Made by a program: the position numbers and the translations under genes. Positions 1 to 64,000 of a stretch of DNA of 64,000 nt are shown one piece after another (position 1 is the first letter of the stretch; each line of letters opens with the position of its first letter). Under the pieces are notes generated by a model. It had not been told where the DNA came from and ran no database searches. It was given only the letters and a program-made list of their open reading frames with translations. The stretch is from positions 3,861 to 67,860 of IMG/VR virus record IMGVR_UViG_3300047471_000541; one strand, 5' to 3'. Source of the DNA: a virus.

Positions 1-7
1 GGCTTGG

Positions 8-379
8 TTGCGCGACTACGTGAACGACTGCGAGGAAAACTCGAAGTCAGGAAACGAGGCGCGCGAACTGGCCGACGCATTGGAAGCGACCATCGAGGAC
101 ACGCAACTTTACTTCGTGTGTCCAGATGGGCGCGACGATTGCGAAATACCAACTTCACCCGATCCAATGCCGCTCTGCGAAGTCGGGGCGCATATTGCGA
201 TCCTGCGGAAGATGTATCTCCGGCAGGGGTATTTCTCCAACGCGAGGCAAGAGCGAATAGCGCCGAGCGAGCTTTGTTTTAAGCTCGTGCCATACGAGGA
301 AGAACCCGAACGAGTAGCCGACGGCGAAGATGCCGAGGAATGGCAGAAGCGCACAGACAGGGAAGGAGGTAGAGGATGA
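8..379 (+). CDS. hypothetical phage protein, probably truncated at the window edge
   Basis: Acidic ORF; its stop overlaps the next start (ATGA). Confidence 0.6.
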   Translation: MRDYVNDCEENSKSGNEARELADALEATIEDTQLYFVCPDGRDDCEIPTSPDPMPLCEVGAHIAILRKMYLRQGYFSNARQERIAPSELCFKLVPYEEEPERVADGEDAEEWQKRTDREGGRG

Positions 380-456
380 GCGACAAGTGGAAAGCCTTTT
401 GGCTCGCTGTGGGGCTGCTGGTGGCGATTGGAATAATTGTCGCCTGTTGGAGTTAG
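376..456 (+). CDS. 26-aa single-pass membrane peptide
   Basis: GGAGGT RBS at 365-370; translates to MSDKWKAFWLAVGLLVAIGIIVACWS; below the ORF-track cutoff. Confidence 0.6.
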   Translation: MSDKWKAFWLAVGLLVAIGIIVACWS

Positions 457-539
457 TCAGTCGCGGTCTGAGCGCGTGGCAGGTGCTACGCGCTCAGGAC
501 GCGGCGGAATTATCCGTCCGTAAACGAAAGGAAACCTAG

Positions 540-1139
540 ATGAAAAAACTGAACATAGGCGGCGCAACAACCGAAGCGCCGTCGAAGTCCAAGTCAAAAC
601 ACCCATCGGTAAAAGTAGGCGGGCGACTCGAAGAATTGCTCAGGCAGTTCGTCGTCGTCAATCCGCAGTTCAAGACCTTGAAGGCACAGCAAGAAACGCT
701 TTCCCGCGATATTGGCGGGGAAACGCGCCCGCTGTTCTTCGAGTACTTTGCCGGAGTAGTGCCGGAAAGCTCGACCATGCTGGCGAACGTGGGAGGCCGC
801 GACGTTAAGCTGATCGTCAAAGACCGCTACAGCCAAATGTTGACCGACGACAAGCGCCTGCGCGCTGCGATCGGCGACGAAGTGGTGGACAAGTGGTTCC
901 ACTGGCGCACCAAGTACGGGATTGATTACGACAAAATCGCGGAGGACAAGCAGGAAGCCTTCGCCGCTGGCGTTGAGGAGTTGCGGGTGAAGTTGGGCAT
1001 CGCTGCCGATGCGATCACCGCGAAACAGTTTGTCGAGCCGAACGCGGGCTTTCACGAGTCGCGCACAATCACGCTCACACCGGAGCAGAACAAGGCGCTC
1101 GACGCTTTGTTGCCTGTGACGGCTTACCCGATGCTCTAA
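540..1139 (+). CDS. hypothetical protein, translationally coupled to the ligase-like gene
   Basis: AACGAAAGGAAAC leader upstream; TAATG overlap with the next gene. Confidence 0.8.
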   Translation: MKKLNIGGATTEAPSKSKSKHPSVKVGGRLEELLRQFVVVNPQFKTLKAQQETLSRDIGGETRPLFFEYFAGVVPESSTMLANVGGRDVKLIVKDRYSQMLTDDKRLRAAIGDEVVDKWFHWRTKYGIDYDKIAEDKQEAFAAGVEELRVKLGIAADAITAKQFVEPNAGFHESRTITLTPEQNKALDALLPVTAYPML

Positions 1140-1807
1140 TGGAAACACTGACGATTGACGCGCTGGAGTTCTATCCCCCAGCGCCGAGCAACGGGGGCGA
1201 ATTAAGCGAACTAACGCCGCCCAAGGTGGGCGAGTGGGTTTGGCAACCGAAGGTGGACGATTGGCGCGGAGTAGTGGACGCGCCGAGCGGGGTGGTGTGG
1301 TCGCAGTATGGCGATCTGTCCACGATAGCCTTGCAAGGCAAAATCAAAGCGGCGCTGGCGATCCTGCGGGCGAAGTGGGGCGGTTCAACCGAGCCGTGGC
1401 AACGCTTCGACGTTGGACTGATGGAAAACCGTCACGACCTGATGCGCGGAAGCATCATCATCTTCGACGTAATGGATTCGTGCTGGCCGCACCATGAGCG
1501 GCGCGCATGGCTGGAGAGCAAGTTTCCTGTTCTGCCGCTGGCTCACATCATGCTGGCCGGAGTGGCGAACGTGCGGGACGAAGTGTTCCTGATTAACGAG
1601 TGGCGAGAGGATACAAAATCGGAAAAGATGTTTCCGGTTCCGCTTGAGCCGCTGGCCTTGCAACGCCTACTCAAGCGCGAAAATGACCTCGTGGGACACA
1701 AGTTTTACGAGGGTTTGGTGGCGAAGCGCGCCGACGCGCTTTATCCGGTCGCCACGAAGGCGAAGCAGAAAACGGCGGTGTGGGTAAAGCACAGGTTCGA
1801 CCAATGA
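1139..1807 (+). CDS. ATP-dependent ligase-like nucleotidyltransferase (adenylation domain only)
   Basis: Motif I-like QPKVDDWR, IIIFDV, motif IV YEGLVAKR, motif V WVKHR; no OB domain. Confidence 0.75.
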   Translation: METLTIDALEFYPPAPSNGGELSELTPPKVGEWVWQPKVDDWRGVVDAPSGVVWSQYGDLSTIALQGKIKAALAILRAKWGGSTEPWQRFDVGLMENRHDLMRGSIIIFDVMDSCWPHHERRAWLESKFPVLPLAHIMLAGVANVRDEVFLINEWREDTKSEKMFPVPLEPLALQRLLKRENDLVGHKFYEGLVAKRADALYPVATKAKQKTAVWVKHRFDQ

Positions 1808-2013
1808 GAGCGCGCTTTCGCATCTACGAGGTTGAACATCAGGGCGACGAAGCCGAGTCACTTCACGATCTTAGAATAGCGGGGTGTGACAACATCGAGG
1901 TTTTGTCGAGGGATTACGAGGGGGAGGAGTCAATCGCGGTGGCGGTTGACCTCCCCGAAGGCATGACGAATTTTCGCGAGCTAGAACCCAAGCTCGAGTA
2001 CGCCTGTCTGTAG
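1804..2013 (+). CDS. hypothetical protein
   Basis: ATGA overlap with the ligase stop; begins MRARFRIYEV. Confidence 0.65.
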   Translation: MRARFRIYEVEHQGDEAESLHDLRIAGCDNIEVLSRDYEGEESIAVAVDLPEGMTNFRELEPKLEYACL

Positions 2014-2107
2014 TTTGTTCCTGTCTGCTGGCGGAATGAGAGAGCGCCTGTGAGCGCCGACCGCCAGCAGCAGGGAGCAATCCAGCTCCGATAACGAAAG
2101 GAAACCA

Positions 2108-2311
2108 ATGCGAAGAAAGAACAACCAACCAACACCGTTGATGGATCGGCTGAAAGCCCAAATCCTAACGTTGGGTGGAGAAATCCCCGCGCCGTGGCCG
2201 TGGGCAATAACCGGCAGGAAAGTCAGCAGAGGCAAAGTCGAGGTCGATGTTGCCCTGTACAACCTGCAACTACTGGAACTGCGGGACGACCTGCTCAAAA
2301 AGGCCGCATGA
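2108..2311 (+). CDS. hypothetical protein
   Basis: AACGAAAGGAAAC leader at 2093-2105. Confidence 0.7.
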   Translation: MRRKNNQPTPLMDRLKAQILTLGGEIPAPWPWAITGRKVSRGKVEVDVALYNLQLLELRDDLLKKAA

Positions 2312-2508
2312 CCATCAAGGAAGCGATTGAGAAGGCCGTCCGCGAGCGCAACTCGGCGCTCGCGGGGCGGATCTGTGACAAGATGCGGTTCGAGCTTGGC
2401 GCGACTTACGCGGACGTTGAGTCCAGGTTTGTCGAGGCCGGGGCTACCAAGAGCGATTTCGAGGCGCTGATGTATTACGCGGATCAGGACGGCGTTCCAA
2501 ATTCGTAA
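2308..2508 (+). CDS. hypothetical protein
   Basis: ATGA overlap; begins MTIKEAIEK. Confidence 0.65.
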   Translation: MTIKEAIEKAVRERNSALAGRICDKMRFELGATYADVESRFVEAGATKSDFEALMYYADQDGVPNS

Positions 2509-2517
2509 AAATAATTC

Positions 2518-2546
2518 TTGACTATCGCTTTACTTAGTGCGATAAG
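2518..2546 (+). promoter_or_regulatory. sigma70-like promoter
   Basis: TTGACT-N17-GATAAG in an AT-rich intergenic patch, followed by a 10-bp hairpin (2551-2578) and the conserved leader. Confidence 0.5.
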
Positions 2547-2593
2547 ACGAGCGCGGGGTGTAATCCAGCACCCCGCGCAACGAAAGGAAACAC

Positions 2594-2947
2594 ATGGCAG
2601 ACAAAATCAAAGACGCGGAACTTCTCAAATCCGCATTAGCGATGGGCAGCGTGACGCTCGCCGAAGATTGGCGACTAATCACGATCCGAACCATCAGCCC
2701 GCGAGTTGTAGATCAACTTCCGTGGTTCGATAGCGCGAACGTCGAGGGGTTAATGACGGTCGCCTTCGAGAAACTGGAAACCGTTGGCTTGTCGGAGAAA
2801 AGTTACTGCCTCGTGGTTCGCCACGATGGGCAACTCGGCAAGATTCGGCCTCTTAACTTCCTGATGTGGCTCCGGTCGCATCAACACATGGACGCCGACA
2901 CGGCACAGGCCGTTCTCCGCGCGCTTCCGCAACTGTTCGAGGTCTAA
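2594..2947 (+). CDS. hypothetical protein
   Basis: Leader AACGAAAGGAAAC at 2579-2591. Confidence 0.75.
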   Translation: MADKIKDAELLKSALAMGSVTLAEDWRLITIRTISPRVVDQLPWFDSANVEGLMTVAFEKLETVGLSEKSYCLVVRHDGQLGKIRPLNFLMWLRSHQHMDADTAQAVLRALPQLFEV

Positions 2948-3172
2948 ATGGAAGAACCAACCAACGGAAACGGGCATCGTATGTCGCGGGTAATCAACCG
3001 TGACTACGTGAAACGATGGGCGCTGGATTACTGCCGCGACCACGAAATGGTGAGCCGCAGGAAATTCAAGCGGGTCAGTGAAGCGTTCCTCAACATGATC
3101 GAGGCAGCAACCAAGAGCGCGATCATTCACCGGATCGAATCGCACCCATCGAAAGGACAGACACTCCGATGA
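2948..3172 (+). CDS. small histone-fold-like protein (candidate)
   Basis: VINRDYVKRW...KRVSEAFLNMIEAATKSAIIHRIESHPSKGQTL follows the alpha1-L1(RVS)-alpha2-L2(xTL) pattern of prokaryotic histones. Confidence 0.55.
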   Translation: MEEPTNGNGHRMSRVINRDYVKRWALDYCRDHEMVSRRKFKRVSEAFLNMIEAATKSAIIHRIESHPSKGQTLR

Positions 3173-3714
3173 AGCCACCAACCGACGAATCGGGTTTCTT
3201 CCCGACAATCGCGCAGGACTTCGCGGAACAGGCACAGGCCGACGCGCTCAGGGATCGCCTTGAGCGCGTGGCTCGCCACATCGAGTCGATGCTTTGCTGC
3301 TGGGAGGAGTGGGACGGCAACACGGCGATTGTAGTAGGCACACGGATCGAGATTGGTTCCACCTTCTCGAAGCTGGCCGTGGACGCGCCGAATTACGACA
3401 TAGGCTTGCAACCGAAGTTCGCGGGGACAGGCGTTTACGCTTACATGGCTCCCTGCTTTATCACGGAGGTTCGGGACGCGGAAACATTCGTCGCCCAAAT
3501 CGATTACCCGCCGGAGGTGACGCACTGTCGCCACCTAAACGGCACGAAGCTCCTTCTGGATATTCTGGACGTATGGCCTCCGGTGCGGCTCCTGAGCGCA
3601 GACAGGCGGCAAGAGTGCCACCTGTGCGCTCGGGAGCTTCCGAACCGCGTGGGTAATTGCTGTGTGTGCGGGAAAAACTTGGACGGCGTAATGCCGATCC
3701 TCGCGCAAGCATGA
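3169..3714 (+). CDS. hypothetical protein with C-terminal zinc ribbon
   Basis: CHLC...CCVC near the C-terminus; overlaps both neighbours. Confidence 0.7.
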   Translation: MKPPTDESGFFPTIAQDFAEQAQADALRDRLERVARHIESMLCCWEEWDGNTAIVVGTRIEIGSTFSKLAVDAPNYDIGLQPKFAGTGVYAYMAPCFITEVRDAETFVAQIDYPPEVTHCRHLNGTKLLLDILDVWPPVRLLSADRRQECHLCARELPNRVGNCCVCGKNLDGVMPILAQA

Positions 3715-3848
3715 GCGCCTACGAGAGAAGATACCACCGAACACGCAACGCGCGCCTCCGGCGTTGCGTGTGGTGGCTCCTGCGGGAACTGGGGCGCGAT
3801 CTGCGAACACTTTTACAACAACAAACCAACATGAAAGGAAACCAATGA
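3711..3848 (+). CDS. small basic hypothetical protein
   Basis: ATGA overlaps at both ends. Confidence 0.45.
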   Translation: MSAYERRYHRTRNARLRRCVWWLLRELGRDLRTLLQQQTNMKGNQ

Positions 3849-4309
3849 GATTAGACGACAAACCCACGCTCAAGAAATTGCGTGAGGCAATCGACGCGGC
3901 ACTGATGCTCGCGCGAGTGCCAGAAATGTTCGGCCTGACTTCGCTCAAAGCTGGCCGGATCAGTTACGATAGCAACGGCCTGAGCGCCAAGATCACGCTC
4001 GAAGCGGAAGCCAAATCCGAGGACGGCAAATCCAAGGACGAAGTGAACTTCGAGAAGTACGCACAACTGTTCGGACTGAAACCCGAATGGCTGCGTAGCA
4101 GCTTCAAGCGCGGGCTGGACTCGGTGGAAATCATCGGGCTTCACCCCAACCGGAGCAAATTTCCGGTTCTGGTGCGAAGTAGCGAGACAGGAAAAAACTT
4201 CCTGATCACCGCCGACGAAGTGAAGCGGAAACTCGGCGCGAAATCAGCGCCACAGGTGTTCGCGGGTTCAATACTCGTGCCACCGTTGGGGAAGGGAGGT
4301 GGCGCGTGA
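3845..4309 (+). CDS. hypothetical protein
   Basis: GAAAGGAAACCA-ATG places the start at 3845 (MRLDDKP). Confidence 0.75.
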   Translation: MRLDDKPTLKKLREAIDAALMLARVPEMFGLTSLKAGRISYDSNGLSAKITLEAEAKSEDGKSKDEVNFEKYAQLFGLKPEWLRSSFKRGLDSVEIIGLHPNRSKFPVLVRSSETGKNFLITADEVKRKLGAKSAPQVFAGSILVPPLGKGGGA

Positions 4310-4953
4310 GCGCCACTTCCGACCAGCCGTCAGGCGAATGGACGGAAAACACAGTTCGTGAATTAGCTAGTCATCACGATGGAATGAAGCGAGTAGCCGA
4401 CGCGCACACCACCGCACTCGCCGCCGAGCGGGAGCGAACAAGGCATTTCGAGTATCAGATGGACTTGCGAATCAAAGACATCCAGCAACTCCGCGAGCAA
4501 CTGGCGTTAAACGAACATGCGGCCACAGATACAATCGCAACATTAGAACGACAACTGGCGGCAGCAGAGAAAGACTCCAATGAGTTACACGAAAAGTTAA
4601 AAGATACGCACCGACAATTGGCGGCAGCACAGGCGGAAGTAGATGCTCATGTCACGCGATGCCGTAACTTTGAAGGCGCACTCGACGCAGCCATAGCCGA
4701 AGCAACCAAGGAACTGGCAGATGAACTAAAGTCCACAACGACGCAACTTGCCACGGAGCGGCATAATGCAGCCGCAGCACAGAAGTCGCTTGTGGATGCG
4801 CTGGAATGGGCGTGGACAATCATAGCCAACGCTGGCGGTGGCGACTGGACAAAAGAAAGCCAAGACTGGCAAGACGCCGCAGCTAAATGGCGCGACGAGG
4901 CATGGCATCCTACACTCGACAAGCTCGCAAAGGTGAAGGGAGGTGGCGCGTGA
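4291..4953 (+). repeat. 19-bp direct repeat GAAGGGAGGTGGCGCGTGA at 4291-4309 and 4935-4953
   Basis: Exact duplicate read from the sequence; brackets gene 4306-4953. Confidence 0.9.
4306..4953 (+). CDS. coiled-coil hypothetical protein
   Basis: Heptad-rich with repeated RQLAAA; GGAGG RBS. Confidence 0.75.
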   Translation: MSATSDQPSGEWTENTVRELASHHDGMKRVADAHTTALAAERERTRHFEYQMDLRIKDIQQLREQLALNEHAATDTIATLERQLAAAEKDSNELHEKLKDTHRQLAAAQAEVDAHVTRCRNFEGALDAAIAEATKELADELKSTTTQLATERHNAAAAQKSLVDALEWAWTIIANAGGGDWTKESQDWQDAAAKWRDEAWHPTLDKLAKVKGGGA

Positions 4954-5201
4954 AGCAGGGGCGCACGCGCTTCGGCAATCAACCGGTGCCGACCTATATC
5001 CTCGACATGATTCACGATGCAATGCGCGACCTATCGGTCGCGCGGCGCATCCTACACAACCAACAACGAAAGGAAACCAATGGGAAGAAAAGCACCAAAG
5101 AAAAGAACAGGCCGGATAAGTCGCTGGCGCACCAAACGAGCAGCGCGTCGTCTAGCCAAGAAACGGTGGGGGAAATGAGGCCGCGTGAAGTGGACTGCTG
5201 A
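4950..5201 (+). CDS. hypothetical protein
   Basis: GTG start inside the second direct repeat with GGAGG RBS; 3' half overlaps other ORFs. Confidence 0.4.
   Translation: MKQGRTRFGNQPVPTYILDMIHDAMRDLSVARRILHNQQRKETNGKKSTKEKNRPDKSLAHQTSSASSSQETVGEMRPREVDC
5080..5178 (+). CDS. 32-aa Arg/Lys-rich peptide
   Basis: Full leader at 5065-5077; translates to MGRKAPKKRTGRISRWRTKRAARRLAKKRWGK. Confidence 0.65.
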   Translation: MGRKAPKKRTGRISRWRTKRAARRLAKKRWGK

Positions 5202-5379
5202 ATACGTGCAGGAGTTGAACCGGAAAGGTTGCCAGCACACAGCCGACGTACACAACGACGAAATGGAACGGGTCGAGAAAACCATTCACCAAATCGCGCA
5301 ATTAGTAACCAACACAGCCGGAGCAATCCATAACCGGATCGGCGAACTAGAAAGGATAAAGCATGTTAAGCACTACTGA
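5185..5379 (+). CDS. hypothetical protein
   Basis: ORF fills the operon; GAGG upstream of the GTG start. Confidence 0.5.
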   Translation: MKWTAEYVQELNRKGCQHTADVHNDEMERVEKTIHQIAQLVTNTAGAIHNRIGELERIKHVKHY

Positions 5380-5563
5380 GTTAGTCCAGAAATACGTGGG
5401 CAAAAAAGTCCTGTGGGAGCCGCTGGCCGGATTGAAGGTGCAGGTCGAAACAGCAGACGTTCGGCGCGCCTTCGGGCGAATCGACGTCCTGATCCGACCG
5501 CTACTGGATCACGGCACAGGCGAAGCGTGGGTTGACAGTAACAACATCGAGTTGCAGGGTTAG
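5363..5563 (+). CDS. small beta-rich (SH3-like) hypothetical protein
   Basis: GAAAGGA RBS; last + strand gene before the terminator. Confidence 0.7.
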   Translation: MLSTTELVQKYVGKKVLWEPLAGLKVQVETADVRRAFGRIDVLIRPLLDHGTGEAWVDSNNIELQG

Positions 5564-5582
5564 CACAACGTTTCAGCGATTG

Positions 5583-5614
5583 AAGGGCGTCGGAGGCAAC
5601 TCCGGCGCCCTTTT
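5583..5614. terminator. intrinsic terminator between convergent operons
   Basis: AAGGGCGTCGGAG-GCAA-CTCCGGCGCCCTT followed by TT; GNRA loop. Confidence 0.8.
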
Positions 5615-5619
5615 CGCGT

Positions 5620-5979
5620 TTACCTCGGTGGAGGTGGCGGCGTCGGTTTCGGTGGTTTTGGATCTTCTGTTGCCATGTTATTACCTCCTTTCGCCTCTGA
5701 ATCGCTTTCGGCGGCGGCAGCGCGTTCATCCTTGGGATGAAACAGGAGGCGTAAGTGTTCCATCGCCGCGTTCTCGATGTGCTGACACCACTGGCGCATC
5801 TCGAAGCCCACGCACTCGCAGCTCGGCGGCCGTAGCGGGTAATCGAAGCAACCGGACACATCGACGCGATAGCTTTTGCCCGGTTCAGTTCGACTGCGGT
5901 GCTGATAGCGCCCGTGGCCGAGGTAGGTCACAGGATCGTGCCTGGGGTTAGTGAGCTTGCGTTTGAGTGCCACTTTCAT
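5620..5979 (-). CDS. SWIM zinc-finger protein
   Basis: YRVD...CECVGF...CQHI matches the SWIM CxC-xn-CxH pattern; start inferred at MKVALK. Confidence 0.65.
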   Translation of the reverse strand: MKVALKRKLTNPRHDPVTYLGHGRYQHRSRTEPGKSYRVDVSGCFDYPLRPPSCECVGFEMRQWCQHIENAAMEHLRLLFHPKDERAAAAESDSEAKGGNNMATEDPKPPKPTPPPPPR

Positions 5980-6466
5980 GCGACTGCTGAGTCGCGAATG
6001 CAGGTATGCACCTGCTGGTATCCAGGTGCACTTGACGTTTCCAACGCCACACGAGCTGGTGGCGATCCGCCCAGTTCCAATAGCGCCAGAGCAGGTCAGC
6101 GTAGCGCGGGGAGAGAGCGAAAAGGATGCCCGAACGTAACGAACTCCTTTTGGCGAATTCCACGCCGCGGTTGCGAACGTGGACGACGAATTGGAGCCGG
6201 ACAATCTTCCGCATACGCCACGCTCGGGTCCACCAGTGGCACTTCTGGTTCTTACAGAAGCGCGTCACGTAATCGTTGAGGAGCTTCATCGCCTGCAACT
6301 CTTGAATAAACGGCGTGTAGCATTGGCGACGAACGAGGAACCGGCGCTGGATGCCGGTGCGAGTAAGCGTTTCATCGATCGCGAACTCGAGCTCAATCGT
6401 TTTGAGGCGATTAAAGTGTTCCTCAACGCCGCACCCGCAGTCGCAAACCAGTTTGCCGGCGCTCAT
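5948..6466 (-). CDS. hypothetical protein
   Basis: ATGA overlap with the upstream gene; N-terminal CDCGC. Confidence 0.65.
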   Translation of the reverse strand: MSAGKLVCDCGCGVEEHFNRLKTIELEFAIDETLTRTGIQRRFLVRRQCYTPFIQELQAMKLLNDYVTRFCKNQKCHWWTRAWRMRKIVRLQFVVHVRNRGVEFAKRSSLRSGILFALSPRYADLLWRYWNWADRHQLVWRWKRQVHLDTSRCIPAFATQQSHESGTQTQAH

Positions 6467-8193
6467 GGAAAACAGCGTCCCAAAAATGCGGTGAAATCAT
6501 CAGCCAGTGCCTGTGTGAAGTTCGACATATCGCCGTGATCGCCTGTGGTGACGATGCAGGTGTTTTCAAGGGCGTGTCCTGCGGCCTGAGCCATCAGCTT
6601 CTGCCCATGCAGATTAACTGGAACCACGGTATCGGCCAGCGATCCCATGCAGCGCAGCCGCAGGCCGTTGAAGACCGAGGCGGAAAAGAGCATTGGATCG
6701 CGCCCTGCAGTTCCAGCAGGGAAGCCGGGGAACGCCGCATCAATGGACGCCTTCAGCGAAGGATGCGTTTCAGCCAGCGCCAGATCACACACAGGAAAAA
6801 TGCCGTGCCAGCCCTTAACTGTCGCGCCCGCGAATCCCTGCGTGGTCTTTAACAGTCCGACTGGACCGCCCGCGCTGCCGCCGAACATTACGACCTTGGT
6901 CACACCGTAATTGGCTACCAGGTATGCCACTAATGCTTCCACTGCTGCCTGTGCTGTAGGATTGTCCCAGTTGTAGCCAAAGGCGTTGCACGCTGCTACA
7001 AGATGACCTGCTCCTATGCCAGCGTAGCTGTAAACCGTGTTGGGAGTAAGATTGATGTCCTTCTCGCTGCCACCCATGCCGTGGCACCAGATCAGCGCGG
7101 TACCGGACACCCGAGTAAGAGGCGTCATAATCCTCACGTTGTCGCCTGACACCGTGGTATCCTTCATGGTGAATGGCGGCGATGCCAGAGCAGAAGCCGA
7201 GAGCCAAAGCATACATGGCGCGCCACTGAGCGTGGTGGGGTCCATGGCAGCGGTGCCGTCCACTGGCGGCAAGCCATATCTGCCCAGAAAAAAGTTCGAC
7301 ACTCCAGACCTTTCAAACGGTCCGGTTGTCAGTAATTGACGGTTAAGGAAGCAAACCTCGCAAAGGTCGCCATCGGAAAAAGTGGAATCGAATCCCCTGT
7401 AACCAACCTGATCAAAATCTCCAGTGGAAGCAGAAGCGAATCCGGTCGGCCCGACGCCAGCTCCGTCAACGAAAAAAGCTGCTCCTCCAGCATTGTCAAA
7501 GGTGCCATTGAAAACGTGGAACACTCCCTTGTATGGGTTCGGCGTAATGTAGGCGGCGTAAGCCTTGCTCTGGGCAAACAGGTAATCAATGTCCAGCTCG
7601 CAAACACCGAGCGGGCCGTTGCCGAGACTTGAGCAGAGAGAGTAAACGGTCTTGCCCGCAGAGGGCTTCATCACTACGAACATTTCCCATGGGCCGTTGC
7701 CCGAAACCGGAACGCTGAGATTGAACCCGGAACTGCCGGAAAGATGAACTGATGGCTGACCACCAAAAATGTTCTTCTTGAAAATCGGAGTGCCGATCTT
7801 GTGAGCGTCGTTGGCATGGCCGCTAACATCTGGCCAAGTGACAATAGTGTCGCCATCGTTGAGTGGCGGGTTGCCAGCCCCGCCGCCACCGCCCCCGCCG
7901 CCTTGCAACGTGACCGCGCCGATTAGCTTGCGCGAATCCGAAATCCGGAAAGCTGTGCCGTCGTCGATCAGGACGCGACCGATCACTTTGTCCGAGTCAC
8001 TGGTACGAATCTCCGTGCCATCAGCGATCTTCACATGACCGATCAATTTGCGGCTGTCACTGGTTCGGATGCCGGTTCCGTCATCCTGCACGACAACGCC
8101 GATCAACTTATTGGAATCGCTGCCTTTCTCGCCTTGACCATCGGTGATGACCGTCCCGATCACTTTATTGGAATCACTAGTGGGTGTGGGCAT
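6463..8193 (-). CDS. fibre/receptor-binding protein: 20-aa repeats, LamG/ConA-like domain, alpha/beta-hydrolase
   Basis: Five SDSxK(V/L)IG repeats, Gly linker, VTWPDVSGHAND...GDLCEV lectin-like segment, then HGMGG, GGSAGG, ADTVVP, GDHG. Confidence 0.7.
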   Translation of the reverse strand: MPTPTSDSNKVIGTVITDGQGEKGSDSNKLIGVVVQDDGTGIRTSDSRKLIGHVKIADGTEIRTSDSDKVIGRVLIDDGTAFRISDSRKLIGAVTLQGGGGGGGGAGNPPLNDGDTIVTWPDVSGHANDAHKIGTPIFKKNIFGGQPSVHLSGSSGFNLSVPVSGNGPWEMFVVMKPSAGKTVYSLCSSLGNGPLGVCELDIDYLFAQSKAYAAYITPNPYKGVFHVFNGTFDNAGGAAFFVDGAGVGPTGFASASTGDFDQVGYRGFDSTFSDGDLCEVCFLNRQLLTTGPFERSGVSNFFLGRYGLPPVDGTAAMDPTTLSGAPCMLWLSASALASPPFTMKDTTVSGDNVRIMTPLTRVSGTALIWCHGMGGSEKDINLTPNTVYSYAGIGAGHLVAACNAFGYNWDNPTAQAAVEALVAYLVANYGVTKVVMFGGSAGGPVGLLKTTQGFAGATVKGWHGIFPVCDLALAETHPSLKASIDAAFPGFPAGTAGRDPMLFSASVFNGLRLRCMGSLADTVVPVNLHGQKLMAQAAGHALENTCIVTTGDHGDMSNFTQALADDFTAFLGRCFP

Positions 8194-8534
8194 TAATCTC
8201 CTAAATCGCGCAGGATTTCGACTGTGTTGAAGTCCTGATTAGGGACCGTGAGAATCTTGCCGTCAGGGAACGTAACCTGCCACTCGTGATCGAAGATGCC
8301 TTCCTGAGCGACGTCAGCAGCGACCGGCTGGTATTCGACCCCTCCAAGAGTGGGATCGCCGGCAATCGCGGCAGGGCGGATCAGGGTTTCGGGGCTTCCG
8401 GTGGAACGTCCGCGCCGGCGTATAAGAAATTTGATTGTGCAACCGGTGAGATTAACAGGCACTCCGTCAAGCATCAGGGTGTCGATGAATTTCCCCTTGG
8501 TATCGTTGCGCTTGATTTTAACGCTGCTTGTCAT
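8193..8534 (-). CDS. BppU N-terminal-like baseplate/fibre adaptor
   Basis: IKRNDT...PVNLTG...VEY...D...G...E.QVTFPDG..TVP pattern. Confidence 0.65.
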   Translation of the reverse strand: MTSSVKIKRNDTKGKFIDTLMLDGVPVNLTGCTIKFLIRRRGRSTGSPETLIRPAAIAGDPTLGGVEYQPVAADVAQEGIFDHEWQVTFPDGKILTVPNQDFNTVEILRDLGD

Positions 8535-9949
8535 TGAACGTACTGAAGGTTGCCGTCCGATTTCTGCATTATCAAGCTAGAAATGGCTTGCTCGACGGCG
8601 AGAGCTGACGCGGCCACCTGCATAGAGAGGATTGAATCGGCCTCCTGGACGGCGAGTTGCGAGGACGAAACCCATGCCACCAGAGCGCCGTCGCTGATCG
8701 GCCCGACCAAAACGCTGATCGTCACAACGTCATGATCGAGGTCATCCACGATCCGGAAGTCGCCGGTCGCGATCTGAGCTACCAGATTCGACTCAACCGG
8801 TAGGTTGCCGGTAGGAAAGGGCAGCAGATAAACGAAGGGACCGGCCAGCCGTACCCGAGTCGCCAGTTCGCTGATGTGCAAAAACTCGACCGCGCGGCGC
8901 GTTTTATTCGCTCCTTCAACTTCCGCATCATCGGAAATTTGCAGGAATTCGGTAGGGTTACGGCCCAGCGCCTCTCGGAAAAACGCGACCAGCGTGATTG
9001 TGAGCACCTCGTTTGCGGTGCGAGCAATAACGTGAGCCGCGACATTGGCCGTTGCGCTTTCCGAGGTCGAAAGAGCTTCGGACGCCGAGCGGTGCAGGTG
9101 CGCGATCCGCCTGAGTGATTCGGATACAACCAGCGATTCGGAAGGCACTCTGCCCTCGCCCCCGAAAAACATGACGCTCTGGATGGTGCCGAGCGATTCC
9201 GAGCAGGAGCGTTTAAAAACTCCGACGCGACTGACGAATTCGGAAACGCTCAGTGTGTCGGTGGTCGAGCGGATCCGAGCAAACCCAGCCGTGGCCGACT
9301 CGCTAATCGTGAGCGTGTCGGTCGCAAATCGATAGGGAACACTCTGCGCGCTCTCCGAGATTGTTAGAGAATCGGTGACGAATCTTCCGGTAAGGAGCGT
9401 TCGGGAAACGCTTTGACTAATTACGAGGCTTTCGACGCACGAACGAACCGGTCCTAGTCCGTGAATGTAGATGCCGGGGTTGCGCCAGCCCGAGCTAAAC
9501 TGAGCGTCGGCATAGCGCCGGAGCGTAACAGCCGCCTCGTCGATCCTGAGTGACTCAAAAGCGCTGCGTCGGATCGCGCCGGTGCCTGTCGTTTCTGAGG
9601 TATGAAGTGAATCCCACGCAAACGAGGACACCGAATGAGCGGAATGGAAATAGAGGCCGACATTGCGCCACGCCCGACTGAATTGCGCGTCAGCGTAGCG
9701 GTTAGCCGACACCGCAGCCATGTCGACCATGAGCGCGTCGCTCGCGCCGGCCCGCAAGCTACCGGACACGCGGATCGTTTCAGAGGTCGAAAGCGCGTCA
9801 GTGGCAAAAGCCGTCTTGGGCGTTTTCTCGTGAAGATAAATCCCGCCGCGCCCAGCCCGACCAAACTGAGCGTCGGCGTAACGGTGGACGGACGCCGCCG
9901 CCATGTCGACCAGGAGCCATTCGGTGGCGGTGCGAGTTACCGCTGCCAT
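8531..9949 (-). CDS. virion protein with RxxxD/ExLxxSE repeats
   Basis: About 20-aa repeats plus three RYADAQF units. Confidence 0.7.
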   Translation of the reverse strand: MAAVTRTATEWLLVDMAAASVHRYADAQFGRAGRGGIYLHEKTPKTAFATDALSTSETIRVSGSLRAGASDALMVDMAAVSANRYADAQFSRAWRNVGLYFHSAHSVSSFAWDSLHTSETTGTGAIRRSAFESLRIDEAAVTLRRYADAQFSSGWRNPGIYIHGLGPVRSCVESLVISQSVSRTLLTGRFVTDSLTISESAQSVPYRFATDTLTISESATAGFARIRSTTDTLSVSEFVSRVGVFKRSCSESLGTIQSVMFFGGEGRVPSESLVVSESLRRIAHLHRSASEALSTSESATANVAAHVIARTANEVLTITLVAFFREALGRNPTEFLQISDDAEVEGANKTRRAVEFLHISELATRVRLAGPFVYLLPFPTGNLPVESNLVAQIATGDFRIVDDLDHDVVTISVLVGPISDGALVAWVSSSQLAVQEADSILSMQVAASALAVEQAISSLIMQKSDGNLQYVQ

Positions 9950-9954
9950 TTTTT

Positions 9955-10155
9955 CTACTGGATCAGGGTTTTGACGAACGTAGCCGAAGGCGCTTGATCT
10001 GAGGCAAGCCGAATCATGTCCTCCCAGCCCGTGGCAAAGAGGTGGTTGTAACCGAGGCCAAATTGCGCCGCGACGAAGTGCGTTGCGTCAATCAGCGCGC
10101 TTTTGACAAACGTCGCAGAAGGCGATTGTTCGCCGTGGAGTGGAATGACTCTCAT
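9955..10155 (-). CDS. small protein with internal duplication
   Basis: QSPSATFVK and QAPSATFVK; abuts both neighbours. Confidence 0.55.
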   Translation of the reverse strand: MRVIPLHGEQSPSATFVKSALIDATHFVAAQFGLGYNHLFATGWEDMIRLASDQAPSATFVKTLIQ

Positions 10156-11040
10156 TCACGCGACTGCTATAAAGAGGGTTGCTCGGGCGCGAAGGTTGAG
10201 TGAGGCCGAGTTGTCAGTAACTGCGATCCAGCTATGGCCGTCGTAACTGATCGCCGATTCGCTGCCCCACGCATCATTCATCACCATGGCATCGTACATT
10301 TGCCCTTGGATTTTGGCTTCGGCGCCTACGCCTGTGGTGCTCCACAGAACAAGCGGCTCGTAGGCTGGCAAAGTTCCGTCCTGCCAACGATACCATGAGG
10401 TTGTGTCGCCGGTGTAACCGCCCTGCCAGTTCGCAATCGAGGGACCGCCTAAACTGGTCGACCACCCACTCATGTTTTGCAGGTTGGAAACTGTCATGCC
10501 CGAAAACAAACCCGAGCTGCTGGAATTATCGTAAGACGCAAGCGTTGTGCGCCATGAATACTTGGCTGTCACATCGGCGTCGGATGTGCCAGTGCCGTGA
10601 GCAAAGGCCAGCGCGTCACCAGCGGAATAGGGCAAAAACGGCGGCGTCCAAAGCGAACCGGCGCAAACAAAATTGCGTGGCGTAGTACGCGTGGCGCTGC
10701 CGCTAACAAAAGCAAAGAAGTGAAACTTAGTGGCTACGACCCGCCATGTTTGTGAGCCAGGAAAACCGTAAAATGTCTGAGAGGTAGGCGATCCGCTGCT
10801 GTGCCGGATGCCAGCTTGACCGCAGTTACCGGTGCCGGGTTCAAGCACTATGACGCGGATCTTCTGTCCCGAATTACCGGAAGCGGTTTCTACCACAACG
10901 GTCGAGCTTCCGATTGGCCCGCTAATTAAATTCCAACCGGCATCAACACAGGCTTGCGCTATGAAATCGCACCAGTTCTGTCGTGTCGCCAGTGCCGCTG
11001 TTCGATTGATGTAAGTGCCGCCAGAATATTGAAGGCTCAT
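10156..11040 (-). CDS. virion structural protein (fibre-associated)
   Basis: G/S/T/W-rich composition; lies in the fibre module. Confidence 0.65.
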   Translation of the reverse strand: MSLQYSGGTYINRTAALATRQNWCDFIAQACVDAGWNLISGPIGSSTVVVETASGNSGQKIRVIVLEPGTGNCGQAGIRHSSGSPTSQTFYGFPGSQTWRVVATKFHFFAFVSGSATRTTPRNFVCAGSLWTPPFLPYSAGDALAFAHGTGTSDADVTAKYSWRTTLASYDNSSSSGLFSGMTVSNLQNMSGWSTSLGGPSIANWQGGYTGDTTSWYRWQDGTLPAYEPLVLWSTTGVGAEAKIQGQMYDAMVMNDAWGSESAISYDGHSWIAVTDNSASLNLRARATLFIAVA

Positions 11041-11049
11041 AGGGTTATT

Positions 11050-12333
11050 TCATGGGTCAACGTATTGGAGTTCGCTCATAACAGGCGAATTGCCGGTTGG
11101 AAATGGTAGCAAGTATTCCCATGGCCCACCGACCTGCACGAACGCCGCGCACTGGTCAACGATAAAAAGGTGATCGAGCGTGGTGCGGCTCCGTGCTTGC
11201 CCCGCTGCAGGACTATCCACGGCCTGGAGCGCGTCCTGCGTATTCCGCTGAAACGTGACAGTCTGAGTCGCGGCCTCACTCACCGTGAGCGCGTCAGTGG
11301 CGCCGCGTTCGTCCTGATCGAAGCGCAATGCGAGTTCGGAAACATTGAGCGCCTCGACGGTCACCCGAAGCGCCTGCAAGAGCCGCGCAGCCAGGTCAGT
11401 CGTTGCAAGCGAGTCAGCACCAGTTCGAGTAATTGCGAGGGTACGCGCAAGGATTTGAGCAACCGATAACGACTCGGAAGTCGTACGATTGAATACGCCG
11501 AACTTGGTGGCGCTGGCTGACTCGGACGTTGCCAGTAGCTCGGTAGCCGTACGTAACGGAGTGACGAGCCGCGTAAGCGATTCAGCGGTCGAAAGGGATT
11601 CGCTTGTCGCGCGCGTGAGGGGGCCGGACTTGGACGCCTGCGCCGATTCAGCCGTAGCCAGCGCGTCAACGGCTGTGCGGCTATGAACCGTCCCCTCGGC
11701 AGCGAATTCCGCCGTGGTTAATATGTCAGTGATCGCGCGAACGAGGGTCAGGGATCGCGCCGCGCTCTCAGTGGTGGTCAGGCTTTCACTGGTTGTCCGG
11801 TTGAGTGACGGAGTGGAACGAGCTGTGGTAGCGACTTCCGCAGTTGAGAGCGCCTCAGCAGCGGTCCGCGCTTCACTGAACCGGCGCGAAGCAGATTCAC
11901 TGGTTGCGAGAGCATCAACTGCGCTTAGAAGCCTCGCCAGCGTGCGAGCCACGGCCTCAGTAAGCGTCGGAGCGTCAGAAGTGGCGCGGAGTAGCGCCGC
12001 CAGCCTTGCGACGTTCTCTAGGGTCGTTGGTGCGTCCGAGGCGGTTCTGGCTGCGGCCTTGGCTTGGGACGCAACTTGGGCGCTTGAAAGTGCGTCAGTG
12101 GCCGAGCGTTTGAGGTTCTGAGTGCTGGAAAGCGACTCGGATGTTTTGACGCCGGTTTCGGACGTGGAGCGTTTGAGTTGCCCAACCCGAGCCACGCTCT
12201 CCGCTGTGGTTGGCGCTTCGGTCGTGTCGAGCGTGGTTAGCTCGGTGGACTCGGTGGCTAAAAGGTCAGTGCCGTTCTCCGCGAGTTGGCGATCACCGCT
12301 CTCGTAAAGGAGCTTGTCGAGTACGACGGCCAT
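11050..12333 (-). CDS. virion protein with about 17 tandem 20-aa repeats
   Basis: RxxxD/ExLxxxE repeats, e.g. RTTSESLTTTESAARSLTLV. Confidence 0.75.
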   Translation of the reverse strand: MAVVLDKLLYESGDRQLAENGTDLLATESTELTTLDTTEAPTTAESVARVGQLKRSTSETGVKTSESLSSTQNLKRSATDALSSAQVASQAKAAARTASDAPTTLENVARLAALLRATSDAPTLTEAVARTLARLLSAVDALATSESASRRFSEARTAAEALSTAEVATTARSTPSLNRTTSESLTTTESAARSLTLVRAITDILTTAEFAAEGTVHSRTAVDALATAESAQASKSGPLTRATSESLSTAESLTRLVTPLRTATELLATSESASATKFGVFNRTTSESLSVAQILARTLAITRTGADSLATTDLAARLLQALRVTVEALNVSELALRFDQDERGATDALTVSEAATQTVTFQRNTQDALQAVDSPAAGQARSRTTLDHLFIVDQCAAFVQVGGPWEYLLPFPTGNSPVMSELQYVDP

Positions 12334-12339
12334 GATTCA

Positions 12340-12975
12340 TCACGGGATTTTTAATTCCGATTGCACCAACTGGACTGTACCTACAAAGCTCGTGCCACCG
12401 AGGACGCTCACGCCGATCTTGGTCGCCGTTGTGGAATTAAACGTCGTCGTGGCTGCGCCGATACCTGGAATGCACTGAACCGCGGTAGCGAAAAATCCAA
12501 CCGCTGTAGCGGCAATTCTCATGACGTTTACGAGAGCCGTAATCGTGGCGGCGGTCCCTGTTGTCCTAACGTTGAGTAAAACTTCAAACCGTCCCTGATC
12601 TGTTGCGGCGGTTTGCGCGACGCCGGCAGTCCAAGCCAAAACAGCGGCATCGCTATTGGTTCCGGACGTCCCGATTCGGACGTTGATTTGCAAGATGGCA
12701 ACACCAGCGGCGGTTTTAGCCATGTCCCACACGCACCAATAGCTCGTTCCAGCCGTCCAGATACCGGCAGGAACAGTGATCCCCGAGCCGGTCAAATAAG
12801 CCTCGGCAGCGCCGGTTACCGTTTGCGCGGAAGTGCTGGCGTTAGTGGAAGCGTTCGCCTTGGTGACGAGGCTCGCGGTGGCCTGTTTACTAACGCCGCC
12901 CTGGGCGACACAAATTAAGTCAGCGGGCGATACCGAAGTCGCAACTGGTAGAGCTGAGTATTTGGTATCAGCCAC
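12340..12975 (-). CDS. tail fibre-like structural protein
   Basis: MADTKYSALPVAT...DLI.VAQGG.SKQ N-terminus typical of phage fibres; T/A-rich. Confidence 0.65.
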   Translation of the reverse strand: MADTKYSALPVATSVSPADLICVAQGGVSKQATASLVTKANASTNASTSAQTVTGAAEAYLTGSGITVPAGIWTAGTSYWCVWDMAKTAAGVAILQINVRIGTSGTNSDAAVLAWTAGVAQTAATDQGRFEVLLNVRTTGTAATITALVNVMRIAATAVGFFATAVQCIPGIGAATTTFNSTTATKIGVSVLGGTSFVGTVQLVQSELKIP

Positions 12976-12980
12976 ATCGC

Positions 12981-13199
12981 TTAACGCCTGTTGAGCGCCC
13001 GTATAACGGCGTCACCGTTCCCACGGACTGGCACAATCTCAGCGCCCTTCTCCTTGTCCCGAGCGTGATCCTCGTCGATCGCTTTCTCGGCCAGTTTGAG
13101 CATGGCGTAAGAAAGCATCCGGTCTTTGATTGGACCATTCACGTTGACCTGCTTACTGGCAGGATCAAACGTGATAGTCAGTGTGATCCTTGGATCCAT
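12981..13199 (-). CDS. small hypothetical protein
   Basis: MDPRITLTI starts immediately after the upstream stop. Confidence 0.6.
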   Translation of the reverse strand: MDPRITLTITFDPASKQVNVNGPIKDRMLSYAMLKLAEKAIDEDHARDKEKGAEIVPVRGNGDAVIRALNRR

Positions 13200-13200
13200 C

Positions 13201-13992
13201 CTATCCGGAGAGCGTGATCGTGTCAGTGACCGTGAGGGTATCGCCGTTGCCAACCGTGGCGTCCAGGTTGAGGACAGTCTCAAAAACCATGATGCCGCCA
13301 CTCGTGCCGCCGGCGGGGAGCGCGTTGGTGAAAAGTCCCATCTTGTGGAGCGCCGTGATCGTGCCGGTGATCGTGTAAACGACCTGCATCGTGTAGGTCG
13401 CCGTGCCGCCTGTGTGCGCATAGGTGGACTTGGTACGGGAACAGCCGTTGGCGTTATTCTCAGTCGCCAGAACCGTGTCCGCGGCGTTCGCTGCGGCCGT
13501 GTCGGTGGTCAGGGCCATGAATCGCGGGATGCAAGTAGGGATAATCGAGTAGCCGTTGGTCGAAGTCGGGGTCGCAGCCGCCGCGCCGTCTGCCGCGTTC
13601 CACCACTGATCCACCGTGAGCACCGTGGTCGAATTGTCACCGATGTTGCCGTAGGTGGGTTCGGTGGCGAGCGCGGTTTCCGCGCAATAAACGCGCCAGC
13701 CTTTGTACTGGCTCGCAGTCATGCCGCCGCCACTGGGTGTCGCGCTCGTGGCCGTGGTAGCCGTCAGCGAGCCGCCTTTCATGGGAGCATGACCGAACGC
13801 TGCCGCCCAAAGGTCGCGGCCAGAGTTGGTGAGCAGGTTCTGCGAAATACCGAGGTCGTCTATGTCGCCATTTTTGCGCCGGATATAGGCGTGAACGTGG
13901 TTGGGGCCAAGGCGCAACTTTGTGACCGGTTTTCCTTTGCGGAATACAGTGAACAGTGAGCCGTCTTTAAGGGGTTCGATTAGGTGGTTCAT
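13201..13992 (-). CDS. virion structural protein
   Basis: NLLTNSGRD...ALTTD...DTVL..E...KMGLF...GDTLTVT; T/A/G-rich. Confidence 0.7.
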   Translation of the reverse strand: MNHLIEPLKDGSLFTVFRKGKPVTKLRLGPNHVHAYIRRKNGDIDDLGISQNLLTNSGRDLWAAAFGHAPMKGGSLTATTATSATPSGGGMTASQYKGWRVYCAETALATEPTYGNIGDNSTTVLTVDQWWNAADGAAAATPTSTNGYSIIPTCIPRFMALTTDTAAANAADTVLATENNANGCSRTKSTYAHTGGTATYTMQVVYTITGTITALHKMGLFTNALPAGGTSGGIMVFETVLNLDATVGNGDTLTVTDTITLSG

Positions 13993-13998
13993 GGTTGG

Positions 13999-14238
13999 TT
14001 AGCCTCTGTCTTTGGAGCCCAATCGCTCGGTGACGGTTGCTGTTTTTTTCTTACCCGCAGGTGGCCCTGCGACGCTTGCCTTGTGCGTGGACTCAGACAG
14101 GACTATCCAGTTACCCGGATCGCCGTCACCCTTCCGACAGATACGACACGATCGCGGCACCGGATTTTCGCCAGCCGCCGCAGCGATTTCAAAAGTGCCA
14201 CAGTTCTTACACTGGAACGCGAACTTGGTTTCTGCCAT
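13999..14238 (-). CDS. zinc-ribbon protein
   Basis: CKNC...CRIC; start at MAETKF behind the conserved promoter motif. Confidence 0.65.
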   Translation of the reverse strand: MAETKFAFQCKNCGTFEIAAAAGENPVPRSCRICRKGDGDPGNWIVLSESTHKASVAGPPAGKKKTATVTERLGSKDRG

Positions 14239-14278
14239 TAGTGAGCGCTTTTGCCGCAGCGTCGAAATTAACGCAAGC
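14239..14278 (-). promoter_or_regulatory. conserved CTTGC-N19-CA promoter motif
   Basis: Same motif and spacing at six minus-strand gene starts. Confidence 0.6.
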
Positions 14279-14283
14279 AAATT

Positions 14284-14778
14284 TTATTGGATCCTCGTCC
14301 ATCTACCCTCCTTGTCGCGCTGGTGCATTTCAAAGTCGAACCACGGCCACGCAGCTCGACAACCTTTGAAACGCACCATGTCGCGTTCACTGATCCACGG
14401 TCCTTTGACCTCGACCAGCGTGAAATGCGGTTCTGCCCATTTGCTTCCACGTAACGCAGGCGGCGCCAAAAATATCCGAAGCTCAACAAAATCCGGTTTA
14501 TACCACATCGCGGCGCCGGTTTTTGGATCTTCGCCCCACTTGAGGCGCATCCCCTCGAATTGATACCAATGGATTTCACCGGCCCGCTTCTGCGCTTCGA
14601 GGATCAACGAATACTCCCGCTCTGGCCTTGTCATGGAGCGCCGCGGCCTCGCGCGTTTTGCCTCGGCTGGGGGTTCCACGAACGAGGACTGCTCGAGGAA
14701 CTTCGGGAGTTTGATGTGTCCCTTCGCCGCCAGTTTCCGCTGGTGCGCTTCGGCTTCCGCTCTCGTCTTTATCTGCAT
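14284..14778 (-). CDS. PD-(D/E)XK endonuclease, DUF1064-like (possible resolvase)
   Basis: YKPDF...VEVKG. Confidence 0.75.
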   Translation of the reverse strand: MQIKTRAEAEAHQRKLAAKGHIKLPKFLEQSSFVEPPAEAKRARPRRSMTRPEREYSLILEAQKRAGEIHWYQFEGMRLKWGEDPKTGAAMWYKPDFVELRIFLAPPALRGSKWAEPHFTLVEVKGPWISERDMVRFKGCRAAWPWFDFEMHQRDKEGRWTRIQ

Positions 14779-14959
14779 CGGTTTCCTTCTTTTTTCTGAA
14801 CTCTGCTGCGTCGGGACAGGTCGCCCAGTGAGGCATGTGCCGGTCCCGACGAAAATAGTAGTCGCCCTCCTTCACGGTGTTGGCGTTTACCGGCATATTC
14901 GCGCCCTTGAGGGTTTTGAGCCACACGATTGCGGCTCCGCAGCGTTTGCATTGGCTCAT
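14576..14959 (-). CDS. zinc-finger protein
   Basis: CKRCGAAIVW...MPVN...HWATCP; 3' end overlaps the nuclease gene. Confidence 0.6.
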   Translation of the reverse strand: MSQCKRCGAAIVWLKTLKGANMPVNANTVKEGDYYFRRDRHMPHWATCPDAAEFRKKKETDADKDESGSRSAPAETGGEGTHQTPEVPRAVLVRGTPSRGKTREAAALHDKARAGVFVDPRSAEAGR

Positions 14960-14966
14960 ATCGAGT

Positions 14967-15425
14967 TCACCAATCGGCATCGTCGGGATCGGTGGGGTTG
15001 CACCCGGGGATCGGTAACGCGCCTGCCATGTGAAATGGATCAGATTTGCGATATTGGCGCCCCAGTTCCATCTGACGCTCGGTGAGAGCGGCGCGGGGTG
15101 TCTCACGGCTTTTCTCGTGCGTGACAGAAGCCCGCGCCTTTTCTCCTTTGTCGGTTGCGATAGAAGCGTTGGGGAACACAGTTTTCACCAGTTCCAAAAT
15201 TTCCGCATCGGTTTTTTCGGGCAAGTTCATCGAGTTAGCTTTGAGGCCGAGTTGCGCCGCCAGTCGCAAGCGCCCGTTTATTTTGGATCCCAGCAGCTTG
15301 CCGCGCGTCGCCTCACAAAACATTCTGAATTTGACGACGCTACACTTGGCCGCAATCTCCACCGGCGTCGCGGCCAACAGATTGAGCGCAAGCTGCCGCA
15401 GGGTCTTTTCTTCGCTCTCAGTCAT
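14967..15425 (-). CDS. hypothetical protein
   Basis: ATGA overlap; AAGGA RBS. Confidence 0.65.
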   Translation of the reverse strand: MTESEEKTLRQLALNLLAATPVEIAAKCSVVKFRMFCEATRGKLLGSKINGRLRLAAQLGLKANSMNLPEKTDAEILELVKTVFPNASIATDKGEKARASVTHEKSRETPRAALTERQMELGRQYRKSDPFHMAGALPIPGCNPTDPDDADW

Positions 15426-15727
15426 CCTTTACATTCCCCTTTGTGCTCCTCGTATCCACCACACGCAGGACATAACATCGAGCCCGAATCCTCGTCGCGC
15501 AGGAGTTTGGCCTTCTCCTGCCGGAGCCGCCAGATCGCCACGGCTTCCTGCGGCGTCATGCCGCAAATCATGTAAGCGAACACCTGCTCCTTGCCGCCTG
15601 GGGACTTCGGGAACTGGATCGACATGTAGGTCTGCCCGCCCAAATGGATCGTCACCTGTGGCGGTCGCTTGGTCGTGTAAACCTTGTGGCCGTCCTCCGG
15701 CCCGCCGATTATGTCGTACTCAATCAT
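15422..15727 (-). CDS. hypothetical protein
   Basis: GGPEDG N-terminal motif; C-terminal CPAC. Confidence 0.65.
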   Translation of the reverse strand: MIEYDIIGGPEDGHKVYTTKRPPQVTIHLGGQTYMSIQFPKSPGGKEQVFAYMICGMTPQEAVAIWRLRQEKAKLLRDEDSGSMLCPACGGYEEHKGECKG

Positions 15728-16196
15728 TGAATGGAAATTCGTCCTGTTCGTCTGCTTCTAGCTGCCTTCTGGCTTGGTCTGCATAGTCGCCGTGGTATTC
15801 GTAGCCGCCGCTGACGATTCGGAAATAGATTTGATCGCCCTCGAACCGAATCACTTTTCCGCGCTTGGTCACGGCGTACTTCGGAATGGTAATCTCGCCA
15901 CGGACAAAACTGCAACCTTTGTCGGTAATCTGCCACCAGCCGCGCTTGAGTACCTGTTGCTCGGTTTCAACCACCGGATCGGCCAGTCCCCAATAGCGTA
16001 GCTTCTGTGAATTGGTGCGTTGCGAGTAAGTAAGATCGAGGCTGTCAGTTCGCACCGGCTTCATTCCGGCCTCAAAGAGCAAGCCCAAAAACCGCGCCAG
16101 CGCCTTGTTGAAACCGAACCGATATTCCACCAAGAGAGCGCCACACGACTCGCAACGCGGATGGTCGCCACCGTTATCTGGCGAAACTGTTGTCAT
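15720..16196 (-). CDS. zinc-ribbon / winged-helix-like protein
   Basis: CESC; KLRYWGL...GWWQITDKG. Confidence 0.65.
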   Translation of the reverse strand: MTTVSPDNGGDHPRCESCGALLVEYRFGFNKALARFLGLLFEAGMKPVRTDSLDLTYSQRTNSQKLRYWGLADPVVETEQQVLKRGWWQITDKGCSFVRGEITIPKYAVTKRGKVIRFEGDQIYFRIVSGGYEYHGDYADQARRQLEADEQDEFPFND

Positions 16197-16861
16197 GGCG
16201 ACCTCAAGTTGTAATCCTCGGTGTCCACATCGACGACAACGCTCCCGCCGCGAATCAAGCGCGAGGAAATACGCGGATCGAGCAGGTCGCCCATCTGTTC
16301 AACGGTTACGTTGGCCGTCAATACTGTCCACTTCCCCAAACGCCTTTCCAGCACATAATAGAGCTTGGACGCCGACAGTTCGCGGTGCTTCTCGTACTCG
16401 CTGATAAGATCGTCGAGAGCAAAGAAATCGTGTTGCGCTACGTCCCGCAAAAAATCGAAGTCGCCTTGCAGCATCCGATCATTGACCGCGCTGCCCCAGT
16501 TAAGAAAACCGCCACGCCAACGAATGACGCGACCTTTGCAACCCTTCTTCTCTGTTTCCTTGCTGCGCTCCCAATCAATCGCGCCATGCCTGTGATCACG
16601 GAATAAGTGCCAGATACGTTTTGCCAGCATGGTTTTCCCGATGCCAGCGGGGCCGAGTAATGTCAGCCAACGCGGGTTCCGGTTGTTGAATAGATCGTCA
16701 ATGAAGCCCACGGCCTCATTTTTCATCCGTTCCAACTGGTGGTCGTTGAGGGTCTGAAAGTCCTCGAACTTGCCCCACACCTTTGTAGCGTGAGGCGGTT
16801 CCTTCGAGGGCTGTTCCTGCGGTTCTGCGATTTTCTCTAGTATTGTGCTTATGTGTTCCAT
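16193..16861 (-). CDS. DnaC/IstB-like AAA+ helicase loader
   Basis: Walker A GPAGIGKT, Walker B ALDDL, TAN, RISSRL, DY; AGGAAACCA before the ATG. Confidence 0.85.
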   Translation of the reverse strand: MEHISTILEKIAEPQEQPSKEPPHATKVWGKFEDFQTLNDHQLERMKNEAVGFIDDLFNNRNPRWLTLLGPAGIGKTMLAKRIWHLFRDHRHGAIDWERSKETEKKGCKGRVIRWRGGFLNWGSAVNDRMLQGDFDFLRDVAQHDFFALDDLISEYEKHRELSASKLYYVLERRLGKWTVLTANVTVEQMGDLLDPRISSRLIRGGSVVVDVDTEDYNLRSP

Positions 16862-17468
16862 TGGTTTCCTGTGGTTCAAAGATGCCCGTGTATCCCTGCT
16901 CGATTGAAAAGTTGATTGCCGCGATTGCGCGTTTCTCGCCCATGGCCGTGAGCTTGGCGCGCTGGCGCTTCACCGCTTCGGGAGTCAACGATTGGCGTTT
17001 GTGTTTGCGGTGGCTTTCCCATTCCGTCCAAGCCGCTTGAAGCTCTGAATTTTCAAAGGGGGTAGGGGGTTCATTCTTGGTACTCTTCTCATTCTTAGTA
17101 TGTCGCCCTGAAAAACCGTCGTCGGGTTTTTCAGGGCGACGGTTGGGTTGCGGATTTTCAGGGCGACGGTCGAGTTGCGATTGGTCGAACACTGTCCAAA
17201 ACCGACCAGTAATTTTTCCGTCCGCTCGGCGTTCCGTGGTCAAAACAGCATAACCGCACGCCTTTAATTCCCCGAAAGCAGCGATAACGGCATCGCGTCC
17301 TTCTTTTGCCCGAGCAACAACGTCGTCAGTTTTAACCGTCCAATCATTCGGTTTGCCAAGCAGGTAAGTTAGAATCCCCTTTGCTCGCCACGAGAGCCGC
17401 TTGTCGTTCAAGATTTCCTTCGGCATCCGCGCGAAGGGATCGGCTCGTTTCTGGACGCGAATAATCAT
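16716..17468 (-). CDS. phage replication initiator (HTH N-terminus)
   Basis: LSWRAKGILTYLLGKPNDW...ELKACGY; C-terminal W.EW..HRK...GYTGIF; adjacent to the loader gene. Confidence 0.8.
   Translation of the reverse strand: MIIRVQKRADPFARMPKEILNDKRLSWRAKGILTYLLGKPNDWTVKTDDVVARAKEGRDAVIAAFGELKACGYAVLTTERRADGKITGRFWTVFDQSQLDRRPENPQPNRRPEKPDDGFSGRHTKNEKSTKNEPPTPFENSELQAAWTEWESHRKHKRQSLTPEAVKRQRAKLTAMGEKRAIAAINFSIEQGYTGIFEPQETNGTHKHNTRENRRTAGTALEGTASRYKGVGQVRGLSDPQRPPVGTDEK
17102..17170. repeat. iteron-like repeats, probable replication origin
   Basis: Perfect 16-bp inverted repeat 17102-17117/17125-17140 plus direct repeat TTTTCAGGGCGACGGT at 17128 and 17155. Confidence 0.7.
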
Positions 17469-17646
17469 CGCCCGAAGTGACGCGCTCCTGCGCTTTCGCC
17501 GTCCACGGCTGTTCGGGGGAGGAAACCTTCTCGCCGGACAAGATGTACGAGAGAAAGAAACCCCGAACGCCACAAGGTTTTAGCCTTGAGCGAACCGCCT
17601 AGAAGCGCGTCATTTCGGGCGACCATTGGAAGTGGACTTTCATTGG

Positions 17647-19425
17647 TTAACGTGTATCAGACTCGACAAAATTGACAACACCAATCTGCTCCATGTGCTT
17701 CCAGATTAGCGGCCAGCTTTCCCGCACCCAATCCTGATCGGAGAGCCAGTGCCAGTAGCCCGCGTCCACCTGTCCAAGCGTGCGCGCGGTGCGAGCTGGT
17801 TTGCCGAAGGGGAAGGGGTAATCCTCTCCCAAGCGCCGGTAGGCTTGCTCCTCGCTGTAACGCTCCGCGCCGACCACCTTAGCCTTTTCCAGCGCGTTCA
17901 TGGTGCGGAAGGAGCAAAGCCCCGCGTTTTTGCGTTGCCATAGTTGCTCGGTAAGCGCCGAGGCGTGGCCGCGATCCTTTACGCTCTCCGGATCGATCCC
18001 GTTCCGCATCAGATATTCGGCTTGCGCCTCGGTAATCTTTAAGCTATGCCAACCACTTACGGGTTCGTAGTCGATTAGTTTCTGGTCATGAACAAGAGCT
18101 GCATAGAGTCGAGCATCCACCAGTCCGATCGCGCGCCGTTTGGCCGCGCGTTCCAGTTCCTCACGCAGCTTGGCTTCCCTTTCCGCCTGCACATCGCGAA
18201 CCAACCCCTCTAAATCCAACTCCTCACCTTCGGCATCTAACAGAGCTTTTTTAATAGCCTGCCGTTCAGCCACGTTAGCCGCCACGAGGTCGGCTGGCCC
18301 CTGAACACCAAACCGGTCGGCATGGTACAACAAATCAAGAATAAGGGCATCTGGCTTACACGACGCGGCTATTGCAGCGCGCCTGTCATTCGCATTTCTG
18401 AGCCCATCGACGACCCCAGGCAGTACCCGCCCGATGCGACCTACCTTCTGGAACCACGCCACGAGCGATCTGGTCGGGGTCAGGTTCAGCAGGCAATCGC
18501 ACGCCGGACAATCCCAGCCGGTCGTAAGAAGGCTGGAATTAGAAATCAACTGGAACTTCCGCTCGCCAAAAGCCTGCGCCGCTTCCTTGCGGTCGATTGA
18601 TTTGTGGTCAACGTGCCGCGCTGCGATCCCTTCGCGCTGGCAAATCTCGGTGAACAACTGACTCGATTTGATAAGCGGCAGGAAGGCGACGATCTGCCGG
18701 CCAACGCAATGTTCTTTGATCAGCTTGGCGATCTGGCGGTAGTGCGGCGCCATGAGGTTGTGCAGGTCTTCCTTGTCGTAATCCTGCTCCCCGAAGGATT
18801 GGCTCTGGTGAACGTCGCTCAGGTCAATGTGCACCGGCATCGTCAGCACCTTGAAAGGAACAATGAAGCCCTGATCGATCAGCGAAAAGAGTTTCAGTTC
18901 GAAGGCGACGGTCTGGTAGTAAGCCGAGAGGTCTTTTAACTTGGCGCGGAAGGCCGTCGCAGTTTGGCCGCATACCTTCGCCGTGTGGAAATAGTCGGTA
19001 ACGGCTTTGGCCTGCTCAACAGAGCGGTGAGCTTCGTCGACGAAGATGTATTTGAAATGGTCACGGGGATACCGTGCCAACCGGTCCTCCCGGCAGAGAG
19101 TCTGGACGCTTCCCACCACGACCTGAGACATTCGACTGGCCTTACTATCGGCTTTGTCCAAGTCGGCGTGGATCCCAAGGAGCCGCCAGAACTTGTCGAG
19201 GGGTTGCGCGCACAGTTCGTCGCGATCCGCCAGATACAAAAAGCGGCCGCGCTTCGACACGCTCTCGCACACCAAGCCCGCCACCACGGTTTTCCCGCTG
19301 GACGTTGGGATATTGAGGACACAGGAACGATACGTTTCGCCCTCCTTGTACCACGGCTTTTCGCCCCACGTTGCGAGAATCTTCGCTCGCGCTTCGTCCT
19401 GGTAGTCTCGCGGTTGAACGTTCAT
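17647..19425 (-). CDS. SF2 (DEAH) helicase
   Basis: RDYQ, PTSSGKT, DEAH, TAT, TGWD, QKVGRIGR; C-terminal FPFGK...YWHWL domain. Confidence 0.9.
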   Translation of the reverse strand: MNVQPRDYQDEARAKILATWGEKPWYKEGETYRSCVLNIPTSSGKTVVAGLVCESVSKRGRFLYLADRDELCAQPLDKFWRLLGIHADLDKADSKASRMSQVVVGSVQTLCREDRLARYPRDHFKYIFVDEAHRSVEQAKAVTDYFHTAKVCGQTATAFRAKLKDLSAYYQTVAFELKLFSLIDQGFIVPFKVLTMPVHIDLSDVHQSQSFGEQDYDKEDLHNLMAPHYRQIAKLIKEHCVGRQIVAFLPLIKSSQLFTEICQREGIAARHVDHKSIDRKEAAQAFGERKFQLISNSSLLTTGWDCPACDCLLNLTPTRSLVAWFQKVGRIGRVLPGVVDGLRNANDRRAAIAASCKPDALILDLLYHADRFGVQGPADLVAANVAERQAIKKALLDAEGEELDLEGLVRDVQAEREAKLREELERAAKRRAIGLVDARLYAALVHDQKLIDYEPVSGWHSLKITEAQAEYLMRNGIDPESVKDRGHASALTEQLWQRKNAGLCSFRTMNALEKAKVVGAERYSEEQAYRRLGEDYPFPFGKPARTARTLGQVDAGYWHWLSDQDWVRESWPLIWKHMEQIGVVNFVESDTR

Positions 19426-19616
19426 CGCCTCTTGAAGTGTGAACAGCCTTGGCAGCAATATCCTCGCCCATTGTAATGCTCAGAGCGCTGATGCCCGCAC
19501 CGCGCGCATTGATCCGGCTTGAGTCGCAACCGGCGCTGCACCAAATCGGCCAGCACTTCGACGCTCTGACAGTAGATCGGGTCGCGCCTGCCCGAGTATG
19601 CTTCGGAGTGACTCAT
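19422..19616 (-). CDS. small Cys/His-rich protein
   Basis: CARCGH...H...CCQGC; ATGA overlaps at both ends. Confidence 0.55.
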   Translation of the reverse strand: MSHSEAYSGRRDPIYCQSVEVLADLVQRRLRLKPDQCARCGHQRSEHYNGRGYCCQGCSHFKRR

Positions 19617-20446
19617 CCTTTCACCTTGGTTGCGAGCGCGTGGCAAGCTCGGCCCGTATAGTCCACGCCGTTGACTGACCATGTGTAGTAAAGACCGGGA
19701 GCGGCCAGAACGTGATTGTGAATCTCGGCCATTTTGGTTTGACTGGTCGGAATCGAGTTCACGAACTTAAACGCTTTCGCTACGTCCCAGTGGTTGCCGA
19801 TAACGAGGTAATGGATCGCCTTCATCCGGCTCTCGTGGAAGGCCGCGAGCGCGATAATGTCCTTGCGGGAGTGTCCGGTCGTGCCTTCCTGTATCGCCTT
19901 GCGATCTTTGTGACCGTACACGCTCTCGATCCTGTCCAGCGCCCTCGCCATATCAGGGTCAGCCTCCAAATCCTCTCGTGACCAGCCGTCCTCGCCTCTG
20001 GTGCGACTGGCGCGCGTGGACTTGTCGTTATCGCGGAACCACCGGTCCACGTAGGTTTCGTAATTGCGCTCGATGGGTTTTGGGAAATCACGCTTCACAA
20101 AATCGAACACCTGCTGTTGCGCTTCGGCGCTCGGGAGCCGCGCCAGAACCCACGCATGAGTGGCCGGCAGTTCGATCCCGAGGTTCGCTTCGACTTCGGC
20201 GCGATCCAGAAGCCGCTTGGTCTGCATCGTGTGACCCAACCGGCGTTCGTCCAAGCTCCGGCAGTAATCGTTAAACGAGTCGTACCCGAGCGCGGCGTAG
20301 CCCTCGCGGTCTTTCATTTCAATTACCAGCGGCGCTACCTGCCGGTAGAAGTCGTCCGAGTAGCCCAAGATGCGGGCGTCAATCGCTTCGGCTTCGTGTT
20401 TGGTCATCATTCGTTCTATCACTCGAGCTTTTTGCACAGTTTTCAT
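19613..20446 (-). CDS. hypothetical protein
   Basis: AAGGAG RBS; GYDSFNDYC motif common in phage proteins. Confidence 0.75.
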   Translation of the reverse strand: MKTVQKARVIERMMTKHEAEAIDARILGYSDDFYRQVAPLVIEMKDREGYAALGYDSFNDYCRSLDERRLGHTMQTKRLLDRAEVEANLGIELPATHAWVLARLPSAEAQQQVFDFVKRDFPKPIERNYETYVDRWFRDNDKSTRASRTRGEDGWSREDLEADPDMARALDRIESVYGHKDRKAIQEGTTGHSRKDIIALAAFHESRMKAIHYLVIGNHWDVAKAFKFVNSIPTSQTKMAEIHNHVLAAPGLYYTWSVNGVDYTGRACHALATKVKG

Positions 20447-20483
20447 TGTAACTCCTTATCGTTAAACGACCACGGACCGTGGC

Positions 20484-22061
20484 TTAAAGTCCCATCTCCC
20501 CAATAAATCTGCTTGGCTTGGCCTCCACAATATCGCCCCATTTCATCGTGCGCTTCTGCGCGTAGCTGATGTGCAGCGCGCTCCTGGCCCTTGTGACGGC
20601 CACGAACGCCAGCCGCCGTTCCTCCTCGATGTTCTGCTCGTTCATCTTGGTTTCCTCGAACGCTGGGAGGAACACCACATCGAACTCGCGACCTTTGGCG
20701 GAATGGATCGTGCCGATAAAAACCGAGTCCTGTGTCGGCGCACGCCGGAATTGCTCTCCCGAATAGAGGTCTTGGAGCAAATCGGAAATCTGCGCGTCCT
20801 GCGGTATCACCCGGGTTCGCTCCTCGATCAAGCCAATCGTGCGCTTCTCTATCCCGCAAATCGCCAGCCATTTTAGGATGCCAATGCGCGGATCATACTT
20901 GGGCAACCTGTCGGACAAATAGGTTCCAGTGGCTTGCGCTTCCAATTTCCAGTCGGCCACCAAAACGGGATCGTGTTCAAGGCACAGGAGCTGCTGGGCG
21001 ATTACCTCGTTGTACGGGGACGCGGCCAGTCCCACAGTGAGAAGCGCTCGCCGCCAATCCGCAGGAATCGCCTCACGCTCGTCGGCTCTGAAAATGTTGA
21101 CCAGTCCCGCAGCGTAAAAGAAATTGTAAGCGCGATTGAGCTCGTGATTCGTCCGGAACAACACGGCGATACCGAGCTTGGCGTCCGCCGTCAAAAGCCG
21201 CGAAACGTGAGTCAACTCCTCCCACGCATCGCCGAATCCTCTGACCACGATGGAACCGGTTTCGCCTGTAGCCGAGATGGTATCCTTCTCATAACGTGAC
21301 TCGTTGCAACGGATCAACTTGTTCGCCGCTTCGCAGATCACCTTGGCGCACCGGTAATTTTCTTCCAACTTGATGACAGTCGAGGCGCTAGTGTTCGCCA
21401 GAGCGAGGAAGCCCGCAGGATACGCCTGCCGAAACTCGAAAATCGCCTGGTCGACGTCGCCGATAACAAACCGGTTATCCGCAGGGATCGCCGCGTAAAT
21501 CTGCCAATCGATTTCTGCCGAGTCCTGCGCTTCCTCGATGATCAGGTGCTCGATCCTGACTGCCGCGCGCACCTCGTTGAATTGCAGGAGCCGCAGGCCG
21601 TCACGCAAAATCCGGTCGTAATCGACGAGGTTGTTCTGCTTGAGCGTAAAATAGTATTCGTCCAAAATCCGCTCCTCGCTGTCTTTCAAGCGCGCCTCGA
21701 TCTGCTTGAACAACGCTTTACTGTCAGACTCGGGGAGCAGCGCCACGTTGCCGTGGCCGTAACCGATCAGCCGCCCGAACTGGCGAATTAAGCGAAAGCA
21801 ATACGAGTGCAGCGTGCCGCAAAACTCGAGCCGCTGCACTTCGCTCACGCTCCTGATGCCGGCCACGCTCTCGGTCATTACGCGGTTCCGAAACTCGCGC
21901 GCCGCGGCGTTAGTGAAAGTGAGAACGACGATGGACTTGGACTTGAGGCGCTTCACGCGCTCCACGGCGACGCGGGTTTTGCCGCTACCTGGGCCGCTCA
22001 TCACGACGACCAGTTTCTCGTCGGCCTCGACTGCGCGCTTCTGTGATGGGTTAAGAATCAT
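20484..22061 (-). CDS. UvrD/Rep/PcrA-family SF1 helicase (compact)
   Basis: GPGSGKT, TFTN, EEAQD, GDVDQAIFEFR, LEENYR, TIHSAKGREF, EERRLAFVAVTRA. Confidence 0.92.
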   Translation of the reverse strand: MILNPSQKRAVEADEKLVVVMSGPGSGKTRVAVERVKRLKSKSIVVLTFTNAAAREFRNRVMTESVAGIRSVSEVQRLEFCGTLHSYCFRLIRQFGRLIGYGHGNVALLPESDSKALFKQIEARLKDSEERILDEYYFTLKQNNLVDYDRILRDGLRLLQFNEVRAAVRIEHLIIEEAQDSAEIDWQIYAAIPADNRFVIGDVDQAIFEFRQAYPAGFLALANTSASTVIKLEENYRCAKVICEAANKLIRCNESRYEKDTISATGETGSIVVRGFGDAWEELTHVSRLLTADAKLGIAVLFRTNHELNRAYNFFYAAGLVNIFRADEREAIPADWRRALLTVGLAASPYNEVIAQQLLCLEHDPVLVADWKLEAQATGTYLSDRLPKYDPRIGILKWLAICGIEKRTIGLIEERTRVIPQDAQISDLLQDLYSGEQFRRAPTQDSVFIGTIHSAKGREFDVVFLPAFEETKMNEQNIEEERRLAFVAVTRARSALHISYAQKRTMKWGDIVEAKPSRFIGEMGL

Positions 22062-22390
22062 AATCTCTGAGCTGGCCCGCGTGTCAGGAGAATCACGCCT
22101 TCGCTTTCCCTGTCGCGGTGGAACGTCAGCCCGTGGTAGGTGTTCTCGAAATCGTCGTCCGGCAGCGCGAGTTTAATCGCCGTTGGTGCGTACTGTGCAA
22201 ATTCCTCGCGCAACTTGAGGCACGCTTTGCGCCCAAAGATTACGTCAGTGGGTTGCTCGCCCGCCTGCCGCATCCAATCGACAACGCCGTTGGCGACCAA
22301 AGCGTTCAAGGTTATCTCGACAGGCTTCCAGCCTTCGTGAGTCTGCTCGCGTGTCAGCGGCCATTCGTCGTCTTTTTTAACGAGGATCAT
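22058..22390 (-). CDS. hypothetical protein
   Basis: ATGA overlaps. Confidence 0.6.
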   Translation of the reverse strand: MILVKKDDEWPLTREQTHEGWKPVEITLNALVANGVVDWMRQAGEQPTDVIFGRKACLKLREEFAQYAPTAIKLALPDDDFENTYHGLTFHRDRESEGVILLTRGPAQRL

Positions 22391-22536
22391 TTCGCTATGG
22401 TTTTCGCCAATTCCTCAACGACTTGCTCTAACGCGGACGCTTCTTGTTCGAGGATCTGGCGATACGGTTTCGGGAAATGCTTTGCGAGCCGCATGAGGCG
22501 AATCTTCACGAGTCCAGCGAGAGTCTTGGCGCTCAT
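22387..22536 (-). CDS. small hypothetical protein
   Basis: MSAKTLAG; ATGA overlaps at both ends. Confidence 0.5.
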   Translation of the reverse strand: MSAKTLAGLVKIRLMRLAKHFPKPYRQILEQEASALEQVVEELAKTIAK

Positions 22537-22856
22537 TTCGGGTACTCGAGTAATTTGTCGATGCGCGCACAAATCTCGCGCACATCGGCTACGTCAGAGT
22601 CGAGCCGAGCGTGCATGAGCGCCTTGGCTTGCAGTTCCTTGATCGGTCCGATCAGTTCATGGTAGGCGCCAGCCCAAATCGCCTTGCGAACTTCACGCGC
22701 CATTTTGAGGCGAAACTCAGCGGCGTTCTCCACGTACAATTTCGACGCTCTGGACATGGTGAAGCAAGCTACCAGTGGCAACGTGGCTACAACGCGCGTT
22801 TCCTGCGTCGAATCGAAATCGGTTGTTTGATACTGCGTTTTGAGGAAGTCGATCAT
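22533..22856 (-). CDS. hypothetical protein
   Basis: ATGA overlaps. Confidence 0.6.
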   Translation of the reverse strand: MIDFLKTQYQTTDFDSTQETRVVATLPLVACFTMSRASKLYVENAAEFRLKMAREVRKAIWAGAYHELIGPIKELQAKALMHARLDSDVADVREICARIDKLLEYPK

Positions 22857-23419
22857 TTCACTAGCTCCAATGCCATTTCCCGCGCCTCGGTCAGTTGCCG
22901 GAAGGCGTCGGCGTTCCCGCCCGTGTCAGGGTGCGCTTCGCGGAGCTTTGACCTATAGGCGGATTGAATGGAGTGCTGGGTCGCGCCAGAGAGCGAAATG
23001 CCGAGAACGTCCCAACAAGACGGTCCCGTTTTTTCTTCCAGCGCGGTGAACCCGCTGAACATGGCGCGAATCATGTGCTTGGCGCCCCACCGTTCCATGC
23101 CGCGCATGGCCTCGATGGTGAGCGCGATCGCGCGCACGTTGGCTTCGATCCGGTTCCACCGGTCGCACGGCATCGCCACCTGTTTGCCCTCGTAGTCGAA
23201 ATAAGCGACGACACCCGACTCCTTCGGGTTGGTGTTCCCCAGCGTGTAGTTGCTGGATAACACCACGTTTTTACCGCCCAGCCGGCGCACTTCGTCGTAG
23301 AGACTTTGAAGTGCGCCGGCCACTGTCACCTTCTGGAAGCGCGATCCGGATTCACGCTTGCCAGCTTCGGTTTTCGGCCAGCCCCTCGGCCACTGTAAGG
23401 GATAGGCTCGCGCGCTCAA
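22853..23419 (-). CDS. J-domain (DnaJ-like) protein
   Basis: C-terminal WDVLGI...AYR...HPDTGG...F..L..A; N-terminal YPLQWP.GW. Confidence 0.85.
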   Translation of the reverse strand: MSARAYPLQWPRGWPKTEAGKRESGSRFQKVTVAGALQSLYDEVRRLGGKNVVLSSNYTLGNTNPKESGVVAYFDYEGKQVAMPCDRWNRIEANVRAIALTIEAMRGMERWGAKHMIRAMFSGFTALEEKTGPSCWDVLGISLSGATQHSIQSAYRSKLREAHPDTGGNADAFRQLTEAREMALELVK

Positions 23420-23646
23420 ATGGTTCGCGTGGACGACGCATCGCCGTCCTCGCCCTCAATTTCGTAGTCGAACATGGGATGCGCTGCGCTTGGCATCGAC
23501 AACTTGATCCGCTTGGCCTTTATATTTCTGGCTGCGATTTCGATGCGCGTGACTTCGCTCGGCAACATCAGCTCGAACATTCCTCGGATTTGCTTCTCGA
23601 TTCCTGCGCGAGTGCAATCGACGTTGCTGTGAGGCCAGTAGTTCAT
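23416..23646 (-). CDS. hypothetical protein
   Basis: MNYWPHS; ATGA overlap. Confidence 0.5.
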   Translation of the reverse strand: MNYWPHSNVDCTRAGIEKQIRGMFELMLPSEVTRIEIAARNIKAKRIKLSMPSAAHPMFDYEIEGEDGDASSTRTI

Positions 23647-25544
23647 AGCTCGATCAGTTGAATATCTGACGCGATGTGGATAGGCAGGGAGTCTTTGGTC
23701 CCAGCGATGATCCACTGGTCGATCCAGCCGTCCTCTAACGCGCGGTGAAGCACGTTCATCAAGAGCGCCCGCCGCGCCTCGTCCAGCCGTCCCATCTCGT
23801 CGAAGATGAGCAACCGGATCGGAGCGCCTTGGGAGAGCGCAGCCGCGATAGCGACGAACGTGAGCGCCTGCTCGGTGCCACTGAATGTCTTGTGACTGAT
23901 CCACTGGTGCTTGTTCCAGCGCCCGACCTCGCCCTCGTGGAAGGCCAGATCACTCGGCAAAATTTCGCCGACGATCCCGTTGGCTACGTGGAGCAGATCG
24001 CCAAACACCTTTTCAACCAACGCAGCTTGCTTCTCTCGAAGTACCTTGCCGATTGCCTTAATGACGACAACGTGCGCCGCCGCCGTCCGGTGTTCCAGTT
24101 CAGCCTGTGCCGCGCGCTTAATGTCCTGCTCCAACAACTCGGAGAACCTGAGCTTCGTGCGCGCTTCCTTGTAATCGGTTTCCGCCTTGGTGTTCGCGGC
24201 CTCCGCTGCGGCCAGTTCTTCGCTGGCCACCGGTTCAACCGTCGTTTCGGCCAACTCCTTCTGCTCGCGTTCGAGTACTTCGTTGCGCTGTTTTTGCTGC
24301 CGTTTCGCTGTATCGATTTGCCCCTGCCAGTTGAGGATATTCCCGTTAAGCACTTTATTGTGCGCCAACTCCTCGCGCACTCGGCGCACTTCGGCTTCGG
24401 CCAACTCCATTTCAGTCTTGCGCTCCTCAAGGGTAATGGAGGCACCTTTCAACGCGCCATCGTAAAAAAGGATTCCCTCTCGCAACTTTTCGCCAAGATG
24501 CTCCTTCCAACCGCGCGCTTTGGATTCGCAATACGGGCAGGCAGTTCGAGTTTCCAGCTCCTCCTGTTGCTCCTTCCGGTTTCGCAGTTCGGTCGAATAT
24601 TCGTTGAACATCCGTAGCGCCTCGGAGTGCGCCCACTTGAACGCCCCAAGATCGGCCTCGCTGTATTTGGCTTCCACGTTCGGCTTGAGCTGTGCGGTTG
24701 CCTCCTTGATCCGCAGTTCCAGTTTCTCGATTTCCGAGGTGTCGTTTGACGCTTCGGCCAATCGCTTCATGCTCTCCCGGCGCTCTTGGAACTTCTGAGC
24801 GTCGATTGCGCGCCGCCTGAGCAGGTTTAAGGCGTCCCAGGCGTCCTTAGCGACCTGCATGGCCGCTCGTTCGGCTTCGCCGAACTGCTTGGAGTTTCCC
24901 GCCATAGCCTCCTGCTGGTTCTTGAGTTCGGTCAACACTCGGATCGCCCCTTGCGTGTCTTTCGAGCGAGCGTTGGACTGCTTGAAAAGCTCGGCCATTT
25001 TGTCGATCGCGCCCTGTAACCCTTCTTGAATCGAGCGATTCACAAAAGCGTCGGCGACGTAGTTAATCATCGATTTCTTGGCTTCCTCTGTGCCGCTCTG
25101 CTCGAAGTGAATGTCCCTGAGTGTGTCACAAACCGCCTGAGCGGTGAAGCTCTCGGGCGTCTTGGAGATATTGAACACGTACTGGTAACGCTCGCGCTCG
25201 GTCATACCGAAGTAGGCCGATGCGTTAAGAAGCGGAATCTCTTTTCGATTCACCAGCCACGGCAATTCGTGTTCCTGTGTCTCGTTGATTTCAAAGTTGG
25301 CGTTGGCTGCGCCGTTATCCAACTCCAAGTGGACCGACATGAATTCCCCGCTCATCAGTTGGCGCGTGGCTTTCGGGAGCTTACCCAGCTCCGGTAGATA
25401 CCCGATCAACGCGAGCCTGATCGCGTCGATGATGCTGGTCTTGCCAGTGAAGTTTTCGCCCACGATTGCCGTTTCTGGCGACAGATCGAAGGCGAAACTT
25501 CGGCCTTTAAGGTTTTCGGCCCGAACCTGCGTGATACGCATCAA
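23643..25544 (-). CDS. Rad50/SbcC-like SMC-family ATPase
   Basis: GENFTGKT, coiled coil with CPYC zinc hook, FSGTE signature, LLIFDE. Confidence 0.88.
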   Translation of the reverse strand: MMRITQVRAENLKGRSFAFDLSPETAIVGENFTGKTSIIDAIRLALIGYLPELGKLPKATRQLMSGEFMSVHLELDNGAANANFEINETQEHELPWLVNRKEIPLLNASAYFGMTERERYQYVFNISKTPESFTAQAVCDTLRDIHFEQSGTEEAKKSMINYVADAFVNRSIQEGLQGAIDKMAELFKQSNARSKDTQGAIRVLTELKNQQEAMAGNSKQFGEAERAAMQVAKDAWDALNLLRRRAIDAQKFQERRESMKRLAEASNDTSEIEKLELRIKEATAQLKPNVEAKYSEADLGAFKWAHSEALRMFNEYSTELRNRKEQQEELETRTACPYCESKARGWKEHLGEKLREGILFYDGALKGASITLEERKTEMELAEAEVRRVREELAHNKVLNGNILNWQGQIDTAKRQQKQRNEVLEREQKELAETTVEPVASEELAAAEAANTKAETDYKEARTKLRFSELLEQDIKRAAQAELEHRTAAAHVVVIKAIGKVLREKQAALVEKVFGDLLHVANGIVGEILPSDLAFHEGEVGRWNKHQWISHKTFSGTEQALTFVAIAAALSQGAPIRLLIFDEMGRLDEARRALLMNVLHRALEDGWIDQWIIAGTKDSLPIHIASDIQLIEL

Positions 25545-26308
25545 AATGGGATTTCGTCTTCGTCGGGTTCCGGTGGTTGCGGTGGCGCTGGCCGTCGCGG
25601 AGGCGGTGCTGCTTGTTTGTGCGATTCCGGTTCCGGTGGCCGTCGTCGTGGCTTGGCTGGCGGCTGCGGTGGCGGAATTTCGGATTCGGGTGGCGCTTCG
25701 TTCTCGTCAGGTTCCGGCCACTCGTCGCTCTCAGGCGGGCTCCCGCCCCCGGGCGAACCGTTCCACTCCTCGCTCGCCATGATCCGCTCTTGGATCCATT
25801 CGGGCAACTTGGCGAAAGTTTCGCTCTCGCCGTCCTCAATGTCGTAGAGAAGAACGTCGAGCGTTGGCTTGGGGCAACCCATCCCTTTCGGGAGCGGGGT
25901 CACACTGGCGACCTGATGGTAGTCGCGTTTCTGCGCCGACTTCTTATGAATAATGTTCACGAGGCAGGCTTTTTTGAGCAGGATTTTGAGGTCAAACCCT
26001 TTGAGTTCCTCCTCGGTGAAATCCCGACCGCGCCACGATTCAAGCATGTGCCGGAGATTGGCGCGTTCCCCAAGGGAGAGCGTGTAATCCTGACCGCACA
26101 CGAAACTTTCTTCCCCGCGCTCCTCGTCGAAGATCGCTTTTTCGTTGGGAAGCTCCCAACCGACTCGCACCTTGCGAATCAGTTTGGGTTTACCCTTGAA
26201 CGCATCGCGATGCGTTCCAAGGTCGATGATCCAAATGCACCGCGCCGCATGGGTGCCTGGGGGCGGAAGCTGAAAACTACCGCCGCCCTTGTCTGTTGCT
26301 ACTGGCAT
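25541..26308 (-). CDS. ssDNA-binding protein-like (phage type)
   Basis: PPGTHAARC..IDLGT core, Pro-rich linker, acidic tail DEDEIPF. Confidence 0.75.
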   Translation of the reverse strand: MPVATDKGGGSFQLPPPGTHAARCIWIIDLGTHRDAFKGKPKLIRKVRVGWELPNEKAIFDEERGEESFVCGQDYTLSLGERANLRHMLESWRGRDFTEEELKGFDLKILLKKACLVNIIHKKSAQKRDYHQVASVTPLPKGMGCPKPTLDVLLYDIEDGESETFAKLPEWIQERIMASEEWNGSPGGGSPPESDEWPEPDENEAPPESEIPPPQPPAKPRRRPPEPESHKQAAPPPRRPAPPQPPEPDEDEIPF

Positions 26309-26465
26309 TTGATTGGTTTCCTTTCGTTTGTTTGATCGGCACGAGCTTCCGATGCTTTTCGAGGTATTCCGCGAACGCCTGTTGCGCCAGCCAGTTTACG
26401 CTGCGCTCCATGTCCTCCGCGAGATACCGGAAAGGCAAAGGAATTTCGACTGCTACCCGCGCCAT
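26277..26465 (-). CDS. ribbon-helix-helix regulator
   Basis: RVAVEIP...LAEDMERSVNWL..QAFAEYL. Confidence 0.65.
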   Translation of the reverse strand: MARVAVEIPLPFRYLAEDMERSVNWLAQQAFAEYLEKHRKLVPIKQTKGNQSNASSNRQGRR

Positions 26466-26502
26466 TGGTTCAAATTGAACCGTCGCGGTTCAGGGCGCAA
26501 GC
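26466..26502 (-). promoter_or_regulatory. promoter with TGAACC-N5-GGTTCA operator
   Basis: CTTGC-N19-CA motif overlapped by three TGAACC/GGTTCA half-sites. Confidence 0.65.
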
Positions 26503-27242
26503 TATTTCTTTTTGAGCCACCAATCGACGGCGCGCTGAACTGACATACCACCCGTAGCCGGACAAAGATTGATGTTTCCGTTGAAAGAGCAGGTTCCCGA
26601 GAACCAGTTTAAGAGTTGCAGGTCGAGAGTAGCACCAGCAGGCAGAAAAAGAGAGTAGGACACAGTGTGCGCCCCGTTGTTTCCGTTGCTGCTTTCGCAC
26701 AAGCAACCCGAGCAATCATCGAACGCGAACTCACCGGCCTGCGTGATTACTCCGTTCACCATCAGGTCGTCGTCAACTTCTCCCGAAATACTCACGTTCA
26801 TGTCCGTTACCCAAGGGCCGTAAGAAGCGGAATCTACCGTGGCCGCGCATCCAGTGAAAGGACCCGGCCCGAGACTCACTGGAATGTTAATACAGCCGCC
26901 GCAAGGGTTAGGCTCGCAAGGTGAACCGTCGCCCTGGTAAACTCCTCCAAGAGCCGCGCAGTCGCCAGACGTAACAATCGTGCAGGTACCATCGGGTTTA
27001 CAACACGCACCGGTCAAAATAGGGCCAACGCTAGCACCACCTTGTCCCGACGCTGGCTCAACCGAGGTGGCGCTCTGCGGCTTCATGCGAAGCCCGAACT
27101 TCTCGACCTCAGTTTCGGTCAGGGTAACGGTAATTTCGGGCGGCTTGGGGATGCCGGTAGAGGTAGAAGCGGATTTCGCCAGTTGCGCAGCAAAATCGCG
27201 GGCAGCCTGATCGGCTTCGTCGCGGATTTCATCGGGCGTCAC
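26502..27242 (-). CDS. Cys-rich virion protein, paralogue 2
   Basis: N-terminus shared with 27653-28468; GACC...C...C...GG.YQGDG..C module. Confidence 0.7.
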   Translation of the reverse strand: MTPDEIRDEADQAARDFAAQLAKSASTSTGIPKPPEITVTLTETEVEKFGLRMKPQSATSVEPASGQGGASVGPILTGACCKPDGTCTIVTSGDCAALGGVYQGDGSPCEPNPCGGCINIPVSLGPGPFTGCAATVDSASYGPWVTDMNVSISGEVDDDLMVNGVITQAGEFAFDDCSGCLCESSNGNNGAHTVSYSLFLPAGATLDLQLLNWFSGTCSFNGNINLCPATGGMSVQRAVDWWLKKK

Positions 27243-27472
27243 GGCCTGACCTTGGGAACCAACTTTTGTTTTTGCAGTTTTTCCAGAGCTGTTGGCGAAC
27301 TAGGTTGAGTCGGCACTGGCGTTTGTATGTTGGCCGGCTGCACGCTAAGACCGATCGAAGTCACGGCTTTTTCCTTCGAGGTGGTGAGTTCAACTGCTTG
27401 TTCCGGCGTGTCACACTCGACCCCTAGCGTCCTTTGAACCACGAACTTCATTTTTGGCTTTTCGTTTTTCAC
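27239..27472 (-). CDS. small hypothetical protein
   Basis: GAGG RBS; overlaps both neighbours. Confidence 0.5.
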   Translation of the reverse strand: MKNEKPKMKFVVQRTLGVECDTPEQAVELTTSKEKAVTSIGLSVQPANIQTPVPTQPSSPTALEKLQKQKLVPKVRP

Positions 27473-27656
27473 TTTTTTCCTCCTCTGTTTCTGGCCACCA
27501 ACGATACCGGATCGCTTGAGCCATTGACATTCCGTTATTCAGATTGAGCTGCATCTGGTTACACCCCGCGCAATTTTGTAGATCAGTTCCCACCAGAAAG
27601 TCGATAGTTTTCGCCACCGGTTTCGCTACCACAGCAATCTTGTCGCCTTTTTTCAT
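27411..27656 (-). CDS. small CxxC protein
   Basis: KGDKIA...NCAGCNQMQLNLN; ATGA overlap. Confidence 0.6.
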   Translation of the reverse strand: MKKGDKIAVVAKPVAKTIDFLVGTDLQNCAGCNQMQLNLNNGMSMAQAIRYRWWPETEEEKSEKRKAKNEVRGSKDARGRV

Positions 27657-28468
27657 GTGACGTTGATGTAAAAGTACAACCCGAACCCGAGAATGATCGT
27701 CTTGGGACCGCCAAAGCAATCGCATTCACCAGCCGCAAAGTCGATGCTCCAAAACCCGTTGTAACTGAACAACTGCGTGCCAACCGCGGCGCACCAGTCT
27801 GGCACGACAATATCAGTCGGAAGCGGTGGCAACCCGTTCACGGTGGAATCATAAGTCGCAGCGACCACGACAGGACTTCCGTCGCATATTCGAGTGGTAG
27901 CAACTGATGCGTAGTAGGTGTTGGTGTCGTACTCGAAATGCAAGGTGTGACCACCAACGAGACTCATCTTGACACCTGCGTACCAATTACACACGGATGG
28001 ATCGACTTCCTCTCCGCAAGACTCCCAAAGCGTGCAAAGCGAATTCGACCAACCAAGGGTGAAATTCTGGCTAAAAGTCGATACACACGGAAGTATATCG
28101 ACTTCGTATGGCACGTCGTACGCCGAGCCGTGGAACCCGCAGTCCCATGAAGTTAATCCGGCGTTAGGGGAACAACCATCGCTCTGAATGTTTCCGGCGC
28201 ACCGGAACTTGATCGACAGGTGACGCGAAGCGCATGGATCACACGGCGGCGGCCCACCGCCAGGAGGTCCCTGTGTCACAGGCGCTTCACTCGCGCTTTC
28301 GGGTTCCTCGAAATTGAGGCCGAAGGGATCGACGTCGGTTTCGGTTTCGGTTACTTCAATTCGCGGCGGGCGCGGGATACCGCTGGTTTCCTGCCCGAGA
28401 CTAGCGACTTCTTCCGCGAAATCCTGTGCCGCCTGATCGGCTTCGGCGCGAATGTCATCTCGCGTCAT
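27653..28468 (-). CDS. Cys-rich virion protein, paralogue 1
   Basis: MTRDDIRAEADQAAQDFA N-terminus; about 13 Cys. Confidence 0.7.
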   Translation of the reverse strand: MTRDDIRAEADQAAQDFAEEVASLGQETSGIPRPPRIEVTETETDVDPFGLNFEEPESASEAPVTQGPPGGGPPPCDPCASRHLSIKFRCAGNIQSDGCSPNAGLTSWDCGFHGSAYDVPYEVDILPCVSTFSQNFTLGWSNSLCTLWESCGEEVDPSVCNWYAGVKMSLVGGHTLHFEYDTNTYYASVATTRICDGSPVVVAATYDSTVNGLPPLPTDIVVPDWCAAVGTQLFSYNGFWSIDFAAGECDCFGGPKTIILGFGLYFYINVT

Positions 28469-29085
28469 GGACCAAGGTGCCAGCCGGGAAATTCCCACGG
28501 CCCACCCCACGGAGAGTTGACGCCCGCGGTGCGAAGCGTGTCGTTTATGGTCGGCCCAGCTGAAGGCGTAGCGCCAGTTGCGGCGTTCAATTTATTCAGA
28601 GCGCCGGTTGTATTCTCCACTCTCGGCAAGTTCCCGAGCTCGCTGTAAATATCCCCGACAGCTCTATTCGCATTTGGATCGCCCCCGCCGCCTTGCAACG
28701 GACTGATCCGGTTAGCCGGTGGATTGCCGCCCTTGTAAAACGATCCCTCGCGGTGAGTAGCCGTGGCTGGGTAATCGTTGTGGAGATACCCGCCAGCGGG
28801 AAGCGAGTAGTGGTAATTGGACAGCCCCGCCGCTATTCCAGCCGCTGCGGCCGGATCGGCGAAGCGATAACCAAAATTTCCTCCGGCGCTCTGAGAATTT
28901 GCGCCCACGATTCCGCCCCCAGGCAGATCGTTTCCTCCTTGAAAGTTAGCGACAGAACTCACCGGATTGTCTTGAGGCGAAGAAATGCCTCCTTCAATCT
29001 GCAGTGATTGAGCTGGCGCAGCCGGAGCTACCGGAGCCTGCACCTGGGCTTGGCCTTGTTGTTGTTTCTGAATATAGGAAGCCAT
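28465..29085 (-). CDS. low-complexity Gly/Pro/Asn-rich protein
   Basis: ORF in the structural operon. Confidence 0.6.
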   Translation of the reverse strand: MASYIQKQQQGQAQVQAPVAPAAPAQSLQIEGGISSPQDNPVSSVANFQGGNDLPGGGIVGANSQSAGGNFGYRFADPAAAAGIAAGLSNYHYSLPAGGYLHNDYPATATHREGSFYKGGNPPANRISPLQGGGGDPNANRAVGDIYSELGNLPRVENTTGALNKLNAATGATPSAGPTINDTLRTAGVNSPWGGPWEFPGWHLGP

Positions 29086-29090
29086 TGGTT

Positions 29091-31736
29091 TTAGGTTGGA
29101 GTTGGGAAGTTTGCTGCGTCAACGATAATCGCGTGAAACTGAACGTAGCCATACTTGTAGGGCGACGCGTCGAGCTTGTACAAATGAAGTCCACCTGCCG
29201 GCCAACCAGTGCTCCCGGGAGAAGCGGGAATCCCGTAGTTACCCGAAGTTTGGTTGTAAATTTCGGCGGTCACCGAATCGGGTTCCGTGTGATCCTCGTC
29301 CGGCCCAAGATCAGTAGCTACCGCATGAGCGTGCGCGGAAATCGGTTGAGTAAGCATGTGCGGGCCAGCAATCGTCAGATCCGAATGGATCGTCGGACTT
29401 ATCCTTACCGTTTTTACGTTCAACGACTTTTCGTGCGACCATCCTGTTCCACCGGCTGAGGTCGAGGTGGTGCTCGGGCAAGTTGTTCCACAGGTCGAAT
29501 TCGACGCGGTTCCCTGACTGCTCGCGGTCGATTGAACTGACGCCTTCATCCCCTTGGCGGTAATCGTTACGCTCTTGGGCGAAAACTTCGGCCAAGACAT
29601 GACAGCTCCACCGACAATCGACGATAGTTTGGCCGCAACCAGAGCGGGCCAGGTCGAGGGATCGGCTGGCTGCGCGATATAAAACCCGTAGTGCATACAG
29701 TCCAAGTTGTTCCCCCAAAACTGCACAATCTCCGGAGTCACATCAGGGATCATGCTGGCACTGGATTGCGCGGAAGCTCTTAACGCCATGGACACCGAGT
29801 AATTGATGCTCACGCCGGTATCGAACGCTCCGGTTTCCTGATTCACGCCTTCGCCATAGGCCGTTTCGATGATGCCGACGACGTTGAGCAAAATGTCAGG
29901 CATATCGATGTTCACCTTCGAGGGATAAGACAACACGTACTCGTCGAGAACTGTCGCGACCGCAGTCAGATCAACCTGCCGCTCATCCTGTTTCCACTGG
30001 TCGCGCGGCTTAATTTCCATTCGCGCGGTTCCAAGATCGCTGCCAGCCGCCCGGGTACGCGTCGTGAAGGGAATAATGACGTTCAGATGTTCGTCGTATT
30101 CCTGCCCGTTGAGCGTCGGCCACGGCGTGTTATCCGCGCGCTCAGTGGAACGCACATCGTAACCGTTACCCAAATCCATGACGTCGCTTTTGAGAACGAA
30201 CTGACCCGTTTCCACAGGTAGCGAACCGTGAGTGTTCAGCGTGTGAGTGGTCGTCGTCGTGTCGCCACCGTTTTGCTCGGTAAATCCGTGATCCTGTATG
30301 GTCACACCGCCGCTTGGGATCGTGCCGAGTTTCTTGGTGATGATGCGCTTTTTCCAGAGCGCGGTGCGCTTCTCGGTGCGCTCGAACTCGCCTGGGAGCA
30401 GCGTGGGATTGGTCGAAACGTCCGGTGGAATCGCCGAATCAATCGAGGTTTCCGTGAGCGGGATCGCCGCCCGCAGCTTCTCGGGGATCAGGTTGAGGAT
30501 CGACTTGGTGTAACTGTCGTCGGGGAACACGGAAGGAACGTTGGATTCGGTTTTGAGCGAGATGCCGTTACCCAAATCTTCCACCGCCGATTCGACCGTG
30601 AGCGGGCTGGGGGTAATCGTTTGAAGGCCGGATTGAAGACGAGCTACTTGAGTAGCAACCTGTTGTTGTCCGGTCATGCGGTACTCTGTAATTTCTACAG
30701 GCAACGCCGTTATATCGCGGAAAACGCGCGTGTTCTTAACCACGAACACGTTGACCTGCTCGCTCGTGCGTTTGAGGTCGCCGTCCACCATCGTTGGGTC
30801 GGCAGCTATTCCTTCGGTGACTGACGACTGCGTTTTAACCGGAATCAGTGCCTTGAACTTGTGGGGAGTAACGTCGGTCAGTTCGCGGTCGAACTTTTGC
30901 TCAGTGAAAAGAGTGTCGACGAAATCGTGTTCCTCGATCGCTGCGCCGTTACCGAGGTTCTGCCACGTAACGTCCAGCACCGAAGTCGGCAGGGTTGGTG
31001 TAACAGTGGAAAGTTGAAGCGTTTTCTCGATCTGCTCGACCTGCTTGTCCTTGGTCGTACGGGAGCCGGTGATCGTAATTGGCAGTACCCCGGGAGCGAA
31101 GAAATCTTGCGCTCCGGTTTTCATCCGGTGCCGGAAAACGTCGATCTGTTCGTCGCTGGCCGAGGTGGTCCCAGGCGGAAGCGGAAGCGGGATCGGACCA
31201 GCAATCCCCGCCTCAGTGAAAGTGTAACTCGCTTCGGGAACAAAGAACCCGAACTCCGAAGGGATCAATAACGACCGGTTAACGTCCCAGCGCTGGTTGG
31301 GGAACACGTACGGCACAACTCCGTAGGTAAGAAGGGACTTCCCATCTCCCAGCGCCTCTTGGCTCATGGTGGTGACCAGCGCGTTTAACGGAGGCGGTGG
31401 ATCGGTTTCTTCTACCAACCGCTCATTGAGCGTTTCGGTTTGCGCGTCCCCTGTGCGCTTGTAACTGATCAGATCGTTGCCAGCTAAGAGAATCTCGTCA
31501 ATCGTGGTGAGAGTCGCGCCCTCGTACTGGTTGTCGTTCTGGTTAAGATCGATGTAGGTGCGATCCCCATTGAGCGTCGTAGGGAAGCTGTAATCGGCCT
31601 GCACGCCCTCGCGGAGCGTGACCACCTTGAGCTGGCGCCGGAACTTCGCGGGCGTGAGCTGCGGCGAACCAATGGTTTTTCGGTACAGCTTGTTGCCGTC
31701 AACCACATCTGTCCCGCGGCCTCGTTTGAGTCCCAT
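29091..31736 (-). CDS. large tail/virion structural protein
   Basis: 881 aa, T/V/S-rich, recurring LGNG units; downstream of head genes. Confidence 0.7.
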   Translation of the reverse strand: MGLKRGRGTDVVDGNKLYRKTIGSPQLTPAKFRRQLKVVTLREGVQADYSFPTTLNGDRTYIDLNQNDNQYEGATLTTIDEILLAGNDLISYKRTGDAQTETLNERLVEETDPPPPLNALVTTMSQEALGDGKSLLTYGVVPYVFPNQRWDVNRSLLIPSEFGFFVPEASYTFTEAGIAGPIPLPLPPGTTSASDEQIDVFRHRMKTGAQDFFAPGVLPITITGSRTTKDKQVEQIEKTLQLSTVTPTLPTSVLDVTWQNLGNGAAIEEHDFVDTLFTEQKFDRELTDVTPHKFKALIPVKTQSSVTEGIAADPTMVDGDLKRTSEQVNVFVVKNTRVFRDITALPVEITEYRMTGQQQVATQVARLQSGLQTITPSPLTVESAVEDLGNGISLKTESNVPSVFPDDSYTKSILNLIPEKLRAAIPLTETSIDSAIPPDVSTNPTLLPGEFERTEKRTALWKKRIITKKLGTIPSGGVTIQDHGFTEQNGGDTTTTTHTLNTHGSLPVETGQFVLKSDVMDLGNGYDVRSTERADNTPWPTLNGQEYDEHLNVIIPFTTRTRAAGSDLGTARMEIKPRDQWKQDERQVDLTAVATVLDEYVLSYPSKVNIDMPDILLNVVGIIETAYGEGVNQETGAFDTGVSINYSVSMALRASAQSSASMIPDVTPEIVQFWGNNLDCMHYGFYIAQPADPSTWPALVAAKLSSIVGGAVMSWPKFSPKSVTITAKGMKASVQSTASSQGTASNSTCGTTCPSTTSTSAGGTGWSHEKSLNVKTVRISPTIHSDLTIAGPHMLTQPISAHAHAVATDLGPDEDHTEPDSVTAEIYNQTSGNYGIPASPGSTGWPAGGLHLYKLDASPYKYGYVQFHAIIVDAANFPTPT

Positions 31737-31738
31737 TT

Positions 31739-32773
31739 TTAGATGTACCTTGCGCGAGTGAGCGTTTGCTGCGGATTAAGGGAAGCGCCGTTTTTGAGTC
31801 TCATGTAGGCTTCGTCATACTCGGTTTTCAGGGATCCGCGCACCTCGCGGTTTTGGACGTTCGGATGCGCGGCCACGTACTTCCAACGGGCAATCGGGAG
31901 CAAGTACGACTCCACCATGTCAGGATCGAGCGCCTTAACCTCCGCTTCGGGATCGTCCCCGCCCTGCTCGTCCAGATCGGCGCGGGTAATCAGGATCGGT
32001 TTGCGGTAAACCTCGAAGGTCAGGTTCGCGGGCGCGAGCGGCATCGGGTTAATGCTCAGGTAAATCGAAGTGCCTGTGCGTGCGCTGTCCTGCAACGCTT
32101 CCACGCGGAACTCTTGTGGCACACCGGTCACCTTTTCCCACAGCGTGTAGAACGGATAATAACAGCAGCGCCGGCCACTGATCGGACACGACCAGTAATA
32201 GGTGGACAAAAAATCGACCTTGCTCTGCGCGGGCCGCAGTCGCCACGTTCGCGCCAGGGTCACCGGTTCGAGAACGGCAGCAACGTCGGCGTCCATGAGG
32301 AAACAGTCACCGTAGATCGTGGCCTGCGGCGTCCCACTGGCTCCGGTTAACGCACGCAGAAAAGTAAAAGTCGAGGTAGGAGCCGGGGCATCGTTGCCAT
32401 TGTAAGTAATGTCCACGATCCGGTTGAGCATCTGCTCGCCACCGATTAACGCCGAGCATCCGCGCATCCACTCGGCGAACTGTCCCACCATTGTCGCCGT
32501 CTTTTGTCCCTGCGTCGTAGTGAGCGTGATGTTGGTAGTCGGATTGATGTAGGCGCTGCGGGAACCGTACTTCAGCGACTCCGGTCCATCGCGATAGATA
32601 ATCTGGATCGATTGATTGACCGCGCCGACGGCGCGCACGATTTCGCTCTCGTCTTCTCCGTTGTCCGCGCCCCCCAGCGAGAACCCGTAAATGTTGGCGT
32701 AAGCTAGAAGATCGAGGACAATCTCTTGTACGGTCATGCTGCGCGCCTTGCCGAAAGCGCGGGGAATTGTCAA
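31739..32773 (-). CDS. head-tail adaptor / tail tubular protein-like
   Basis: Position after the capsid gene; helical ends with G.P...I.P.P core. Confidence 0.55.
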   Translation of the reverse strand: MTIPRAFGKARSMTVQEIVLDLLAYANIYGFSLGGADNGEDESEIVRAVGAVNQSIQIIYRDGPESLKYGSRSAYINPTTNITLTTTQGQKTATMVGQFAEWMRGCSALIGGEQMLNRIVDITYNGNDAPAPTSTFTFLRALTGASGTPQATIYGDCFLMDADVAAVLEPVTLARTWRLRPAQSKVDFLSTYYWSCPISGRRCCYYPFYTLWEKVTGVPQEFRVEALQDSARTGTSIYLSINPMPLAPANLTFEVYRKPILITRADLDEQGGDDPEAEVKALDPDMVESYLLPIARWKYVAAHPNVQNREVRGSLKTEYDEAYMRLKNGASLNPQQTLTRARYI

Positions 32774-33144
32774 ACAGGAAAGCCGAGGGCTTCCTTCATT
32801 TCATCTTCGCTCATGCCCTTTTTCCACACGCCAGCGTCCCTGGCGCGCTGCTTAATCGTCCTCTCCGGAGGCGGCGTATTGATTTGCACCAACTCAGGAT
32901 CACTGATCGCTACGTCACTTTCTTCCGCTTCGTAGAACTCTGGAACCCACTGCTGTTGGAACAGCACTTGACCTATTAGGTCAAACTTGTCGCGCTCGTA
33001 ATCCTCGAGCGACATTTCAAACACGAACCCACCAAATTCCGGCCGCAAAACCGCTTGCCCGTAGTTTTTGAGACTTTTTCCACAAATCGGGTACTCCGTA
33101 CGTCCATGAGAGAGAACCCTGTTAATCAATCGAACTTTGAACAT
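32770..33144 (-). CDS. hypothetical protein
   Basis: ORF between capsid-associated and adaptor genes. Confidence 0.65.
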   Translation of the reverse strand: MFKVRLINRVLSHGRTEYPICGKSLKNYGQAVLRPEFGGFVFEMSLEDYERDKFDLIGQVLFQQQWVPEFYEAEESDVAISDPELVQINTPPPERTIKQRARDAGVWKKGMSEDEMKEALGFPV

Positions 33145-33151
33145 GGCCCGT

Positions 33152-33181
33152 GATAACAGAAAGGCGGTTGAGCTGTCGAGC
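33152..33181 (-). terminator. intrinsic terminator after the capsid operon
   Basis: Minus strand AGGCGGTTGGGCT-CGAC-AGCTCAACCGCCT followed by TTCTGTT. Confidence 0.65.
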
Positions 33182-33223
33182 CCAACCGCCTCTATGAACT
33201 ATCTGTGCCTTAACCGGCTGAGT

Positions 33224-33712
33224 TTACGTGCCGAGGGCGACAATATCAACCGGCTTGAACTCTTTGGCGACTCCATGCTGGTTGTAGAAGATTTGCCCAT
33301 CCCTGTCCTGACCAAACTTGCGCTTGGCCGCTTCGGAGATGAGGAACTCCTGACCGCGCCCGCTCTGGACAAACACCAGATGGTCGTAGTCTTTACCGTC
33401 GTCGGGCATCGCTCTGACGTTGCTGCCGTCAAGAACGGTCACCAGTACTTGGTTGCTCGGCGTGACTTGATCGATGATCGGTTTCGTTCCGTCGATCACT
33501 GGATCGGCGAAACCCTCGTAGGGATCGGGAGGCGGTACGTCCTCCACGACTTCCTGCTCCGGAGCCGGAACTGACTTTCCTTTCGCGCCGTTCTTGTCGT
33601 CTTTTTTCAGTAGCGCGATCAACTCGTCTTTCTTGGCGTCGTGAGCGTAGTCGAGGTTGCGGCTATCCGCTTCCTCTTTCAACTCAGCCACCGTCATATT
33701 TGCGTAATCCAT
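33224..33712 (-). CDS. HeH/Rho-N-like domain protein
   Basis: MTVAELKEEA..RNL....KKDELIALL. Confidence 0.75.
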   Translation of the reverse strand: MDYANMTVAELKEEADSRNLDYAHDAKKDELIALLKKDDKNGAKGKSVPAPEQEVVEDVPPPDPYEGFADPVIDGTKPIIDQVTPSNQVLVTVLDGSNVRAMPDDGKDYDHLVFVQSGRGQEFLISEAAKRKFGQDRDGQIFYNQHGVAKEFKPVDIVALGT

Positions 33713-33781
33713 AATGAATTTCTTTCGGGGTTGTGGAGCGCCGCCCCCACTTCTGAACGGCGCTCCGGTGTTGCTCCAAAT

Positions 33782-35416
33782 TTAGGTGACTGTCGGGAAA
33801 CCGTCTGCCGGATACGCCGACTCGATCACAATGAAATTCGGGTACTTCCCGTCTGCTCGTTGTGTCGCACAACTGCCAAACACGGTTTCCACTCCGATAC
33901 CGTGATCCATTCCGTGGTTGCGATGTTCCTCGGTGCGCGCAGCGCGAGCGTTGCGTCCCTTGAGTGAACCGTAACCGCAGATACCAGCCATTTCTCCCAA
34001 CCCCAAGGTGTAGCAGAAGGGAACGCCGAAGGCGTTGACCTCCAACACCAGCGATCCGACAGGGTGCGAATCGGTGAGATTCGCCAATAGCCACGGAGCC
34101 ACGTTCCACGTAATTCCCGAACCGGGGAAGGTCGTGACCGCGATACCGCCAGCCGCAGCTCGGAGCCTGCTCGCCATCGTCAGCTTGTTGCCGTTATTCA
34201 CCGTGTAGGTGTAGAGGCCGATCTTGCCGGCGTTCGCGCCGGTCAGGTTGTAGATCGCCACATAACGAACTGTCGTCGTGTCAGCCGGGATTGTGTTGCC
34301 GTTCGTGTAAACGTAGGGCGCGTTCGAGAAGGACTCGAAGTAGTTGGGAGCTGGAACCAACGCCGCACCGGTAGCGTCGCCGCCGCCAGTAATATCGTAG
34401 GCGTTGTTATCAGCAGGGATCGCCGCGCCAAGGAAGGCTCGCGGTTGCAGGACTGAGCCGACCGGTCCGTAGGCTTCGTGGTCGCGGATGTACCACCGAT
34501 AGATGCCGTGGCCGTTCCAATCCACAAAGTCGCCACGGAAGATCGGGTTCCCTTTCCCGCGATTCTCCGCGTACTGGAGCGCCTGCAAGTAGGCTGACTC
34601 ACTCCCGAGAGGCGCGAAGGCGTACTGAGTTCCGAAGAATAGGAACTGCTCGACCATACCACCAGCGGAATTCTTGATTGTCCCTACAGGTTTGCCGCCC
34701 ATACCGGACAACACAAGGCCACCCTTGGTGATTGTGTTCGTGGAAAGTACGTCTGCACTTTTCAAGAGGTCGCGGCCACCTCTGAAGTTAGGCCGCACCA
34801 TGTTTAGCCCCGCTGTTCGAGCAGCGTTGACCAAGCTCATCATCAAGTCCTCGCTGATCTTTCGGCCCAGCCGCTGCCGAAGCAGTTTATTGGACAGATT
34901 ATCGAACTGAGAACCGATAACGGTTTCTTCCTCCGCGACGTCGGTGATACCGAGGCCGAACCATTGGCGCCCAATTTTGCAGGGGAAACCGCCGATACGC
35001 AGTTTTTCTTCGTTACCGCTTCGGTCGCCTTCACCTTGCGCGCCTGGACCGCCCAAGGGAGCGATGGTCGGAATGTTGATCGTGTTACCGTCAACTTTCG
35101 TCAGGTCATCGTACTGGACGAAAGGCTTTCCCGAACCGGGACCGCCGATCATTTCGTCACTGAACACGTTGGCCTGCTGTGCGCCCATTAGGATTCGCTT
35201 TACCCAAAGCTCCTCCGCCGCCTTGGCGTTTTGTGCGACCATGTTGCCATAGGTCGTCACGTTGATTTTGTTGTATGCCGCCCCGAGTTGGGCCGTCATT
35301 AACGGGTTTACTGCCGCCACCGCGAAAAATGCTGCGGCGCTTTGCGTCGCAAACAAGACCACGAGGGCAGTACCCAAGTGTAATCCGGCGATTAACCGGC
35401 GTTTAGTTAGATTCAT
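33782..35416 (-). CDS. major capsid protein, N4-gp56/DUF4043-like
   Basis: DLTKVDGNTINI...G..GEG...GNEEKL; A.NRG..NPIF.G...WNG; follows the scaffold gene; AGGAG RBS. Confidence 0.85.
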   Translation of the reverse strand: MNLTKRRLIAGLHLGTALVVLFATQSAAAFFAVAAVNPLMTAQLGAAYNKINVTTYGNMVAQNAKAAEELWVKRILMGAQQANVFSDEMIGGPGSGKPFVQYDDLTKVDGNTINIPTIAPLGGPGAQGEGDRSGNEEKLRIGGFPCKIGRQWFGLGITDVAEEETVIGSQFDNLSNKLLRQRLGRKISEDLMMSLVNAARTAGLNMVRPNFRGGRDLLKSADVLSTNTITKGGLVLSGMGGKPVGTIKNSAGGMVEQFLFFGTQYAFAPLGSESAYLQALQYAENRGKGNPIFRGDFVDWNGHGIYRWYIRDHEAYGPVGSVLQPRAFLGAAIPADNNAYDITGGGDATGAALVPAPNYFESFSNAPYVYTNGNTIPADTTTVRYVAIYNLTGANAGKIGLYTYTVNNGNKLTMASRLRAAAGGIAVTTFPGSGITWNVAPWLLANLTDSHPVGSLVLEVNAFGVPFCYTLGLGEMAGICGYGSLKGRNARAARTEEHRNHGMDHGIGVETVFGSCATQRADGKYPNFIVIESAYPADGFPTVT

Positions 35417-35472
35417 TTGTCTTTCTCCTAAGTTGGGTTGGCAGAGGAAAAAGCGGCCTTGGCGAAACGTGG

Positions 35473-36594
35473 CTACCGAATAGCGGCAGCAAGCCCATCT
35501 TTCGCGCCGGCAAACTCATCCAGCTCGTCCAACGAGGCTTTTTCGCTGAGGTACTCATAGCTCTTTTTGTCGTCTTGAGCCTCTGCGGGTTTCCCCGGGA
35601 CGGCAGTTTTATTGCCGGATACCGGAGTGGCCTTCTTTTGAACGGGCGTTGGCGGAAGTGCTGGCTTGGATGGAGTTTTAGGCTTGGCAACGATCCCGAG
35701 TTCCTTGGCGACGATTTCCGTCACCCGCTCCGGAGCGGTGTCCGCATACAAAATGGGATGCTCAGGGTGACTCGGGTCTTTCATTTCCTCGAATCGTTTG
35801 GTGATCGCTTTCCCTAGCGGGGTATCAGCCTTGGCAGCGTCGGGATACTCAGCAAGTGCGCGAGTTTTTGACGCTTCGCGCGCTTGCTTCTGTTGCTCGA
35901 CAGCCGTCAACCGCTGGCCTTCGCGTTGGTACTGCAATCCCTCCAACCGAAGTTCCGTCTTGATAAGTTGGGAGCGCTTCTCGGCCAGAGCGACCGTCGC
36001 TGCGCGCATCTCCTTAGTGGACAGAATCTCGTCCGAGTCTTCGGGTGGATCGATCTGAGCTTCCAGAACAGCGATTTCGTTTTGCAACGATTCAAGCTCT
36101 CCGGTGACCGCCGCGACTGGATCGACCTGCGGACCTTCTGCGCGTGGCGCAGTTGGTTCGCCTCTTACCCGCCGCTCGGCTTCGCTCCAAGTGATCGGTG
36201 TTCCTGCAACATCGGCAGCTTTCTTGACCGCGGCGATTGCGCGATCGGTCGGATCCTTGAACCGGAAACGCTCAGGGATTTCTCCTCTTGGTTCCTCTGG
36301 CTCAGGAGCCGCTGTCGGCGGTTCGCCTTCCGCTGGCGGGGTTTCCTCTCCAGTAGGAGGAGGAGTTTCCGCAGGCGGTTCGGTTTCTGGTGCTGCTTCT
36401 GCTACAGGTGCCTCTGATTCGGCTCCTGTGCCTTCTCCACCGCCAGCTACTCCCGCGATCCTGGCTCCCTCGGTCTGAACTGCATCGAGGTCTTCCAGAC
36501 TCGCATTTTCAAGAGTCGGCTGTGGTGTACCCGCTTCCGTTTCGGATGCGGCCGTCGCTGGATTTGTCTCGGCTTGCGCCTGAGTTGGGTCCAT
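35473..36594 (-). CDS. capsid scaffolding protein
   Basis: Acidic Pro-rich N-terminus and coiled coil; directly upstream of the capsid gene. Confidence 0.7.
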   Translation of the reverse strand: MDPTQAQAETNPATAASETEAGTPQPTLENASLEDLDAVQTEGARIAGVAGGGEGTGAESEAPVAEAAPETEPPAETPPPTGEETPPAEGEPPTAAPEPEEPRGEIPERFRFKDPTDRAIAAVKKAADVAGTPITWSEAERRVRGEPTAPRAEGPQVDPVAAVTGELESLQNEIAVLEAQIDPPEDSDEILSTKEMRAATVALAEKRSQLIKTELRLEGLQYQREGQRLTAVEQQKQAREASKTRALAEYPDAAKADTPLGKAITKRFEEMKDPSHPEHPILYADTAPERVTEIVAKELGIVAKPKTPSKPALPPTPVQKKATPVSGNKTAVPGKPAEAQDDKKSYEYLSEKASLDELDEFAGAKDGLAAAIR

Positions 36595-36633
36595 GACGCC
36601 GCGCTCTGGCGAACATGGTAAAAAGATGCAAGC
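36595..36633 (-). promoter_or_regulatory. conserved CTTGC-N19-CAG promoter motif
   Basis: GCTTGC-N19-CAGAGCGCG, then 5 nt to the ATG. Confidence 0.6.
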
Positions 36634-36858
36634 CTATTTTTTCCGGTTCCTGCGCGCCCAGTCGTCCCGCACCTGTTGTTCATGCCGGTGAGCTGGGCTT
36701 TGCCGGAGGAAGCGGGTTAGGCGTTTTCCCATCGCAACTACGCCGATAGGCGAAGCGCAATCGTCGCGATCCATCGTTTTAAGGCCACTTCGTTCATTCA
36801 GATCGACTTGGATCGCGCGGGCCACGAATAACACTTATAAGGCTAACTCCTAGGAACT

Positions 36859-37050
36859 TCAACGGGCTATATCGACCTTGGTCTTAGATTGCCCGTTCCA
36901 ACCTGCGTCGTGCGCGTCCTCCTCGCACTCATGGAGGGTGTCGAAGCCCTTGCGGCACTCCTCAACGATCCGGTTCTGGATCGGGCTCTTACGCTTCCAA
37001 CGCCACTTGTGTCTTCTATCTTTGTAAAATTTCCAAGTGTCCTCACGCAC
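36859..37050 (-). CDS. YegP/DUF1508-like small protein
   Basis: FYKD...WRWKRKS..NRIV....GF.T..EC. Confidence 0.6.
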   Translation of the reverse strand: MREDTWKFYKDRRHKWRWKRKSPIQNRIVEECRKGFDTLHECEEDAHDAGWNGQSKTKVDIAR

Positions 37051-37051
37051 C

Positions 37052-38083
37052 TTATTCGAGAGGGTAAACCTTGCCTGCCACCGTAGCTGGCAGTCCCGGC
37101 CACAGTTCGTAAAGATAAAGGCGTCGCTTGTCGCCCGAGTTGTAGTCAATCATGGGATTCACTATCTTGGCAGCGCAATAGGCCGCTTCACCGGTCTTAT
37201 CTTCCGGCCCAATCTCACCAGTCACAGCCGCCGTCCACGCGCCGGTCTTCATGTTAGTCAGACGCGCCTGACAACCCATCACCTTGAGCTTCCGTGGCTC
37301 CAAGAGCTCGCGCACCTGTGGCGGGATCACAATGTATCGGTCCTCGTCGGCGTTGAGGTATTTCCCCTTGTTGTAATAGGCCGTCATCGGCTGATAACTC
37401 ACATCGTCGTGGTCGGGGCCGCTCCCATCGTTACAAATGTCCAGATCGCTACAGAAAGTCACGTAGCCGCCACCGAACGCCTGCCAGATAGACACAGGAT
37501 CAATGATGAGGAGCTTGCTCGGATCAAAGTCTTCCGGCTGCGCCGGCGTCGGCCCTGGCACTTCGGCGGGCTTACCGGTAATCGCTTCACTGATCGCCGC
37601 ACAGATCGGGTCGAAGTGTTTGTGGTACAAGTCGGCGTCGGTCGTGGAATCGACAAAGCACACCTCGATTAGAAGCGCCGGCTCCTCCGTCTTGTTGAGG
37701 AAAAACAGGTCGGTGCGCTTCTTCGGTCCACGATTGATCAGGCCGGAGGCGGCAGCGATGCTCGCGGAAACCTCGGCAGCCAGAACCTCCTGCGTCACAA
37801 ACAGGCACTCGGTTCCCATCGGCTTACTGGTGTCCTGGTAGGCGTTGAAGTGAACGCTAACGTCCAAATCCCGGGATTGGGCGTTGTGGAAATTGACGAT
37901 CCTGTTCAGGTTCTCGTTCTGCGTGGTCGAAATGTCGTCGTGAAAGCTCTGCACGCTCACACCGGCTCTCAGAAAATAAGCTGCGACTTGTTCGACCACC
38001 TTGCGCGCCTCGTCCACTTCGTCCAGCACACCGCTGGCGCCCCTGACTTTTTTGCCATGGCCGCTGGAAATAACGATGTTCAT
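37052..38083 (-). CDS. endolysin: Amidase_3 plus GH75-like C-terminal domain
   Basis: SSGHG...E...SVHFNA...LIEVCFVD; then DLDICNDG...YIVIP...GEIGP..KTGEA. Confidence 0.85.
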   Translation of the reverse strand: MNIVISSGHGKKVRGASGVLDEVDEARKVVEQVAAYFLRAGVSVQSFHDDISTTQNENLNRIVNFHNAQSRDLDVSVHFNAYQDTSKPMGTECLFVTQEVLAAEVSASIAAASGLINRGPKKRTDLFFLNKTEEPALLIEVCFVDSTTDADLYHKHFDPICAAISEAITGKPAEVPGPTPAQPEDFDPSKLLIIDPVSIWQAFGGGYVTFCSDLDICNDGSGPDHDDVSYQPMTAYYNKGKYLNADEDRYIVIPPQVRELLEPRKLKVMGCQARLTNMKTGAWTAAVTGEIGPEDKTGEAAYCAAKIVNPMIDYNSGDKRRLYLYELWPGLPATVAGKVYPLE

Positions 38084-38349
38084 CGTGGTTGTGGTTGCTT
38101 GGAGGGTTCTAGTTGCACCTGCGGCATAATGAGCATATTCGGACGCCCCAAAAGCTCGGCCAAATCCTTAACGTCGACAGTGCTCCCGCCCCTGTATTTC
38201 CCTTCCTGATTCGCGAAAAGCACGCGCACCCTGTTCGAGGTCAGCACGACTCCCTCGCGTTTCAGAATTTCACCGATTGCGGCTTCGGCTCGTTTAACTC
38301 GAGCCTGCTCGCTCCTGTTGGCTCCGTTGGCAGATGGTTTCTTTGGCAT
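38080..38349 (-). CDS. hypothetical protein
   Basis: Start MPKKPS behind the promoter motif; ATGA overlap with the endolysin. Confidence 0.6.
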   Translation of the reverse strand: MPKKPSANGANRSEQARVKRAEAAIGEILKREGVVLTSNRVRVLFANQEGKYRGGSTVDVKDLAELLGRPNMLIMPQVQLEPSKQPQPR

Positions 38350-38388
38350 TAGCCCGCGCTCTGAACCACATCGGTTCAAAAGGCAAGG
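38350..38388 (-). promoter_or_regulatory. promoter with TGAACC-N5-GGTTCA operator
   Basis: CTTGC-N19-CAGAGCGCG; palindrome at 38362-38378. Confidence 0.65.
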
Positions 38389-38712
38389 CTATTTGCGTTC
38401 CAACGTCAGTAATCGCTCCTTAATGTCCGAGATTTCCTTGTCGTGAATATCCTGTCGCAACCGCTCTAACTCATCCCATTGGCGCTTCTGTGTTCGCAGG
38501 TATTCATCGTGGAAAATCTCGAATGAGTTGGTCCCCTTGGCATCCATACGCTCGATGCGCGGAGCAGTCTCAATCTTCCAATCCACAACCTCGGCGATTT
38601 TCCCGCCGCGCTGGCCGATGCCATAGATGAAACCAAGCACACCGACGATAGCGATGGCAAGCGGAAGGCCAATAGCCACCCACCTGTGTTTGCCGTTGCC
38701 GTTCTCAGCCAC
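38389..38712 (-). CDS. single-TM protein, holin-like
   Basis: N-terminal TM WVAIGLPLAIAIVGVLGFIYGIG and coiled tail; near the endolysin. Confidence 0.55.
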   Translation of the reverse strand: MAENGNGKHRWVAIGLPLAIAIVGVLGFIYGIGQRGGKIAEVVDWKIETAPRIERMDAKGTNSFEIFHDEYLRTQKRQWDELERLRQDIHDKEISDIKERLLTLERK

Positions 38713-38750
38713 GCCAGCGCAACTGGCGAAACCACCCGCTCAAAGCAAGC
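38713..38750 (-). promoter_or_regulatory. conserved CTTGC-N19-CAG promoter motif
   Basis: GCTTGC-N19-CAGTTGCG before the GTG start. Confidence 0.55.
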
Positions 38751-38999
38751 CTAGAGTTTAAGGCCGTCGGCGGGCGGCTCAACAACGTTGCTGGCCGGAT
38801 CGTAGCTGTGCGGATAGGGAGTCGGGTTCCCGAGGCGTTTCAAGTCCATCCCCAGCCACATGATCGCTTCCTGCAATTTGGTGATCGTCAGAGCGCGCTC
38901 GCGGCTCGGGGTCAACTCCTTGAGTGTCTGCAACTGTTCGTCGAGATTTTTCCGGAGTTGCTTGTCGGCCTTGATGTTTTCGTCTTGTACTTCGGTCAT
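38751..38999 (-). CDS. Tad1/Acb2-like hairpin protein (candidate immune-signal sponge)
   Basis: SRERALTITKLQEAIMWL. Confidence 0.6.
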   Translation of the reverse strand: MTEVQDENIKADKQLRKNLDEQLQTLKELTPSRERALTITKLQEAIMWLGMDLKRLGNPTPYPHSYDPASNVVEPPADGLKL

Positions 39000-39001
39000 A
39001 G

Positions 39002-39418
39002 TCAGTGAAGGTTGAGGCGCGCACGAATCTCGTCAAGGTGCGGGTCTTTAGGATTTAAGGAGCGCCGGTGTTCGATTTCCCGCTCGTCGAGCCAACGGGC
39101 GATTTTGCGCCACGTTTGGAAGATCGACACGAGTCGCATGACTGCCTTTGGGGTGAGCTGAGTAATGTCAACCTCCTCCAAAAGATCGCGAGATTCCTTG
39201 AAACCTCGCTCGATACAGGTACTCGAAAACCACTGGAACGCGGAATTTTGCCGGAGGCTTTCAATGTCCCCGAGTTCGTCGAGAGCCCGTTTTTCGTTTC
39301 GTTCTCTGGCTCCTGGCTCGCCGGCTGGATCGGCCCTGAATCCTCCGGCGACGGTTCGGACAAGCTCATTGTCAGTTAATCGCCGGATCGGCGGGGTTGG
39401 ATTGGTGTCATCAGCCAC
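39002..39418 (-). CDS. hypothetical protein downstream of the portal
   Basis: Helical ORF in the operon. Confidence 0.65.
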   Translation of the reverse strand: MADDTNPTPPIRRLTDNELVRTVAGGFRADPAGEPGARERNEKRALDELGDIESLRQNSAFQWFSSTCIERGFKESRDLLEEVDITQLTPKAVMRLVSIFQTWRKIARWLDEREIEHRRSLNPKDPHLDEIRARLNLH

Positions 39419-39430
39419 ACGGGCAGTTAA

Positions 39431-41977
39431 TCACTTCTTCTGACCGTTTGTCGAGCCTGCTTTCTTCGCCGCAGCCGCTTTCTGGCGAGCCGCTTCTTCC
39501 GCTTGCTTCATTCTCAGTGCGTGTTGCTCGGTCGATTGCTGTGTCGAAACCTGCGCCTGATGAGTTGCTACCTGCGTCTTGAGGTTCGCCTCCCGAACCG
39601 CCGTTTCTTGCTTGAGGCGCGAAGATTCAATCGCTGTCGAAGCCTTGAGGCGCGCGGCCTCAGTCTGTTGTCCCATCTTCTGCTCGTGGAGCTGCGCGCT
39701 TTGCTCCATCTTCTGTTGGTGCTCCTGCCCCTTCATCGCCATTTCCTGTTGGGGATCGCCTTGCCCTGCGGTTTTCTCCGCAGTTTTGACCTGTAGGTCT
39801 TGCTGGACTTTCTGAGCGACTTCTTGAGGACTCCCCGGCGAGATACCTTCCCGCTGCAAAACCTGCACCTGCTCGCTGCGGAGAAGATCGGGGTATTTGG
39901 TGGCGATGCTCGTGCGCGGCGGGAGCTTCGCGGCCTGTTGCTGCTCCTGTTTCCACTGTTCGACCTCCTGATCGCTGACTTTCCGCAGCAACCGGTCACT
40001 GTCCTGCACTTCCAGAGCGCGCAACTGGCGCACGTATTCTTCGCGGAGGAGGTTTTGTTCCTCTGGATTCAGCGCCTCGTAGTACTCACGGCAAAGCTGA
40101 ACAACCATGCGGGCAGTCTCAATCGTTTCCGTCGATCGGGAACGAGTAAGGAGAAGTCGAGTGTGCCGACCAAGATTGCGGATTTCTTCTCTCGAAAGAG
40201 TGAGGAGCGACTGCGTGTCCTCGTCGTACAAGACCTCATTTGGATCCATGTGTTCTAACACGCAATCCACGACCTGATCAAGCACCTGAGTTACGCCGTC
40301 GCCTTGCGCGGCCTCGGTTTCTTTCATCAGGACGTTGGCAGTTCGCTCGAGCGATTTGATGCCGGTGGCGAGCTTGGTCGTATCCAGGCCAGCCATGTTG
40401 CCATCGTCGGGGCCGACCATCCCAACCTCGGTGGACGCGGCTTGAAGCATCAGCTCGATTAGCTTCATCGCGTTCTCGTCAATGTCCGTGAGTTGGACTT
40501 GGAAAAGTGGCGGGTTGGACGCGGTGAAACGCGGGTCGTCAACGTCGAGCACCTGATCGTCGCCGAACACCAACTCCTGACCGGCCTTCCATTGGCTCAC
40601 GGCGTTCCGGTTGCGGAAGCGCACGCTCGAATTCTTTGAGCTCTTGAAGTTGACGCGGTTAAACTGCGTGTCGATGTAGAGCTGCTTGTGGTCGAGCATT
40701 TCAAATACACCCGTTCCATACCAGCGATCGGGGACCTGCTCGATGCCGACGATAACGTCAAAGGGCCGCTTTTTGAGGTGAGCGCCCATGTAGTCATACC
40801 AGATCGCTTTCTTGTTCTTGCGGTCGATGACAACCCAAACTTCCTCCTCGATGCCGTCGTCGTCGACGTCCATTCTCATGTAGCAATCCGCTGCGTTCAC
40901 GATTTTGAGCGCCTGACTGCCAGCCTCTACTTCGCCGGTCACTTCCTGCTTTGATTCCTTCGCCGCCTTCGCACCGCTAAGGTAAGGCTGGTTCACGTAG
41001 TCTTTGCTGACCTCGAACATTCCGTAGATCATCACCAGTCGTTCCCACTGTTCATCGAAAAGATGAACGCAAATGTCGGCCTCGTGGATCGAAGCGACGT
41101 TGAGCGGGCAAAGAAAATCACGGAAGTCCACTGGTCGCAGATCAACGCCTTCCTGATGGGTTAACACCTGATCGAGCATCGGGAAATCTTCGTACTCGGG
41201 CGTAAAGCGCATCGCCACGTTGGGCTCTTTGCGGAGGCGGAACTGACCTTGCACGTTGGGATCGGGGATGAAGTCGTCCTGCTCGTAGATGTAGTTGCCG
41301 CGCGGCGTCATTACCGGTTCGCCTTCCGGAGTAAACACTTGGCCTCCCGGTCCCTCGTAAACGAAGGGACCAGCGGCCACGCGGGCTGGGCCACGGAACT
41401 TACTGGTGTTGGCGACGTAGGTAATCTTCATCACCTGTTCGTTGCGGATCAGCGCGCATTTAAGCCCAGTCGCCAGCGAGCGTTTCACGTTGCTCTGGCG
41501 CACCTTCATTTGCAGGAACTTCTCGGCGCTCATGCTCACCTGGGTATCCTCCACGCTCACGGCCTCCGGCATGATCGCGAAGAAAGGGTCAGTTCCACAC
41601 AAGTCATCACGCGACTTGGCCGACATGAGGCGCGCGTAACGCTTGGAAATGTTGATCGAGAAGTTGGAGAACTCGAAGATGCCGCCTAGCGCCAACCGCC
41701 ATTGCCAGTCGTTGTCATACTGGTCTTGGTTCTTCTGACGGACACCCATCCACCGCGTCGGATCAACCCGACCTGTGCCGTCAAGGTAGAGTCCCATTTG
41801 TGAGGACAACTCGTCGATCCGCAAGATCGCCCGCTCAACCATCGCGTCCACCTGTGAAGGCGTGAGAACGAGGTTGGATTTGATCGGCTGGATTCCGTCA
41901 AGCGGGTTAATCTCCGGCGCTTGATCGTTCGGTTCCACCGCTGCCGGCGCTGTCGTGTTAGGGCTTGGGGTCGTCAT
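39431..41977 (-). CDS. portal protein (P22/podovirus-like) with Gln-rich tail
   Basis: Size, RPF...VPDRWYG.G...Q...D..FN, TKLATGI, C-terminal coiled coil. Confidence 0.8.
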   Translation of the reverse strand: MTTPSPNTTAPAAVEPNDQAPEINPLDGIQPIKSNLVLTPSQVDAMVERAILRIDELSSQMGLYLDGTGRVDPTRWMGVRQKNQDQYDNDWQWRLALGGIFEFSNFSINISKRYARLMSAKSRDDLCGTDPFFAIMPEAVSVEDTQVSMSAEKFLQMKVRQSNVKRSLATGLKCALIRNEQVMKITYVANTSKFRGPARVAAGPFVYEGPGGQVFTPEGEPVMTPRGNYIYEQDDFIPDPNVQGQFRLRKEPNVAMRFTPEYEDFPMLDQVLTHQEGVDLRPVDFRDFLCPLNVASIHEADICVHLFDEQWERLVMIYGMFEVSKDYVNQPYLSGAKAAKESKQEVTGEVEAGSQALKIVNAADCYMRMDVDDDGIEEEVWVVIDRKNKKAIWYDYMGAHLKKRPFDVIVGIEQVPDRWYGTGVFEMLDHKQLYIDTQFNRVNFKSSKNSSVRFRNRNAVSQWKAGQELVFGDDQVLDVDDPRFTASNPPLFQVQLTDIDENAMKLIELMLQAASTEVGMVGPDDGNMAGLDTTKLATGIKSLERTANVLMKETEAAQGDGVTQVLDQVVDCVLEHMDPNEVLYDEDTQSLLTLSREEIRNLGRHTRLLLTRSRSTETIETARMVVQLCREYYEALNPEEQNLLREEYVRQLRALEVQDSDRLLRKVSDQEVEQWKQEQQQAAKLPPRTSIATKYPDLLRSEQVQVLQREGISPGSPQEVAQKVQQDLQVKTAEKTAGQGDPQQEMAMKGQEHQQKMEQSAQLHEQKMGQQTEAARLKASTAIESSRLKQETAVREANLKTQVATHQAQVSTQQSTEQHALRMKQAEEAARQKAAAAKKAGSTNGQKK

Positions 41978-44900
41978 TTAGAATCCTGTGAACATCGTTC
42001 TGCCACCACCTCGGCGGTAGCTCCCTGCACGCTTGCGTTCCAAAATGGAAGTCATTTGTTCGCGCTCCCGTGGTTCGGCCAAGGCATACACCTTCTCGGC
42101 TTCGGCCAGTGGCAACCGGTCAACCGCGCTGGCGATGGGACCGAGCCGCGCCCGCTTGTAGAGCTGGGAAATGTCACGTGGATGGATCACACCGGTATTG
42201 ATCGCCTTGGTAATGTCCGGAGCTTCACCACGACGAAGTTTCGACACGAGGTCGCGTTTACCCTTCTGAATCTCGAACTGCTCAGGAGTAATGCCTTCCT
42301 GCGGGTTGTGCGTCTTGTAGTAAGCGTCCAGTTCGGCCTGCGCTGGCGTCTGCGTAAGCGCGCGCGGAGCTGGCATGACGCCGACAAGGGGCAGCACCTT
42401 CTCCGGAAAGCCTTTTCCGCGCTCCTTGGCGCGCTGGGAGCCGCGCCACCAGAAGGGCTGGAACGCCGAAATGATATGTTTACCGCTCTGGTAGGCTTGC
42501 TTGATCACGCTGGCGTCGGGATCGCGCACTTGAACGCCGTAATAATCGCGGTTCTTGATGATTTCCCCAAAGAGCGAAATGGCGGGGTGCGTCTTATTCA
42601 TGATCGTTTCGCCCGGGTGTTTCCCGTAGGCGTACAAATCCTTCATGTAAGTCGGCAGCACGAAACGCTCGGGGTTGCCATGTTCGTCCTCGCGCCCTGT
42701 CCGGAACGCCCAGTAATCCTGCCCCTCCGGTTTCTTGCCAGAAAAGAGGTAGGTCAACGCCGCGTTCATGACGGCGGTCATCAGCACGAGGGAAATCGCG
42801 TAGGCGGTGCGCGGAGGCAGGTCTTTAGGCAGGCTACCGGTGTCGTGCCATTCCTTGAAGAAGTTACCGGCGTCTTTAACAGCGCCGCCGAGCTGTAGGA
42901 TCGTGCCGCCAGTCCAGCCAGGAGCGCGCACGAACATCTGCAGAACGTTTTTCGCAACGTTATTTCCAAACAGCCGCTTGTACTGAACCTGCCCCAGCCG
43001 CGCGTCGATGGTCGTCCAGAGCATCGAAAATTGCGGAGCCAGTTCTTCGAGAGTTTTGCCGGGGTTCATGTCGATAATGCGCCACGCTTCGTGCGCGAAA
43101 ACGCCCAGCTTCTGGCGCGGCACGAGGAAATCCATGATCGGTTTCGCCATGAGTTCGATAAGCGCCACAGGCGAACGCACCGCCGCCCGAATCTTCCGCC
43201 CGCTGTAGAAATCCTTGTAGGCCGCGTCGATCTGGTCGGTGCGAAGTCCCTTCTCGATGGATACTCCGGCGCCGGCCAACTCCGCAGCGCGCACGACCTG
43301 ATTGATACGCGGGTCCTGTGAGGGAGTTTTGCTGACATAAGCGTTGAGAACCGCGTCGCCAGCTTTCGGCACCGAATACATCGCGGTAGGCTGTTCTTTC
43401 AAGACGCTACCTAGATCGCCCATCGTGCGATTGCCGCGCATCACTCCATAGACTTCCTGTAACAAGCGCGCGAGGCCGCTGATCTGAGCTTCCATCGAAG
43501 TGAAACCAGCGTGGAACGCGCTCCCGATCCCGAGCTGCGTCTGGTTGAGCAGGTTGGCGAAGGCCATCCACGCGCCAAAGGGTTTGCCGAAGTAACGGCT
43601 CTCGTAAAGCGAGTCCGAAAGGTAGTTCTCGATAATGTCGGCGTATTCGTTAGGCACGATCCGTTTGCCGACCAGATTCAGACCGTAATCCGCACTTTTC
43701 GCCCACACCTTCCCGAAGGGATCAGGGAATTCCCGCCAGCCGTCCGGTGGCTTGGCCGTCGGCGGGATGATCTTCATGTTACCTTCCTCAGTCCACCGCT
43801 GGATAATCTTGTTCGCCATGATCGACTGATCCAGTTCGTGGAGCTTCGCCATGATCGCATCGGCGGGGTTGGGCATCGTCGGCTCGAGTCCGAACTTCTC
43901 GGCAGTCAACTTGTCAGTGAACACCATTTCGTGACGAAACTTCTCCGGCCCTTTAAGCGGGTGCTTCGCAAACGCGCTCATCCAGCCCTGATCACTGCCC
44001 TTATCGGAATTCTGTGCGATTAACTCCTTAACGCGCGCACGAATCTCGGCCATTTTCGCTTCCGAGGTGTTATTGGCGTCGAACTTCTCCTTTTCCTTGT
44101 CGGTCAGGATTTCGTCGATCGCTTGATTGAAAGCGCGTCGGCTTTGGACGGTCCAGTAACCGGGGAAATAATGTTGCTTTACCGAACTCAGTGGCGCGTC
44201 GGCACGCTCGGCCTGCCTGATCCGGTCGTCGAGCAGCTCCTTGTAGAGCTTTGCGGCCGCATCGAGTTCAGGCGGATACAAAATGTCGAGAGCCTGATCG
44301 GGCGTCATCTTGTTGACTTCTTCCTGTGTGTGACCGCGAGCCAAGAGAGCGGCCTCCAACTTCCGTCCGGCTGGCGTCACCATTGAAGGAATTGTGCCTC
44401 TCGGGCGCACCGGTTTCCCCGTGGACATGGCGTGAGCGAACTCGGTGCCTGGGTGATACTCATAGGGAATGTCCGTCCGGTCGGCCCCCATCTTCACAAA
44501 CATTCTCCACGAACCGCCCTTTGCTGGGAACGAGGGCTGAATTTTACGCTTGGCGATTTCGGCTTGCCTGTTTCGTTCGCCCAAAAACTCGCGCACATCG
44601 TTCGCGGCCTGTAGGTGCATACCGCCCTTGGAAGTCGGCGCCAGTCCAGCAACGTCCGAGAGCGCGCCTTTCGCCCAATCCAAGCCGGAACCTTTCGACA
44701 CCGTAGCGAACACGCCGCGAAGTTTTTTGCGTTGCGCGGGCGAAAGCATCCCGAGCGTGAACTCGTTGGGGATCCCAATTCGCGAGGGATCATTCGGATC
44801 CTCCGTTCTTACCACATGCTCAATCGCTTCTCGCGTAAGGTCACGCCCGTAACGCAACTCGGCCAGCTTCATGCTGTATTTGTCCATCGCGTGAAGCAGA

Positions 44901-47900
44901 GCGTTATCATCGCCGAAAGCGGCTTCGTGTTCGAGATACTCAGGCAACCGGCCTTCCTTGATCGCCTTTGCTATTGCCGCAACGGGAGCGGGACCACCGA
45001 ACGTGAAAGACTCAGCGAGTGCTTTGATTTCTTTCGGGTTTTCCGGTGTCCATTTGTCATGGAAAACTTCGGCAAAGAGTTCGGTGTAGTCAGCCTTGTC
45101 GAGCTTCAAGTCAGCTCGCTTCTCTGTGATCGGTCGGCTTTGCCCAACGCGCGCACGATGCCACGTCGCGTCAATAGAGAGCTGGGTGCGCGGCGATACC
45201 AGTTTCAATGCACGGAGGTATTTGTCGTTGGGTTTGGTTTCACCCAACCCCAGCAGATGAACCGAGGTTGGCTGGCTCTGCTTAAAGAACCGCAGAACGT
45301 CTTGCTTGGGGGTGGCGTCCATGTTCGAGGGTATGCCAATCGCGATGTTCGGCCCGAACTTCTCTTTGTAGTGGGCATACTGCTCGCTAAGGGAAAGTTT
45401 GCCGTTCTGAGCTGGCAGGATCGCGCGCGCACCCGAAGCGATGAATTTCTTTATCTCCGCTTGGTAATGATCGAGTAGTTTTAGGGTTGTATCCTGTTCG
45501 CCTAAAACGTCGGGCATCACCAAGCTCAGATTGCCGGCAGAATTCCCGCTTTGCTCAACGAGGCTCGAGTACTTCTCGAACACCTTGTCGAAATCGACCG
45601 TCCCGCCGCGCCGCTTCACGCCAAACGCACCGGAATCGACAAACACCTTACCACCGGCCTGCGCGTAATCGGCGAGCTTGGTGATGTGCCGCGGCTGCGC
45701 TGACTGAATGTCGACGCCGATATTGCTCTTGGTGTTGCGGTAGGCGTCAATGATCGAATCGGTGTTCGCCCCGCTCTTGAAAGCCGTTACCGGCGTCTTG
45801 GGCGCTTGCATGTAAAGAAACTCAAGGCGTGAACCGTGAACAGGGTTCCTGACGTACACCGTGTTCCCCACACTGATCGCTTCATCTGCACGAACCACCG
45901 GTTCGTCGTTGGTCTTGTCGTAAAAGTAGCTGTGCTCCAGCGGATCGAAGCCTAGCGGTGTCCACTTGCTCAGATCGTTAATGTCAGAGGGCAGCGCGCG
46001 GTCAGGGTTATACTTGCCTTCCGCTGCGGCGATTGGTGCCTTGCTGATGAGTTGATCCCTGATCTTCGCGGAAGTTCCCTCGCGAACTGTAAAGCTAACG
46101 GGACCGTCCAGGCGAACAATCGAATCATATCCGATGTTTTTCCCCAGTTTGGGGGCGTGAACGGTTTGAGCGTATGTCCCTGAACGTAAAAATGAGGGAA
46201 TGTCGATTCGGACACTGACAGGAGTGCCTTTCGGTAAAGTCCGGTTAGCACCAACCAAAGGCGCTTTGTTACTCGTCAGCGCAGCGGCCAGCTTCTCATC
46301 CGAAACCGGCTGTGGCTGCTTGAAACTAGGGTCATACCTCAGCGGTACGCCGCCACCGCGTCCAGTGGCGATTTCGCCTTGGCCTTTTTGGGTTTCACCT
46401 TGGCGGGCAATTTCCCCGGGTTGTCGAAGTGATGCTCCCTCGCCCACTTCTCCCCCTTCACCCCGAACGCCCACTCCCTCTGCGCTTGTGATTTCGCTGG
46501 CATATTTTTTTTTCCCTCTCGGTTGCTGCATTCCCATCGTTTCCGGTGGCGCTTCCTCGCCTTCTGGTGGCGTATAGGGATGCCAAACGGACCTGCTGCC
46601 TTGACCTGCTCCTGCCAAAAGCGTCCTCCTCAGTTCGCCTATCACTTCGTCGTAAGGCGCTTTTCGCAAAGAGCCGGTTCGCTGATACAACGTCCACATA
46701 TTTTGCCCCGGAACGCCGATCGTACGTTGGTAAAGCGCATAACCGCCGCCCTTCCGAGGGAGAATGTAAAAATGATGCTTAACGTTTCCGCCCTTCTCCG
46801 TTTCGGTCGCTATCGGGCGATCCTGCCCGGGTGTGATCGCGCCTCCCATCGACTTCGGGAGCTTCTGGCCAGTAAGCGCGAGCTGGCCCGCGTACGGCGC
46901 GATTGCCTCGGTGCCGGAAGGTAGCGGTCGAGCGCGCGGAGTAACATACTCCTGCACAGTGGAAAACTTCGCCGCGCCCTGAGCTGGCGGCTTTAACACC
47001 TGTGGCCGGATTCCTGCCAGTGAATTGTAGATCGACGCCTTGTGCCGGAGCCAGAGTTCCGTTTCGCGTCGGCTCAAACCCTTTGGCGGATTGGTGCTGA
47101 GGAGAAGCGAGGAGCGATCGGGATAAGAATAGTCGATGTGCTTCGCTTCCTTTTTCAGATCCAAACCCTTCTCGTAAATCGCGAGCAACCCTGACTCTCG
47201 GGTTATGTCTTTCCTACGCCGCATCATTTCAAAGTTTCGCTTGTACTGGGCGATCACTCGGTCGTGCAGCCGCGCCAGAATTTCCCCAGGCACCCGCTTA
47301 TCGTAGAGGTATTGGGCGAAGCTCTCGGCGAAAAACTCATAGACGTTATTGGAGTAATAGCGCGACTTGGAGGTTGAAGCCTGCGGGGTTCCTTGAACGA
47401 AATAAGCCTGTGTTCCGCTGCGGCCACCGAGCTTGGCGTACAGACGCGCCACGGCCCTGCGCTCAGGCACGGTCAGTAACACAAAATAAGCAACGTGACC
47501 GAACTCGTGCAGGAACACTTTTCCCTTGTCGTTGGAGAGGATCGCATTGTGGCGCGCCTTCTTTTTACCTCGCTGCAACGTGAGGCTTCCCCGCCCGCCG
47601 TAGGTTCCGCCACCTGTCCCCAACGCCTTCATTCTCGGGTTGCTGGCGAAATCGATCCGCTGCAAGAACTCGCCCTTCATTTGCGCAGCCAACGCCCGTA
47701 TCATTTCAGCGTGCGTAGGGAAAATCGTGTTTTCCTTAACGAACTGTTCAAGCTCGTGCTGCAAATAAGCGTGACCGGGACTCAAAGCTGAGAACTTCGC
47801 TGGGTCGTCCACCAGCTCCATGATTTCGTCCTCGCTCATCTGGTTCGCGTTGTTGCGCTGCCGGTCGGTTTCGTCCTGAATGTCCTTGAAGAACTTGTCA

Positions 47901-50900
47901 GCCTTGTCCTGCGCGTCTTTCCTGACCGCTTCGTTAGGTGATTGCAGTCGCTCGCGCGCTTCCTGCTCGCTGATGTATCCCGGCTCACCGGTTCGCATCT
48001 GGCGCATGATCCTCTGGAACTGTGGCTCGCGCTTGAACACGGTCATTACCGCCACCGCATCGTCGTTGAGTTTGATTTCCGCGGTGCGCTGCGACAGCGG
48101 TTTTAAGTTCTTCAAATCGCCGCTCACCATGGCCGAGAGCGTGACCAGTTTGTGAGCGAAAATATCGATGTTCCACGTATCAACCGGATGGTCGACGAAC
48201 AGGAACTCCACATGCGCTTTGGATTTCGTGGTCAGGCGGTTGACGCGCCCGATGTTCTGAATCCCCTCGATTGCGCTCAGGGGCGCGGTCACGATGATCA
48301 GGTCGCGAGGAACGCCTCCGTGAATGTCGTCCAGATTGATGCCGGTTCCCGCACTGTTAGGCGTCCCGAGCATAACCTTGATTTCGTTGCGCTGAAAACG
48401 GTCAATGTCGCGCAGGGAACGCTTGTTATCGCCGCCGTACACCCTGCCGATGGTGTTTTTCCCGTAAATTTTCTCCAGAGAGGCGTGAATCTTATCCAGC
48501 GTCCCCTCAATTCCCTGCTGGTAGCTCCCCGCCGTCCCTTCTTTGATTCGGGAAGCGAACACGATGACCTGGTTCCCTTTCTTGGTCGATTCTTGGACCT
48601 TTTTGATTACGGCTGGAATCTTCTGATTTTCCAGATACGCGCGCACCGTCATTCCAGCAACGCCACCCGCGTTCTGCGCGCTCTTTACCTTCACTCCCTC
48701 GTAAATCCGGCGATACATGGCGTCGGCGTGAATGAAAGCCTCGTCACTGATAGGAACTTCGACGAAGTTCACCTCCACGTTGTCCATCGGGACGTTGCGG
48801 CTAATCATCTTCCCGTTGCGCGTTAGCTCGTCAAAGATCGCCTCCTTAACCCGCTCAATGTCCTGCGCCGTGATGTTGTCGGGGTACTTGAAGCGAATGT
48901 CGACCTCGCCCGTTTCGGGGTTCACACTCCGCTTCCATGTGATGCCGAGACTCCCGTAAACCTCTTGAACCGCGGCGTCGCCAACCAGAGGAGCCAGATA
49001 AACAATCTGCTCGGGCTTATCGAAGGGCGTAGCCGTCGCGTACATTACGTGCTGCGCCACCGAAGAAAGATCGCTGCCGGCCAACGCCTGAGCTGTCTCG
49101 TATCCGGCGTTGCGTAACCCCTGCGCCTCATCAAAAATGATCGTTCGGAACGTCCCCTTCTTCACCAAGCCCGAACGCACATCGTTGTAGGTCGCCAGAT
49201 ACACGCGATCCGGCTTCACTTCGTCGCCCCTGTAACGCCACGCATCGATTCCCAGCATTTCAGCGTCTTTAGCGAAAGCGTTGTGAACAATCCGCTCGTT
49301 CTCGGTCACGATCAGTGTAGCGTGAACCATGCCTTGCTTGAGCGGCCTTCTCTTGGGCGAAAGACCGTTTTCTTTGCTGTAGTTGTTTTTTTCGGGATCG
49401 TACGGGAGCGCCTTGGTATTCGCCATCACTTGACCGACCGCGAGCTGCTGGACGGTCTTGCCGGCGCCGGGGCCGTCGTTGTTCAAAAACCCTGTGCCAC
49501 CGTCAAAAGCCCACAGCGCGAGGTTAGCTCCCCATTGTTGGTGGGGCTTCATGATTTTCTTAAAACGCTCCGGCAAAAACTGAACCCTGCTCTTTTGAGT
49601 CATCCCACTCCGGTTCATCACCAAGGAAACCGGCTTACTTTTTTCGCCAGTTGGTTTCTCGACCTTCTCGCCAGTGAACAGTTCACCCTGATCCTTGGAC
49701 TCTTTAGCCTTGGGTCCCTCTAGCTTGTAGCTCTCACGACGATTGGGGCGGTTCTTGTTATCCGCTTTCCACATCGCCAGATGGGTTTCAGCGGCCTTCT
49801 TCGCGTCGTTGAAAGTGGATTGCTCGCCTATAGCGTCAGCCCCACCGCCTTCGGGGTTGAAAAAGTGGATCGCAAACACCGACGGCTGCACCTCGGAAAT
49901 CGAGTAGGAAACACCGGTAGATTTCGAGAGTCCGTCCCAATGTCGGATAACGTGTTCGCCTTCCCCGGGCGGTTCCTCGCCTTCCTCGGGTTCCTGTATT
50001 GCGCCTTCTTTCCAGACAATCTCCGGAAGGTTATCCATCCCTGGCAGCGAATCGGTTTGCTTCGCGCCCTTCACCGGCTTCGCCATGAACAATACTTCCG
50101 GCGAGTACTTGGGATAAAGCCGAGTCGCAGATAAAACGGCGTCAATCCGTGAATCATGTTCGTCGTGACCGCTCGGCGTCCAATCCCCCGGCTGCATCTT
50201 CATCACCATTTGGTCGGTGAGTTGCGGCACCATCGGCCTGTGGAACGTAGTCGTGCGCCATTGACCGGCCTTGGTCGGTCGAATCAAAGCCCCAGGCACT
50301 TTGGATTCCAACGCCGTTTCGGTACGCGGCACAACCGGCGTTACGACAGAAACATTGTTCGGGCGCTCTGGATTAGTGAAAACGATCGGAGCGTTCTCGG
50401 GGATCTGGCTCGCCCAGTTTTTGAGTTGGTCCCAGTACTGATCGCGTTTCTGGATATGCTCGGAAAACGGTTCACCTGTAACAGTCGGCGGGTACTTCGG
50501 TGGCTGAGGAACCGCCATCAGCTTCGGCTTCTGCATGAACAGCGTCTGCTGACCACTCTTGTCTATACCAGGAGCCAGAATATCCAACTCGCTCTGACCG
50601 CCCAAGACAGCGCGCTTGGGTTCTGGCGGCTTCTCGTCCAGCGGAAACTCGTCCTCCGACTCCTGCAATTTGCGCGGAGTCTTGTTCGGATCGATGAGCA
50701 ACTTTTGCCCCAGCTTCTTCTCGTACTTAAGCCGCAGATCGTGTTCTGCCGGCGTCAACTTTTTACCCGAGTCCTCTTTCTTTTTGAGCGCCTGCAACAC
50801 CCGCTCCTCTGCCGTCATGCCGCCGAATTTTCCCGGCTGCATCATCGAAAGGGTTTTCAAGTTCTTGTCGCGGATCAACCCTTCGCCAAGATCAATGTTC

Positions 50901-53900
50901 TGAGACATTAAATCCTCGGCACCTTTTTCCAGAGGGAAGTAGTCGTTGACCGCCTTCTGGAACGCCTTTTTCGCCTGCGGCGTTTCAAAACTGTGGAACC
51001 ACTCGAAGATCGCCTCAATGTCGAGGTAACGACGATCAAACAAATTCTGCTCCAAGTCCTGCAAATACTGGATCGGCTTTATCCCCAGCTTCGCCCGTTC
51101 CTGCTCCATTTTGAGCATCGCCGTGAACTTGGTCATGTCCTGCCCGCGCCGCTTCATGGTCATCAGCGACGCAAGCCCGTTGATCATTTTATTCAGAGCT
51201 TTGGTCTTGTTGACCAGTTGGAGGGTTTCAACGTCGTCGATGATGTGACCGACCAGTACCAGCCGCGCGAATTTCGCACCCTGCTCGGTGAACCCGCCGT
51301 TGTCAGCGATAAATTTCGACCGATCGGTTTCACGCAACGCACCGTCCTTGAACATCGCGTTGACCAAATCTTCCGCCGCGGCCTCTTTCAATGCGGTCAA
51401 CGGCGGCTTGTTCAAATCCCTCTCGAACAAGTGACCGGCTGTATCGAGGGTTTCAGGAGTCAACTGGCGCGCGGCGCTGATCGCTTCAAATTCCTCGATC
51501 TTGGGCTGCTCCAAGGTCGTATTGAGAACGCGCCCGATTGCTGCTTCCTGTTCGGGTTCCAGAATGTCGTCGACAACGGCCATGAGGTAAGGCCAGCCGC
51601 CTGCGTCCTGCATATCCTTGACGAACTGTTTGTTTATTCCGAACGCCTCGATCCGCTTTGGAAGCTCCTCCTCGTATTTCGCCCTCTCGATCAGATCGCG
51701 ATAATGGCGGCGATGCCCGCCCAGCTTCATATACCGGCCTTCAACAAAAACAGCTACGCCGGGACCCTGTAAAAAACTCGGGTCTTTCGTGAAAGGAAAA
51801 CGCCTGTCATACCCCGGCTTATTGTCGGTTCGCTCTCCTGTCGTCTGTAGCAGGTAATCCTGAGTCTCCTTGAAGCTGGCGTCTGGTTGCTCGTTCTCAG
51901 GATTATCAACAACCATGCGGCTATCGACCAGCATGTAGGTGACCGCGATCTGGTCACCGTTAGGCATCTGAATGTACTCGTGGCCCAAGTCACCCGATCC
52001 CTCGTGCGATGGGATAACTTCGGCTTGGCTAATGTCAGTGTCCGAAATCGGGCCAGGACCACCAATCTCTTTGGGAACAGTAGGCGGTCTGCGAGGAACC
52101 TTGGACACTATCTGCGGCTTTGGCGCTATGACCACAGGCTTAGGATCGTTTTCCTGTTCCTTGGCGAGCTCGACCGCTTCGCGGAACGCATCCAGACTCA
52201 ACTCGTGGTCGGTTCCTGTCGTATGAACGTAATCCGGTGGCGCGGTATCTACTGCGGCCACCGCTTCCTCCACGGTGTCGTAACCGTCGAGCGCATCCTC
52301 TAGCACCGCTTGTTGCGCTTCGGAATCTGATAGATCCTCCTTTTTGGCGTGAAACTGGTAAAGCTCGTTGAGATCATCGCTCCGGAACGGCAGTTCAGTG
52401 TCCTGCTTGGTCAGGTCGTCCATCGCGCGCAGGCGCGCCTCGATCCACGGCGTTTCCGGCTCCTGTAAGAACGGGAGCAGTTTCGCCCACGCTTCGGGTT
52501 CAAAGTCAGCTTCCTCGGGAATGATGCCGTGAGCCAACTGGAACCTCATCCGTTGAAACTCAGCCGCCATTACTATATCCCTGAAATGTTTGGGACCGGT
52601 CCAGTTATAGACCTCTGGCATCAACGCCTTGATGCGCGGATTGAGTTCCTTCCAGACGCGCTCACGATCCTTGTCGACGTTAGCGCCCGAAATGATGATT
52701 TCTCGAATGTGGCCGGCTTCGCCAGCCATTCCACGCTCGAACGCGCTCAGAGCTATCGCCCTAGCTTCCTCTGGCGTTTTCCCGAGCGTGATTTGGTTTT
52801 CGGTTGCTATGTCAAGCGTGTCCGCTACAACCTCGGGAGCATAAACAATGTCGAGCGCGCCAGTTGATTTAGTGAAACGCGCCCCAATGCCACCACCGGG
52901 AATTTTGTCGGGCGCGACGCGAGTTAGCGGAACGCTTTGGCCGGAGAGTTTACTGACGCGGATGCCGCGTGGGAGGGCGTCGTGGTACTCTTGGACAATC
53001 TTCTCGGCCTCTGCATGGCGGTGTAACGCATTATCTGGTTCTGCCGGTCCACCCACTCCGGGTTCGCCTTCGCCTGTCGTTGGAGGCGTTTCAGTAGGAG
53101 GTAGTGTTTCCGGCCCAGTGCCACGAGAAGGAGGTTGCGCCCCTTTTTCCAATTCCGCAATCTTATTGTTCGCACCCTCCTTGGAACTGAAATAACCGTG
53201 ATTAACGCCGGTGGAGTCGTGCACCTCGAAGCCGTCCTGAGCTGGGACGACGCTGTATGTCACTTTGGCCGGAGCTTCTGGCGGCTTAGGGCCAACCGTA
53301 GGATCAAACTTTACGTGATAACCCGCTGGTTTTCCGTCGATGGTGACCGGCTCAACCCATGTTCCAGGTCGCTCGGCGGCGAACTCGTCAGCTTCCGCTT
53401 TTGTGCGGAACGGTTTGGTCAGCCAATTTTCACCTTTGCGCGGTGCTGGCTTTCCCTTGGGCTTCTCCGGTGGCGCACCATGCTTCTCTGCCGCCTTTTG
53501 GAACTCCGCTTTAGCCGCCTGATAAGCGTCCCACGCTGCGACTCGCTTGGGATCAGTGGACAGTAGATGCGCCAGCGCCTTGTAAGCGTTGAAAGCGTCG
53601 GTCTGCTTCTGGTAAAGCTCCTGCGGCGTCGCTACTTTGGGCGCTTCCTCTGCCGGCGCTTCGGCCTTGGGTTTCCCGTAGACAACGGATCCCTTTTTAA
53701 CGATTTTCCAGCCGTCGCCAGAGCGTTGCACTTCTGCCGGTGTGACCGACGTAATGTCTTTCGAGTGCAGGATCGCTGGATCGCCAGTGTTGTTGGTGAC
53801 GTCTAAGAGCGCGTCCAGATCAACTTTTCTCGAGTTTTCCCCGCTCAGAGCGTGCGGCACCGCGTAGTGTTTGCCTCCGACGCTGAGAACTTTCGCTCTT

Positions 53901-56900
53901 GCGGTGTCGAGAAAAGTGGGAGCGGCTTTGTCTTTTAGCTCGGGCGAGTGGGAAGAACGATCCCAGTACACCGTGTCGCCCTTGTCCAGAATTTCCGTGT
54001 GCGCTGGCGCTTCGCCTTTGGCTTCTGCCGGTGGAGTCGGCTCCGGCACCTCCGCTGTCGGTGGCCGCTCGACCGGAGCTGGCTCAGGTGCTCCCGCTCT
54101 CTCGACTGCGATTTTTCCTCGGCCTATATTGAAATTAATGTCAGCCGTAGGTAGAACAGTCTGTTCACCGTTCTCCGGATTGGTCAAAACTGTGTGACCA
54201 CCGTCAACTCCGTCAACACGCCAGCGACCAGCCCATTTCCCCTTGTCGATGGTAATGTGATCGCCAACGGCGTGAGTGTCTACGGCTGGAACGGCTGGAG
54301 GTTGGGCGGTTTCTTGCCCGGGTTGCGCCTCGGGAGCGGGAACCGGCGCTTGTCCACCTGGGGCGACGGTTGCGCCTGGGGCGGTGGTTGTGCCGCCGCC
54401 AGCGCCTCCAACGGGTTGTCCGGTTGTCCCTGCTCCTGCGGTTGTGGTTGGCCCTGCTGTGACAACTGGGGCGGGGGTAATTCCGCCTCCGGCTCCGGCA
54501 TCGGCATCGACCGGCTGAGTGATCGTGCGTGGAGTACTTTCTGGTTTACCGGTAGGTTGTGTTTGCTGAACTGGCCCTTGCCCTTGCCCTGCCCCTTGCT
54601 GCTCACTTGGTACATTGGTTGGTTCTCCTGCGCCGATGGTTGGTGTGACCGGTGTAGCCGGTCCTTTCTCGACTGGTGGCGCTTCCCCGCCGCGAATATC
54701 TACTGTCGTGTTCTTGATTGGCTGACCGCCCTGCAAAGCCTGTCGCGCGCTCACTTCGACCGTATTTGGATCCATCGGGAGCTGGCCGGTTCTTTGCAAT
54801 TCCAGCATCCGACGACCGAAGCCTTCATAAACTTCGACTTCCTTGGGAGTAAGCGGCTTTCGCATCGAAGCCAGCCTTGACGCACCGTCAGGATCGTTAC
54901 CGAAGGAAGCCGCCATTTGCGCTTCCATCTGCGGCGTCAGGTTTTCGTTGAGGCCGATACCGTTATCCATGCGCGCCTTGCCGCGCATCACAATGTCGCC
55001 AACCTGCGTCTTGTTGTAGCCTTCAAACTCGAGTCCGTGACCGGCTGCGAACGCACCGAGCAAAGCGGCCGCGCCAGCGTTTTGCCACGTTTCGCCCTGC
55101 GGCTGCAAACCCGCCGCGTGCATCCCTTCGTTGATAATTGTGTCAACGGCGACGTTGGTCGCTGCCGCCAGACCGACTTTGCCAATAATAGCTTTGGCTA
55201 CTGCCGCCCTCACCGCGCCGGGATCAGCGTCACTCGCGGAAGCCGCTGTGCGAATCGCGGCGTCCTCTTTCAAGTTCTGGACGGTGTTCCACAAACCGCC
55301 GCCGCTTCCGTAGTAACTCCGCGCAATCCCGTTGGCGTACCGCGCGGCTACGGACGCGGGGTCTTGCGCCGCCATAGTTTTCGACGCCCACGCTTGGTCA
55401 GCCGCAGACACAGGATCACCAGCGGCTGCGGCTTTATTGATTGCCTGCGCTCTGCGGAAGTTGTTACTGATTGCTTCGGCGGTTGTTCCTTCTGCCGCCG
55501 ACGCGCCAGCGAGCTTCCCGCCTATCGCTTCCACGCCACCGCTAATCGCCTTGGACGCGCCCTTGGTGAACGCGCCCGCGCCGAAACTAATCAGGTTGCC
55601 CGCCAGATCGTAGTTGGGATGCAGATCGCTTGAGGCCGAGAGCGAATGGATCGTGTCGTTGTAATCTCCGAGCTTCCTAATGAGCGCGCCTGCCGTGTGC
55701 TGCGCGATCCCGCCGCTGATCAATCCACCGACCGTTGCGCCAATAGGAATTGTCGCCCAATCGAGCGGTCCGCCTAAAGCGCCAATTTCCCCGCCGATAC
55801 CAGCACCCACAGGAAATCCAGCCGCAAACGCGCTCCCTTTGACCGCACCATTCAACATCGCCTTGAGCTCAGGATTATCGCCCGCCGCGGCGATCAGTTT
55901 GTTCCGATCGTCCGTCGCCTTTTGTATGGCATCCAGTTGAGGTTTGACTTGCGCGTACCTATCGGGATCGATCACTCCATCTTTCGCGGCCTGCGCCATA
56001 CTGCCCGCAATGTCTTTGGGGTTGAAGTGAACATTGTCCTGCGAATCCACCGCGTAAGGCTTACCGGAAGGGAAGACGTCAGGTGTCCCCATCTTGTCAT
56101 GGTTGGCTTCGGCGAAAGCATTGGCTGACTCCGGCCCCACGAACGTTCCAAGGTTCTTTCCGGTCTGCTTGTACTGCGCGACCGCCTCGTCGTGCGACAT
56201 TTCGTGGCCGTCATCGGCAATCGTCGGGATCAACACTTCGCCTTTGTCGGTTCCAACCGAAATCGATTTGACGGTACTAGTCGTGCCGTCGGCGTTCGGG
56301 ACGCGCGGGCGCGTGTTGTAGTCGATGTTCCCCGGCGCCGTCATGCCTGCCGCTTGCTGCGGCCCGTAGTTAGGTTGAATTCGAGCCGCTTCTATCGCCT
56401 GTTGCTGCGGCGTCACCTGCGGTTGGTCTGGTTGTCCAGTTGAACTTGTCCGAGGCGGCTGATCCAGAGGACCTGGCTGACCTTGTTGGTGAGCCATTAA
56501 CGTGTCGAGAGCCGCGCGCTCCTGATCGCGACCAGCCTGCACGCGGTCGCTCAAATCGCCCAGTTTGTCTTTCAGATCGTACAGACCGTTAGCCGTGTCG
56601 ATCGCGTCGGCCTTGCGCTGATCAATGTGCGCGCGAAGTTGTGTCGCTGCAGGAGATAGGTCCTTGGAGAACCATCCGTTAGTCTCGTTCGCCTGCGGCT
56701 GCGCGTATTCACTGTCGAAATGGGTATTGATCGCTTTAAGGATCGTGTCGCGGTCAGCGCCTTCGAGTCGCGGGTCTTGGAGAGCTGGCACGCTCGCCGT
56801 TAACTCCTTCATCATCTGTTTGTGCTCGGCTGTGCCAGCGACCAGATCGGCTTGATCCAACGTCAATTTTTTGCCAATCAACTGCGAAGTTTTCGCTATC

Positions 56901-57712
56901 GCTTTGTCTTTGGCCTCCTGCATCCGTTGATCGCGGATCGCCGGATCAACGCCCTGCCACTGCCACGGAAGTCCTTTGGCGACCTTGTACTGGTCGCCGG
57001 TTTTCATATCGGTTCGCAGAGGCAAACCCTCAAACGGATCGGTCAACTTCGGTTCGAGCGTGGTCGTCGGCCCCGCCCGCTGCTGATCCCTTAAAGCAGC
57101 CGCGCGCTCGAACTTGTCAGGGCTTGATCCCGGTGGTGGCGACAAATCTTGCGGTGAAATAAAATCGTCGGCAGGCTGTCGCGTGACCGGCTGGAAACTA
57201 ATCTTCTTGGGGTTACCCGTTGAGTCGTAGGCGATGTTGTTGCTCTTGTCGTACTGCGTAAGTGGCGAGCCTGTATCGTCAGTGACCGCCGTTACCCCGC
57301 CATTGGCCTCTCGATAGGTCGGCACTCCGCGCGAGGCCAGATCGGACGCTTGCAGTCTGTTTGCGCGATCTGTTTGCGCTTGCGCCGCGCGAGCTGCGGC
57401 CTGCGCTGCCCGCTGCGCCGCAATCTGGCCTTTCTGTGCACGACCAGCCGCGAGCTCGTCGACAATCGGTTGGGTATCGACGTTGGTCTGCTGGAAGTTC
57501 TGGATCTGAGCAACCGGAGTGGCCTGCGCGACATTCGGTCCTGCCAAATCTACGTCGCGCGTGGTAATTCCGCCCGTGTTGGGAACAGTCGCTCCGGCTA
57601 AACGCCCCTGCGGCCCAGTTCCGTAATACTCATACGGCATCGTCGGCGGCGGAGGAGGAGGCGGCTGCTCCTCCTGCGTGTAATCGCCTACCTCATCGAG
57701 AGGATTCGCCAT
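41978..57712 (-). CDS. 5244-aa polyvalent (DarB-like/ejection) protein
   Basis: ParB-like region (about 50900-52000), SF2 helicase GPGAGKT/DEAQ/ATATP/QNIGRVNR (about 48100-49600), HEFGH zincin (47495-47509), TGT-like DSGAF/PDVLG/HLLG (about 45100-45790), helical C-terminus. Confidence 0.85.
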   Translation of the reverse strand: MANPLDEVGDYTQEEQPPPPPPPTMPYEYYGTGPQGRLAGATVPNTGGITTRDVDLAGPNVAQATPVAQIQNFQQTNVDTQPIVDELAAGRAQKGQIAAQRAAQAAARAAQAQTDRANRLQASDLASRGVPTYREANGGVTAVTDDTGSPLTQYDKSNNIAYDSTGNPKKISFQPVTRQPADDFISPQDLSPPPGSSPDKFERAAALRDQQRAGPTTTLEPKLTDPFEGLPLRTDMKTGDQYKVAKGLPWQWQGVDPAIRDQRMQEAKDKAIAKTSQLIGKKLTLDQADLVAGTAEHKQMMKELTASVPALQDPRLEGADRDTILKAINTHFDSEYAQPQANETNGWFSKDLSPAATQLRAHIDQRKADAIDTANGLYDLKDKLGDLSDRVQAGRDQERAALDTLMAHQQGQPGPLDQPPRTSSTGQPDQPQVTPQQQAIEAARIQPNYGPQQAAGMTAPGNIDYNTRPRVPNADGTTSTVKSISVGTDKGEVLIPTIADDGHEMSHDEAVAQYKQTGKNLGTFVGPESANAFAEANHDKMGTPDVFPSGKPYAVDSQDNVHFNPKDIAGSMAQAAKDGVIDPDRYAQVKPQLDAIQKATDDRNKLIAAAGDNPELKAMLNGAVKGSAFAAGFPVGAGIGGEIGALGGPLDWATIPIGATVGGLISGGIAQHTAGALIRKLGDYNDTIHSLSASSDLHPNYDLAGNLISFGAGAFTKGASKAISGGVEAIGGKLAGASAAEGTTAEAISNNFRRAQAINKAAAAGDPVSAADQAWASKTMAAQDPASVAARYANGIARSYYGSGGGLWNTVQNLKEDAAIRTAASASDADPGAVRAAVAKAIIGKVGLAAATNVAVDTIINEGMHAAGLQPQGETWQNAGAAALLGAFAAGHGLEFEGYNKTQVGDIVMRGKARMDNGIGLNENLTPQMEAQMAASFGNDPDGASRLASMRKPLTPKEVEVYEGFGRRMLELQRTGQLPMDPNTVEVSARQALQGGQPIKNTTVDIRGGEAPPVEKGPATPVTPTIGAGEPTNVPSEQQGAGQGQGPVQQTQPTGKPESTPRTITQPVDADAGAGGGITPAPVVTAGPTTTAGAGTTGQPVGGAGGGTTTAPGATVAPGGQAPVPAPEAQPGQETAQPPAVPAVDTHAVGDHITIDKGKWAGRWRVDGVDGGHTVLTNPENGEQTVLPTADINFNIGRGKIAVERAGAPEPAPVERPPTAEVPEPTPPAEAKGEAPAHTEILDKGDTVYWDRSSHSPELKDKAAPTFLDTARAKVLSVGGKHYAVPHALSGENSRKVDLDALLDVTNNTGDPAILHSKDITSVTPAEVQRSGDGWKIVKKGSVVYGKPKAEAPAEEAPKVATPQELYQKQTDAFNAYKALAHLLSTDPKRVAAWDAYQAAKAEFQKAAEKHGAPPEKPKGKPAPRKGENWLTKPFRTKAEADEFAAERPGTWVEPVTIDGKPAGYHVKFDPTVGPKPPEAPAKVTYSVVPAQDGFEVHDSTGVNHGYFSSKEGANNKIAELEKGAQPPSRGTGPETLPPTETPPTTGEGEPGVGGPAEPDNALHRHAEAEKIVQEYHDALPRGIRVSKLSGQSVPLTRVAPDKIPGGGIGARFTKSTGALDIVYAPEVVADTLDIATENQITLGKTPEEARAIALSAFERGMAGEAGHIREIIISGANVDKDRERVWKELNPRIKALMPEVYNWTGPKHFRDIVMAAEFQRMRFQLAHGIIPEEADFEPEAWAKLLPFLQEPETPWIEARLRAMDDLTKQDTELPFRSDDLNELYQFHAKKEDLSDSEAQQAVLEDALDGYDTVEEAVAAVDTAPPDYVHTTGTDHELSLDAFREAVELAKEQENDPKPVVIAPKPQIVSKVPRRPPTVPKEIGGPGPISDTDISQAEVIPSHEGSGDLGHEYIQMPNGDQIAVTYMLVDSRMVVDNPENEQPDASFKETQDYLLQTTGERTDNKPGYDRRFPFTKDPSFLQGPGVAVFVEGRYMKLGGHRRHYRDLIERAKYEEELPKRIEAFGINKQFVKDMQDAGGWPYLMAVVDDILEPEQEAAIGRVLNTTLEQPKIEEFEAISAARQLTPETLDTAGHLFERDLNKPPLTALKEAAAEDLVNAMFKDGALRETDRSKFIADNGGFTEQGAKFARLVLVGHIIDDVETLQLVNKTKALNKMINGLASLMTMKRRGQDMTKFTAMLKMEQERAKLGIKPIQYLQDLEQNLFDRRYLDIEAIFEWFHSFETPQAKKAFQKAVNDYFPLEKGAEDLMSQNIDLGEGLIRDKNLKTLSMMQPGKFGGMTAEERVLQALKKKEDSGKKLTPAEHDLRLKYEKKLGQKLLIDPNKTPRKLQESEDEFPLDEKPPEPKRAVLGGQSELDILAPGIDKSGQQTLFMQKPKLMAVPQPPKYPPTVTGEPFSEHIQKRDQYWDQLKNWASQIPENAPIVFTNPERPNNVSVVTPVVPRTETALESKVPGALIRPTKAGQWRTTTFHRPMVPQLTDQMVMKMQPGDWTPSGHDEHDSRIDAVLSATRLYPKYSPEVLFMAKPVKGAKQTDSLPGMDNLPEIVWKEGAIQEPEEGEEPPGEGEHVIRHWDGLSKSTGVSYSISEVQPSVFAIHFFNPEGGGADAIGEQSTFNDAKKAAETHLAMWKADNKNRPNRRESYKLEGPKAKESKDQGELFTGEKVEKPTGEKSKPVSLVMNRSGMTQKSRVQFLPERFKKIMKPHQQWGANLALWAFDGGTGFLNNDGPGAGKTVQQLAVGQVMANTKALPYDPEKNNYSKENGLSPKRRPLKQGMVHATLIVTENERIVHNAFAKDAEMLGIDAWRYRGDEVKPDRVYLATYNDVRSGLVKKGTFRTIIFDEAQGLRNAGYETAQALAGSDLSSVAQHVMYATATPFDKPEQIVYLAPLVGDAAVQEVYGSLGITWKRSVNPETGEVDIRFKYPDNITAQDIERVKEAIFDELTRNGKMISRNVPMDNVEVNFVEVPISDEAFIHADAMYRRIYEGVKVKSAQNAGGVAGMTVRAYLENQKIPAVIKKVQESTKKGNQVIVFASRIKEGTAGSYQQGIEGTLDKIHASLEKIYGKNTIGRVYGGDNKRSLRDIDRFQRNEIKVMLGTPNSAGTGINLDDIHGGVPRDLIIVTAPLSAIEGIQNIGRVNRLTTKSKAHVEFLFVDHPVDTWNIDIFAHKLVTLSAMVSGDLKNLKPLSQRTAEIKLNDDAVAVMTVFKREPQFQRIMRQMRTGEPGYISEQEARERLQSPNEAVRKDAQDKADKFFKDIQDETDRQRNNANQMSEDEIMELVDDPAKFSALSPGHAYLQHELEQFVKENTIFPTHAEMIRALAAQMKGEFLQRIDFASNPRMKALGTGGGTYGGRGSLTLQRGKKKARHNAILSNDKGKVFLHEFGHVAYFVLLTVPERRAVARLYAKLGGRSGTQAYFVQGTPQASTSKSRYYSNNVYEFFAESFAQYLYDKRVPGEILARLHDRVIAQYKRNFEMMRRRKDITRESGLLAIYEKGLDLKKEAKHIDYSYPDRSSLLLSTNPPKGLSRRETELWLRHKASIYNSLAGIRPQVLKPPAQGAAKFSTVQEYVTPRARPLPSGTEAIAPYAGQLALTGQKLPKSMGGAITPGQDRPIATETEKGGNVKHHFYILPRKGGGYALYQRTIGVPGQNMWTLYQRTGSLRKAPYDEVIGELRRTLLAGAGQGSRSVWHPYTPPEGEEAPPETMGMQQPRGKKKYASEITSAEGVGVRGEGGEVGEGASLRQPGEIARQGETQKGQGEIATGRGGGVPLRYDPSFKQPQPVSDEKLAAALTSNKAPLVGANRTLPKGTPVSVRIDIPSFLRSGTYAQTVHAPKLGKNIGYDSIVRLDGPVSFTVREGTSAKIRDQLISKAPIAAAEGKYNPDRALPSDINDLSKWTPLGFDPLEHSYFYDKTNDEPVVRADEAISVGNTVYVRNPVHGSRLEFLYMQAPKTPVTAFKSGANTDSIIDAYRNTKSNIGVDIQSAQPRHITKLADYAQAGGKVFVDSGAFGVKRRGGTVDFDKVFEKYSSLVEQSGNSAGNLSLVMPDVLGEQDTTLKLLDHYQAEIKKFIASGARAILPAQNGKLSLSEQYAHYKEKFGPNIAIGIPSNMDATPKQDVLRFFKQSQPTSVHLLGLGETKPNDKYLRALKLVSPRTQLSIDATWHRARVGQSRPITEKRADLKLDKADYTELFAEVFHDKWTPENPKEIKALAESFTFGGPAPVAAIAKAIKEGRLPEYLEHEAAFGDDNALLHAMDKYSMKLAELRYGRDLTREAIEHVVRTEDPNDPSRIGIPNEFTLGMLSPAQRKKLRGVFATVSKGSGLDWAKGALSDVAGLAPTSKGGMHLQAANDVREFLGERNRQAEIAKRKIQPSFPAKGGSWRMFVKMGADRTDIPYEYHPGTEFAHAMSTGKPVRPRGTIPSMVTPAGRKLEAALLARGHTQEEVNKMTPDQALDILYPPELDAAAKLYKELLDDRIRQAERADAPLSSVKQHYFPGYWTVQSRRAFNQAIDEILTDKEKEKFDANNTSEAKMAEIRARVKELIAQNSDKGSDQGWMSAFAKHPLKGPEKFRHEMVFTDKLTAEKFGLEPTMPNPADAIMAKLHELDQSIMANKIIQRWTEEGNMKIIPPTAKPPDGWREFPDPFGKVWAKSADYGLNLVGKRIVPNEYADIIENYLSDSLYESRYFGKPFGAWMAFANLLNQTQLGIGSAFHAGFTSMEAQISGLARLLQEVYGVMRGNRTMGDLGSVLKEQPTAMYSVPKAGDAVLNAYVSKTPSQDPRINQVVRAAELAGAGVSIEKGLRTDQIDAAYKDFYSGRKIRAAVRSPVALIELMAKPIMDFLVPRQKLGVFAHEAWRIIDMNPGKTLEELAPQFSMLWTTIDARLGQVQYKRLFGNNVAKNVLQMFVRAPGWTGGTILQLGGAVKDAGNFFKEWHDTGSLPKDLPPRTAYAISLVLMTAVMNAALTYLFSGKKPEGQDYWAFRTGREDEHGNPERFVLPTYMKDLYAYGKHPGETIMNKTHPAISLFGEIIKNRDYYGVQVRDPDASVIKQAYQSGKHIISAFQPFWWRGSQRAKERGKGFPEKVLPLVGVMPAPRALTQTPAQAELDAYYKTHNPQEGITPEQFEIQKGKRDLVSKLRRGEAPDITKAINTGVIHPRDISQLYKRARLGPIASAVDRLPLAEAEKVYALAEPREREQMTSILERKRAGSYRRGGGRTMFTGF

Positions 57713-57715
57713 GAT

Positions 57716-59275
57716 TTACACGTACTGGTCTGGTGGAGGCAACGGTGGTGGAACGTAAGGAGTTCGTTGAGGTGCGCCCCCGCCCAAAAACGCTGCCGTC
57801 GTCTGGTCGGTTTTGTTTATGTCCAGCTCCGGCGAAGTCTCGGTTTTCGCTATCGCGTTCTGATTGGTCGGCGTTTCAATGTCCGCCGCCTGCCGGTTGG
57901 AAACTCCCGCTGGCGTGGAACCGCCAGCCGACGCCTGAGTATTCGGCGCGGCAGTCGGAACTGAACCACGGAAAGGAAGAACGACACTCCCCGCGTTAGC
58001 AGGTGGCGTCACCAGATTATCAATCGGCGCTTTGGGTTGCCCGCCATACTGCGGATCAGAAGGCAGGTGCGGCGGAAGAACGTCCGGCCCTTCGCCGGTT
58101 GCCGGTGGCATGAATCGCTGGCGTTCCTCGTCAGTCTGCGGCACACCCATTTTCACCGCCGCTGGACTGTGAAGCAGGTTATCGAAAAAGCCACCTTGCC
58201 CACGCGCCACCCGCTCCTGTGGCGTCAAATTTTCAATCGGCGTCATTACCCCGCCTTGGTTGAGGTAGCGGCTTTCGGGTTTCTTGTTGCCGTCGCCCAC
58301 GCCAGCTTCACCCACGACTTTTCCAAGGTCAGGTTCTCCTGGTTTAATTCCAGCAGCGGCAGCGCCAGCAGCCATACGCGCCGCGTGATAATCGGGGTTC
58401 GGGTAAAACTCGTTGTTCGTGTGCAGGTAATCATGAACGTTGCCCGGGGTTCGATGAGCAATCACCGAATCCACGTTGTACGTTGCGCCCTTCGTTCCGT
58501 ACACGCCTTCCTCGTCCCGCCACGGAACCGCCGAGCGCGTTTCAAAAGAGTTCGGACCAGTGATGACAACTCGGTGCGACCCCGGCTTGTTCGGATCGCC
58601 CATCGTGCCAGCTTCCACGCTCGGGAGCCGGTTGCCGTACGGATCGCGGAACGGTCCGCGCTGATCAGCTCCACCGCCACCGCCCGCAACAGCAGCACCG
58701 CCGCCGGCAGTTCCACTGTTTATCCTTGCGGCTCGCGCGTCTTGGCCGGGATCATACCCGCGACCTGGACCGCCAATCAAAGTTTGTCCCTGCGGCGTCG
58801 AAGTCACCGCGTCCGCCGAAGGTCGTCCCGCGATAGCGTCGGCAGACAACGGGACACCCTGCACGTTGGCGACAGGCGTGCGCGTTCCGTTCCCGCTCGC
58901 CAGTTGCGCTCGACGCTGGTTGAGAGACGCCCCGCCAGCGCCGCCGCTTTCGACCTGCTTCAATCGCGCTGCCCACTCTTGGAGCTGCGGATCGGTGTGC
59001 ATCCGGCTCGGGTCATTACTCATCCTCGCTGCGATATTGGCTCGCAACCACTTGGGATCATGCAACACATCGGTCTGCCCGTAAGCGTCCTTGTTCGTGG
59101 TGTACGCATCCTTGTTCGTGGTGTAGGCGTCTTTGTTTCGGTCGTAGGCCGCGTTGAGCCCCACCCCGCCACCGCCGATTCGTGGCGCTGGTGCTCCGCT
59201 GCCGCCCGCCGAGCTACTGGTTTGCGGAGCGTTCTCATCCGCTGGATCAATTAGCCGCCGTTGTCGTCGTGCCAT
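57716..59275 (-). CDS. Gly/Pro/Ala-rich internal virion (ejection-type) protein
   Basis: Low-complexity ORF directly upstream of the giant protein; start MARRQRR behind the promoter motif. Confidence 0.6.
   Translation of the reverse strand: MARRQRRLIDPADENAPQTSSSAGGSGAPAPRIGGGGVGLNAAYDRNKDAYTTNKDAYTTNKDAYGQTDVLHDPKWLRANIAARMSNDPSRMHTDPQLQEWAARLKQVESGGAGGASLNQRRAQLASGNGTRTPVANVQGVPLSADAIAGRPSADAVTSTPQGQTLIGGPGRGYDPGQDARAARINSGTAGGGAAVAGGGGGADQRGPFRDPYGNRLPSVEAGTMGDPNKPGSHRVVITGPNSFETRSAVPWRDEEGVYGTKGATYNVDSVIAHRTPGNVHDYLHTNNEFYPNPDYHAARMAAGAAAAGIKPGEPDLGKVVGEAGVGDGNKKPESRYLNQGGVMTPIENLTPQERVARGQGGFFDNLLHSPAAVKMGVPQTDEERQRFMPPATGEGPDVLPPHLPSDPQYGGQPKAPIDNLVTPPANAGSVVLPFRGSVPTAAPNTQASAGGSTPAGVSNRQAADIETPTNQNAIAKTETSPELDINKTDQTTAAFLGGGAPQRTPYVPPPLPPPDQYV
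59081..59137 (-). repeat. 21-nt coding tandem repeat (NKDAYTT, about 3 copies)
   Basis: NKDAYTTNKDAYTTNKDAY. Confidence 0.8.
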
Positions 59276-59313
59276 AAGCCGCCCTCTGCCCATAGAGGGC
59301 GGCTCTTGCAAGC
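59276..59313 (-). promoter_or_regulatory. conserved promoter motif overlapped by an 11-bp inverted repeat
   Basis: GCTTGC-N19-CAGAGG; AGCCGCCCTCT-N6-AGAGGGCGGCT. Confidence 0.55.
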
Positions 59314-59320
59314 AAAAAAC

Positions 59321-59536
59321 TTATTTCCCGATGGAAGGAAATTTCGATTTTACTTTGGCACGCACCGCAGCCGCCACCGGTTTTCCGCTGCTCCGAGCCA
59401 GCGCATTTCGCGCGTGGCTCTTGTCCGGTATCGGATAACTCCCGCTCCCCGCTCCCTTGGGGCCACTCCCTTTTCCCGGCAACGCAAAATCACTCCTCGG
59501 GAGCGACTGCCTTCTCGCTGAACTTAGTTTCGCCAT
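59321..59536 (-). CDS. small basic phage protein
   Basis: R..LP.SDFALP...YPIPD.SHARNALAR motif seen in phage head modules. Confidence 0.75.
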   Translation of the reverse strand: MAKLSSARRQSLPRSDFALPGKGSGPKGAGSGSYPIPDKSHARNALARSSGKPVAAAVRAKVKSKFPSIGK

Positions 59537-59553
59537 TGTTAATCACCCCCTTT

Positions 59554-61671
59554 TCATGAGAACATCGCTTTGGCCAAATTGGGTTTCCGCACTTCCTTGA
59601 AAATTCCCTCCGGCGCCCTCGTGTACCGGCTCGCCCGCACAATCTCTTTCATCCCTACCCCGATCGCTTCGGCGTCCCGTTTCACCTTGGAATTTCTGCC
59701 GTCCACCTGAAACATCTGCATCACACTCTCAATGTCCCCGACGTCGAGCCGACCGTTACGGACAACCTCGGCCAGCGCGCCGATCCAAAGCGAACGGTTG
59801 TACTCGTTAGGTTCCCACCCGAACTGGATCATCGTGTTCTCTTTTCCGTGGCGGATGTGCTCGAAGTCCTCCTTCGCGTACACGCTCACCCCGGCTTTCA
59901 AGAGCTCGTCAATCACGTCGCCGCGTTCGTTCTGAATCGGGATCGTGTAGCAATCCCCGTAATACCTGGTCAGACTAAGAACACTTTGCGCCAGCGGTCC
60001 GGCATCCAGCCGACAAGGTTTGCGTACCTTTGCGACGAGTCGGGCAGGAGCGATGACGTCTTTTCCCTCGATCCTGCTTCCCTCGCTGTAACCGGCTCGC
60101 AGGACAATGACAACGTGATGCCCGAAGGCGTCGTCGTGCCACACGGGGTTAACCACACAGAGGTAATTTCGACCCACAATAGGTCGTTCCCAAATATCCA
60201 GCCATGCCTCTTTTCCACCCACCTCAGTTGTAACATCTTTCCCGGCCAAAACCAAACTCATGCGTTCCGGAACGCTGCCGCGCGCCACAGACTCGAGTTT
60301 CCGCAGCCCAGTCTCATCCAGGAGCGCCGCCGCCAAGGAAGTGTCCACACCCAAAACCCCAAAGAGCGAGTCGGCGCGGTCAGGGCTTTCCACGTTGCGC
60401 TTGGCCATGTCTTTTTTGGATTCCGCCCCAAGCTCGCCGTCACTCGTAAACTTGATCCGGCGACTGGTGGCCTGCTTATACAGGATCGGGTCGTCGGGAA
60501 TAATGTACGACTGATCGTGCATCTTCTTACTGCCCTCGTGCCAGTCTTCCGCGCCCTTGTTCTCGTAGATCGGGTTAACCGCGTCGTCGTCGTTGTTGAC
60601 CGCCACAATCGGCCAGCCCATCTCGTGGAAGCGGCTGATAATCGCTACACCCATCCCGCCAGCGTCCCCGTAGGTTTCACTCGGTAAAAGCCCGCGCTTA
60701 TTGAATTCCACCAGACACCGGCCAATCGAACTCATGACGTTGTGATCGCGCCAGCAAATCTGCTCCACCTTGTTGCCTTCCTTGAAGGAAATCACGTTCT
60801 CGTTCCTGCCGGCCGCAAAATCCACAAACGCCGCGCGACCACCGTGAATGTAGGGAGGCCGCGCCTCCTGCGCCCCTTTCATGACACTCTTGGGCACGAT
60901 AAACATCGTGTCGGCGTCGGCGTCCATGAATTCCCCGAACAACGTCGATTGCGTGAAAGGATGGTCGATCCCGTACTCGGCAATCGTCGAATCGATCCGC
61001 TCCTTCGGGATCCACGGACAATCCGCTAACCCCACCTTCATTGTCTCGAACCCCGTGGGATTTTCCTTCGTCTTTTTTAATATCGTGTGGCTATCGAAAA
61101 AACGTCCCTCGTTCAGTCCCGGCGAACTCACGTATCCCTGCCCGTTATACGTGCAGCGGTTCCCAGCATCGAACACGCGGTTATCGATCGATTTTGCTTC
61201 GTCGAACAACATCACTAACGGGCCGTCCAAGTCGTCGATCTTATGCCAGCCTTCCGCGCGGCCAGGGTCATCGGTCGTAAACCCGATAATGAATCCGCCC
61301 TCGGGCGTGTGAACCTCCCTCTCAATAAAACGCCAGCCCTTGTCGTTCTCAAACTTGTTCCGGTGCTGCGTGATCGACGGCCAGCACTGGTGGTCAAGCT
61401 GCTTACTGTCGAAAGAAACAATCACGAACTTCGCCTTATCAAACATCGAAATCGTGTAAAGCCCCAGCCCCGCCACGATGATCGAACTTTTCCCGCTCCC
61501 GTTCGGAGTCGAAAGCGTCGCGCGTACCACCCGGCGCGGATCGCGAAATTTGTTCAGGAAAGCACCCTGCCAGGGCGCCAGCTTCTTCCTTCCCTCCAAC
61601 AGAACGCGGTAAACAAATCCTGCCGGAGTCGCCAGCGCCAAACGTTCCGACTCATTTAATTGGTCGAACAT
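59554..61671 (-). CDS. terL: terminase large subunit with C-terminal extra domain
   Basis: PNGSGKS, MLFDEA, SSPG, DFAAGRNE, GDAGGMG, SPDRADS. Confidence 0.9.
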   Translation of the reverse strand: MFDQLNESERLALATPAGFVYRVLLEGRKKLAPWQGAFLNKFRDPRRVVRATLSTPNGSGKSSIIVAGLGLYTISMFDKAKFVIVSFDSKQLDHQCWPSITQHRNKFENDKGWRFIEREVHTPEGGFIIGFTTDDPGRAEGWHKIDDLDGPLVMLFDEAKSIDNRVFDAGNRCTYNGQGYVSSPGLNEGRFFDSHTILKKTKENPTGFETMKVGLADCPWIPKERIDSTIAEYGIDHPFTQSTLFGEFMDADADTMFIVPKSVMKGAQEARPPYIHGGRAAFVDFAAGRNENVISFKEGNKVEQICWRDHNVMSSIGRCLVEFNKRGLLPSETYGDAGGMGVAIISRFHEMGWPIVAVNNDDDAVNPIYENKGAEDWHEGSKKMHDQSYIIPDDPILYKQATSRRIKFTSDGELGAESKKDMAKRNVESPDRADSLFGVLGVDTSLAAALLDETGLRKLESVARGSVPERMSLVLAGKDVTTEVGGKEAWLDIWERPIVGRNYLCVVNPVWHDDAFGHHVVIVLRAGYSEGSRIEGKDVIAPARLVAKVRKPCRLDAGPLAQSVLSLTRYYGDCYTIPIQNERGDVIDELLKAGVSVYAKEDFEHIRHGKENTMIQFGWEPNEYNRSLWIGALAEVVRNGRLDVGDIESVMQMFQVDGRNSKVKRDAEAIGVGMKEIVRASRYTRAPEGIFKEVRKPNLAKAMFS

Positions 61672-61939
61672 TGAAAGAAGCCATCATCTGCGTCACAAAG
61701 AGCGCGTCCTTCTTCGGCTCGCGTTTCAGTTTGAGCGCCCGCACCATCTTGCTCCCCTTCACTGTGCAAAGCGCAAACACAATGTGCCTCGTCGTCACAC
61801 AGGGCATCAGACACAAATCTAGCGCTCTCATTACCTCAACCTTCTCCCCCTCCTCCTTCGCCCCACGAGCAAATTCCTCCATCCACTTCAATACCGGCCC
61901 ACGGTAACACTGCGGAATCTCAATCTGATGCGGATCCAT
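61652..61939 (-). CDS. hypothetical protein
   Basis: GGGAGG RBS; begins MDPHQIEIP. Confidence 0.6.
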   Translation of the reverse strand: MDPHQIEIPQCYRGPVLKWMEEFARGAKEEGEKVEVMRALDLCLMPCVTTRHIVFALCTVKGSKMVRALKLKREPKKDALFVTQMMASFNVRPIK

Positions 61940-62123
61940 TTCCCTCCCGCTTGACCCCCAGAAATCGGCGGTCTTTCTTGAACTTGGCAAGCAAAAATTG
62001 CGTGTCCACTCCCTCCACCCTAACCCTCAACTTGCGACCCATCGCCAACACTTCCAGCGCGTTCTTGTCAAAACGATGCTTCTTCCACTTCTTCGCCTTC
62101 GCCCGCGCCAGTCGCCCTGTCAT
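61920..62123 (-). CDS. small basic hypothetical protein
   Basis: MTGRLARAK...; start uncertain. Confidence 0.4.
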   Translation of the reverse strand: MTGRLARAKAKKWKKHRFDKNALEVLAMGRKLRVRVEGVDTQFLLAKFKKDRRFLGVKREGNGSASD

Positions 62124-62266
62124 AGACGGTGGGTCAAAAGGAGCACCAGCACTATCACGATCAAAATGAACAACAGCCCGTGACTCCGGTAGCCGTACCC
62201 GTATCCCCCTGTCGGCACACCGCCCAAGAGAATCAGGATCAAAATGATTATCAGGATCAGTCCCAC

Positions 62267-62482
62267 CTATCCGCCTCCACCTAACGCCCAACGCGGAACC
62301 TCAGCCCGACGTCCAGCGTTCTTGAACACCGTCCCGATGTTCCCAAAGAGTATCGCCGCTACCAGAAACGCCAGACCGAACGCCAGCAACCTGTAATAGT
62401 TCGGCACCGTGGCGATCTGCCAGGCAGCGAGACAAAAACATACGAACGAAAATACCAGTAATACTAATCCTAGCTTGTCCAT
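62267..62482 (-). CDS. small two-TM membrane protein
   Basis: MDKLGLVLLVFSFVCFCLAAW...LLAFGLAFLVAAILFG. Confidence 0.6.
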   Translation of the reverse strand: MDKLGLVLLVFSFVCFCLAAWQIATVPNYYRLLAFGLAFLVAAILFGNIGTVFKNAGRRAEVPRWALGGGG

Positions 62483-62510
62483 GAATTTGCAGCGTGTTAC
62501 AACCCACCAC

Positions 62511-62699
62511 ATGAAGCAAGCCCAAATTGTCCTCAACGCCGTCGAAAACGGGTTCACCCTCCAAGTCACCGGCACCACCAACGAAGGCCGCGGTATCAAT
62601 CGCCAACTCGTCGCCATTTCCGATGAAGACGCAAAGAAAAAACTTCACGCCGCCATCGACGACCTCTTTAAACCTGAAGCGCCCAAAAAATCTTCCTAG
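62511..62699 (+). CDS. small hypothetical protein (lone + strand gene)
   Basis: MKQAQIVLNAVENGFTLQV looks protein-like; no clear RBS. Confidence 0.45.
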   Translation: MKQAQIVLNAVENGFTLQVTGTTNEGRGINRQLVAISDEDAKKKLHAAIDDLFKPEAPKKSS

Positions 62700-62884
62700 C
62701 GCAAATACCGCCCGCCCTTCTCCCTCGGATCGTTTACCCGCCCCTTCGGCATCTTCATCACCAACTTCTCCCCGCTCCCCTTCGGTACCGACCCGTCCCG
62801 CGCCGGCGCCTTACTCTGCAACTTCCCGTGTTGCGACCCATGCCTGTAATTCGTCCCACCAGTTACTTCGTTCATGATGCCCAA
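62696..62884 (-). CDS. small basic Gly-rich protein
   Basis: ORF only; start may be the internal ATG. Confidence 0.45.
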   Translation of the reverse strand: MGIMNEVTGGTNYRHGSQHGKLQSKAPARDGSVPKGSGEKLVMKMPKGRVNDPREKGGRYLR

Positions 62885-63266
62885 CCCAATACCATACGCA
62901 CCAAAAGAGAGTCCAGTTCATAGGAAGAAAAAGATTTTGCTCGCCCCCTAACCAATTTTTAGGTATTCGGTTCCGAACACACGCCAGCGACGCCTGCGCT
63001 TCACTCGCTCCCTTGGAAGCGGTTTCGTTTCGCAAATTTTTATACGCAAAAAATTTCGCTCGACCGATTTGATACCCTGCGTTTCCCGGTTCGCCCAACC
63101 GCGTTCCAGCACTTCGCCGTTTTATCCCAAAATCCTTGAGCGCAATAGGCGCGGAGGATAATACTGTCCAGGCGCTGGCGCGCCTGCCTCGGGGCGCTCG
63201 GCCTAAGAGGCTAACCCTTCCCCTCCTTGGCCAGCCCCCTCTCCTCACTGTGTCACCGTGGCGCTC

Positions 63267-63998
63267 TCACTCGCTCGCGCCCGCCAAGCGCAGCGCCTCC
63301 ACGCCCCCCGCGCCCGCGCCCCCTCCATCGAGCGTGCGCGGATCGCTCAAGAACGCTCTGTTGAGCGCCTTTAGTTCAGCGCGCTGCGCTTCCGTGAGAA
63401 GGAACACGTCGCCCCGCGTAGCGATGGAGACCTGCACGCCCGCGCTCTTGAAGCGGTCAGGTTTCCAAGCGCGCAGCAACTCGATCTGGAGTTTATCGGA
63501 GAACTTGCGAACATGGCCGACGCGCACGCCCATGAAGTACACGGGTTCCAGATCGCCTTCGAGGGAGCGCTGCCAAACGCGGGCGTGGAGCAGATCGAGC
63601 GCCGCCTCCTGCGCCGCCTCCCACATCGCGGCAAAGTCGGCGTCCTGCTCGCGGTGGAGATAGACGGTGGAAAGCGCGATGCGCGCATGGCGCGCCGAGA
63701 GCGTGGGCGCGTGGGTGATCGAGAGCGCGGCAAGGAAACGGGGACGCCAAACGCGGGCGTTGCGCGCTTGCGCGCGTTGGTTTCCCTCCGAACTTTCTAG
63801 CGCCGCGAGGATAAACGGGGTGTCCTTTTTCCAGTGGTCGCTGGCCTCGACCAAGGCGGCGCGTGCGTGTCGCATGGCGATGCGTTGGGCATTACGCACG
63901 CCGGAAGCGCCGGAGGCAACGACTTCCTCGACGATTGCGGTAGCGAAGCCTGCGCGTGGGGGTGGGGCTTCTTCGATGGTGTCGCGGTAATCGGTTTT
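63267..63998 (-). CDS. terS: terminase small subunit-like; frame stays open to the window edge
   Basis: FLAAL...S...A.I...TVY..R..D..FA..WE.A...RKFSDKL..LLRA..P.RF; upstream of terL. Confidence 0.75.
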   Translation of the reverse strand, partial: KTDYRDTIEEAPPPRAGFATAIVEEVVASGASGVRNAQRIAMRHARAALVEASDHWKKDTPFILAALESSEGNQRAQARNARVWRPRFLAALSITHAPTLSARHARIALSTVYLHREQDADFAAMWEAAQEAALDLLHARVWQRSLEGDLEPVYFMGVRVGHVRKFSDKLQIELLRAWKPDRFKSAGVQVSIATRGDVFLLTEAQRAELKALNRAFLSDPRTLDGGGAGAGGVEALRLAGASE

Positions 63999-64000
63999 AG

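Follow-up and report, generated by a model that had tools for sequence, protein, structure and literature searches.

Locus and architecture of the giant protein

We analyzed a 64,000-nucleotide stretch of viral DNA (hereafter the window; positions 3,861 to 67,860 of IMG/VR record IMGVR_UViG_3300047471_000541), taken from a record that is complete at 67,860 bp (67.9 kb) and has terminal repeats. The minus strand of the window, which also carries every other feature located below, encodes a giant open reading frame of 5,244 aa (41978..57712; P0001). Its start lies 3 nt past the end of an upstream 531-aa gene, and it is directly upstream of the portal gene (39431..41977), its stop codon abutting the portal start. 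Capsid and lysin genes are, with the portal gene, its neighbors in the phage genome.

Judged by its sequence, the product is a phage polyvalent protein, a chain of cassettes in which several unrelated effector-type domains occur in one very large phage-encoded polypeptide. A 2,286-aa N-terminal part is followed by ParB-side, helicase-zincin, module X and TGT-like modules and then by a 919-aa C-terminal part. The conserved block at 50873..52123 (aa 1864-2280) contains a DdrB-like ParB domain (approximately aa 1914-2050), whose assignment rests on transitive homology with the proteins P0153 and P0029: residues 1914-2228 align with residues 1637-1952 of P0153, in which PF18763 is found at 1641-1774. 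Module M1 (50546..50833, aa 2294-2389) includes a hairpin of helices (aa 2301-2338; block pLDDT 79-82) that every relative retains and of which P0017 has two copies. Further on lie a Sno/SNF2-type helicase block (48113..49615, about aa 2700-3200), a zincin domain (47078..47845, aa 3290-3545), the beta-rich module X (45821..46336, aa 3793-3964), a TGT-like (beta/alpha) barrel module that matches phrog_887 (45053..45799, aa 3972-4220), and the C-terminal module (41981..44737, aa 4326-5244), whose last ~400 aa resemble the C-terminus of P0010, another giant polyvalent protein. The ParB-like, helicase and TGT-like domains that the initial annotation had named were thus borne out.

Polyvalent signature domains (LPD families, ddrB-ParB, DarA, ART-PolyVal) gave no Pfam match at E<=0.1 in the giant protein itself; a separate LPD38 profile search gave no match either, but the control for that profile was also silent. 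Such domains are present in its homologues, namely LPD38 in P0016, DarA_C in P0003, and LPD38 with ddrB-ParB in P0004.

The zincin domain

The HEFGH sequence reported in the initial annotation is intact (47495..47509, aa 3402-3406), and the zincin is conserved in 4/4 family members. Both VF[LF]HE[FLY]GH and NVYEFFA, the latter ~55 aa downstream of HEFGH, are invariant in the four proteins, and the Glu of NVYEFFA is a putative metal ligand. No Pfam family was assigned at threshold, hmmscan returned nothing at E<=0.1, and no PDB entry was matched by sequence. The PF07737 (ATLF) match at 47297-47533 is sub-threshold, with 15.4 bits against a cut-off of 27.4 (E=5e-4 for this genome), and the nearest named ESM Atlas clusters point to ATLF at 0.95, as a lead only. 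A second, degenerate zincin had been suspected at GEAGH (52709..52723, aa 1664-1668). This idea was not upheld: the closest homologue has EEHAH opposite GEAGH, and the site shows no conserved HExxH.

A recurrent peptide in the giant protein

Six peptides with an L-x-M-x-x-P motif had been picked out in this part of the genome; all of them are encoded by the giant gene, whose product contains exactly six matches to [LM].M..P (L/M residue at aa 2288, 2391, 2541, 3726, 3966 and 4320). Each was said to be followed by basic residues, and K or R indeed occurs no more than 4 residues past the Pro in 6/6. The consensus is T-L-x-M-x-x-P and then a basic residue, or, in a broader form, [TVF]-[LM]-x-M-x-x-P. 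Motif 1, TLSMMQP (50834..50854, aa 2287-2293), is located between the ParB-containing block and the conserved helical hairpin, and motif 2, TLFMQKP (50525..50545, aa 2390-2396), is the exact point at which a block of homology with P0003 stops. A module of 143 aa that is peculiar to the giant protein precedes motif 3, VLFMAKP (50075..50095, aa 2540-2546), which lies about 55 aa before the block leading into the helicase. Some 150 aa separate the conserved helicase-zincin block from motif 4, TMGMQQP (46520..46540, aa 3725-3731), which a Gly/Glu-rich linker follows. Motif 5, FLYMQAP (45800..45820, aa 3965-3971), marks the exact border of module X with the TGT-like barrel, and motif 6, TLGMLSP (44738..44758, aa 4319-4325), precedes the C-terminal module of 919 aa. 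Motif 6 is the weakest member and ranked 12/5,233 in a leave-one-out test, a circular one in that the pattern itself had been used to select the sites.

Across all six-frame open stretches of at least 100 aa, the window contains 8 motif matches: the six in the giant frame, one in the capsid-gene frame and one in an off-frame 139-aa stretch. The match inside the capsid protein is probably due to chance. When the giant protein was shuffled 20,000 times, L.M..P (5 observed, 0.58 expected) gave P=3.5e-4 and [LM].M..P (6 observed, 0.76 expected) gave P=1.5e-4, and the count of the latter with a preceding T/V/F (6 observed, 0.11 expected) was reached in 0/20,000 shuffles. However, in 50% of 300 shuffles one a.b..c pattern or another was as extreme as L.M..P or more so, and the L.M..P count alone therefore fails multiple testing; nor is the junction motif the top-scoring de novo pattern of the protein. 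The expected enrichment over shuffled sequence was thus obtained nominally but lost once multiple testing was considered. The counts within this one protein are weak evidence, and the case against chance rests on the comparative evidence.

Lineage-specific versions and module borders

Among the best 150 of 912 hits listed, the only full relatives, which share both the helicase and the zincin, were P0003, P0016 and P0017, and each of them has its own recurrent peptide. In P0003, TLxAGNPA occurs seven times, and the seven copies of AGNP (0.09 expected) were matched by 0/60 shuffles. The P0017 peptide, L..SKPE, is present in four copies, a number likewise matched by 0/60 shuffles; the looser Lx[AS]S[KR]PE pattern has 6 copies, and two further variants bring the range to 6-8. 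AGETP occurs four times in P0016, three of them in the junction form L-x-AGETP, which rises to four when LFAGRTP is included. Motif 1 aligns residue for residue with RLYAGNP of P0003 (aa 1429) and PLPASKP of P0017 (aa 2038), motif 2 with TLFAGNP of P0003 (aa 1533), and motif 5 with ALFASKP of P0017 (aa 4138). At the sites equivalent to motif 2, P0016 has QDTLFAGRTP and P0017 has QMSLFAGKPE, and a MAFFT alignment places motif 3 opposite the degenerate PLFAGKV of P0003. The sites thus stay in place from lineage to lineage as the consensus changes, with motifs 1, 2 and 5 facing AGNPA-, ASKPE- and AGRTP-type sites. On these alignments, a junction peptide runs through the whole family and differs from lineage to lineage, the M-type consensus of the giant protein being one such version; the core of the peptide consists of Leu, any residue, a small residue or Met, and Pro 3-4 residues on. 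No such junction motif was found in the published literature searched.

The peptides had been described as falling at domain borders, and homology blocks do begin or end at them, with 6/6 sites outside blocks or at block ends. The block that pairs residues 1864-2396 with P0003 residues 1009-1538 breaks at motif 2; hits to module X stop at aa 3962-3975 in 6/7 proteins, and TGT-like homologues begin aligning at aa 3971-3978 in 5/6 cases. Module X is present in 7 other giant proteins and ends in the lineage's own junction peptide in 5; its ends by lineage (n=5) are FLYMQAP, ALFASKPE, FRYMPSTAP, FAFMPERP and AAYMPKPP. In a second clade with module X, [FY]-M-P peptides stand beside a different type of zincin. 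The gain or loss of modules at the motif, which the initial annotation had proposed to look for in homologues, was seen in L002, a relative of P0016 (80-92% identity), in which an extra 122-aa cassette is bounded exactly by LNAGETPEAP and LNSGETPEAP.

An AlphaFold model of aa 3790-4340 placed motif 5 in a low-pLDDT segment (aa 3966-3983). The domains on either side of it are folded with confidence (10-residue block pLDDT means of 62-91 and 55-91), and no other stretch between them is of low confidence. Motifs 1-3 fell in low-pLDDT stretches of a first model that was poor overall and too poor to place them. The overlay on predicted domain limits therefore holds for motif 5, which is in a modeled linker, and is without structural support for motifs 4 and 6. 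In all four family members, the flanks of the motifs were enriched in disorder-promoting residues (P=0.05, 0.002, 0.02 and 0.08, on a disorder scale). Together, the relatives' own peptides, the aligned sites, the block breaks, the cassette and the motif-5 linker make the identification of these peptides as module joints well supported.

Discussion

A peptide recurs at the joints of the giant protein, and its relatives have their own versions at the same joints; the peptides therefore look like a set of cutting sites. We hypothesized that they are the recognition sites of one protease, most likely the in-chain HEFGH gluzincin, which would cut the chain at its joints, and we give this hypothesis an even chance of being correct. 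The putative "cleavage code" of the initial annotation fits the polyprotein-like, lineage-specific covariation. Of that interpretation, the module borders, the gain and loss of modules, the conserved zincin and the named neighbors stood, and GEAGH fell away.

In T4, phiKZ and SPN3US, a prohead protease trims proteins that lie inside the head or are ejected, at motifs of the forms L/I-x-E and S/A/G-x-E; such a motif is short and peculiar to the phage. SPN3US is the subject of PMC10052503 and PMC7411985. The giant gene likewise belongs to the head module; however, its motif is of another form and is repeated in one giant chain. Profiles of the prohead protease families S78/U35, S49, ClpP and S77 (PF04586, PF01343, PF00574, PF03420) and of the S24 family (PF00717) had no match at E<=1 anywhere in the complete genome of 67.9 kb, in searches whose controls were detected (that of PF03420 weakly), and no Pfam peptidase turned up in 10 small ORFs of the head-gene neighborhood. 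A prohead-protease maturation system was rejected, as these profiles detected no gene for such a protease, and with these families not found the conserved HEFGH zincin is the only candidate reader of the peptides.

[quoted passage not shown] The giant protein is similar to these in having a short consensus that is repeated at junctions and varies by lineage at equivalent sites, with a protease in the same chain. In contrast to the Cys or Ser proteases of RNA viruses, the candidate protease here is the zincin of a dsDNA phage protein whose cleavage we infer. The same analogy is drawn for polyvalent proteins in the excerpted text of PMC5512222.

For the polyvalent proteins of phages and conjugative elements, that text predicts processing by an embedded zincin (Iyer, Burroughs, Anand, de Souza, Aravind 2017; PMC5512222). 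Like them, the giant protein combines a DdrB-like ParB domain, a Sno/SNF2 helicase, a zincin-like MPTase and more effector-type domains; the excerpts name no cleavage or junction motif, whereas the present family has a concrete lineage-specific joint peptide and a cassette indel. The anti-restriction head proteins DdrB/DarB of phage P1 are described there as having a ParB-type domain and a C-terminal MPTase and as being proteolytically processed before packaging (PMC5512222). The giant protein shares the two domains, a likeness by description, but the P1 proteins are far smaller and, in the same excerpts, come with no repeated junction peptide. The N4 virion RNA polymerase, also a polyvalent protein, is reported there as packaged uncut (PMC5512222). 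From the excerpted preprint on phi24B, gp47 is a 2,811-aa LPD5/LPD1/LPD38 protein with a MuF-C metallopeptidase that was detected in virions by proteomics (bioRxiv 10.64898/2026.04.10.717836). It is, like the present protein, a giant polyvalent protein with a metallopeptidase, is encoded by a short-tailed phage and was proposed to be an ejection protein; unlike in the present family, the excerpts report no junction motif or processing, and the likeness is one of description. Three observations are cited beside packaging: Cys is absent from all 5,244 residues of the giant protein (0 Cys) but has a share of 1.15% in 16 further ORFs of this phage; the giant gene abuts the portal gene; and phi24B has a polyvalent protein in its virion.

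An unlikely alternative is that the peptides remain uncut and act as linker docking motifs that bind one partner multivalently. This partner could be the portal or capsid interior, a packaging or ejection chaperone, or a host factor, for example the sliding clamp. One reader with many sites would predict lineage covariation and a position in disordered linkers as well, and the excerpts of PMC5512222 describe uncut delivery of some polyvalent proteins. However, docking would not need a motif at every border or on each inserted cassette, and a conserved host partner leaves the lineage tails (AGNPA, ASKPE, MxxP) unexplained. Sliding-clamp-binding peptides have the consensus QL[SD]LF, and the motif-2 site resembles it, reading Q-x-[TS]-L-F in all four proteins. 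Nevertheless, the Q-x-x-L-F form occurs at 1/6 sites of the giant protein (aa 2388, QQTLF), and a clamp-binding motif was rejected, because only the motif-2 site fits in the four proteins.

It is also rather improbable that the peptides are cut by a host protease or an unrecognized phage protease while the zincin serves as an effector against host proteins, a role that the excerpts of PMC5512222 allow for MPTase domains. The zincin core is near-identical in the giant protein and P0003 despite their different motifs (M-x-x-P versus A-G-N-P-A), hardly varying between lineages, and the zincin is therefore not favored as the specificity reader. Likewise, the related [FY]-M-P junctions of the second clade stand beside another zincin type, which indicates that the peptide can go with more than a single zincin family. 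The succession L-x-[A/S/M], G/S and Pro moreover recalls Ser protease sites, among them V-A-A|G-E-P of LexA/S24, (V/L)-x-A|S of assemblin and A-x-A of signal peptidase. However, the S78, S49, ClpP, S24 and S77 searches and the 10 small head-region ORFs yielded no such enzyme, and a host protease would have to coevolve with the motif of every phage lineage.

Cassette shuffling, in which repeated DNA serves as recombination microhomology and the peptides are functionless scars or joints, is very unlikely. The two copies bounding the L002 cassette are identical at 30/33 nt, which fits insertion or deletion through recombination between copies, and the other copies in that gene differ at synonymous sites. 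By contrast, the six copies of the window vary in their synonymous Leu and Pro codons and have no long DNA identity in common, which argues for selection on the peptide. Such selection is also needed because positions are kept across proteins that are 26-44% identical while the copies of a lineage change together. Chance, that is, a pattern read after the fact into a protein of great length and many linkers, was already disfavored and is extremely unlikely, since the equally extreme shuffles and the circular leave-one-out test are outweighed by 3/6 sites that align exactly with independently significant homologue motifs and by block boundaries and a cassette indel that coincide with the sites.

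Overall, we propose a putative mechanism in which the in-chain zincin cuts the joints. The modules would be held by flexible linkers, each bearing T-L-x-M-x-x-P and then a basic residue. The HEFGH gluzincin of the same chain would read these peptides and cut the joints either inside the capsid or once the protein has been ejected, a mode that may be likened to RNA-virus polyproteins cut at a virus-specific consensus; we infer packaging and injection along with cleavage, as well as the identity of the protease and the scissile bond. After cutting, the helicase-zincin unit would function as a protein in its own right, and so would the small effector modules.

Results

The giant ORF (41978-57712, minus strand) encodes P0001, a protein of 5,244 aa that takes up 23% of a complete 67,860-bp genome with direct terminal repeats, of which the window covers bases 3861-67860. 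The six [LM].M..P peptides reported by the initial annotation were found exactly where it had placed them: TLSMMQP (50834-50854), TLFMQKP (50525-50545), VLFMAKP (50075-50095), TMGMQQP (46520-46540), FLYMQAP (45800-45820) and TLGMLSP (44738-44758), hereafter motifs 1-6. All six lie within aa 2288-4325, and the first 2,286 aa hold none. The sequences HEFGH (47495-47509; aa 3402) and GEAGH (aa 1664) were also confirmed. The enrichment expected of the motif held in part: L.M..P occurs 5 times versus 0.58 expected (P=3.5e-4), but half of 300 shuffles hold an equally extreme a.b..c pattern. When the preceding T/V/F is included, the count is 6 versus 0.11 expected, and none of 20,000 shuffles reaches 6; the motif was not the top pattern in a de novo search of P0001. 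A leave-one-out PSSM of the six sites is circular and was set aside as evidence. On the internal statistics of P0001 alone, the motif finding would be weak. Outside P0001, just one real gene of the window has an in-frame [LM].M..P: GLNMVRPNF, at about aa 204 of the capsid protein (34790-34807, minus strand), inside its phrog_334 match and probably there by chance.

Homologues were collected by a word-index search and by HMMER, run exhaustively with aa 2540-3735, which gave 912 matches at E<=0.001. The helicase is common to many giant proteins; among the best 150 of the 912 matches, which were the ones examined, the zincin is also shared only by P0003 (4,301 aa), P0016 (4,297 aa) and P0017 (5,300 aa). 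Exact [LM].M..P is present at 0-2 copies in each of 13 other giant proteins, with none in P0003, the closest homologue. Refutation by the motif-free P0003 was overturned, as the alignments place a different peptide in the same columns: in BLAST, KTLSMMQPGK pairs with QRLYAGNPAK and QQTLFMQKP with QRTLFAGNP. AGNP occurs seven times in P0003 versus 0.09 expected, six of the seven reading [TRM]-L-x-AGNPA, and no equally extreme pattern arose in 60 shuffles. P0016 carries L-x-A-G-[ER]-T-P four times (matched in 1 of 60 shuffles), and in P0017 the peptide is L-x-[AS]-S-[KR]-P-E, with six copies (0 of 60) besides the variants LFAGKPE and LLASNPK. Motif 1 aligns with aa 2038 of P0017, and motif 5 (FLYMQAPK) aligns with ALFASKPE of the same protein, where a module of 37% identity ends. 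These alignments indicate that the junction positions are conserved while all copies of a lineage have changed in concert. Further giant phage proteins (P0010, P0094, P0089, P0091, P0006 and P0162-P0165) have recurrent short peptides of their own, namely EPxFxRR (four copies), FRL..P (four, three of them FRLM[LI]P and one copy at residue 2), D.F.DLP (four, three of them DIFADLP), KKLxKP (four), FMPE[RQD] (three to five) and YMP[AS]TA (two); these counts are raw, the multiple-testing calibration covering four proteins.

The peptides were claimed to fall at module borders, and the alignments bear this out. Homology between P0001 and P0003 over aa 1864-2396 ends at the Pro of motif 2 and restarts at aa 2628; none of the proteins fetched has a homologue of the module that separates motifs 2 and 3. 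A beta-rich domain at aa 3793-3964 (module X) recurs in P0162 (74% identity), P0163, P0164, P0165, P0166, P0006 and P0017, with alignments that stop at aa 3962-3975 in six of these seven proteins. In five lineages it ends in the lineage's own peptide (FRYMPSTAP, FAFMPERP, AAYMPKPP, ALFASKPE and FLYMQAPK), and in P0162, P0164 and P0006 a copy of that peptide precedes it as well. Homologues of the following TGT-like barrel, among them two proteins of about 500 aa that stand alone, start to align at aa 3971-3978 in five of six cases. The C-terminal module is without a significant BLAST match to P0003 and P0016.

Structure prediction agreed with these limits around motif 5. In the AlphaFold2 model of aa 3790-4340 (seven sequences, mean pLDDT 63), 10-residue block means were 62-91 for module X (aa 3798-3965) and 55-91 for an alpha/beta barrel (aa 3984-4155), and the sole low-pLDDT stretch between the two, aa 3966-3983, is motif 5 plus 12 residues. 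Foldseek returned only generic TIM-barrel matches for this model (target TM 0.17-0.51). The model of aa 2230-2720 (four sequences, mean pLDDT 38.6) was uninformative for motifs 1-3, beyond placing motif 1 between two helical elements; within this poor model, a helical hairpin after motif 1 (aa 2301-2338) reached block pLDDT values of 79-82. Disorder-promoting residues were commoner in motif flanks than at randomly chosen positions in each of the four proteins (P=0.05, 0.002, 0.02 and 0.08). The unit of about 100 aa between motifs 1 and 2 (50546-50833, minus strand) has a hairpin, K-L-T-P-x-E-x-D ... L-G-Q, that is kept in all four proteins. A second, similar hairpin unit lies at aa 3838-3925 of P0017 between two other motif copies, and a short one at aa 1540-1575 of P0003 ends in a degenerate PLFAGK.

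The initial annotation had proposed checking homologues for modules gained or lost at the motif, and one case was found. A single metagenome locus, detected with a degenerate zincin-derived pattern, has an open frame 80-92% identical to P0016 and contains an extra 122-aa unit. At the site of one lone motif copy in P0016, this frame reads motif-module-motif (...TLNAGETPEAP-[112 aa]-TLNSGETPEAP...). The inserted module itself is 110 aa long (aa 2501-2610 of the frame-1 translation). The two bounding copies are identical at 30 of 33 nt, and other copies in the same gene differ at synonymous sites. This locus shows that a joint can serve as a site of recombination.

Pfam and PHROGs detect little in P0001 itself, namely a Sno helicase below threshold, the phrog_62 helicase and the phrog_887 TGT; its aa 1914-2228 align with the ddrB-ParB region of P0153. 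LPD38, DarA_C and HATPase_c occur in its relatives, HATPase_c beginning about 33 residues past a motif. Based on these domain matches, P0001 is a polyvalent protein of the phage type, as defined by Iyer et al. 2017. All four proteins share an invariant zincin core, VF[LF]HE[FLY]GH ... NVYEFFA. The closest named ESM clusters for the zincin are those of ATLF; PF07737 scored 15.4 bits against 47297-47533 of the window, under the cut-off; a PDB sequence search with the zincin gave only a chance match (E=1.3); and no zincin homologues of 449-2000 aa were found. GEAGH had been taken for a degenerate zincin, a reading we abandoned because it pairs with EEHAH in P0003, with no relic HExxH. A second HExxH, HEMSH (aa 503-507; 56192-56206, minus strand), falls within a block near the N-terminus (aa 451-539) whose identity to N-terminal regions of the giant proteins P0089 and P0013 is 51-52%. 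P0001 ends in ...GGGRTMFTGF (41981-42010, minus strand), which resembles the front half of a junction peptide (GGQRTLFAG in P0003); the C-termini of the relatives are aromatic-rich tails, and the likeness may be chance.

The 5,244 aa of P0001 contain no Cys. P0003, P0162 and P0006 likewise have none, and P0016, P0017 and P0010 have 1-2, compared with 96 Cys in 8,336 aa (1.15%) over sixteen other ORFs of the phage. A protein free of Cys would fit one that travels unfolded. Cys is also absent from the adjacent 531-aa ORF (57716-59311) and from a 373-aa ORF (35473-36594).

The giant ORF starts 3 nt past the 531-aa gene and runs, with its stop codon, right up to the start of the portal gene (39431-41977, minus strand; phrog_1216), after which come an Amidase_3 lysin gene and the major capsid gene; these neighbours place the giant gene in the head module. 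Between the portal and lysin genes, an 82-aa ORF (38751-38999, minus strand) scores above the cut-off against the Pfam model PF24729, the Acb2/Tad1 hairpin domain (E=6.3e-7), and is a candidate anti-defence protein of the signal-sponge kind. Among 50,697 deposited phage records, the portal had no matches and tblastn with aa 2200-4400 of P0001 retrieved only three weak records. Relatives of the phage were absent from scans of IMG/VR viral contigs and GTDB genome contigs, and an alignment-based scan of metagenome contigs found none. The phage is an isolated lineage, known from metagenomes alone.

Discussion

When one short consensus marks every joint and varies between lineages yet stays in place, it bears the signature of a single reader, best known from viral proteases and the sites they cut in polyproteins. 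Five prohead or LexA-type protease families (S78, S49, ClpP, S24 and S77) had no member in the complete genome, so the in-built zincin is the only recognised peptidase left, which favours self-processing at the joints. Judged from the sequences, the case for cleavage of P0001 at the joints is evenly balanced. That the zincin itself reads the junction peptide is possible but rather doubtful, because its core barely varies between lineages with different motifs, and a second clade with a different zincin type has related [FY]-M-P joints.

The peptides could instead be an uncut docking motif, which we consider unlikely. Some polyvalent proteins are reported to be delivered uncut (PMC5512222). Slightly less probable again is cutting by a protease other than the in-built zincin; ten small ORFs in the vicinity of the head genes gave no peptidase matches. 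We reject a DNA-level repeat for the window, since the Leu and Pro codons differ among the six copies there and the constraint therefore acts on the peptide. Internal initiation of translation at the conserved Met is rejected as well, the equivalent residue being Ala or Ser in P0003, P0016 and P0017.

Zincin-mediated processing of phage polyvalent proteins into separate effectors was predicted, not demonstrated, by Iyer et al. 2017 (PMC5512222), and the passages of that paper examined do not name a site of processing. A 2026 preprint detected a 2,811-aa LPD38 protein in phi24B virions (10.64898/2026.04.10.717836). No junction motif is described in the polyvalent-protein literature searched. 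The new element here is a specific junction code that experiments can test, in a lineage of polyvalent proteins not described otherwise. We tentatively speculate that giant polyvalent proteins of dsDNA phages may be true polyproteins with a programmable address code, similar to RNA-virus polyproteins. The zincin and the junction peptide would coevolve in each lineage, and recombination at the joints could add, remove or exchange each peptide-flanked cassette, which the same protease would still release after delivery, amounting to plug-and-play effector delivery. The [FY]-M-P, EPxFxRR and other peptides of unrelated giant proteins would then be parallel codes.

A lineage-specific peptide at every joint provides exact residues for mutation and exact fragment masses to seek, and MxxP, AGNPA, AGETP and ASKPE form a natural covariation series for protease specificity. 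If the peptide is a docking tag, the handle that organises a 570-kDa cargo in the capsid has been identified. If it is a cutting code, it would explain how 23% of the genome can reside in one gene and independent enzymes still be deployed, would account for cassette exchange, and would offer a small sequence-specific protease together with its site.
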